Positions 1 to 32,000 of a stretch of DNA of 32,000 nucleotides are shown here, one piece after another; position 1 is the stretch's first letter, and each line of letters begins with the position of its first letter. The stretch spans positions 480,001-512,000 of the forward strand of contig NZ_CP007754.1 of the NCBI RefSeq assembly GCF_000757865.1. Reading direction: 5' to 3'. The notes beneath the pieces were generated by a model. It searched no databases. It saw nothing but the letters and a program-made list of their open reading frames with translations, and was not told where the DNA came from. A program made the position numbers and the translations under genes. The stretch comes from Prochlorococcus sp. MIT 0801. Lineage in GTDB: Bacteria; Cyanobacteriota; Cyanobacteriia; PCC-6307; Cyanobiaceae.

Positions 1-1384
1 AGAAAATAAAAGACTTCTGATATATACCAAATTCTTCTACTTTAAATGTTCTATTTGAGATAGATAATGTATCATCATTACATTGATAATTATCTGGCAT
101 ATAAATAACTTCTTCAGAATAATATTTCTTATACTCTTGAGGGATTAAATTTTTATCTGCGATTATATAGTCAATTACTTCAGAACCAGTAGTGCAAGGA
201 TAGCCTAAATAAGAAATTTGGATTGGAGCTGGTTTGTATGCAAAAATTCCATGTCGGCTGCTATCTGAATAGCCCATTAAATCAATAGCTATATCAATTT
301 CATCTGATACAACTAATTCAGCAACTTCTAAGTCGTTCAGTTTCTCAACATCACGATAAGAATCCGAGGCATAAATAATACGGTTAGTATAATTATCATG
401 CTTACTTCCAACTAATGAATAAGAAAATAACTTAAATTTATCCCTATTATGTAATTCTAAAACTCTTACGAGCAAATGAGAAACAGCATGTTCGTAAAAA
501 TTACCAGAGAAGTATCCTATGCGGATTCTTTTATGCTGTTTAAGTCTTAACGAAAACCTCTTTCTTTTAAAGTTATGATCAAAATATCGCCTGGCTCTAA
601 TCAATTGCCGACTTGGAGAATCTTCCATAGAAAGAATACCCATAGGACTTATAGGTATCCCCTTAATCCCTAACTCGTTTAACCATAATCTCCTGGTATT
701 AAAATTACTCCAGTCGCAAATCTCTCTTTCAAACATTATTAAAGCCTTTTGAATTGAATAATTTTTATTATCTATTTTTAAGCCTTTTTTCAAAAGAGAT
801 ATAGACTCATAATTATTCTTTAATTTATGATTAGATAATGCTAAATTTAGATATGTATCAGAATAATTATCATTAATTTCAAGAGATTTCATATAACTAT
901 CTAAAGCCTTATTATAAAAACCTTGTTTATAATATAAATTACCAATATTATAAAAAAGTATAAAGGACTTATTATTAATTTCTAGTGCTAGAGAATAAGC
1001 TTTATAAGCTCCCTTATGATCATCTAGATATTGTCTTGCAAGTCCAAGATTACATAATGCATCGAAGTAATCTGGTTTAATTTTAATTGCATTTTCATAA
1101 GCAGAAACTGCATAAGAGTAATTTTTTTGATTTTTAAATGCTAATCCTAATATCGACCATGCACTATAAGAATTTTTATTTAACGTTATAGCTTTTTTAC
1201 AAAAAACTATAACGTTTTTCCAATCTTTATTCTTCGCATAGATAAAAGCGAGATTTTTATAATCATTATGATCAGCCAAGTTTAAGGAAATTAATTTATT
1301 ATAAATGTCCTTAGCTGATTGATATTCTCCTTTTTCAATATAACTTCTTGCAAGAGAATTTTCCTTATCCTTATTGAACGCCAT
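1..1384 (-). CDS. TPR-repeat protein fused to an OGT/SPINDLY-type (GT41) glycosyltransferase domain; partial, C-terminus runs off the window
   Basis: Absent from the ORF track because it has no stop in the window. My hand translation of the minus strand from the ATG at 1384..1382 stays open to position 1 (461 codons). It reads MAFNKDKENSLARSYIEKGEYQSAKDIYNKL..., then several TPR-like repeats. It continues RIGYFSGNFYEHAVSHLLVRVLELHNRDKFKLFSYS ... DIAIDLMGYSDSSRHGIFAYKPAPIQISYLGYPCTTGSEVIDYIIADKNLIP, which matches the conserved core of SPINDLY/OGT family glycosyltransferases. The start lies 17 nt after the stop of the upstream 1146-aa gene, so the two look like an operon. Confidence 0.8.
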   Translation of the reverse strand, partial: MAFNKDKENSLARSYIEKGEYQSAKDIYNKLISLNLADHNDYKNLAFIYAKNKDWKNVIVFCKKAITLNKNSYSAWSILGLAFKNQKNYSYAVSAYENAIKIKPDYFDALCNLGLARQYLDDHKGAYKAYSLALEINNKSFILFYNIGNLYYKQGFYNKALDSYMKSLEINDNYSDTYLNLALSNHKLKNNYESISLLKKGLKIDNKNYSIQKALIMFEREICDWSNFNTRRLWLNELGIKGIPISPMGILSMEDSPSRQLIRARRYFDHNFKRKRFSLRLKQHKRIRIGYFSGNFYEHAVSHLLVRVLELHNRDKFKLFSYSLVGSKHDNYTNRIIYASDSYRDVEKLNDLEVAELVVSDEIDIAIDLMGYSDSSRHGIFAYKPAPIQISYLGYPCTTGSEVIDYIIADKNLIPQEYKKYYSEEVIYMPDNYQCNDDTLSISNRTFKVEEFGIYQKSFIF

Positions 1385-1401
1385 ATAAAAGGTTATGGAA
1401 T

Positions 1402-4400
1402 TTAAATAGATCCTATATCTTTGTATTTTACTCTTTTGGATAAGATATTAATAGCAGGCTGTAAGAGTTCATTATAATTAATCCAACCTCCTAATGATTT
1501 TGAATTAATTGGGGACCTAGCCTGAACACTACTAGCTGTACTAATATTCCTCTTAGTGAGATGCGGAAATTGATATTCGTTATTCCATTCCCAACCAAGC
1601 CAACGTATTAATTTCCGGATTTGATAAGAAGGATTTAAAACTAGTTTATCGTAATTTAACATATATATATTTGACGGAAACTTCGATTTATATTTTAATA
1701 TAGTATCTTCTTGTTCAAGATAAAGTCTTGCAGTCTCTTCTAGTGAAGAAGAAAAATGATTTCCCCGATTATCAAAGTTAGCTCTATAAATCGAAAGAAT
1801 ATTATCTAAGGGGTGCCTATAACAATTAATAATCCTAGAATTAGGTATTAAAGAGCAAATTATACCTGCATATTGATAATTAAAAAGCCATTTATCAGTA
1901 CTAATAGAAGAATTAATTCGATTATGATTCATTTTTTGAATGTAAATTTCAGATAATTTTTTATCTAATACATTTTTATTATTATATTCTTCAAAAGAAT
2001 TCTCAAGAATATTCGTTTCTCCTAAATCAAAAACATCCTTATTCATATTCAAAATAGACTCTAAAAGTGTAGATCCACTTCTTGGCATACCAACAATAAA
2101 AATATGATTAAATTGATTATTAGATATGTTACTCTGATTGTAATAAGTATTAGATATAGCCATTAATTGTTGAGATTTTTGTATTAAGAAATCTGAATCT
2201 GATTTAAATACATTCATCTTATATTGATTGGCTTTTGTTAAAGATAATTGACTATCATTATATTTAGATAAACTATGTTGAATATTTGATCTAGCAAAAT
2301 ATATATGAGATAAACTAATTAAGGATTGATCTTTAAGAATTTCATCAGAGAATAATATATTAAGTATATCTTTATTAAAAGATGAGCTGGCAACAACAGA
2401 TAAAGCATAATAGGCCTTTGCTAATTTTGGATTAATCCTTATTGCCGATTCAATTGACTCTTGAGATTCTCTAATCCTACCCGTATCTCTTAAAATATTA
2501 CCCAAGTTTAAATAAGCTTCAGAAGAATTAGAGTTTATTGAAATAGATTTTTTTATTGTTTGCTCAGCAATTCCTAAGTCACCAAGATCAATATATATAG
2601 CAGAAAGATTTAAATAATAATCTCCTTTTGAGGGATTTAATTTAATTGCCTTTAAAACTGATTTCTTAGCTTGTAGGAAATCTCCAAGATCTCTTTCAAT
2701 AACACCTTTAATTGAATAGGCTTCTGAAAATTCTGGAGTTATATCTATAGCTTTAAGACATAACCTTAATGCCGAGTTTAAGTCTCCAATATCCCTCATA
2801 ATGCTTGCAAGATCAATAATATATTTTGAATTTTTTGGATCAATTGAAATCGATTTCTCAATATATCTTCTAGCTTTAGCAAATTGATTTAATCCTTTTA
2901 AGATAGATGCATAAACAGAATTAGTATGTGCTGAATCTGGGTTAATATAAAGAGAATCCTCTATATATTTTTTTGCCTTTAAATATTTTCCAATCATTAA
3001 ATAAACAATAGAAATATTTGTTAACAAATCAGCACTTTTTGGATATGTTTTAATTCCCTCTTTGTAAATATTTAGAGATAAAATATATTCGTTATTTTCA
3101 AATAATATACCACCATATCTTAAGAACAAATCAATATGATTATAATTATTATTATGACATAACTGATATAACTCTTTAGCTTTCTCAATATTATTATTGT
3201 CATGAAATTGTACTGCCTTTTTAAATATATTTGTTTGTATAAACTTACATTTTTCTTTCACGAAATTATCTTTATTAACTATTCTCATTGCGGGTCCCAG
3301 CATCATTTTATAATTCTTCCATCCATCTAATGATTTCTTATTAATAGGTTCTCGTACTTGAACATTACTAGCTGTTGATACAGTACGGTAATTAAGATGA
3401 GGAGTTAAATATTCATCCATCCAATTAAATCCAATCCATTCTATTAATGATTTGATTTCTTTATCAGGGTTCTTAATTAGAGCATCATAATCAAAACTAT
3501 AAATCAGGTCAGAATACTTTTGTTTATATAAATCCATTATAATCTGATGATTTAAATATACTTTAGAACATTCTCTAATGGAAGAAGCATAATGATTACC
3601 AGTTGCAAAATGAGCTCTATATATTGATAAAATATTATCTAATGGGTTTCTATAGCAATAGATAATTCTGGAATTTTTTATCAACTTAGAAATTACACCA
3701 GTATATTGATAATTGTATAACCACTTATTAGTTGTTATATTGGCTTCAGTTATTTTAAGAATATTTTGCTTATATATAGTGTATAAATTTGAATCAATGT
3801 TATTTTCAATATTTTGTTTCCATTGATAAAATGACTTTTCTAAAATATCTTTTTCACCTAAATCAAAGATTTGATTATTTCTAGTTAATATTGACTCTAG
3901 CAATGTTGATCCACATCTTGGCATACCAACAATAAATATAAATTCAATTTTATTATCTAGATCACTCTGATTATAATGGTCAGATTCTAAATATAAATAT
4001 CTACTTTTTTCTAATATTGGATTAATAATTGGTGGATCTAATTTAGCTTTTATATCGTTAGCAATATTAAGAGAAGATTGACTATCAAAATATTTTCTTC
4101 TTTTATGTAAAATATTAGCTCTAGCAAAGAAAATATTGCTTTTACTTTTTTCATTTTGATTAACCAAAATTTCCTTTGAAAAGAGAAACTTAATACAATC
4201 TTCTTTAGGATTAAATTGCTTAATCTCTGTGATCGATAAATAAGCTTTTGAATATTTGGGTGAAATCTCTATAACGTTTGATAAATAGTTTATTGCTTTT
4301 TTGAAGTCACCAAGATCTTTATATAATATTCCGAGATTATAATTAGCATCTGCATATTTAGAGTCTAACTTAATAGCTTTTGTTAGATATTTAATTGCTT

Positions 4401-4842
4401 CATCATATTCAGATTGTTCTTTTAAAGTGATACCTAAATTATTATATAAACTAGCTAAATTTGGATTAATTTTTATTCCTTTTTTTAATATTATTTTTGC
4501 CTTATTTAATTCTCCCATTTGATAATATAACGACCCAAGATTACTATAGGCATCAACAAATTTAGGGAAATAGTTAATAGATTTTATATACAGATCAATT
4601 GCATCATCTAATTTATTCTCAATTTGTAAAATAGCGGCATAGTTAGTAAAAACTGAAGGGTTTTTTATGTCTGCCTCTACTAAATATATATAACAAGATT
4701 TAGCATTTATAATATCTCCATTTAAATGAAAAGATATTCCAAATTCAATTAATTCATTTTCACTATATCCTTCAAAATCTAAACTTTCAATTAATTTACC
4801 ATCGATAGTGTAAATATATTTTTTTCTAATAATCTCTTTCAT
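1402..4842 (-). CDS. Double-module TPR-sulfotransferase (two TPR-array plus PAPS-type sulfotransferase units in one 1146-aa polypeptide)
   Basis: ORF track, 1146 aa. It carries two PAPS 5-prime-phosphosulfate-binding loops, GMPRCGST (nt 3904..3927) and GMPRSGST (nt 2068..2091). Each is followed by RNPLDNILSIYRA / RHPLDNILSIYRA and a C-terminal STAS-VQ-R-PIN-KS-GGW-NY motif. Each is preceded by 5-7 TPR-like repeats (NLG..Y...G....A...Y.KAI.I.P). Confidence 0.85.
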   Translation of the reverse strand: MKEIIRKKYIYTIDGKLIESLDFEGYSENELIEFGISFHLNGDIINAKSCYIYLVEADIKNPSVFTNYAAILQIENKLDDAIDLYIKSINYFPKFVDAYSNLGSLYYQMGELNKAKIILKKGIKINPNLASLYNNLGITLKEQSEYDEAIKYLTKAIKLDSKYADANYNLGILYKDLGDFKKAINYLSNVIEISPKYSKAYLSITEIKQFNPKEDCIKFLFSKEILVNQNEKSKSNIFFARANILHKRRKYFDSQSSLNIANDIKAKLDPPIINPILEKSRYLYLESDHYNQSDLDNKIEFIFIVGMPRCGSTLLESILTRNNQIFDLGEKDILEKSFYQWKQNIENNIDSNLYTIYKQNILKITEANITTNKWLYNYQYTGVISKLIKNSRIIYCYRNPLDNILSIYRAHFATGNHYASSIRECSKVYLNHQIIMDLYKQKYSDLIYSFDYDALIKNPDKEIKSLIEWIGFNWMDEYLTPHLNYRTVSTASNVQVREPINKKSLDGWKNYKMMLGPAMRIVNKDNFVKEKCKFIQTNIFKKAVQFHDNNNIEKAKELYQLCHNNNYNHIDLFLRYGGILFENNEYILSLNIYKEGIKTYPKSADLLTNISIVYLMIGKYLKAKKYIEDSLYINPDSAHTNSVYASILKGLNQFAKARRYIEKSISIDPKNSKYIIDLASIMRDIGDLNSALRLCLKAIDITPEFSEAYSIKGVIERDLGDFLQAKKSVLKAIKLNPSKGDYYLNLSAIYIDLGDLGIAEQTIKKSISINSNSSEAYLNLGNILRDTGRIRESQESIESAIRINPKLAKAYYALSVVASSSFNKDILNILFSDEILKDQSLISLSHIYFARSNIQHSLSKYNDSQLSLTKANQYKMNVFKSDSDFLIQKSQQLMAISNTYYNQSNISNNQFNHIFIVGMPRSGSTLLESILNMNKDVFDLGETNILENSFEEYNNKNVLDKKLSEIYIQKMNHNRINSSISTDKWLFNYQYAGIICSLIPNSRIINCYRHPLDNILSIYRANFDNRGNHFSSSLEETARLYLEQEDTILKYKSKFPSNIYMLNYDKLVLNPSYQIRKLIRWLGWEWNNEYQFPHLTKRNISTASSVQARSPINSKSLGGWINYNELLQPAINILSKRVKYKDIGSI

Positions 4843-5130
4843 TATTCTTGAAAAACCTAGAAAATAGAAATTACTAATTAATTAGAGAAGAAACATAGAA
4901 AATATAGAAAAGGATGGTGAAACTCATTTGTTTAAATAATTAAAAATTATGGAGCCATGAATAATTGAGTCTCTAAGGAAATGTTTGACATAGAGCTTGT
5001 TTAACAACTGAGCCATGGCCCAAATCTTAGTTATTGAAATGATCGCAAACAATCTAAAAAACATTGTTATTATACTTTACCATCAAAAAACACCAATACA
5101 CATCGAGTAAAAAACCAATGCTAATTAGAT

Positions 5131-5152
5131 TCTCCGGTAAATCTCCGGTGAA
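5131..5152. repeat. Tandem 11-bp direct repeat TCTCCGGTAAA / TCTCCGGTGAA in a divergent intergenic region
   Basis: Read directly: tctccggtaaa (5131..5141) followed immediately by tctccggtgaa (5142..5152), with one mismatch. It has a GC-rich core in an otherwise AT-rich 476-bp spacer between divergently transcribed TPR-enzyme genes. Confidence 0.6.
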
Positions 5153-5318
5153 TTTGTCACAATTGCTAATTACTTATGTACTAATGGATTGAGTCTAATT
5201 CCATCTCGCAAAAAGATCAACTTCTACTTGATTGTAGCCTTTCAATTTCTTTTGAAATTAAAAAACCAATTTTAATATATAATTATCATTAATAGACCCT
5301 TAAAAACCATCAATAGAC

Positions 5319-7013
5319 GTGAGTAATAGGAAAAAAGTTAAAAGAACTGAAAGATATAAATTCCCCACCTTCTCAGTGCCATTTAATTTAGATGAAATCA
5401 AGGAAAATTTTACTATTAATACAAACACTACATCTAATATTTCTAAGGATGTCCTTAATCAAGCATTTAATGCTCATACAAATGGAAATATTAAAGAAGC
5501 TATAGAATCTTATCAATATCTTATCAGTCAAGGATTTAATGATCCCAGAGTTTATTTAAACTATGGAAGTATATTGAAAAATCTTGGAAAATTAGAGGAA
5601 GCAGAATTAATAATCCGTAAAGGTATAGAACTAAATCCTAACTTTGCTATGGGTTATTTTAATTTAGGAATTATTTTAATAGATCTTTCTAAACCTAATG
5701 AAGCAGAGTTAGCAACTAGAGAAGGAATAAAACTTAATCCAAATTTTGCTATAGGTTACTTTAATTTGGGAATTATCTTAAAAACTCTTGGGAAAATGAA
5801 TGAGGCAGTATTAGCGATAAATAAAGCTATTGAATTAAATCCAAATCATTCTAATTCATATTTTCATCTTGGAACTATATTAAATATTCTAGGTCAAAAG
5901 AAAGAAGCAGAGATAGAAATTAAAAAAGCTATTAAAATCAATCCAAATTTTTTAGAAGCTTATATTAACTTAGGAATAATTTTAAGAGATCTTGGTAAAA
6001 TAAAGGAAGCAATATTGGTGACAAGAAGAGCTATTGAAGTTGACCCTAACATTGCTGAATCTTATTCTAACCTCGGATCATTATTAGTTGATCTAGGTAA
6101 TCTTGATGAAGCAGAAATTGCAATGAATAAAGCAATTACTATAAATCCTAATAATATGAAATTTAAGTCAAATTTGATAAGCCTACTTAGTATCTATAAA
6201 CCATGTGATAATAATTCTAATCAATTATATATTATCAATGAGGAATTTAACAAAATTAATCTTTCTTATAGTGATAGTGAATTTATTAGTGATATTAAAG
6301 TAATGAATATTTATAGAAAAGGATTAGAAATTTATAAGAAACATAATCTATCTTTGGAGACCGATGCTTATCAAATATATAGAAGTAATGAGATAAATCT
6401 AAATTGTGAAAGACATCATATGGTTTTTGAAAAAAATAAGATAATCCCAGCATTTTGTTTCAATTGTTATAAAGTTCAAATTGAAACTAATTCAATAATA
6501 GAATTTATTAAAATATTCTTAGTATTTAATCGAATAAAATTAGAAAATAACAATACTAGAAAATGTATGGTTGAATTGAGACCAAATATTCCAGGTTTTT
6601 ATAAAGGTTTGATTTATTGTAGTGATTTAAATGAAGCATATCTTATTTCTAATCAGCTAGATAATATTATTCAAAAAAATGTTAGAAGCAACTTACAGTC
6701 GATAGTTAAAAGAGGTTGTTCTGAATTCCAAAAAGAATTCCCTGAATATAAAGAGATAAATAGATTTGGAAGTCAAACAATGGAATATAATAAAGAATGG
6801 AGAAGAATTGAAAATGAAGCTGACAAGGGTTATGGAAACTGGGGTAAATCTCATAAAACTATAAATGAATTTAATTTAAATAACTTTCTTATTATGAGAA
6901 ACTGGTTAGCTTATGCTCATAAGATAGGGGATAAAAGTATATATAAAATATCCGAAGAAATAATAAAAGGTACAGAAAAGTTTAAATATTTGAATAGATC
7001 TATTAATACTTAG
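5319..7013 (+). CDS. TPR-repeat protein with an unassigned Cys/His-containing C-terminal domain
   Basis: ORF track, 564 aa, with a GTG start at 5319 and no nearby ATG. Residues ~45-290 are TPR repeats and are identical to the paralog at 7145..9223 through LGNLDEAE. Residues ~295-564 carry no motif I can assign to a known family. They contain C363-x2-H366-H367-x12-C380-x2-C383 (CERHH...CFNCYKV). Confidence 0.75.
   Translation: MSNRKKVKRTERYKFPTFSVPFNLDEIKENFTINTNTTSNISKDVLNQAFNAHTNGNIKEAIESYQYLISQGFNDPRVYLNYGSILKNLGKLEEAELIIRKGIELNPNFAMGYFNLGIILIDLSKPNEAELATREGIKLNPNFAIGYFNLGIILKTLGKMNEAVLAINKAIELNPNHSNSYFHLGTILNILGQKKEAEIEIKKAIKINPNFLEAYINLGIILRDLGKIKEAILVTRRAIEVDPNIAESYSNLGSLLVDLGNLDEAEIAMNKAITINPNNMKFKSNLISLLSIYKPCDNNSNQLYIINEEFNKINLSYSDSEFISDIKVMNIYRKGLEIYKKHNLSLETDAYQIYRSNEINLNCERHHMVFEKNKIIPAFCFNCYKVQIETNSIIEFIKIFLVFNRIKLENNNTRKCMVELRPNIPGFYKGLIYCSDLNEAYLISNQLDNIIQKNVRSNLQSIVKRGCSEFQKEFPEYKEINRFGSQTMEYNKEWRRIENEADKGYGNWGKSHKTINEFNLNNFLIMRNWLAYAHKIGDKSIYKISEEIIKGTEKFKYLNRSINT
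5366..6117 (+). repeat. Copy 1 of a 752-bp near-identical direct repeat (TPR-coding module)
   Basis: Base-by-base comparison with 7198..7949 (offset 1832). I found a single difference, T at 5477 versus C at 7309, a synonymous His codon. Flanks on both sides do not align. Confidence 0.9.
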
Positions 7014-7144
7014 AATACATTAAATTTAATCAATTAAGAATGTATACTTCAAAGTTTGAAAAATTTTTTGAAGATCTATTATAAAATCAGAACAAAATAT
7101 GTTAAAATTTAAGAAATTTTTTATAGGTCAAGTATAAATCTCAT

Positions 7145-9223
7145 ATGGAGAAGATAGGCGAGGAGAAGCAAGGAAAAAAAAAAGTAACTAGAGAAATCAC
7201 CTTCTCAGTGCCATTTAATTTAGATGAAATCAAGGAAAATTTTACTATTAATACAAACACTACATCTAATATTTCTAAGGATGTCCTTAATCAAGCATTT
7301 AATGCTCACACAAATGGAAATATTAAAGAAGCTATAGAATCTTATCAATATCTTATCAGTCAAGGATTTAATGATCCCAGAGTTTATTTAAACTATGGAA
7401 GTATATTGAAAAATCTTGGAAAATTAGAGGAAGCAGAATTAATAATCCGTAAAGGTATAGAACTAAATCCTAACTTTGCTATGGGTTATTTTAATTTAGG
7501 AATTATTTTAATAGATCTTTCTAAACCTAATGAAGCAGAGTTAGCAACTAGAGAAGGAATAAAACTTAATCCAAATTTTGCTATAGGTTACTTTAATTTG
7601 GGAATTATCTTAAAAACTCTTGGGAAAATGAATGAGGCAGTATTAGCGATAAATAAAGCTATTGAATTAAATCCAAATCATTCTAATTCATATTTTCATC
7701 TTGGAACTATATTAAATATTCTAGGTCAAAAGAAAGAAGCAGAGATAGAAATTAAAAAAGCTATTAAAATCAATCCAAATTTTTTAGAAGCTTATATTAA
7801 CTTAGGAATAATTTTAAGAGATCTTGGTAAAATAAAGGAAGCAATATTGGTGACAAGAAGAGCTATTGAAGTTGACCCTAACATTGCTGAATCTTATTCT
7901 AACCTCGGATCATTATTAGTTGATCTAGGTAATCTTGATGAAGCAGAAAAAGTATTGTTTAAGGCTATTAACCTTAATCCAAATTTAGCAAAATCATATA
8001 ATAGTCTAGGGATTTTATTTAAAACTTCAGGAAAAATATTAGAAGCAGAAAAGTTTCTTCGTCAAGCTATTAATCTTGAACCAGACTTTCCAGAGTCCTA
8101 TTATAATTTAGGTACTTTAATGAGAGATATTGGTAAATTAAAAGAAGCTGAGGATTTATTAGTTAAATCTATTCAAATTGATCCTTATATTGCTAAATCT
8201 TATTTTGTACTTTCTACTTTAAAATCAACAAGTAAAGATAAAATCTGGAAAGATAAACTCTTTTCAGAATCCATATTAACTAATCTACTCTCAAATAATA
8301 GATTTGATATTTTTTTTGCTAGAGCAAATATTCTTCATAGGGAGAAAAATTATATTGAAAGTGCCAAATATTTAAAATTAGCTAATTCCTTAAAATTTAA
8401 GAACCAACAAAATTATTCTAATAATATAATTCTCAAAACAAAAATGCTACTTATAGATTCAGAGAATTCAATTTGTAGTTATAATCAGAATATTAGTCGA
8501 AAAGCAATCACACAAGAAAGTATTTTTATAGTAGGTATGTTTAGAAGTGGGTCTACACTTTTAGAATCTATAATCAGTATGAATCCTAATGTTGTAGATC
8601 TAGGTGAAACAAATATTCTTGAAGAATCTTACGAACAATTGAAGAAATATAATGAGAATAATCAAGATTTTAATCTTTCTAATTTATACTATGAGAAGGT
8701 AAATCATTTAAAATACAATTCAAAAATATCTACTAATAAGGCACTATTTAATTATCAATATTCGGGAATAATAGCTAAACAAATCTTGAATTCTAAAATT
8801 ATTCATTGCTTTAGAAACCCTCTAGATAATATTCTATCAATTTACCGTGCAAACTTTGCCCATAAAAATGAATATGCTTCCTCATTAATTGAATGTACAA
8901 AGATTTATTTAGATCAAGACCATATAATGGAACTATATAAAAAGAAATATCGTGAAAAAATCTATGATTTAAATTACGATTTATTAGTGTCCAATCCTAA
9001 AGAAGAAATTAAATCATTAATCTCCTGGATGGGTTGGGAATGGAATGATTTATATCTCTCGCCTCATTTAAATAAACGCTCAATATCTACAGCAAGTAGT
9101 GTTCAAGTTCGTTTTCCAATTAATTCAAAATCTATTGGTGGTTGGAAAAACTACAAAGATATACTACGGCCTGCTATTGAAATCCTTAAAAAGACTTATA
9201 AATATCGAAATATTATCTCATGA
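7145..9223 (+). CDS. TPR-repeat sulfotransferase
   Basis: ORF track, 692 aa, with an N-terminal TPR array of about 9 repeats. The C-terminal domain has GMFRSGSTLLESI (PAPS loop), RNPLDNILSIYRANF and STASSVQVRFPINSKSIGGWKNY. It aligns along its length with both sulfotransferase modules of the 1146-aa protein. Confidence 0.85.
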   Translation: MEKIGEEKQGKKKVTREITFSVPFNLDEIKENFTINTNTTSNISKDVLNQAFNAHTNGNIKEAIESYQYLISQGFNDPRVYLNYGSILKNLGKLEEAELIIRKGIELNPNFAMGYFNLGIILIDLSKPNEAELATREGIKLNPNFAIGYFNLGIILKTLGKMNEAVLAINKAIELNPNHSNSYFHLGTILNILGQKKEAEIEIKKAIKINPNFLEAYINLGIILRDLGKIKEAILVTRRAIEVDPNIAESYSNLGSLLVDLGNLDEAEKVLFKAINLNPNLAKSYNSLGILFKTSGKILEAEKFLRQAINLEPDFPESYYNLGTLMRDIGKLKEAEDLLVKSIQIDPYIAKSYFVLSTLKSTSKDKIWKDKLFSESILTNLLSNNRFDIFFARANILHREKNYIESAKYLKLANSLKFKNQQNYSNNIILKTKMLLIDSENSICSYNQNISRKAITQESIFIVGMFRSGSTLLESIISMNPNVVDLGETNILEESYEQLKKYNENNQDFNLSNLYYEKVNHLKYNSKISTNKALFNYQYSGIIAKQILNSKIIHCFRNPLDNILSIYRANFAHKNEYASSLIECTKIYLDQDHIMELYKKKYREKIYDLNYDLLVSNPKEEIKSLISWMGWEWNDLYLSPHLNKRSISTASSVQVRFPINSKSIGGWKNYKDILRPAIEILKKTYKYRNIIS
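7198..7949 (+). repeat. Copy 2 of the 752-bp near-identical direct repeat (TPR-coding module)
   Basis: See copy 1. Identity starts at CACCTTCTCAGTGCC and ends at GATGAAGCAGAAA in both copies. Confidence 0.9.
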
Positions 9224-9496
9224 TATAAAATTACTAACTGGTTAAATTTTTCTCTATATTTTAACATAATATCCGCTTCCATGAGATCTATATTTTCTGC
9301 CACAAAAGGTAGAAAAGCTAATAGTTAATTCTTAATAAGGTATGTAAAAATCATTGTTCAATAAACAATCATGAGAAATTGCTTTCTGTACGATATAAAT
9401 AATTTCTCTGGATGGATTGTCTGCGGATACCTTGTATAATTATCAACTATGAATTTATAGTAAGTACTCATTTCGTTATATAATTTTTATATCTGT

Positions 9497-11470
9497 TTAT
9501 TTTCTGGTTATTTTTTTTCCATTTAGATAAAGTACATCAAGTTTTGTAGTTACAAGGAAATTAATAGCTTCTGCAGGTTTCTCAACAATAGGTTCTTTCG
9601 GACCATTAAATGATGTATTAAGTACAACTGAACATCCTGATAGTTCTTTAAATTTCTTAAGTATTAAAAATAGTCCACCTGTTTCCACTGTAACAGTTTG
9701 AACCCGTGCAGAACCGTCGACATGAGTAATTGCAGGCAGATTATTTTTTAGAACTTGACCAGTGAAAAGCATAAATGGAGACTCATTTTGCAACCCACTA
9801 AAGTACATATCAACATCTTCTTTCAAAACTGCAGGTGCGAAAGGACGCCATTTTTCTCTTTGTTTTAACTCATTCATGCGTTTCCAATTTTCAGAGTAAG
9901 TGGGATTGCTCAATAGTGAACGATGTCCCAGAGCACGAGGTCCTATTTCGCTGCGACCTTCAAACCAAGCGATGATTTTATTTTCATGAAGGTCTATCGC
10001 TGCTGATTGTTCACAATTAATATTGTCTTCGATATTTATTTGATCTTGAAAGCTTTTAATTGCTTCATTAATACTATTTTTACTATTTTTTAAACCAAGA
10101 TAAGGAAGAGATAAATATGATTTATTTGAAATTTCTAGACTAGGGTTGTCTAGTACATGGTGATAAGCATATTGAGCTCCTCCCAAAGATAATCCACTGT
10201 CATCACAAAAAGGAGGAATATAGATATTTTTAAAAGCACTTTCTTTAAATAAAAGTGAATTGGCAGGGCAATTTAGTCCTGTACCACCTGCATAGCAAAT
10301 AGTATCAATATCAATTTCGTTGTTAAGACAAATATTTGAAATACTTTCGACTGTTTGTAATAAAGTTCTTTCGAAAAGTTTTTGAGTACTAGCTGCAATG
10401 TCAATGCATATAGGTTCAAGAATTCGGTTACAATTTCCTATTGGATCGAGATCGTATCCCATTGATTTAGCTAATTTTATGCAATTTTTTAGCCAACTTT
10501 TTCTTAAATTTTTTATACCTCTGAAACGCAGGTCGTAAGTATTACCAACCATGTCTTCATTGAAAAAAATAGGTTTACCATAAGGGGCTAGACCCATCAA
10601 TTTCCCAGCTGCTCCAAAATAGTCAAACCCTAAGAAATTTCCAACTCGAATATATAAATCACCAATAGTAAGATGATGTGGAAAAATAGGAAGAATTTTA
10701 TTTGATTCTCCATAAAAAATCATTCCGTTAAGAGGACCAGTTTCTAGCAATCCTCCATCATGAGTGAGAATTATAGAATTCTTAGATGTACAGTTATAAA
10801 AAGCAGATGCAGCATGAGCAGCATGATGTTGAATAGCAACGCCAGGTATGCTTCTCCCCTTTAAAGTAACTCTTAGGGGAAAGTGAAAAAGAGATTCTGA
10901 TTTTTCTTTTTCATTTAATAAATTTTTAATCTTTAAATCAGAAATATCTTTTAAACCCATTTCTTGTTTCCAAAAATTAAGTTCAGCAAAATCTCTCAAT
11001 GATTTTTTTATGCCTAAGTCCTCTTTTTTTACTTTCTTATACTCAGGAAATTGATTTTTATAACTTCTTGATGCTACTAAATCATCACAATAAACATTAT
11101 TAATTATGGAACCACCCAAACGAGTATTAAAATTATTATTATTTTCATTGAAATTCTCATTATAAAGAATTGATTTTATTTTCTTGTTAGGGTGCTCTCC
11201 ATATTCAATTTGTAATTCTTTAGGTCGATCAACCACTACAAGTTCATAAGCTTGAGTAGAAGTAATAGCAATCATATCAATATCTTCTATTTCTAATTCT
11301 GCATTTAATAAGGATTCCTCAATATGTGAAACATTAATTCCAAATGAATGCTTTGCTCTGTTGTATCTTTCTCTAATTAAATTACATTTAGGAATACCAT
11401 TCACTAATATAGCAATACCGGCATCATGCCCAAAATGAAGTCCTAAAATTACAGTTTTATTATTTTTCAT
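9497..11470 (-). CDS. Carbamoyltransferase, NodU/CmcH/TobZ family
   Basis: ORF track, 657 aa. Family hallmarks are ILGLHFGHDAGIAIL at the N-terminus, HHAAHAASAFY, CYAGGTGLNCPANS and, in the C-terminal domain, HVDGSARVQTV and VLNTSFN. Confidence 0.9.
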   Translation of the reverse strand: MKNNKTVILGLHFGHDAGIAILVNGIPKCNLIRERYNRAKHSFGINVSHIEESLLNAELEIEDIDMIAITSTQAYELVVVDRPKELQIEYGEHPNKKIKSILYNENFNENNNNFNTRLGGSIINNVYCDDLVASRSYKNQFPEYKKVKKEDLGIKKSLRDFAELNFWKQEMGLKDISDLKIKNLLNEKEKSESLFHFPLRVTLKGRSIPGVAIQHHAAHAASAFYNCTSKNSIILTHDGGLLETGPLNGMIFYGESNKILPIFPHHLTIGDLYIRVGNFLGFDYFGAAGKLMGLAPYGKPIFFNEDMVGNTYDLRFRGIKNLRKSWLKNCIKLAKSMGYDLDPIGNCNRILEPICIDIAASTQKLFERTLLQTVESISNICLNNEIDIDTICYAGGTGLNCPANSLLFKESAFKNIYIPPFCDDSGLSLGGAQYAYHHVLDNPSLEISNKSYLSLPYLGLKNSKNSINEAIKSFQDQINIEDNINCEQSAAIDLHENKIIAWFEGRSEIGPRALGHRSLLSNPTYSENWKRMNELKQREKWRPFAPAVLKEDVDMYFSGLQNESPFMLFTGQVLKNNLPAITHVDGSARVQTVTVETGGLFLILKKFKELSGCSVVLNTSFNGPKEPIVEKPAEAINFLVTTKLDVLYLNGKKITRK

Positions 11471-11473
11471 TAG

Positions 11474-12157
11474 CTAATTAAGGTCTTTTAAAATTCTTCC
11501 AAGTAAGGAATATGCATCGACAAAGTCAGGATTAAGTTGTATCGCTTTACGAGTAGATAATTCGGCCTCTTTTAATTTACCAAGATCTTTTAATATCTTA
11601 CCTAAGCTGGCATGGGCTTCGGCTAAATCAGGTTTAAGTTCAATAAATTTTCTTATTGATAATTCAGCTTCTTTTAATTTACCTAGACTTTTTAATATAT
11701 TTCCAAGATTGTAATAAGCCTTTGTGAAATTTGGATTAAGTTTTATTGCTTTTTTATGCATAAACTCTGCTTCTTTTAACTTTGATAGTTCTTGTAAAAT
11801 ATTTCCAAGATTGAAATAATACATAGCATTATTGGGATTATGTTCAATTGCCTTACGTGTAAAAAATTCTGCTTCACTTGAGTTCCCACGACTTTTTAAA
11901 ATTGCTCCATAATTAGAAAAAACTCTGTGATCATTAAATCCTTGATTTATACAATATTGATAATACTTTGCTGCTTCTGAAATGTTGCCTTGTGAATGAA
12001 AGTTTAGTGCTTGATTAATTATTTGAGCGGGAGAAGGCTTATTAGATTTATTGCTATTGATAGTAAAAATTTCTGCGGTTTCACCTAAAGTAATTTGAAC
12101 TGGGATGATGTTCAATTTAGATACTTCTTTTTTCTGATCTGCTTTTCTCTCAGTCAC
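11474..12157 (-). CDS. Stand-alone TPR-repeat protein, in frame with the downstream carbamoyltransferase
   Basis: ORF track, 227 aa. Its pre-TPR segment and first repeat (EIFTINSNKSNKPSPAQIINQALNFHSQGNISEAAKYYQYCINQGFNDHRVFSNYGAILK) are paralogous to the N-termini of the 5319 and 7145 genes. The TAG stop at 11476..11474 is followed by one codon (CTA) and then the carbamoyltransferase ATG at 11470, all in the same frame. Confidence 0.8.
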   Translation of the reverse strand: MTERKADQKKEVSKLNIIPVQITLGETAEIFTINSNKSNKPSPAQIINQALNFHSQGNISEAAKYYQYCINQGFNDHRVFSNYGAILKSRGNSSEAEFFTRKAIEHNPNNAMYYFNLGNILQELSKLKEAEFMHKKAIKLNPNFTKAYYNLGNILKSLGKLKEAELSIRKFIELKPDLAEAHASLGKILKDLGKLKEAELSTRKAIQLNPDFVDAYSLLGRILKDLN

Positions 12158-12276
12158 ATCTATTTTTTGAAAGGATCAATTAGTTGACATTATAGCTTGA
12201 ACCTAAGTTATAACTTTCAAAGAAATTATCGATTCAATTTTATAGCTGGATTGTCAGCAGTTGGCGAACTAGTTGG

Positions 12277-13029
12277 TTAACTCATAACCATTCCACCATC
12301 AACTTGAATTACCTGACCGGTTATGTAAGAAGCGGAAGGATCTGCTGCTAAAAACCTCACTGTTCCTGCAACATCTTCAGGGTTCCCGAATCGTCCAAGC
12401 GGTATTGCAGAAAGGATTGATTCACTGTTCAGATCTTTTGTCATATCAGTTGAAATAAAACCAGGAGCAACTGCATTTACAGTGATCCCTCTGCTCGCAA
12501 ATTCTTTTGCAGCACTTTGTGTGAGACCTACCACTCCTGCCTTGGCTGCAGAATAATTTGCTTGCCCTGGGTTGCCCATTAACCCAACTACAGACGTTAT
12601 GTTGATAATTCTTCCTTTTCTTTGCTTCAACATCTGCCTTGATACAGCTCTTGTGCAATAAAAAACACCACTCAAGTTAAGGTCTAAAACTTTTTGCCAA
12701 TCGTCTGTTTTCATTCTCATTAAAAGGCCATCTTTAGTTATCCCTGCGTTGTTGACCAGAACATCAATTTTATTATTTTTCTCCAATACTGTTTTTATTA
12801 ATTCATTTACCGAGTTTTCACTAGAAATATCAGCTTGAAGGGGGTATCCCTTTCCTCCAAAGGAGTTTATTTCTGATACGACTTTATTTGCATTCTCCAA
12901 AGATGAAGAATAATTGATGATTACTTCTGCTCCTTCCTTCGCTAGCAAAATCGCAATTGCCTTACCAATCCCCCTGCTTGCGCCAGTTACAAGCGCAGTC
13001 TGACCTTCAAGTAATTTTGATAATGTCAT
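12277..13029 (-). CDS. fabG: 3-oxoacyl-[acyl-carrier-protein] reductase
   Basis: 250 aa. It has the SDR signature TGASRGIGKAIA, NNAG, and the Y-x3-K catalytic pair (YSAAKAG). Full-length similarity to FabG. Confidence 0.93.
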   Translation of the reverse strand: MTLSKLLEGQTALVTGASRGIGKAIAILLAKEGAEVIINYSSSLENANKVVSEINSFGGKGYPLQADISSENSVNELIKTVLEKNNKIDVLVNNAGITKDGLLMRMKTDDWQKVLDLNLSGVFYCTRAVSRQMLKQRKGRIINITSVVGLMGNPGQANYSAAKAGVVGLTQSAAKEFASRGITVNAVAPGFISTDMTKDLNSESILSAIPLGRFGNPEDVAGTVRFLAADPSASYITGQVIQVDGGMVMS

Positions 13030-13188
13030 AATCTTATGATTTTAAAATCCTTAGAATGGGATGCTTATTTTATTTAACTTACTATTGAGCTACTTGCTTT
13101 TTGAAAAGACTTTAAGCTAGACCAGTAAAAATAGTTATTTTTACCGGTGGAATATATTGAATAAATAATCAATGAAGGGGGATCAGTT

Positions 13189-13866
13189 TTGCATTTGTTA
13201 ATTGCGGCTGCAGGGAGTGGAAGTCGAATGGGTGCTGATAGAAATAAACTCCTTTTGAAGGTTGCAGGTAAGACGGTTTTAGAGTGGACTTTGAAAGCAG
13301 CTTTCGAGGCTAAAACAATTTCTTGGATTGGAATTATTGGACAACCCAAAGATAAAGACTCCATTTGTTCAATCCTTGATAACTCAGTAAAGTCAGTTCA
13401 ATGGATCAATGGAGGATGCACTAGACAGCAGTCAGTTCAACTGGGATTGGCGGCCCTTCCGTATAGTGCTAAGTCTGTGATGATTCATGATGGGGCAAGA
13501 TGCTTGGTGAGACCATTCGTTTTTGATGAAATCTCAAAGATTGTTTCCAAGGGGCAATCTGTTATTGCTGCGGCACAGGTAACTGACACCATAAAGAAGG
13601 TTGATAAAGATGGTGAGATTATTGAGAGCCCTCCTCGCTCAGATTTATGGGCGGCACAAACACCTCAAGGTTTTCCAGTGAATAAACTGAAGCATGCTCA
13701 CAGTGAAGCAATCGCCAAAGGATGGAATGTAACCGATGATGCATCCTTGTTTGAACGTTTGGGATTGCCAGTGAAAATATATGATGCAGGCCCTTCAAAT
13801 ATTAAAGTGACAACTCCATTTGATCTCGTAATTGCAGAGTCTCTATTATCTAGTTTAAAAGACTAA
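13189..13866 (+). CDS. ispD: 2-C-methyl-D-erythritol 4-phosphate cytidylyltransferase
   Basis: 225 aa with a TTG start. [13 protein letters not shown] is the nucleotide-binding N-terminus, and AQTPQGF is the IspD motif. Confidence 0.92.
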
Positions 13867-14725
13867 GACTTCCTTTATCGCCATTCAAGATAGCTTGACT
13901 ACCTAGTGGAAGTGATGCATTGCCACAACAATGTCCAATGGGCAGACTTGAAACAATTGGAATTTTAAGGTCTTGTGTTCGATCTTTGAAAATATCAATA
14001 AGCTTAAACGTCTTTGTTTCGTCGACGTTCTTCTCATTATCACAACCTATAAACGAGCCAAAACCTAGGCCAGATAGCTGTTGTAGAATTCCAGCTAATC
14101 TTAAGTGAGTTAGCATCCTGTCAATCCTGTACGGAGCTTCTCCAATATCTTCGATGATTAAAATGGATTTTTTGAAATTTGGAAGATGTTCAGTCCCAAT
14201 TAAGTGAGTCAGGACAGTTAGGTTGCCAACTATTAGAGGCCCCTTTGAGATCCCGCCTCCCCACGGGTCTCCATAAATATCTGGTACATAGTTGCCAAAC
14301 AAAATTGATTTAAGCCTATCTTTGCTCCAATCTGGTTCGGAACCTAATGTTGTAATTAGTGGACCATGAACGCCTCCTTGAAATCCACCGGCTAGACGTG
14401 CAAGAAGTATGGAAGTCAAATCAGAGAAGCCAATCATCCAACCTTCTTTCCATGGTTGTTTTTTTTCTAGCAGTCTTGCCGATCCCCACCCACCTCTAGC
14501 AAAAGCCAAAAGAGGGTAATGATTGTTTGAGTGTAATTCATTAAATCTAACTTCATCACTACCTGCTAGATAACCCCATGACCTATCTATTTCATTGATA
14601 TGGTTACATATTAATCCCCACTCCTGAAGGACTTTGATCCCAGAGTGAAGATCTTCTTTTTGGGTTATTGGCGAACTTGCCGCAACTATGTGGAAAAGAT
14701 CGCCTTTCTTTATGGGCTCCGTCAT
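13850..14725 (-). CDS. LD-carboxypeptidase (peptidase S66, LdcA-like)
   Basis: 291 aa. [24 protein letters not shown] and [11 protein letters not shown] are typical of muramoyltetrapeptide LD-carboxypeptidases. It overlaps the ispD 3-prime end convergently by 17 nt. Confidence 0.85.
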
Positions 14726-14750
14726 CTGCGAAACTTTATTAGTATATTAA

Positions 14751-15641
14751 TTAATTAATCTTGCTGAAGATCATGCCAAGAAGTAATAAACTTCCAAGCC
14801 TAACTTGATTGCTGAAATGCAAACCTGAAGTCTTAATACATTTTGATTTTGAACTTAATAAAAAAACCTCTCTTTGCATTCCTAAAGTAGTTATCAACCA
14901 AAAAGGCCAATATATTAATCCCAAATCTGCTTTAAAGGCAGCAAGACCTAGAAAAAAACAAGTTAAAGAATAGCAAAAAGAAACTGTTTTTATTGACTTT
15001 CTTCCGAGACTGATCGCACTGCTATTTAGACCAATTAGTTTGTCTTCTCTTTCATCTGCCATTGCATAAACAGTATCAAAGCCGAAAGTCCAGAAAATAG
15101 TTGCAAGCCAACAAAATATCAATGTTAGTCCTCCTGCTAAAGAAGATTGACTTGCTGCCCAAGGTATTAGAACTGAAAACCCCCAGCAAATAGAAAGAAT
15201 AAGTTGGGGATATTTAAACCATCTTTTCGCTGATGGATATAAGAAAATAAAAGGTAATGATAAGGATGCAAGTAGAAGGCATAAATTTCTACTTTCTTGT
15301 GGGATTGAAAGAACTATAAATAGACTTAAGAACAACATTAAAATTAGCAGTATCCATGCAGACTTTAGAGAAACTTTGCCATTAGCTAATGGTCTCTCTT
15401 TTGTTCTCAATACCTTCTTGTCAAACTTTCTGTCCCAAATATCATTAGCAATACATCCTGCACCACTTACAAATAATCCACCTGAAATTATTATTCCCAA
15501 CAAAAATAGAGAAGGAGGGGCTGTAGGAGTTAGCCAAAGAGACCACCCGGCGGGGATGAAAAGTATCAATCTTCCACTGGGTTTGTTCCATCTAAGAAGT
15601 TGAAGATAATATCCCATTTTGTGGGTAAGAAGATTATTCAC
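14751..15641 (-). CDS. ubiA: 4-hydroxybenzoate polyprenyltransferase (UbiA family, plastoquinone pathway)
   Basis: 296 aa polytopic membrane protein with the UbiA motif NDIWDRKFDKKVLRTKERPLANG and a second Asp-rich motif, YAMADEREDKLIG. Confidence 0.9.
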   Translation of the reverse strand: MNNLLTHKMGYYLQLLRWNKPSGRLILFIPAGWSLWLTPTAPPSLFLLGIIISGGLFVSGAGCIANDIWDRKFDKKVLRTKERPLANGKVSLKSAWILLILMLFLSLFIVLSIPQESRNLCLLLASLSLPFIFLYPSAKRWFKYPQLILSICWGFSVLIPWAASQSSLAGGLTLIFCWLATIFWTFGFDTVYAMADEREDKLIGLNSSAISLGRKSIKTVSFCYSLTCFFLGLAAFKADLGLIYWPFWLITTLGMQREVFLLSSKSKCIKTSGLHFSNQVRLGSLLLLGMIFSKIN

Positions 15642-15726
15642 TAAAATTCAGATTGATAATGATTTTTAAGGTCTTCTCAATGGGGTACTGAGGGTGTCAG
15701 AGTATTGAGGTTAAACCTACTCATTC

Positions 15727-17361
15727 ATGTTAGGTGACTCAATAAATAATTCCTCTGAAAGGAATTTTATTGAATTGGATCTTGGGGAAAATCAAGATGC
15801 TGAGTTATGCCGTGTGGCAACAATTGATATTGGCACCAACTCAACTCATTTGTTAATTGCAAAGCTTGAGCGAAAATTAAATACTTTTAGTATTGAACTG
15901 GCAGAAAAATCTACGACAAGACTAGGAGAAAGAGATCCTCAGACGGGAGAACTTACTTCCCTTGCTATGAATAGGGCTTTTTCAACATTAACGAGGTTTA
16001 AGGATTTATCTGAAAGTTATAAAGTTGAAAGCCTTATTATTGCCGCTACAAGTGCGGTTAGAGAAGCACCAAATGGAAAAAAATTTATTTCTGAAATAAA
16101 AAAGAAGATAGGCTTAGATGTTGAATTGATAAGCGGAGCGGAAGAGGCAAGATTGATTTATCTAGGTGTACTTTCAGGGATGCAATTTGAAAATAAACCT
16201 CATCTTGTTCTTGATATTGGAGGAGGTTCTACAGAATTAATCCTTGCTGATAGTGCTGAGGCACGAGCATTAACAAGTACAAAGATTGGAGCAGTAAGAT
16301 TACAAAGAGAATTTATTAAAAAAGATCCAATATCCTCTCAGACTGAATTATTTTTAAGGTCATTCATCAGAGGCTCTATGGAGTCTGCAATTGACAAAGT
16401 ATCTAAGAGGATTGAAGTAGGTGAAACTCCAGTTTTGGTTGCAACTAGTGGAACTGCTATGGCTATCGGTGCATTACTAGCTAACAAAGAAAATCATATT
16501 CAATCAAAATTACAAGGATATAAAATTCAAAAAAATAATTTAGATGTAATTATTAGTCAGTTAATAAAAATGACACCTTCTGAACGAAGTCAATTATCCT
16601 CATTAAGTGAAAGAAGATCTGAAATTATTGTCCCTGGAGCTTTGATTCTACAAACTATAATGACAATGGTTAATGTTAATGAAATTATTTTAAGTGAGAG
16701 AGCTCTTCGAGAAGGACTAGTTGTTGATTGGATGTGTCGAAATAATTATTTAAAAGATCAGTTGAGCTTTCAAGGATCAATAAGAGAAAGAACAGTTATT
16801 CATCAATCGAAAAGATTTGGTGTTAACTCAAAACGATCAAAAAAGGTATCAGAATTTGCCCTTACTTTCTATGATCAGACAAGGGGGACTTTACATAATG
16901 ATAATGGTGAAGGTAGAGATCTTTTGTGGGCAGCAGCCAAACTTTATGCTTGTGGAAAACATATCAATATAAGTGCCTATCACAAGCATTCCTGGTATTT
17001 AATTAGACATGGAGAGCTATTAGGGTATTCCCAAAGTGAGCATTTAATGGTCGCTGCTATAGCAAGGTATCACAGGAAAAGTCTTCCAAAAAAAAGACAT
17101 GAATCTTGGCAATTATTGGTTGATGAAAGTCAAAGAAGCTTGGTTTCTGACATGTCTTTACTTCTTCGCTTAGCATGCTCTTTAGATAGAAGGCCAGAAC
17201 CTTTGATATCAAAGATAGTTGTTGAAGCTCATAATAGAAAAGTTAACATAGAACTGATTCCTAATGACTTAGGCCAAAACTTAGATCTTGAGAAATGGAG
17301 CTTAACTAAGGCGATTTTACTAATTAAGAAAATTAAGCATGTTGATATTAATATCCTTTAA
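15727..17361 (+). CDS. ppx: Exopolyphosphatase / Ppx-GppA family phosphatase with C-terminal HD-like domain
   Basis: 544 aa. IDIGTNSTHLLIA and LDIGGGSTELI are ASKHA phosphate-binding motifs, and the domain order is typical of Ppx/GppA. Confidence 0.9.
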   Translation: MLGDSINNSSERNFIELDLGENQDAELCRVATIDIGTNSTHLLIAKLERKLNTFSIELAEKSTTRLGERDPQTGELTSLAMNRAFSTLTRFKDLSESYKVESLIIAATSAVREAPNGKKFISEIKKKIGLDVELISGAEEARLIYLGVLSGMQFENKPHLVLDIGGGSTELILADSAEARALTSTKIGAVRLQREFIKKDPISSQTELFLRSFIRGSMESAIDKVSKRIEVGETPVLVATSGTAMAIGALLANKENHIQSKLQGYKIQKNNLDVIISQLIKMTPSERSQLSSLSERRSEIIVPGALILQTIMTMVNVNEIILSERALREGLVVDWMCRNNYLKDQLSFQGSIRERTVIHQSKRFGVNSKRSKKVSEFALTFYDQTRGTLHNDNGEGRDLLWAAAKLYACGKHINISAYHKHSWYLIRHGELLGYSQSEHLMVAAIARYHRKSLPKKRHESWQLLVDESQRSLVSDMSLLLRLACSLDRRPEPLISKIVVEAHNRKVNIELIPNDLGQNLDLEKWSLTKAILLIKKIKHVDINIL

Positions 17362-17855
17362 GAAAATATCTTTTTGTCTAATAAAAAGATATCACTTTGC
17401 TGTGGATTAATCGAATCATTTTGAACTCCTTGAATATAATTTAATACCATAACTGAAGTAAATAATCCTAAAGCACCTGATAAAATTACTAAACTAACTG
17501 GATTGAAATTTCTATTTTCCCTGGTATTTTTTTTCTTAATTACAGGATTAGATTTAGGCTCATTATTTTTCTTTTCATAAAGTTCTTCAAGAATAAAACT
17601 TGTATCTAAGTTCAACTTCTCGGCTATTCTTCGAACCATTGCTCTAATGAAAACTTTTTCAGGAAGTGATTTTTCATCTCCTGATTCAAGTGCAATCAGT
17701 TGTTCTTTACCAATTCTAAGAGAAGAAGATAGATCCTCTACTGAAAGATTTCTGCCTTGTCTGGCTTCTCTGAGAAACTCACCAACAGTTTGTAATGGAG
17801 GTTGTTTATTTGCGACATGAGTTCTATCGCTTTTCCTTTCTTCACTTTTTTCCAA
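17358..17855 (-). CDS. Helix-turn-helix (XRE/RodZ-like) protein with one C-terminal transmembrane segment
   Basis: 165 aa. VGEFLREARQGRNLSVEDLSSSLRIGKEQLIALESGD resembles the RodZ/XRE HTH. It also has the hydrophobic segment VSLVILSGALGLFTSVMVL. Its stop overlaps the ppx stop by 4 nt (convergent). Confidence 0.6.
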   Translation of the reverse strand: MEKSEERKSDRTHVANKQPPLQTVGEFLREARQGRNLSVEDLSSSLRIGKEQLIALESGDEKSLPEKVFIRAMVRRIAEKLNLDTSFILEELYEKKNNEPKSNPVIKKKNTRENRNFNPVSLVILSGALGLFTSVMVLNYIQGVQNDSINPQQSDIFLLDKKIFS

Positions 17856-17973
17856 TTAAACACCTTTTGGGTATTAAATTTATTCTAAAGGCTCTGTAAA
17901 GAGGTTTGTCTCTAAAAGATAATTTGTCTCTGATTTAAATAATTTTTAAAATATATTCCAAAATTTTTTCTAT

Positions 17974-18726
17974 TTAACTAGACCTAAATAAATGTGAATG
18001 AGTGGGACTATAAAGTTTTGATCTATTATTCCCGATCTTTAATGTTGGACTAATTATATATAATGTTGTTCTGATTAAATTTTGTTCTCGAGATGTTTTC
18101 GCCATCTCAGCCAAAGGTATAACTTTTATCCATTCGTCTGGCCAAGTTACTCTATATGCAATTGCTACTGGTGTATTTGCAGGATAATACTTGATAAGTA
18201 TTGATTGCACTTCTTCCACATGTCTTGCACTTAGGTAAAGGCATAAAGAAGATTGAATAGATGCTAGCTTTTGAAGACTCTCCTTCTCTGGTTTGCCGGT
18301 CCTCCCATCAGCTCTGCTTAGTATTATTGTTTGGGTTAAATCTGGAATAGTTAGTTCGAATCCTAAAGTTGCTGCTGTTGCTTGATAAGCACTTACTCCC
18401 GGAACTACTTCTACCTCAATCCCTTCATCATTTAATCTACAAATTTGTTCTGATACGGCTCCATATAAGCAAGGATCACCATCATGGAGACGAACAATTT
18501 TTTTACCTTCCTTGTGCCTTTTAATTAAGATTAAAAGGATCTCTTCTAGAGTTAATGAACTTGTCTTTATCTTTTCACAATTATCTTTAACAAGTTTTGT
18601 TATTTGAGTAGGAATGAGAGAGTCTGTCCAAACAAGAACATCGGCTGATTTTAGTCTTTGTTGAGCTCTTATTGTCATTAGGTCTAAAGCGCCTGGACCT
18701 GCTCCTACAATTGAAATCTGATTCAT
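17974..18726 (-). CDS. cobM: Precorrin-4 C11-methyltransferase
   Basis: 250 aa. [24 protein letters not shown] and [13 protein letters not shown] are tetrapyrrole methylase motifs, and the overall match is to CobM/CbiF. Confidence 0.88.
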
Positions 18727-19637
18727 TGATTTCTCCCATTAATTAAGGAAGGATCTGGGAGTGCTTTTTTAGAAATATAAATTCTCCATATTCCTAATGA
18801 ACCTGCACTAATTAAAAATAAGCTAATTAATTGAGCGATTCGTAGTCCTCCTTCACAAAAAGGTGGAACCCCACCTAAGCAGAGAGGATCAGTTCTTAAG
18901 GCTTCTATCCACAATCTGCCTAAGCTGTAAGTGATTAAATACAAGCAACTTAAACTACCGGGCGGTAGCTTAAGTTCTCTTTTATTTGCCTTTCTAAAAA
19001 GAAATATCAGTATGCCAAAAACAAAAATATTCCATATTGATTCGTAAAGAAAGGTAGGATGAAAATAATCTTGTGTTGAGAATATTTCAGGTCTAAATCT
19101 ATAAGGTATAAATAATTTCCAAGGTAAATTTGTAGGTATACCAAAAGCTTCATTATTAAAAAAATTTCCCCATCTACCTATTGCTTGGCCTAATGCAACT
19201 GAGGGGACTAAAACATCAATAACATCCCAGAAAGGTTCTTTTCTCCACCGGCAAAAAAATATAATGGATAATGTACCCAGTATCAGTGCCCCATGAATTG
19301 CAATTCCTCCTCCCCAAATTTCTAGCACACTGGGAATAGGAATATTTAAGTTCAGGAAATTAATAGAACTCCAGAAGTTTTTGCCAGTGTAATTTCTCCA
19401 TTCAAATGCAACATAATAAATTCTTGCACCAATCACAGATGCCAAAACTAAAATAGGAAGTAAATCATTAATAAGGCTTTTTTTTAATCCTTTTTTTAAG
19501 GCCAAATCACCTGATAAATTTAGACCTAATAAAACGGAAACAGCTATCAGCAATCCATACCACCTTAATGAAAAAGGCCCCAATTGAAACAACTCAGGCC
19601 CAGGTGATCTAAGCGCTAAAAAAATATGTTCCATCAA
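18723..19637 (-). CDS. lgt: Prolipoprotein diacylglyceryl transferase
   Basis: 304 aa membrane protein. [23 protein letters not shown] and [13 protein letters not shown] are Lgt signatures. Its stop overlaps the cobM start (ATGA). Confidence 0.92.
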
Positions 19638-19647
19638 CTATTTGAAT

Positions 19648-20613
19648 TTATATTCCTTCTGCAGCTTGAACTTTTTCTACTTGTTTCTTTTTAAGAACTA
19701 GCATTATTTGGGATAAGCCAACTCCAATAAAGAAAATTATCATTCCAATAACTCTTGCTTTACTCTGTAAAACTATTTCTTTGTCAAGTTGACCAAAACC
19801 TCCAACATTGGGATCTTCAGTTAATTTTGCACCTTTCTCAATAGTGTCACCTTCTTTTATTAATAATGAAGTCCCAGCAGGAAGATTTTCAGTAAAACTT
19901 TCTCCTTCTTCATTGTTTAGATTAATTATTTGTGTTCCATCTTCTTTAGTTTCTATTGAAGTTATGGTCCCTGAATTTGTTGCAGTAAACAAATTGTTAT
20001 TGCTCTTCTCTCCGGTCGGATAAACTTGACCTCTTCCTCTATTACCTCCTACATGAATTGAATACTTTCCAAAATTATAATTGCTGTCTTTTCTTGGATC
20101 AGGTGATAATACAGGGAATACAATCTCTCTATTTTGATCCCCTGGTAAAGGACCTACTAAAATAATATTTTCTTGTTCCTCGCTGTATTGGGTGAAGTAG
20201 ACACCTTGTGTCTCTTCTTTTATTTCATCTGTCCATCTTTCTTGAGGAGCAAGTTTAAATCCATCTGGAAGCATTACAACAGCTCCAACTTGGAGAGGAA
20301 CTTTGCTTCCATCAGCTCCTATCTCTTGTAAGTCCTTTTTGTATGGTATCTCTACGACTGTTTTGAAAACACTATCAGCAGCAACTGCCTGAGGCACTTC
20401 AGCTCTTGTTGGCATACTAGCGACATGACAATTAGCACAAACAATTTTTCCAGTTGCCTCTCTAGGATTTTCAAATTTTTGTTGAGCCCAAAATGGGTAG
20501 GCCCAAGTTGGTTGAGGAATTAAAAAGATTGAAAATCCAATAAAAACTGAAAAGATAAGAAGTTTTAATGAACGACTCATGGTTTTAGAAATGGTATAAA
20601 AGTTTTTTTTCAT
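19648..20613 (-). CDS. petA: Apocytochrome f
   Basis: 321 aa. It has a signal peptide and then the mature N-terminus [26 protein letters not shown] with a CxxCH heme site, plus a C-terminal TM anchor. Confidence 0.97.
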
Positions 20614-20620
20614 TTATTGA

Positions 20621-21157
20621 TCATCCCCACCAAGGATCAGTACCAGTTCGAAAATCAGTTTCTGTCCACTGACTTACTAGAACTTGATCATCCTCAATTG
20701 AGACATGAGCTATAGCTAGAGATAGAGGGGCTGGTCCTCTAACAACTTTTCCTGTGGAATCGTATTGACTTCCATGACATGGACACATGTATTTATTTGC
20801 TCCGCTATTCCATGGCACTACACAACCAAGGTGAGTACAAATCGCATTGATTCCGTAACTAGTAATTGCATCCTCGCCTTCAACTATTAGGTAGGTTGGA
20901 TCACCTTTGAGTCCTTGGACCAAACTCCTATCTCCAACTGGATGGGTTGATAGCCAACCACTTGCACTTACATTGTTTCCTAACTCATCTTTTGCATTTG
21001 TTCCACCACCACCACCACCAGCCCTATATGGAGTGAAGTATTGGGCTACTGGATATAACGCTCCTAAAGCAACCCCTGTAACTGTTCCAAAGGTAAGTAG
21101 ATTCATGAACTGCCTTCTGCCCATTGAGGGCACATCTGCAGTTGTCATTTGTGTCAT
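20621..21157 (-). CDS. petC: Cytochrome b6-f complex Rieske iron-sulfur subunit
   Basis: 178 aa with Rieske boxes [10 protein letters not shown] and CPCHGSQY and a poly-Gly hinge. Sits directly upstream of petA, the usual petCA operon. Confidence 0.97.
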
Positions 21158-21240
21158 TACAGACGTTCACCTATGTATAGATATTAGACCAGAATGGACA
21201 CATAAAGGGTTATTAATCTCTGCCAAGACTAGGTTTTGAA

Positions 21241-21603
21241 ATGAGTTTTGAATTTAACGAGTCAAATTCTGGTCGTTTCTCTTCTTCAATTCCATTGGAA
21301 TCAGAAGAAGTAATGGACTGCTTAAGAAGACGCTGGGGTGTAACGTATGATTTGCGATTGTTAATAAAAAGAGACCAGATATATTTGCAAATGATGTGGG
21401 GATTTTTAGAACAACAGTCTTTTCCAATTGATGAAGAGACTTTTAAAGAAAATTTAAATCGAACCTTAGAAATAATTAACCGTGCAGGCCTATCAAGTTT
21501 TGTTAGAAATTGGCTTGAAAATGTTCAAGCTAGACCAAGACTAGGTAAGGCGCTTACATTGGCTTTCCCTAGGGATCAAAGGATGGACGAATTTGTCCTT
21601 TGA
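21241..21603 (+). CDS. Conserved cyanobacterial hypothetical protein (DUF3067-like)
   Basis: 120-aa ORF in an otherwise gene-free slot, with coding-like composition. I assign it to DUF3067 from memory of the WGVTYDLRL...YLQMMW pattern, so the family is tentative. Confidence 0.6.
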   Translation: MSFEFNESNSGRFSSSIPLESEEVMDCLRRRWGVTYDLRLLIKRDQIYLQMMWGFLEQQSFPIDEETFKENLNRTLEIINRAGLSSFVRNWLENVQARPRLGKALTLAFPRDQRMDEFVL

Positions 21604-22288
21604 GATTTGTTGTTAAGGCAACTAAACCAATCCCAACAAAAAACAATAAAGTTATCGATGCTGATAAAAGAAGCATCGTTATTGGATCGGTTGATGGAGT
21701 TAAAACAGCTCCTGCAATGGCTGAGGCCATCACTACCAATCTCCACGCAGATAACATCTTTTTCCAAGAAATTATTTCAAAGAAACCTAAAATTAATTGA
21801 AGTATTGGTAATTGGAAGGCTAAACCAGTCGAAAGCATTAGTAGAAGGACAAAATCTAAATATTTTTCTATTGACCACAATGGTTCAACCACATCGGCAC
21901 CATAATTTATTAGAAATCCCAAGGCTGCAGGTATCAAAGCCTTCCAAGCAAAGAAAATTCCTAAGAAAAATAAAATTGCTGAACCTGCCACTGATGGTGC
22001 TATTAAAAGCTTCTCTTTTTTTGTTAGACCAGGAAGGATGAACTTTAAAAATTGGTAAAGTATGAAAGGAAGAGAGAGAGTAAGCCCTCCATAACCTGCA
22101 ACTTTTATTGAAGTAAATAAAAATTCACCGGGTGCCACTTGTAAAAATTGTATTTTGCCCGCTGGTATCTCTAATGTTTGTACAAGCTTCCTAACAAATA
22201 ACAAACAAAAACCTGATGAAAGAAGAACTGCAATAAGACTTTTTAGGATCCTTTGACGAAGTTCTTCAAGATGATCAACCAAAGGCAT
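21569..22288 (-). CDS. tatC: Sec-independent (Tat) protein translocase subunit TatC
   Basis: 239 aa. MPLVDHLEELRQRI is the canonical TatC N-terminal motif, and there are six predicted TM segments. The frame stays open about 100 nt upstream without an ATG, so a non-ATG upstream start cannot be excluded. Confidence 0.9.
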   Translation of the reverse strand: MPLVDHLEELRQRILKSLIAVLLSSGFCLLFVRKLVQTLEIPAGKIQFLQVAPGEFLFTSIKVAGYGGLTLSLPFILYQFLKFILPGLTKKEKLLIAPSVAGSAILFFLGIFFAWKALIPAALGFLINYGADVVEPLWSIEKYLDFVLLLMLSTGLAFQLPILQLILGFFEIISWKKMLSAWRLVVMASAIAGAVLTPSTDPITMLLLSASITLLFFVGIGLVALTTNLKGQIRPSFDP

Positions 22289-22519
22289 CTCAAGAGGTTG
22301 AGTGGCCTCATATGAATTGGCTTTTTCCTTGATCCTTATTGGAGGAGGAGCTTTGAAAATATTTTCGTTTTTGTTGGAGCTATTCAGGTTGATTTAGCTT
22401 AATAGGCTTATTTTAGTAGGAAATTGAGTTTGTAAGTAGTAAATAAGAAATTTTGCTAGATATTTTATAAGTGATAAATAGATAAATTATTGATGATGCC
22501 TATGTATGAATGAAGTTTT

Positions 22520-22816
22520 TTACTTGTTTTTTGTTGGGTCAGGCAAAATAAAAGGAGGACAATCATTTAGTGAAGATTCACCATAACTAGCATATTCTTT
22601 ATAACCACCCATTTTTCCGTTGGTTTTCATTAAAGCGCTTGTAAATGCTAATAAAAGAAATACTGTTGGAGCACCAATAATTAAAGCAGCACCAAATAAA
22701 TATCCAATTAAAAACTCTGGAAAAGTGTGATTACCAAGAAACTCATGAGTTCCTAGCAAAAAGTCAATCATTTTAAACTGGTCTAATGAAGCTGATAGTA
22801 AGTCATTGAAGTTCAC
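22520..22816 (-). CDS. Small hypothetical membrane protein
   Basis: 98-aa ORF with one clear hydrophobic helix (LIGYLFGAALIIGAPTVFLLLAFTSAL). Its GTG start overlaps the stop of the upstream NFACT gene (GTGA). An internal ATG (Met16) is an alternative start. Confidence 0.5.
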   Translation of the reverse strand: MNFNDLLSASLDQFKMIDFLLGTHEFLGNHTFPEFLIGYLFGAALIIGAPTVFLLLAFTSALMKTNGKMGGYKEYASYGESSLNDCPPFILPDPTKNK

Positions 22817-24516
22817 TTCTGGTGGAAATATTTCGCAGCTCTCTCAGCTTTTCCCCACAGGACCTTCCCACCCCTATGACTAACAGTGCCAGGTAAGGAT
22901 CCTGATATCCTTTGTAGATTCTCAATTGGAACCATAATTATTGGTGTAAGTTTGTTGCCTCTCGCACGGCTAAAGAAAGAAGCAAGATCAGCAGCCAATT
23001 CAATATCTTTATTATCAAAAAGTCCATTGGATGATTTAAGTACGACATGGCTTCCAGGTGTCTCTTGGGCATGAAACCAAAGATCTCCTTTTTTTCCTTT
23101 CCTTAGACTAATTAATTCGTTTTGCCTATTGTTGGAACCTATTTGAATCTTTAGACCGCTAGGACTTTGAATCTCTTTTATAGTCGAAACCTGTTCATTT
23201 TTTCTATTTGATTTAAACTTCGATGAATTTTTTTTAATGCATATATATTCTTCTACTTCTTCTTTAAGTTCAATAATTGAATCTAGTTTATTTTTATTAG
23301 CCTCATTATCCTCATACATTAATGAATCAAGAAATAACTCACAATAGTCAATCTCAGATATTTTCTTTTTGTGAAATTCGACTCTATGCATGATTGACTC
23401 TCTAGATCTTTTTTTTCTTTTAGCTTCTTTGAATAGATTCTGAGCCTCAATTATTTGCTTCTTCGTTGGAGATTTTAAAGTAAGAATATTATTAGCTTTG
23501 CTTTGCATGGATATATATTCAGAAATATTTTTAATTAGTAAACTTTGCTCGTCTAGTTTTCTAATTTCATCATCTTTTGACTTTTGGAGATCATATTTTA
23601 ATTTATCTCTAATAGAATTTATTTTCTTATCTATAATTTTATTTGAATAATATATGCCAAGTCTAAGACCAATTTGTGTATTCTCAACCCTTGATTTCAC
23701 TTCTCCCCATACTATAAAATCAGTTGGTCCTTTGAAATTGATAGTATAATTATTATTCTCAATATCTACTAGCCACTTCTTCCATCTTTTATATATTGCC
23801 TCCCATGTATTTAATTCAATACTGGTTACTGATTGGTTAATTATATTAATTGCTTCATTGTAATCATTGCTTGCAATTTGTAATGTAAGAGCTGGACTTA
23901 TTCCTTGATAAGTGTCTTTAAGACAATTCTTAAATGTTGATGGAACCAAGCATATATTCTCTTTCCATGAATGAAATGATTCAGAGAGGTTAGGAGCTAA
24001 TCCTTTAAGGGCTGGAGGAGATTTGTAATTATCTCCAGTTCCTATTGGCCTTAGTCTTGAGTGGTTTTCTTTTATTTTTTTCCCAAGAGTAACTACTTTG
24101 TTTGATTTGTCTAAAAGTAAAATATTACTGTGTTTCCCCATTAACTCAACTACCAACTCTTTCTCAATTTCTTTACCAGGTCTGCTAGAGAATTTAAACT
24201 TAACTATTCTTTCAAAACCAGTTTGTTCTATTTTTACCAAAGCTAAATTGAATAATAAATGTTTTAGTTGTTTCGCTAATGTACTTTTTTCGCCATATCT
24301 TTTTGGAGGTTGTATTTGGACAATTCTTGGGGACTCGGCAAGCCAACTGATTTCAATCCATGTAAGTTTTTCAAGTGTTCTAAATCCTAATTGAAGAGTA
24401 TGTGAATCAATTTGCTGTGCATTCTCAAATCTACTTGGAACGATGAGTTCGCAAAGTTCAAAAACAACCGCTTTGAGCGTTGTTAAGTCCATTATTTGAA
24501 TTGGAACTTTGTTCAT
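22813..24516 (-). CDS. NFACT-family protein (FbpA/RqcH-like, DUF814-containing RNA-binding protein)
   Basis: 567 aa. The N-terminal NFACT-N-like region, Lys/Glu-rich coiled-coil middle and C-terminal DLWFHAQETPGSHVVLK (NFACT-R/DUF814 motif) match the bacterial RqcH architecture and length. Confidence 0.85.
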   Translation of the reverse strand: MNKVPIQIMDLTTLKAVVFELCELIVPSRFENAQQIDSHTLQLGFRTLEKLTWIEISWLAESPRIVQIQPPKRYGEKSTLAKQLKHLLFNLALVKIEQTGFERIVKFKFSSRPGKEIEKELVVELMGKHSNILLLDKSNKVVTLGKKIKENHSRLRPIGTGDNYKSPPALKGLAPNLSESFHSWKENICLVPSTFKNCLKDTYQGISPALTLQIASNDYNEAINIINQSVTSIELNTWEAIYKRWKKWLVDIENNNYTINFKGPTDFIVWGEVKSRVENTQIGLRLGIYYSNKIIDKKINSIRDKLKYDLQKSKDDEIRKLDEQSLLIKNISEYISMQSKANNILTLKSPTKKQIIEAQNLFKEAKRKKRSRESIMHRVEFHKKKISEIDYCELFLDSLMYEDNEANKNKLDSIIELKEEVEEYICIKKNSSKFKSNRKNEQVSTIKEIQSPSGLKIQIGSNNRQNELISLRKGKKGDLWFHAQETPGSHVVLKSSNGLFDNKDIELAADLASFFSRARGNKLTPIIMVPIENLQRISGSLPGTVSHRGGKVLWGKAERAAKYFHQK

Positions 24517-24584
24517 TTATCATCCTTTTAACTTTATAAATAATGGAATCAACCTTTATTAGGTAAATTCGATAGGATTTAATT

Positions 24585-25145
24585 ATGTCGACTTTAGGAA
24601 ATCTTACTGTTCTTACTGGCCCAAGTGGGGTTGGTAAAGGAACAATTGTTAGGAAAATCCTTGATAGCCATAGTGATGTATGGCTGTCTATTTCTGCCAC
24701 TACTCGTAAACCAAGATTGGGGGAAATTGATGGGGAGCATTACTTTTTCTTAGACAAGAAAATTTTTCAAAACATAATAGATAATGAAGGTTTTCTTGAG
24801 TGGGCCTCATTCTCTAATAATTTTTATGGAACTCCCAAAAAAATAGTTAATGAAAAAATAAAAGAAGGAACTAATGTTCTTCTTGAAATTGAATTAGAGG
24901 GGGCTCGACAAATTCGAAAGTCTTTTCCTGAAGCATTGCAAATATTTATAGCACCACCAAATTTATCTGAACTTGAAAAAAGAATCAGAGGTAGGGGAAC
25001 TGAAACTGAAGAATCTATTAGAGATCGCTTGGCAATAGCAAATAAGGAACTTATTGCGAAAAAAGAGTTTGACGCTGTAGTTGTTAATGAAGATATAGAA
25101 AAAGCCTTCAAAGAAATTGAAGGCTTAATGGGATTAAAAACTTAA
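24585..25145 (+). CDS. gmk: Guanylate kinase
   Basis: 186 aa. It has the P-loop GPSGVGKGT, SATTRKPRLGEIDGEHYFF and EIELEGARQI. Confidence 0.95.
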   Translation: MSTLGNLTVLTGPSGVGKGTIVRKILDSHSDVWLSISATTRKPRLGEIDGEHYFFLDKKIFQNIIDNEGFLEWASFSNNFYGTPKKIVNEKIKEGTNVLLEIELEGARQIRKSFPEALQIFIAPPNLSELEKRIRGRGTETEESIRDRLAIANKELIAKKEFDAVVVNEDIEKAFKEIEGLMGLKT

Positions 25146-25167
25146 ATTTAATTAATAATTTGTATTT

Positions 25168-25305
25168 TTAAAAAGACATTGGATGAAAAAGCAAGTCTGG
25201 CACAAATCTATTAAATTCAACAATAATACCTGCTGTTAGAGTAATCCAAATAGCTGATACGACTGGGGCTGATCTAAACCATTTAGTACGAAATAATTGA
25301 AACAT
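25168..25305 (-). CDS. psaJ: Photosystem I reaction centre subunit IX
   Basis: Too short for the ORF track. My minus-strand translation from the ATG at 25305 gives [45 protein letters not shown], with a TAA stop at 25170..25168. This is a typical PsaJ sequence, located directly downstream of psaF as in the conserved psaFJ operon. Confidence 0.9.
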
Positions 25306-25345
25306 GATTGGAAAAGATTAAGTGATTTAAGGAATTAATAATTTT

Positions 25346-25903
25346 TTAGCCTCTTGGACCATTAAGGGAAACATTATTGTCTTTTTCCCTAAGCTCTCCA
25401 TTTTTTCCCTCTCTATTAGCTTGTAGAGGCCAAGCGGCTCCTCTTTTTAAGCATTGCCAAGCCAGATCAGTGTCGATAATGATTTCATATTCTGCAGCGT
25501 TCTTTTTGCCTCTAACAGCTCTTACATATTCCCTTCCAGACCAACCAATAATACCTGCAATATAGATAAACATTACACCTGGAATCAGTAGATCTCCTTC
25601 ATGACCTCTGTTAATCCATGCACCCCAAGGTTCAATAGGCGGTCCAATTATTAAGTGAGGTAGTCCATCATCTCCGCATAAGGCTTTGCTGTATCTTTCA
25701 AATCTTTTTATTGCCTGATCTGTTGAGGCTGTGCTTGCTCTTTCTTGGAAACGGGGATTATCAGCACAAGATACCAAAGCGGAAGCAGTGAAATCTGTAG
25801 GAGCTCTATCAGCGTTTAGTGCTGGGCCTGGTCTTGCATTAGCTATTGGAGCTATTCCTAAGAAAAGAAATGCTGAAAGTAAAATTGATAAAAGACGACT
25901 CAT
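25346..25903 (-). CDS. psaF: Photosystem I reaction centre subunit III
   Basis: 185 aa. It has a signal peptide, then CADNPRFQERA, LCGDDGLPHLI and a C-terminal TM helix, all typical of PsaF. Confidence 0.95.
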   Translation of the reverse strand: MSRLLSILLSAFLFLGIAPIANARPGPALNADRAPTDFTASALVSCADNPRFQERASTASTDQAIKRFERYSKALCGDDGLPHLIIGPPIEPWGAWINRGHEGDLLIPGVMFIYIAGIIGWSGREYVRAVRGKKNAAEYEIIIDTDLAWQCLKRGAAWPLQANREGKNGELREKDNNVSLNGPRG

Positions 25904-25976
25904 GAGTTCTGATTTTTATCTGTTTCCCTGTTTTAATGGGATTTCAATACTAAACTTAGTTGATCAATAGCGATAA

Positions 25977-32000: not shown

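What the first reader, a model, noticed from the sequence alone, without database searches (positions are those of the whole stretch)
1..12157. Cassette-like block of TPR-scaffolded group-transfer enzymes (GT41, three sulfotransferase domains, a carbamoyltransferase and one orphan domain)
All six consecutive genes carry, or are directly coupled to, a TPR array. The first repeat follows one pattern in each gene (A-x2-F-H-x2-G-[ND]-I-x-[EK]-A ... Y ... [FY]-x-N-Y-[GA]-x-I-L). The catalytic end differs from gene to gene. It is an OGT/SPINDLY-type GT41, a PAPS-type sulfotransferase three times (GMPR[CS]GST and R-[NH]-PLDNILSIYRA motifs), a NodU/CmcH-type carbamoyltransferase, or an unassigned Cys/His domain. 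From established knowledge, the OGT TPR superhelix selects protein substrates. Also established, sulfation plus carbamoylation is how NodH and NodU decorate oligosaccharides. My inference is that one recognition scaffold is being recombined with interchangeable donor chemistries to decorate a shared target, either a surface protein or a glycan. This lineage is known for variable surface-modification islands that matter for phage susceptibility. No substrate gene, PAPS-synthesis gene or exporter is visible here, so the function is open. The block is more AT-rich than the core part: my hand counts of 60-nt lines gave 20-30% GC. It ends abruptly at fabG.
Basis: partly seen in the sequence, partly recalled or inferred. 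Interest (0 to 1): 0.75.

Follow-up and report, generated by a model that had tools for sequence, protein, structure and literature searches.

The report
Swappable TPR-enzyme island in Prochlorococcus
A strain-specific 16-kb insertion in Prochlorococcus MIT 0801 holds enzymes that add sugar, sulfate or carbamoyl groups, and several of them share one recombining N-terminal TPR docking module; this points to a mix-and-match kit for decorating a still unknown, probably cell-surface, target.

Summary
The block is real. Pfam confirms TPR+GT41, three TPR-linked Sulfotransfer_3 domains, a NodU/CmcH-type carbamoyltransferase preceded by a TPR-only gene, and a TPR protein whose C-terminal domain matches no family or known fold.

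It is the window's part of a ~16-kb, 24-32% GC insertion between fabG and groEL of Prochlorococcus sp. MIT 0801 (clade LLI). The closest complete genome, MIT 1012, has an empty site. A 9-nt direct repeat brackets the insertion.

The shared first-repeat pattern is part of a conserved ~100-residue "head": a basic leader plus TPR1-2. The head is present in g3, g4 and g6, degenerate in g2, and absent from the GT41 gene g1.

Recombination is directly visible. g3 (orphan domain) and g4 (sulfotransferase) share a 752-nt tract with a single mismatch. In marine metagenomes the same head is fused to GT41, sulfotransferase, methyltransferase, 2OG-oxygenase, TagF-like and several unassigned domains. Head similarity follows the genome, not the enzyme type.

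The TPR-only + carbamoyltransferase pair recurs at four loci.

The target is untested: it could be a protein, a glycan or a glycoprotein. So is any role in phage susceptibility.

Verdict: observation largely confirmed. The scaffold-shuffling interpretation is supported; the shared-target function remains inference. This is a new variant of known TPR-adaptor transferases within a known type of hypervariable island.

The parts
2..1384 (-). g1: the N-terminal 461 aa of a 647-aa TPR + GT41 (OGT/SPINDLY-type) glycosyltransferase. The gene runs off the left end of the window. It lacks the family head.
   Evidence: Pfam Glyco_transf_41 E 1.9e-37. The full gene in L081 gives 4.2e-80 and E 1.1e-101 to human OGT. 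Head HMM score 8.8 bits.
1402..4842 (-). g2: a 1146-aa protein made of two tandem [TPR array + Sulfotransfer_3] units (AIQ96634). Each unit has a degenerate head-like first repeat.
   Evidence: Two Sulfotransfer_3 stretches, E 3.2e-49. Internal direct repeats spaced 1833-1836 nt, 70-72% identical. Motifs GMPRCGST/GMPRSGST and R[NH]PLDNILSIYRA. Head HMM 37.6 and 25.0 bits.
5319..7013 (+). g3: head + 7 TPR + a ~284-aa orphan C-terminal domain (aa 281-564) with invariant C-x-R-H...C-F-x-C-Y-K-V (AIQ96636, misnamed 'elongation factor P' in GenBank).
   Evidence: No non-TPR Pfam, NCBIfam or PHROG hit. 426 homologues, nearly all TPR-fused. AF2 pLDDT 88.8. No Foldseek match with E<=1e-3 in PDB or BFVD.
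5366..6117 (+). Copy 1 of the 752-nt near-identical tract. It runs from the leader motif 'FSVPF' to TPR 6 of g3.
   Evidence: Identical to 7198-7949 except at position 5477. The Logan unitig L081 breaks about 30 nt inside it.
7145..9223 (+). g4: head + ~10 TPR + Sulfotransfer_3 (AIQ96637). It has its own ATG start and its own 5' region.
   Evidence: Pfam Sulfotransfer_3 3.7e-24. TPST2 is the best PDB relative. Head HMM 150 bits. The upstream region differs from the family promoter.
7198..7949 (+). Copy 2 of the 752-nt tract, inside g4.
   Evidence: The Logan unitig L082 ends at window position 7920, about 30 nt inside the tract.
9497..11470 (-). g5: a 657-aa O-carbamoyltransferase of the NodU/CmcH/TobZ/GdmN superfamily (AIQ96638), without TPR.
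   Evidence: Carbam_trans_C 4.2e-55 and Carbam_trans_N 2.4e-32. GdmN 1.5e-55 and TobZ 1e-42. phrog_1601 5.4e-99. 73-76% identical orthologues in other Prochlorococcus genomes.
11474..12157 (-). g6: a 227-aa head + 5 TPR protein with no catalytic domain and a GTG start. Its stop codon lies 3 nt upstream of the g5 start, so it is the presumed adaptor subunit for g5.
   Evidence: Pfam finds TPR families only. Head HMM 161 bits. The same TPR-only + carbamoyltransferase pairing, with a 2-nt gap or a 4-nt overlap, occurs in L085, L086 and L092.
12277..12285 (-). The island/core junction: the last two codons and stop of fabG (ATGAGTTAA). This is one copy of a 9-nt direct repeat that brackets the island.
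   Evidence: The other copy (ATGAGTTGA) lies at L081 ~9113, followed by sequence collinear with the MIT 1012 fabG-groEL spacer. MIT 1012 has a single copy.
12277..13029 (-). fabG, the first core gene. The collinear core follows: ispD, LD-carboxypeptidase, ubiA, ppx and onwards.
   Evidence: adh_short_C2 2.4e-66. 95% aa identity to MIT 1012 FabG. 10 kb of core is 90.6% identical at the nucleotide level.

Best explanation
The block is most of a ~16-kb strain-specific insertion between fabG and groEL of Prochlorococcus sp. MIT 0801 (clade LLI). It encodes soluble 'adaptor-plus-transferase' proteins.

In g3, g4 and g6 the adaptor is a conserved head followed by a variable number of OGT-like TPRs. 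The head is a basic leader with the motif K-T-F-x-V-P-F plus the first two TPRs. The working end is fused to the adaptor (sulfotransferase, orphan domain) or encoded by the translationally coupled next gene (carbamoyltransferase).

I infer that the TPR superhelix docks each enzyme onto one common polypeptide partner in the cytoplasm. That partner is most likely the substrate itself: an exported (glyco)protein, modified on its side chains or on its attached glycans. This would work as the TPRs of OGT and FlmG do. The C-terminal domains would then transfer sulfate (from PAPS), sugar (from an NDP-sugar) or carbamoyl (from carbamoyl phosphate and ATP).

Homologous recombination and gene conversion between the TPR-coding 5' parts re-pair adaptors and enzymes and homogenise adaptors within a genome. 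Strains therefore carry different decoration sets, which would diversify a cell-surface structure.

Shown here: the domain identities, the island status, the head family, the recombination tract, and the multiplicity of C-terminal chemistries. Inferred: docking on a common partner, the nature of the substrate, the surface location, and the ecological role.

My split within this explanation: about 55% polypeptide or glycoprotein target, and about 45% glycan target with the TPR binding an assembly protein.
For: Domains:
- All enzyme domains pass the Pfam cut-offs.
- g1 scores E 1e-101 to human OGT and 1e-60 to SPINDLY.
- For a profile of the three sulfotransferase domains, the only matches covering most of the domain are TPST2 and TPST1 (E 8e-7 and 1e-4). 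No carbohydrate sulfotransferase appears at E<=1.
- The PAPS-binding motifs are conserved in all three sulfotransferase domains.

Island:
- GC is 24-32% against 31-42% in the core.
- The site is empty in MIT 1012 despite 90.6% flank identity, and island DNA gives no blastn hit in the MIT 1012 locus.
- A 9-nt direct repeat lies at both junctions.
- The same site holds different TPR genes in GCA_003279585.1.
- Each protein looked up (g2-g5) is a singleton or near-singleton cluster at 90% identity.

Adaptor family:
- The 105-aa head is 42-93% identical across proteins with different C-termini.
- The TPR arrays of g3, g4 and g6 are 47-55% identical to head-type arrays on a GT41 and a sulfotransferase in other genomes. 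Best-HSP identity to an unrelated TPR control is nominally similar (31-36%) but covers only short segments and scores only 22-30 bits (E 1e-2 to 1e-5), against 201-307 bits (E down to 1e-105) within the family.
- 710 database proteins match the head profile at E<=1e-5.

Shuffling:
- A 752-nt tract with one mismatch is shared by g3 and g4. Independent short-read unitigs break at both of its ends.
- Among 38 complete metagenomic head proteins, the C-termini are 2OG-FeII_Oxy_5 (7), GT41 (5), Sulfotransfer_3 (4), SAM methyltransferase (4), Glyphos_transf (2), and several families without a Pfam match.
- Head nearest neighbours follow the genome, not the enzyme type.
- The TPR-only + carbamoyltransferase pair is conserved at four different loci, and the ~2.5-kb module is 77% identical at the nucleotide level.

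Precedent:
- The TPR domain of FlmG is necessary and sufficient to bind its flagellin substrates (PMC7591256).
- Strain-specific island genes for LPS and cell-wall biosynthesis determine phage resistance in Prochlorococcus (PMC3429526).
Against: - No substrate, exporter or PAPS gene lies in the island or window, so the target and the surface location are pure inference.
- g1 lacks the head and g2 carries only a degenerate head-like repeat. 'One scaffold' therefore applies to three of the six genes.
- The orphan domain has no demonstrated or predicted catalytic fold.
- The characterised carbamoyltransferases that match g5 here (GdmN, the novobiocin enzyme, TobZ) act on small-molecule antibiotics. 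Their action on small molecules and oligosaccharides rather than proteins is stated from knowledge.
- TagF-like C-termini and neighbouring nucleotide-sugar and sugar O-methyltransferase genes point to glycans.
- TPR domains can also serve oligomerisation.
- Head conservation could be a by-product of gene conversion rather than of a shared ligand.
- The comparison set is small: 11 heads and 38 metagenomic proteins.
- There are no expression data.
- The TPST similarity is remote (about 31 bits).
Confidence: 0.5

Rival explanations
1. Glycan tailoring. The enzymes decorate a lipid-linked or nascent polysaccharide (LPS O-antigen, or a capsule- or teichoic-acid-like polymer) with sulfate, carbamoyl, methyl or glycerophosphate groups. 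The TPR/head does not read the substrate. Instead it tethers the enzymes to a protein of the assembly machinery or makes them oligomerise.
For: - In CP114784.1 the head genes sit among GDP-mannose-dehydratase/epimerase/RmlD-type genes and methyltransferases.
- Neighbours in metagenomic loci include RMNT_CmcI and TylF sugar O-methyltransferases, a cytidylyltransferase and an epimerase.
- Two head proteins end in Glyphos_transf (TagF-like) domains.
- The island's seventh gene is a methyltransferase + Glyco_trans_1_2 fusion.
- The characterised relatives of g5 (GdmN, novobiocin carbamoyltransferase, TobZ) modify small-molecule hydroxyls; NodU-type enzymes carbamoylate oligosaccharides (from knowledge).
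- Resistance mutations in Prochlorococcus map to island genes for LPS and cell-wall biosynthesis (PMC3429526).
Against: - g1 is a clear OGT/SPY-type GT41, a family whose characterised members all glycosylate proteins (established knowledge, CAZy GT41).
- The sulfotransferases' only full-domain PDB relatives are TPST1 and TPST2.
- No Wzx, Wzy, Wzm, Wzt or initiating-transferase gene lies in the island.
- None of the proteins shows an obvious hydrophobic membrane segment (read from the sequences).
Confidence: 0.3
2. Intracellular regulatory modification. These are OGT-like enzymes that modify many cytosolic proteins for signalling, with no link to the cell surface.
For: g1 is strongly similar to OGT and SPINDLY. 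All the proteins look soluble. TPR Pfams are enriched in LL Prochlorococcus and have been read as physiological adaptation (PMC11357015).
Against: - The genes are strain-specific, low in GC, absent from a relative with 90.6% flank identity, and found at different loci in different genomes. That is the opposite of what is expected of a housekeeping regulatory system.
- They co-occur with sugar-tailoring genes.
Confidence: 0.07
3. Tailoring of a secreted small molecule or peptide natural product, with the TPR acting as a precursor-peptide or carrier-protein recognition element.
For: - The closest solved relatives of g5 tailor antibiotics: GdmN, the novobiocin carbamoyltransferase and TobZ.
- The CurM sulfotransferase is a weak hit.
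- LuxE, LuxC and AMP-binding genes lie near some head genes.
- Iyer et al. proposed peptide-metabolite modification for TPR-fused dioxygenase clusters in cyanophage and cyanobacteria (PMC2938197).
Against: There is no NRPS, PKS, precursor-peptide, cyclase or exporter gene in the island or in the flanks examined. Clade LLI is not known for such pathways (from knowledge).
Confidence: 0.06
4. The near-identical 752-nt tract is an assembly artefact (a collapsed or duplicated repeat), and the apparent g3/g4 chimerism is not biological.
For: Short-read assemblies cannot span 752 nt. The Logan unitigs stop at the tract.
Against: - The unitigs break at both ends of the tract, as expected when two left contexts and two right contexts exist.
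- The two copies differ at one (synonymous) position.
- Both flanking contexts are intact ORFs.
- The record is a closed genome.
- Similar though older head/TPR repeats exist in another closed genome (954 nt, 82% identical).
- Even if left and right contexts were paired the other way, two genes would still share the array.
Confidence: 0.04

Closest known systems
OGT / SPINDLY / bacterial OGT homologues (CAZy GT41: TPR superhelix + GT-B catalytic domain)
   Same: g1 has the same architecture and strong sequence similarity: E 1e-101 to human OGT, 1e-60 to SPY and 4e-51 to XcOGT. The TPRs of g3, g4 and g6 are of the same 34-residue 'x-N-L-G' type.
   Different: g1 itself lacks the family head. 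In the head family the TPR array is combined with sulfotransferase, carbamoyltransferase (in trans), methyltransferase, oxygenase and unassigned domains, not only with GT41. No substrate is known.
FlmG of Caulobacter crescentus (TPR N-domain + GT-B glycosyltransferase acting on flagellins; PMC7591256)
   Same: It is a modular design in which the TPR domain alone binds the protein substrates and the catalytic domain alone cannot. This is the mechanistic model proposed here.
   Different: The catalytic family is different and there is no sequence relationship to the head. Prochlorococcus has no flagellins (from knowledge). Here the same adaptor type serves many chemistries and is exchanged by recombination.
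Protein-tyrosine sulfotransferases (TPST1/2; bacterial RaxST recalled from memory) within Pfam Sulfotransfer_3
   Same: Sulfotransfer_3 is above its cut-off. The 5'-PSB loop (GMPRSGST) and the 3'-PB motif (R-x-P-x-D-x3-S) are present. TPST2 and TPST1 are the only PDB matches that span the domain.
   Different: The similarity is remote (about 31 bits). These proteins are fused to TPR arrays, and duplicated within g2. The acceptor is unknown. The AF2 model failed (pLDDT 35.8), so no fold-level comparison was possible.
O-carbamoyltransferases NodU / NolO / CmcH / TobZ / GdmN, and the cyanophage 'Nol-like carbamoyltransferase' auxiliary genes
   Same: g5 has both Carbam_trans domains. E is 1.5e-55 to GdmN and 5.4e-99 to phrog_1601.
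   Different: g5 is not a NodU equivalog (130.7 bits against a cut-off of 1000). Phage copies are only 30-36% identical. g5 is uniquely paired with a translationally coupled TPR-only gene at four loci. No TPR fusion was seen among the 120 best homologues.
Prochlorococcus hypervariable genomic islands (ISL4-type viral-susceptibility regions) and 'replacement flexible genomic islands' (PMC3429526, PMC4033161)
   Same: The block is low in GC, strain-specific, inserted between conserved core genes, differs in content at the same site in related genomes, and has a surface-modification-type gene repertoire.
   Different: It lies at the fabG-groEL junction of an LLI strain. It is not flanked by a tRNA or an integrase. 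It is dominated by one modular TPR-adaptor family. No link to phage susceptibility was tested.
TPR-fused 2OG-Fe(II) dioxygenases in cyanophage and cyanobacterial tailoring clusters (Iyer et al. 2010, PMC2938197)
   Same: Seven of the 38 metagenomic head proteins end in a 2OG-FeII_Oxy_5 domain. That paper predicted peptide modification for such clusters.
   Different: No oxygenase is present in this window. The head was not found on IMG/VR viral contigs or in phage genomes.

Membership tests
GT41 (OGT/SPINDLY-type protein glycosyltransferase) | The Glyco_transf_41 catalytic domain scores above the Pfam gathering score | tested here: met
   g1 partial: 129.2 bits against a cut-off of 25. Full gene: 270 bits. 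344 bits to human OGT.
GT41 (OGT/SPINDLY-type protein glycosyltransferase) | An N-terminal TPR array precedes the catalytic domain | tested here: met
   TPR_1 and TPR_2 hits at aa 11-206 of g1.
GT41 (OGT/SPINDLY-type protein glycosyltransferase) | Transfers a sugar to Ser/Thr (or Asn) of proteins | not testable with these tools
   Needs biochemistry.
PAPS-dependent sulfotransferase, Sulfotransfer_3 / TPST-like | The Sulfotransfer_3 domain scores above the Pfam gathering score | tested here: met
   g2: 168.6 bits (two stretches). g4: 86.6 bits. Cut-off 27.
PAPS-dependent sulfotransferase, Sulfotransfer_3 / TPST-like | A 5'-phosphosulfate-binding loop (P-R-S-G-S/T-T) and a 3'-phosphate-binding motif (R...S) | tested here: met
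   GMPRCGST, GMPRSGST and GMFRSGST, and R[NH]PLDNILSIYRA, are invariant across the three domains. In g4 the Pro is replaced by Phe.
PAPS-dependent sulfotransferase, Sulfotransfer_3 / TPST-like | Tyrosine of a protein or peptide as the acceptor | not testable with these tools
   There is only remote similarity to TPST2 and TPST1 (E 8e-7 and 1e-4). The AF2 model was unusable.
NodU/CmcH-type O-carbamoyltransferase | Carbam_trans_N and Carbam_trans_C both score above their cut-offs | tested here: met
   113.1 and 186.3 bits against cut-offs of 24 and 27. GdmN E 1.5e-55.
NodU/CmcH-type O-carbamoyltransferase | Orthology to NodU (NCBIfam equivalog NF041651) | tested here: not met
   130.7 bits against a cut-off of 1000.
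Head-TPR adaptor family (defined here) | An N-terminal ~105-aa head: basic leader + K-T-F-x-V-P-F + 'A-x-x-F-H-x-x-G-N-I-x-E-A...N-Y-G-x-I-L' | tested here: met
   g3 156.7, g4 150.4 and g6 161.5 bits with the head HMM. These three were in the training set. The untrained proteins L084_563 and L084_orph444 score 78-87 bits on the TPR part only.
Head-TPR adaptor family (defined here) | The same head in g2 | tested here: inconclusive
   37.6 and 25.0 bits, covering HMM positions ~37-104 only and without the leader. The TPR arrays are 30-37% identical to head-type arrays.
Head-TPR adaptor family (defined here) | The same head in g1 | tested here: not met
   8.8 bits, similar to internal generic TPR units. 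22-28% identity to the other arrays.
Accessory genomic island | Absent from a close relative, with conserved flanks and a precise empty site | tested here: met
   In MIT 1012 fabG is followed after 312 nt by groEL. The flank is 90.6% identical. Island DNA gives no blastn hit in the MIT 1012 locus.
Accessory genomic island | Deviant base composition | tested here: met
   24-32% GC against 31-42%.
Accessory genomic island | Mobility hallmarks (tRNA target, integrase or transposase) | tested here: not met
   No tRNA lies next to the island. No recognisable recombinase ORF lies in the 1.4 kb next to the far junction. Only a 9-nt direct repeat is present.
Known anti-phage defence systems | A match to a PADLOC model other than generic TPR | tested here: not met
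   Only TPR-driven hits (PrimPol-TPR and TPR models) and one weak methyltransferase hit (mad2, E 4.6e-4) for the island's methyltransferase-glycosyltransferase gene.

The most novel reading that the evidence does not exclude
Prochlorococcus carries a lineage-specific combinatorial protein-decoration system. One conserved head+TPR adaptor recognises a single exported polypeptide. By gene conversion the adaptor is re-paired with at least eight different tailoring chemistries. These would include tyrosine or hydroxyl sulfation and an O-carbamoylation of a protein or glycoprotein, which would be unprecedented; the latter would be delivered by a two-subunit adaptor-enzyme pair. Each strain would then display a different post-translational 'coat' on the same surface protein, as a defence against phages and grazers.
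Probability: 0.2. Interest if true: 0.85.

Novelty: new variant of a known kind. Interest (0 to 1): 0.6.

Why it matters
Prochlorococcus is the most abundant phototroph on Earth. Its coexistence with phages is attributed to hypervariable islands whose genes are mostly uncharacterised.

This analysis turns one such island into a defined, testable object. It is a family of adaptor-enzyme proteins with a recognisable head. Recombination between paralogues is demonstrated. There is a catalogue of attached chemistries and a recurrent two-gene adaptor + carbamoyltransferase module.

It also offers a concrete explanation for the reported excess of TPR domains in low-light-adapted strains, which had been read as related to photosystem assembly (PMC11357015).

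If the TPR arrays bind one common partner, finding that partner would identify a major variable surface determinant. It might also reveal bacterial protein sulfation or carbamoylation outside the few known cases.

Tried and rejected
- Fold assignment of the orphan domain. A confident AF2 model was obtained (pLDDT 88.8), but Foldseek found nothing at E<=1e-3 in PDB or BFVD. The best TM-score normalised to the query was about 0.25, to LANA and PII-like ferredoxin-type cores. Sequence searches of PDB, Pfam, NCBIfam, PHROGs and PADLOC also found nothing. The domain stays unassigned.
- AF2 model of the g4 sulfotransferase domain. I used only the three window paralogues as the alignment. It failed (pLDDT 35.8), so no fold search was run on it.
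- The single exhaustive profile search. It was wasted because alignment A1 kept the TPR columns, so the list was swamped by giant TPR proteins (988,203 hits).
- The word-indexed search with the head profile. It returned only short fragments on contigs mostly under 2 kb and gave no architectures. The metagenome locus scan replaced it.
- The genome-contig scan with FabG.
- Phage origin. No head was found on IMG/VR contigs. There is no cyanophage relative of g3. Phage carbamoyltransferases are only 30-36% identical. Rejected as a recent source.
- Defence-system membership. Rejected.
- TPR-carbamoyltransferase fusion proteins as 'Rosetta stone' support. None were seen among the top 120 homologues; the 824-909-aa hits carry no TPR Pfam domain.
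- tRNA or integrase at the island borders. None were found.
- Literature. Searches for Prochlorococcus + TPR + sulfotransferase returned nothing.

Full report
SOURCE AND ANATOMY

Exact-sequence look-up places the window in the closed 1,929,203-bp genome of Prochlorococcus sp. MIT 0801. g2, g3, g4 and g5 are AIQ96634, AIQ96636, AIQ96637 and AIQ96638. The flanking core is 90.6% identical at the nucleotide level, and collinear, with strain MIT 1012. MIT 1012 belongs to clade LLI (PMC12675747).

The left 12.3 kb holds six ORFs:
- g1, 2-1384(-), cut by the window edge
- g2, 1402-4842(-)
- g3, 5319-7013(+)
- g4, 7145-9223(+)
- g5, 9497-11470(-)
- g6, 11474-12157(-)

fabG follows at 12277-13029(-). 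After it come ordinary core genes, read from the translations: ispD, LD-carboxypeptidase, ubiA, ppx, cobM, lgt, petA, petC, tatC, gmk, psaF, tsaD, gltX and rplS.

CHECK OF THE OBSERVATION

Every catalytic assignment passes Pfam's curated cut-offs:
- Glyco_transf_41 in g1
- two Sulfotransfer_3 domains in g2 and one in g4
- Carbam_trans_N and Carbam_trans_C in g5
- TPR families in g1-g4 and g6
- nothing beyond TPR in g3

The complete g1 was recovered from a Logan contig of the same strain (L081). It is 647 aa and scores E 1.1e-101 to human OGT, 1e-60 to SPINDLY and 4e-51 to XcOGT. g5 matches the solved carbamoyltransferases GdmN (1.5e-55), the novobiocin enzyme and TobZ. It is far below the NodU equivalog cut-off (130.7 against 1000 bits).

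GC is 24-32% in the block and mostly 31-42% after fabG.

Two details in the finding are not exact. The strict first-repeat motif matches only g6. g3 and g4 miss it at one position and the two halves of g2 at one or two positions. g1 does not match at all. Also, g4 reads GMFRSGST, not GMPR[CS]GST.

IT IS AN INSERTED, STRAIN-SPECIFIC ISLAND

In MIT 1012 fabG is followed after 312 nt by groEL, at normal GC. In MIT 0801 the contig L081 shows that the block continues past window position 1. It runs through the rest of g1, a 573-aa Methyltransf_12 + Glyco_trans_1_2 gene with no TPR, and about 1.4 kb of small ORFs before groEL. The total is about 16.0 kb.

The far junction reads ...ATGAGTTGA|GCAGATATTAATTTTC. 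From there on it aligns with the MIT 1012 fabG-groEL spacer. The near junction is the fabG terminus ...ATGAGTTAA. The 9-nt fabG end is therefore present at both borders and only once in the empty site. No tRNA or recombinase flanks the island.

Island DNA gives no blastn hit in the MIT 1012 locus. A third LLI-type genome (GCA_003279585.1, 89.9% flank identity) carries different TPR genes at the same site. These are a TPR-orphan gene next to fabG and a TPR-sulfotransferase beyond groEL. The groEL-ABC transporter segment between them is inverted.

Each protein looked up (g2-g5) is a singleton or near-singleton cluster at 90% identity among about 15 billion proteins; the exact g6 sequence is not in the collection. 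The refutation criterion 'core rather than accessory' is therefore not met.

THE SHARED SCAFFOLD IS A DEFINED 'HEAD'

I aligned the N-termini of TPR proteins from the window and from three other Prochlorococcus loci. This shows a ~105-residue module: a basic leader (…ERKKDQKQKV.EVKTF.VPF.LGE..EN.TIN.N…) followed by TPR1-2 (…INQAF.FHS.GNI.EA.KYYQYFINQGF.D.RVFSNYG.ILK…). It has 19 invariant columns.

The module heads proteins with different C-termini:
- sulfotransferase (g4, L083)
- the orphan domain (g3)
- GT41 (a 921-aa protein in CP114784.1)
- four further C-termini without a Pfam match
- the TPR-only partners of carbamoyltransferases

A head HMM gives 150-177 bits for these proteins, but they formed the training set, so the score is partly circular. 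Internal TPR units score 10-25 bits. The g2 halves score 37.6 and 25.0 bits, and g1 scores 8.8.

Pairwise, the arrays of g3, g4 and g6 are 47-55% identical to head-type arrays from other genomes (E down to 1e-105). g2 is 30-37% identical to them. g1 is 22-28% identical, close to an unrelated TPR control.

So the third refutation criterion fails for g3, g4 and g6, is borderline for g2, and holds for g1. The block mixes three head-family genes with a distant relative and an ordinary OGT-like gene.

Most head genes also share a promoter-like TATAAT about 35 nt upstream of a conserved leader and a GTG or TTG start. g4 does not.

RECOMBINATION IS DIRECTLY VISIBLE

Window 5366-6117 and 7198-7949 are identical except for one synonymous position. 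The tract starts at the 'FSVPF' codons and ends inside TPR 7. It excludes both genes' start codons and upstream regions and both C-terminal domains. It is therefore a conversion or crossover tract between paralogues, not a whole-gene duplication.

Two independent short-read unitigs of the same strain stop about 30 nt inside the tract, one at each end. That is the behaviour expected of a true two-copy repeat.

The sulfotransferase domain of g4 is only about 54% identical to those of g2, so the TPR part and the catalytic part have different histories.

In the 11-head matrix, nearest neighbours follow the genome rather than the enzyme type:
- The three carbamoyltransferase-partner heads are not each other's closest, although their carbamoyltransferases are 73-76% identical orthologues.
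- In CP114784.1, the heads of the 601-aa and 571-aa proteins are 77% identical, with a 954-nt, 82% identical DNA repeat that includes the upstream region. Their C-termini are only 28% identical.

MANY CHEMISTRIES ON ONE HEAD

A metagenome scan with the head profile returned 80 marine loci. Of 38 complete proteins of at least 380 aa, the C-terminal 300 residues carry:
- 2OG-FeII_Oxy_5 in 7
- Glyco_transf_41 in 5
- Sulfotransfer_3 in 4
- SAM methyltransferase domains in 4
- Glyphos_transf (TagF-like) in 2

The rest fall into groups without a Pfam match. Two of these groups match the unassigned C-termini of CP114784.1.

The TPR-only + carbamoyltransferase pair, with a 2-3-nt gap or a 4-nt overlap between the genes, occurs at four different loci: the window, CP114784.1, QCPD01000012 and the TARA contig L092. 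The ~2.5-kb module is 77% identical at the nucleotide level. No TPR-carbamoyltransferase fusion was seen among the 120 best homologues.

Neighbouring genes include 2OG oxygenases, CmcI- and TylF-type sugar O-methyltransferases, a cytidylyltransferase, epimerases and dehydratases. In one locus there is a 1066-aa subtilase-cadherin-DUF4214 protein.

THE ORPHAN DOMAIN

Residues 281-564 of g3 define a family of at least 426 proteins (E<=1e-3). Almost all are TPR-fused and come from marine samples. Invariant residues include C83, R85, H86, C100, C103, K105, R134, E139, R141, K184, R185 and D258, numbered within the domain.

AF2 models the domain confidently (pLDDT 88.8, pTM 0.88). No PDB or viral structure matches at E<=1e-3. 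It may be an enzyme, a Zn-binding module or a binding domain. Calling it a 'catalytic end' is unsupported.

MECHANISM

What is shown: the proteins appear soluble, with no obvious hydrophobic segment or signal peptide in the sequences. They carry donor-dependent transferase domains behind, or next to, a recombining TPR adaptor. They sit in a strain-variable island.

What is inferred: the TPR superhelix docks the enzymes on a common polypeptide. This is modelled on OGT (established knowledge) and FlmG (PMC7591256).

In favour of a protein or glycoprotein target:
- the GT41 family membership of g1
- TPST1 and TPST2 as the only full-domain PDB relatives of the sulfotransferases, with no carbohydrate sulfotransferase at E<=1
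- the earlier prediction of peptide modification for TPR-fused dioxygenases (PMC2938197)

In favour of a glycan target:
- the known substrates of carbamoyltransferases (small molecules and oligosaccharides; partly, partly from knowledge)
- the TagF-like C-termini
- the sugar-nucleotide and sugar-methylation genes in the neighbourhood

A glycoprotein reconciles both, and it is my preferred reading. The relevance to phage susceptibility rests only on precedent from other Prochlorococcus islands (PMC3429526).

COMPARISON AND NOVELTY

Each enzyme class and the TPR-enzyme architecture are known, and NCBI already names g2 and g4 'tetratricopeptide repeat-containing sulfotransferase family protein'. 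Hypervariable surface-modification islands are also a known feature of this genus.

What I could not find described:
- the conserved head
- its attachment to many tailoring chemistries
- the conserved split adaptor + carbamoyltransferase pair
- the near-perfect conversion tract between genes with unrelated C-termini

The one paper noting a TPR excess in LL strains attributes it to photosystem assembly or heterotrophy (PMC11357015).

I rate this a new variant of a known kind, with interest 0.6. The functional half is open but directly testable.

Noticed in passing
window 12277-12285, and L081 ~9113-9121: A 9-nt direct repeat ATGAGTT(A/G)A (the last two codons and stop of fabG) sits at both borders of the ~16-kb island. 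It is single-copy in the empty site of MIT 1012. It looks like a target-site duplication or a microhomology junction. No transposase or integrase was found.
   Followed up: partly
L083 (GCA_003279585.1, QCHH01000003) 216-8875: The core segment groEL - 157-aa ORF - ABC-2 permease - ABC ATPase is inverted relative to MIT 1012 and MIT 0801. It is bracketed by two inversely oriented TPR genes that share a 207-nt, 78% identical inverted repeat. This suggests inversion by recombination between TPR arrays. The TPR-orphan gene there lacks a head.
   Followed up: partly
window 12158-12260 (upstream of g6) and 5215-5318 (upstream of g3); L085 and L086 head genes: Most head genes share a promoter-like (A/T)ATATAAT about 35 nt upstream of a conserved 'ATAGAYGTGAYTGARAGAAAA' leader and start with GTG or TTG. 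g4 has a different 5' region and an ATG start. This hints at co-regulation or controlled low translation.
   Followed up: partly
window 5319-7013: g3 is named 'Translation elongation factor P' in GenBank (AIQ96636.1), which is a misannotation. RefSeq calls a 545-aa form that starts 19 codons later and cuts off the conserved K-x-P-T-F-S-V-P-F leader.
   Followed up: yes
window 1402-4842: g2 is a single 1146-aa ORF made of two complete TPR-sulfotransferase units. The sulfotransferase domains are about 50% identical, and DNA repeats spaced 1833-1836 nt are 70-72% identical. It is an old tandem fusion rather than a recent duplication.
   Followed up: partly
window 27303-27824: A DUF1643 gene (E 2e-36) sits in a 27.6% GC pocket between tsaD and a Na+/H+ antiporter. 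It is possibly a second, single-gene islet.
   Followed up: partly
L096 3343-6540: A 1066-aa subtilase + cadherin-like + DUF4214 protein lies next to a head-TPR gene in a TARA contig. It looks like a secreted or surface protein and is a speculative candidate for the kind of protein such enzymes might modify.
   Followed up: no
L085 (CP114784.1 773184-795127): Another closed Prochlorococcus genome has seven head-type genes within 22 kb: a GT41, four with C-termini that match no Pfam family, and a TPR-only + carbamoyltransferase pair. They sit among GDP-mannose-dehydratase/epimerase/RmlD-type genes, at a different chromosomal site from the MIT 0801 island.
   Followed up: partly
window 9497-11470: g5 matches the PHROG family 'Nol-like carbamoyltransferase' (E 5e-99). 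Related genes occur in 136 phage records, mostly cyanomyophages and pelagiphages, at 30-36% identity. This enzyme class is shared between host islands and phage auxiliary gene sets.
   Followed up: partly

What the first reader, a model, noticed from the sequence alone, without database searches (positions are those of the whole stretch)
6118..7010. Orphan C-terminal domain with a C-x2-H-H-x12-C-x2-C motif where paralogs carry a sulfotransferase
Residues ~267-564 of the 5319..7013 protein follow the shared TPR module. They have no PAPS loop, no GT motif and no other signature I can recognise. They contain C363-E-R-H366-H367 ... C380-F-N-C383-YKV, a four-ligand pattern typical of a structural or catalytic zinc site. 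Further Cys residues follow (KCMVELR, LIYCSD, KRGCSEF), and there is a Trp/Lys-rich tail. In every neighbouring paralog this position is a transferase domain. By analogy it may be an undescribed modifying or substrate-binding domain that uses the same TPR scaffold.
Basis: partly seen in the sequence, partly recalled or inferred. Interest (0 to 1): 0.65.

Follow-up and report, generated by a model that had tools for sequence, protein, structure and literature searches.

The report
Unannotated metal-binding domain fused to TPRs
The tail of this Prochlorococcus-like gene is an intact, strongly conserved protein domain with a four-cysteine metal site that matches no described family or solved structure, is widespread in the ocean's most abundant bacteria, usually next to sulfotransferase genes, and has stand-alone relatives in phage capsid-assembly gene blocks.

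Summary
ORF 5319-7013 (+) encodes a leader, a TPR array (residues 45-283) and a 280-residue C-terminal region with no hit in Pfam, NCBIfam, PADLOC, PHROGs or PDB sequences. It is not a remnant. An exhaustive profile search finds 1229 clusters of relatives, always C-terminal to TPRs, in Prochlorococcus, SAR11, SUP05 and other marine bacteria, and all 82 genome copies are open ORFs. The motif needs correcting. C363, C380 and C383 are invariant, H366 is 96% conserved and H367 is not conserved. A fourth cysteine, C467, is 100% conserved. A stand-alone phage family is homologous (hhalign 99.6%, E 1.8e-23). It keeps the four cysteines but has Trp in place of H366, so the shared site is probably Cys4. 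An AlphaFold model (pLDDT 93.5, pTM 0.91) shows a ferredoxin-like beta-alpha-beta-beta-alpha-beta core. Foldseek finds no PDB match below E 0.001. The gene lies next to a sulfotransferase gene in 33 of 80 genome loci, and one relative is fused to a GT41 glycosyltransferase. My best reading is a new effector domain of a modular TPR-effector family, probably an enzyme. Its chemistry is unknown.

The parts
5319..7013 (+). Whole gene: leader + TPR array + orphan C-terminal domain (564 aa, GTG start, no signal peptide or TM segment)
5451..6167 (+). TPR array (residues 45-283, about 7 repeats)
   Evidence: Pfam TPR_1/2/8/11/17 hits
5366..6117 (+). 752-nt segment identical (1 mismatch at 5477) to 7198-7949 in the downstream TPR-sulfotransferase gene. 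This is recent gene conversion or duplication of the leader and TPR module. Identity ends inside the last TPR, at the start of the finding.
6171..6356 (+). Helical N-terminal part of the orphan region (residues 285-346), conserved only in the TPR-fused branch
6357..6965 (+). Core domain shared with the phage family (residues 347-549): Cys knuckle, ferredoxin-like beta-alpha-beta-beta-alpha-beta and C-terminal helices
   Evidence: hhalign 99.6%, E 1.8e-23; AF2 model pLDDT 93.5
6405..6407 (+). C363 codon, invariant (proposed metal ligand 1, at the N-terminus of helix 363-373)
6414..6416 (+). H366 codon: 96% conserved in the TPR branch, Trp in the phage branch, so not a universal ligand
6456..6467 (+). 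C380-F-N-C383 knuckle immediately before strand beta1. Both Cys are invariant in both branches.
6708..6725 (+). K464-R465-G-C467-S-E469 motif at the end of strand beta4, invariant in both branches. C467 is the proposed fourth ligand.
6561..6581 (+). K415-C-M-V-E419-L-R421 on strand beta2. K, E and R are invariant in both branches (candidate functional face, together with K385 and Y433).
7145..9223 (+). Downstream paralogue: same leader and TPR module + sulfotransferase domain
1402..4842 (-). Upstream divergent paralogue: two tandem TPR + sulfotransferase units in one ORF

Best explanation
Residues 285-564 form a functional, cytoplasmic, cysteine-stapled alpha/beta domain that founds an unannotated superfamily.

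Shown here:
- The domain is conserved and intact across more than 1200 sequence clusters.
- It always follows a TPR array in bacteria.
- Its roughly 200-residue core is homologous to a stand-alone protein in the head-assembly gene block of about 45-kb podovirus-like phages.
- It folds with high confidence as a short Cys knuckle followed by a ferredoxin-like beta-alpha-beta-beta-alpha-beta sheet and C-terminal helices.
- No related solved structure was found.

Inferred:
- C363, C380, C383 and C467 bind one structural metal ion, probably Zn, that ties the first helix and the knuckle to the end of strand beta4.
- The residues invariant in both branches (K385, K415, E419, R421, Y433, K464, R465, E469, W529, D538) form a binding or catalytic site.
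- In the bacterial proteins the TPR array recruits a target, most likely a protein or cell-envelope component. This is the same target handled by the neighbouring TPR-sulfotransferase, TPR-GT41 and TPR-methyltransferase paralogues.
- The domain then carries out or reads a modification on that target. I favour an enzyme of unknown chemistry working alongside sulfation.
For: - Orphan status.
- Size and architecture of the family: 535 hits; 1229 representatives at E<=1e-3 and 362 at E<=1e-30, with the domain always C-terminal; N-termini are TPRs.
- Intactness: 82 open ORFs in 82 genome and contig loci (L001-L082, two of them duplicate places).
- Conservation.
- Phage homology. Conserved position between the major head protein and the adaptor.
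- Fold: pLDDT 78.9 then 93.5, pTM 0.81 then 0.91. No PDB or BFVD match at E<0.001.
- Topology argument for the Cys4 site: C380/C383 precede beta1 and C467 follows beta4. These strands are antiparallel neighbours in a ferredoxin-like sheet (secondary structure; established fold knowledge).
- Context: adjacent to a sulfotransferase gene in 33 of 80 loci, against 5.3% for other genes in the same loci, and in several phyla. One Magnetococcales protein fuses TPR-GT41-TPR to this domain.
- Paralogues with the same leader and TPR carry sulfo-, methyl- and glycosyl-transferase domains.
- No signal peptide or TM segment.
Against: - No metal, ligand, substrate or activity has been measured.
- I could not read model coordinates, so the proximity of the four Cys is inferred from topology only.
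- H366 is 96% conserved in the TPR branch, so a Cys3His site in that branch is not excluded.
- Adjacency to sulfotransferases is not phylogenetically independent, because many SAR11 loci are syntenic. The orientation is often convergent, so it may only reflect clustering of TPR-fusion paralogues in low-GC islands.
- Many invariant polar residues suggest catalysis but do not prove it.
- The phage homologue sits among structural genes, which could point to a non-enzymatic assembly role.
Confidence: 0.5

Rival explanations
1. The domain is a non-catalytic recognition or adaptor module. It binds a ligand or partner, for example a sulfated or phosphorylated group or a structural protein, and works with the TPRs as a scaffold or reader rather than as an enzyme.
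For: The Cys4-type site is typical of structural zinc. The phage homologue lies inside the head-assembly block between the major head protein and the adaptor. No known catalytic motif is recognisable.
Against: About ten charged or aromatic residues are invariant across bacterial and phage branches that share only about 20% identity. That is more usual for active sites. In paralogues the same position always holds enzymes.
Confidence: 0.25
2. The domain binds nucleic acid through its exposed sheet, like other ferredoxin-like folds (LANA/E2 DNA-binding domains, RRM).
For: The best, sub-threshold, Foldseek hits are LANA DNA-binding domains (E about 0.02, prob 0.9), with RRM and PII-like proteins further down. 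The sheet carries invariant K and R residues. The pI of the bacterial domain is about 9.
Against: TM 0.22/0.46 and rmsd about 12 A are not a real match. There is no RRM or DNA-binding Pfam hit. The phage branch has pI about 6.5. High pI is expected in Lys-rich, AT-rich genomes. The genomic context is modification enzymes, not nucleic-acid genes.
Confidence: 0.08
3. The four cysteines hold an iron-sulfur cluster or form a redox-active CxxC disulfide pair rather than binding zinc. The domain would then be a redox enzyme or sensor.
For: Four invariant Cys with C-x16-C-x2-C...C spacing, plus two further frequent Cys (C416, C434), could ligate Fe-S.
Against: The carriers are iron-frugal oligotrophs (Prochlorococcus, SAR11; established knowledge). 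The family does not match any Fe-S family in Pfam. A CxxC knuckle next to a helix-start Cys is a common zinc geometry.
Confidence: 0.12
4. The region is a decaying remnant or a recombination chimera with no function. It was left behind when the TPR module of the neighbouring sulfotransferase gene was copied onto it.
For: 752 nt of the TPR module are identical to the neighbour, with a sharp boundary at 6117/6118.
Against: The window copy keeps every residue that is at least 97% conserved in the family. It aligns end to end at about 60% identity with homologues that all have their own TPRs. All 82 relatives are uninterrupted ORFs. TPR + this domain is therefore the ancestral architecture, and only the TPRs were homogenised.
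Confidence: 0.02

Closest known systems
TPR-sulfotransferase paralogues of the same island (Pfam Sulfotransfer_3 / Sulfotransfer_1 C-termini)
   Same: They share the N-terminal leader (F-x-V-P-F-x-L-x-E-I-x-E-N) and the TPR array, which in the window is identical at DNA level. They share the low-GC island and are frequently adjacent in many marine taxa.
   Different: The C-terminal domain has no PAPS-binding loop, no Pfam sulfotransferase hit and a different predicted fold: an antiparallel ferredoxin-like sheet with a Cys knuckle.
GT41 / O-GlcNAc-transferase-type proteins (TPR array + catalytic domain acting on proteins)
   Same: The architectural logic is the same, with a TPR array delivering a target to a C-terminal effector. 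TPR-GT41 genes are neighbours in 4 of the 80 loci, adjacent in 3, and GT41 is fused to this domain in one Magnetococcales protein.
   Different: There is no GT41 or any glycosyltransferase signature in the domain itself, and the fold is unrelated.
Unannotated stand-alone phage proteins (P0268-P0387, 250-330 aa) in podovirus-like contigs
   Same: The core of about 200 residues is homologous (hhalign 99.6%, E 1.8e-23). The four Cys, K385, K415, E419, R421, Y433, KRxC[ST]E, W529 and D538 equivalents are all kept.
   Different: They have no TPRs and a different N-terminal 60 residues. Trp replaces H366. They are encoded between the major head protein and the adaptor genes. Their function is also unknown.
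Ferredoxin-like domains such as gammaherpesvirus LANA DNA-binding domain, RRM and PII/SbtB
   Same: They share the beta-alpha-beta-beta-alpha-beta order of the central about 85 residues and give weak Foldseek hits.
   Different: E>=0.02, TM<0.5 and rmsd 5-12 A, with no sequence signal. The Cys knuckle, N-terminal helices and C-terminal helical bundle are extra.
Structural Cys4 / Cys3His zinc knuckles (zinc-ribbon and treble-clef class)
   Same: A CxxC knuckle is combined with a ligand at a helix start, and the ligands are invariant.
   Different: The ligands are spread over 105 residues and embedded in a larger alpha/beta domain. There is no match to any zinc-finger Pfam family.

Membership tests
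Sulfotransferase (PF00685 / PF13469) | Profile match including the 5'-phosphosulfate-binding loop (e.g. G-x-P-R-S-G-S-T-L in the paralogues) | tested here: not met
   There is no Pfam hit in residues 267-564 at E<=0.1, while the paralogues hit at 1e-24 to 1e-49. None of the 28 relatives hits either.
Glycosyltransferase family 41 or other GT | Profile match to a GT catalytic domain | tested here: not met
   GT41 is found only as a separate domain in P0265/L060.
TPR proteins | 34-residue helix-turn-helix repeats matching the TPR profiles | tested here: met
   Residues 45-283 hit TPR_1, TPR_2, TPR_8 and TPR_11 at E 1e-28 to 1e-46. This applies to the N-terminal half only, not to the finding.
Structural zinc site (Cys4 or Cys3His) | Four conserved Cys/His ligands | tested here: met
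   C363, C380, C383 and C467 are 97-100% conserved in both the bacterial and phage branches.
   H367 is variable. H366 is Tyr or Gln in 8 of 222 relatives and Trp in 78 of 79 phage homologues.
Structural zinc site (Cys4 or Cys3His) | Ligand atoms within bonding distance of one metal, and metal present | not testable with these tools
I have only a topological argument. Metal analysis needs protein.
New superfamily: TPR-fused marine bacterial domain + stand-alone phage protein | Significant profile-profile match over the core and shared invariant motifs | tested here: met
   hhalign probability 99.6%, E 1.8e-23, 186 columns. Shared invariants are listed.
LANA/EBNA1/E2-type DNA-binding domain | Structural superposition with significant score (TM>0.5, low rmsd) | tested here: not met
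   Best E 0.017-0.02, TMq 0.22-0.25, TMt 0.44-0.52 and rmsd about 11-12 A with both models.
RRM | RNP1/RNP2 motifs and a profile match | tested here: not met
   There is no RRM Pfam hit. An RRM appears only at Foldseek E 0.22, prob 0.23.
Known anti-phage defence proteins (PADLOC) | Profile match of the domain | tested here: not met
   Only the TPR part gives hits. The domain and the phage homologues give none.

The most novel reading that the evidence does not exclude
The domain is the catalytic module of a previously unrecognised class of protein- or envelope-modifying enzyme with a new fold, a Cys4-stapled ferredoxin-like core. Marine bacteria aim it with TPR arrays, together with sulfotransferases, at a shared target, and podoviruses use it during head assembly. 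It would then define a new enzyme superfamily linking cell-surface or protein diversification in Prochlorococcus and SAR11 with phage capsid maturation.
Probability: 0.3. Interest if true: 0.8.

Novelty: new variant of a known kind. Interest (0 to 1): 0.58.

Why it matters
TPR-fusion genes fill the low-GC variable islands of Prochlorococcus and SAR11, the most abundant phototroph and heterotroph in the sea. These islands are thought to shape the cell surface and phage susceptibility. This domain is one of the effector heads of that family, and more than a thousand sequence clusters carry it. Yet it has no annotation, no structural relative and no proposed chemistry. Its persistent pairing with sulfotransferases gives a concrete handle for experiments. 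So does its homology to a conserved gene in a phage head-assembly block. Together they would tell us what these island proteins modify and whether phages use the same activity. If it is an enzyme, it is a new fold and a new family. If it is only a binding module, it is still a new Pfam-level domain worth naming.

Tried and rejected
- Searches failed because 6118 is out of frame. I used 6117 or 6171 afterwards.
- Pfam, NCBIfam, PADLOC and PHROGs scans of the domain, of 28 relatives and of the phage homologues gave nothing credible.
- PDB sequence searches with the single sequence and with profiles A1, A2, A3 and A4 gave only noise: SidC at E 0.54, isocitrate dehydrogenase at 0.017 and the PTK2B FERM domain at 7e-4 over a short stretch.
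- Foldseek against PDB (twice) and BFVD found no hit below E 0.001. The repeated LANA hits have rmsd about 12 A, so I rejected them as membership.
- tblastn against GenBank phages with the domain and with a phage homologue found no match.
- The longest relatives were checked for informative extra domains. They hold only TPRs, plus GT41 once.
- The promoter and terminator scan around the gene was no better than shuffled sequence.
- I found no pilin genes near the SAR11 copies.
- Five literature searches found nothing on this domain.
- By inspection I considered and rejected papain-like, GIY-YIG, ADP-ribosyltransferase, YkuD and palm-domain motifs. The spacing and residues do not fit. This is my own reading, not a tool test.

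Full report
**What is in the window**

The window is AT-rich. Its core genes are typical of Prochlorococcus: fabG, ispD, an S66 peptidase, ubiA, ppx, petA/petC and tatC. They are syntenic with Prochlorococcus single-cell genome AG-402-A08. The core runs at about 31-43% GC, mostly 33-39%. The first 12.2 kb are an island at 24-32% GC, mostly about 24-28%.

The island holds these genes:
- A double TPR-sulfotransferase ORF (1402-4842, -).
- The target ORF (5319-7013, +).
- A TPR-sulfotransferase (7145-9223, +).
- A carbamoyltransferase (9497-11470, -).
- A TPR-only ORF (11474-12157, -).

**Checking the observation**

The target ORF has 564 codons and a GTG start. Residues 45-283 are TPRs. Nothing in Pfam matches residues 267-564.

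The start coordinate 6118 is one base out of frame, because codon 267 begins at 6117. It does mark a real boundary. Bases 5366-6117 are identical, bar one mismatch, to 7198-7949 in the next gene. So the leader and TPR module of the two genes were homogenised recently, and the C-termini diverge from that exact point, inside the last TPR.

**Orphan status**

- The domain, 28 relatives and its phage homologues hit no model in Pfam-A, NCBIfam, PADLOC or PHROGs.
- Single-sequence and profile searches of all PDB sequences give only noise.
- Five literature searches found no description.
- The only relevant context is that TPR Pfams are enriched in low-light Prochlorococcus (PMC11357015). SAR11 hypervariable regions are low-GC, surface-polysaccharide islands that include sulfotransferases (bioRxiv 10.64898/2026.04.03.716430; PMC2217521).

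**Not a remnant: a large family**

- A word-indexed search found 535 relatives. Nearly all of the 120 listed have TPRs in front, apart from short, probably partial, sequences, and none has a Pfam hit on the C-terminus.
- An exhaustive HMMER scan of 1.84 billion representatives found 1229 clusters at E<=1e-3 and 362 at E<=1e-30. The domain is always at the C-terminus.
- The ten longest representatives contain only TPRs in front. One protein has the order TPR-GT41-TPR-domain.
- In species-representative genomes the carriers are Prochlorococcus, many Pelagibacteraceae, SUP05, Oceanospirillaceae, Njordibacter, Rhodospirillaceae, Rhodobacteraceae, Puniceispirillum, Halieaceae, Magnetovibrio and Magnetococcales.
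- All 82 loci carry an uninterrupted ORF.
- The window copy is about 60% identical to its nearest relatives. It keeps every position that is at least 97% conserved.

**The cysteine/histidine pattern**

Conservation in 222 diverse relatives:

| Residue | Conservation |
|---|---|
| C363 | 100% |
| C383 | 100% |
| C467 | 100% |
| C380 | 99.5% |
| H366 | 96% (Tyr or Gln otherwise) |
| C434 | 93% |
| C416 | 86% |
| H367 | not conserved |

Other invariant residues are K385, K415, R421, G466, E469, W494, E498, D502 and W529.

**A phage branch**

A scan of IMG/VR found one distant relative, a 246-residue stand-alone protein next to a major head protein. It seeds a family of at least 282 proteins of 250-330 residues, none annotated.

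Profile-profile comparison with the bacterial domain gives 99.6% probability, E 1.8e-23, over residues 347-549 of the window protein.

In four independent contigs of 12.9-47 kb the gene order is conserved:
- portal
- a 276-285-aa protein
- the major head protein
- a protein of about 310-316 aa
- this gene
- an overlapping ORF of about 160-200 aa
- a 279-284-aa gene with a faint SU10-adaptor Pfam hit
- a large protein of about 805-828 aa

Comparing the two branches shows what is universal:
- C363 (97% in phages), C380, C383 and C467.
- K385, K415, E419, R421, Y433, K464, R465, S/T468, E469, W529, A533 and D538.

H366 is Trp in 78 of 79 phage proteins.

**Structure**

With 28 sequences AlphaFold2 gave pLDDT 78.9 and pTM 0.81. 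With 129 sequences, including the phage branch, it gave pLDDT 93.5 and pTM 0.91. Both models have the same secondary structure, in domain numbering where 1 = residue 285:
- Helices 18-27 and 41-57, then a short strand 68-71.
- Helix 79-89, starting at C79 (= C363).
- A short helix 94-98 carrying C96/C99 (= C380/C383).
- Beta1 100-106, alpha 109-121, beta2 130-134, beta3 144-150, alpha 153-170 and beta4 177-181. This is a ferredoxin-like beta-alpha-beta-beta-alpha-beta unit.
- C183 (= C467) right after beta4, followed by four more helices.

In that fold beta1 and beta4 are antiparallel neighbours. The start of beta1 (C380/C383) and the end of beta4 (C467) should therefore meet, which fits a Cys4 staple. 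This step is inferred, because I could not read the coordinates.

Foldseek against the PDB with either model, and against BFVD, found nothing below E 0.001. The best hits are LANA DNA-binding domains at E about 0.02, with TM 0.22/0.46 and rmsd about 12 A. Below them come generic ferredoxin-like proteins such as PII/SbtB, RRM and eIF4E-like proteins. I read these as generic resemblance of the core, not membership.

**Genomic context**

I called ORFs in all loci and clustered them. The gene sits among other TPR-fusion genes.
- The commonest neighbour class is TPR + sulfotransferase, with 41 proteins.
- Pfam confirms Sulfotransfer_3/1, GT41, FkbM and class-I methyltransferase C-termini on neighbours.
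- Several further TPR-fused C-termini are also unannotated.
- The gene is directly adjacent to a sulfotransferase gene in 33 of 80 non-duplicate loci (8 of 21 Prochlorococcus, 25 of 59 others). Only 5.3% of the other genes in the same loci are adjacent to one.
- Caveats: many SAR11 loci share one syntenic slot (rpe, heparinase II/III-like, purH, pterin dehydratase, this gene, a convergent TPR-sulfotransferase, lonN-like, ubiH-like, ftsK). The orientation is not operon-like.

The protein has no signal peptide or membrane segment. A reduced, metal-binding Cys cluster is therefore plausible.

**Interpretation**

Shown:
- A real, selected domain that is new to the databases and carries an invariant four-cysteine set.
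- A confidently predicted alpha/beta fold without a solved relative.
- Obligatory TPR fusion in bacteria, and a stand-alone form in phage morphogenesis modules.
- Non-random adjacency to sulfotransferase genes, and one fusion with GT41.

Inferred:
- The cysteines bind a structural metal, probably zinc.
- The invariant K/E/R/Y residues on the sheet and the KRxC[ST]E segment form the functional site.
- The TPRs deliver a target shared with the neighbouring transferases.
- The domain is more likely an enzyme than a passive binder. About ten polar residues survive at about 20% identity between branches, and every paralogous position is enzymatic.

I put about 0.9 on the statement that this is a functional, unannotated, Cys-stapled domain family. 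I put about 0.4-0.5 on the modifying-enzyme reading. The rivals are a non-catalytic reader or adaptor, nucleic-acid binding, and an Fe-S or redox site. A dead remnant is effectively excluded.

**Novelty and score**

TPR + effector is a known architecture (GT41, TPR-sulfotransferases), but this effector domain is new at family level and apparently at fold level. I file it as a new variant of a known kind. There is a fair chance (about 0.3) that it is a new enzyme superfamily.

Unknown domains are common, which limits surprise. The abundance of the carriers, the clean structural prediction, the sulfotransferase link and the phage head-module homologues make it a good experimental target. Interest 0.58.

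Noticed in passing
window 5366-6117 and 7198-7949: A 752-nt direct repeat (one mismatch at 5477) covers the leader and TPR module of two adjacent genes that have unrelated C-terminal domains. The sharp boundaries indicate recent gene conversion or module swapping between TPR-fusion paralogues.
   Followed up: partly
window 1402-4842 (-): A single 1146-aa ORF holds two tandem TPR + sulfotransferase units. The internal period is about 1833 nt, and the two repeat families detected at that spacing (150-160 nt each) are about 70-72% identical.
   Followed up: partly
window 11474-12157 (-) and 9497-11470 (-): A 227-aa TPR-only ORF with the family leader ends at a TAG three bases before the ATG of a NodU/CmcH-type carbamoyltransferase. 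This looks like a split or translationally coupled TPR + carbamoyltransferase member of the same modular family.
   Followed up: partly
window 1-12200 versus 12200-32000: The TPR-fusion genes lie in an island of about 24-28% GC (up to about 32% over the carbamoyltransferase gene), inserted next to fabG. The core runs at about 31-43% GC, mostly 33-39%. The syntenic Prochlorococcus AG-402-A08 locus (L002/L005) has only the orphan-domain gene directly upstream of fabG at this site, with one TPR-sulfotransferase gene about 6 kb away.
   Followed up: partly
loci L010, L013, L014, L019 (Prochlorococcus): Other TPR-fusion paralogues with the same N-terminal leader have C-terminal domains that also get no Pfam hit at E<=1e-6. 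By eye they look 2OG-oxygenase-like, GT9-like, TylF-like and SGNH-like. This island family therefore holds several more unannotated effector domains.
   Followed up: no
L084-L089 (phage contigs), e.g. L086 6963-7910 and 8800-9285: In the phage group that carries the stand-alone homologue, the conserved ORF of about 310-316 aa upstream and the overlapping ORF of about 160-200 aa downstream also have no PHROG or Pfam annotation.
   Followed up: no
L060 5046-8822 (Magnetococcales MAG; protein P0265): A 1258-aa protein has the order TPR - GT41 glycosyltransferase - TPR - orphan domain. This is the only fusion of the domain to an annotated enzyme that I saw.
   Followed up: partly
SAR11 loci L022, L028, L054, L056, L057, L065 and others: The orphan-domain gene and a convergent TPR-sulfotransferase occupy a fixed slot between a pterin-4a-carbinolamine dehydratase gene and a Lon-N-domain gene. 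A heparinase II/III-like gene lies three genes upstream, two genes in L061 and L074.
   Followed up: no
window 30648-30723 and 31147-31221 (-): tRNA-Asp(GTC) and tRNA-Trp(CCA) genes are present. They are unrelated to the finding.
   Followed up: no
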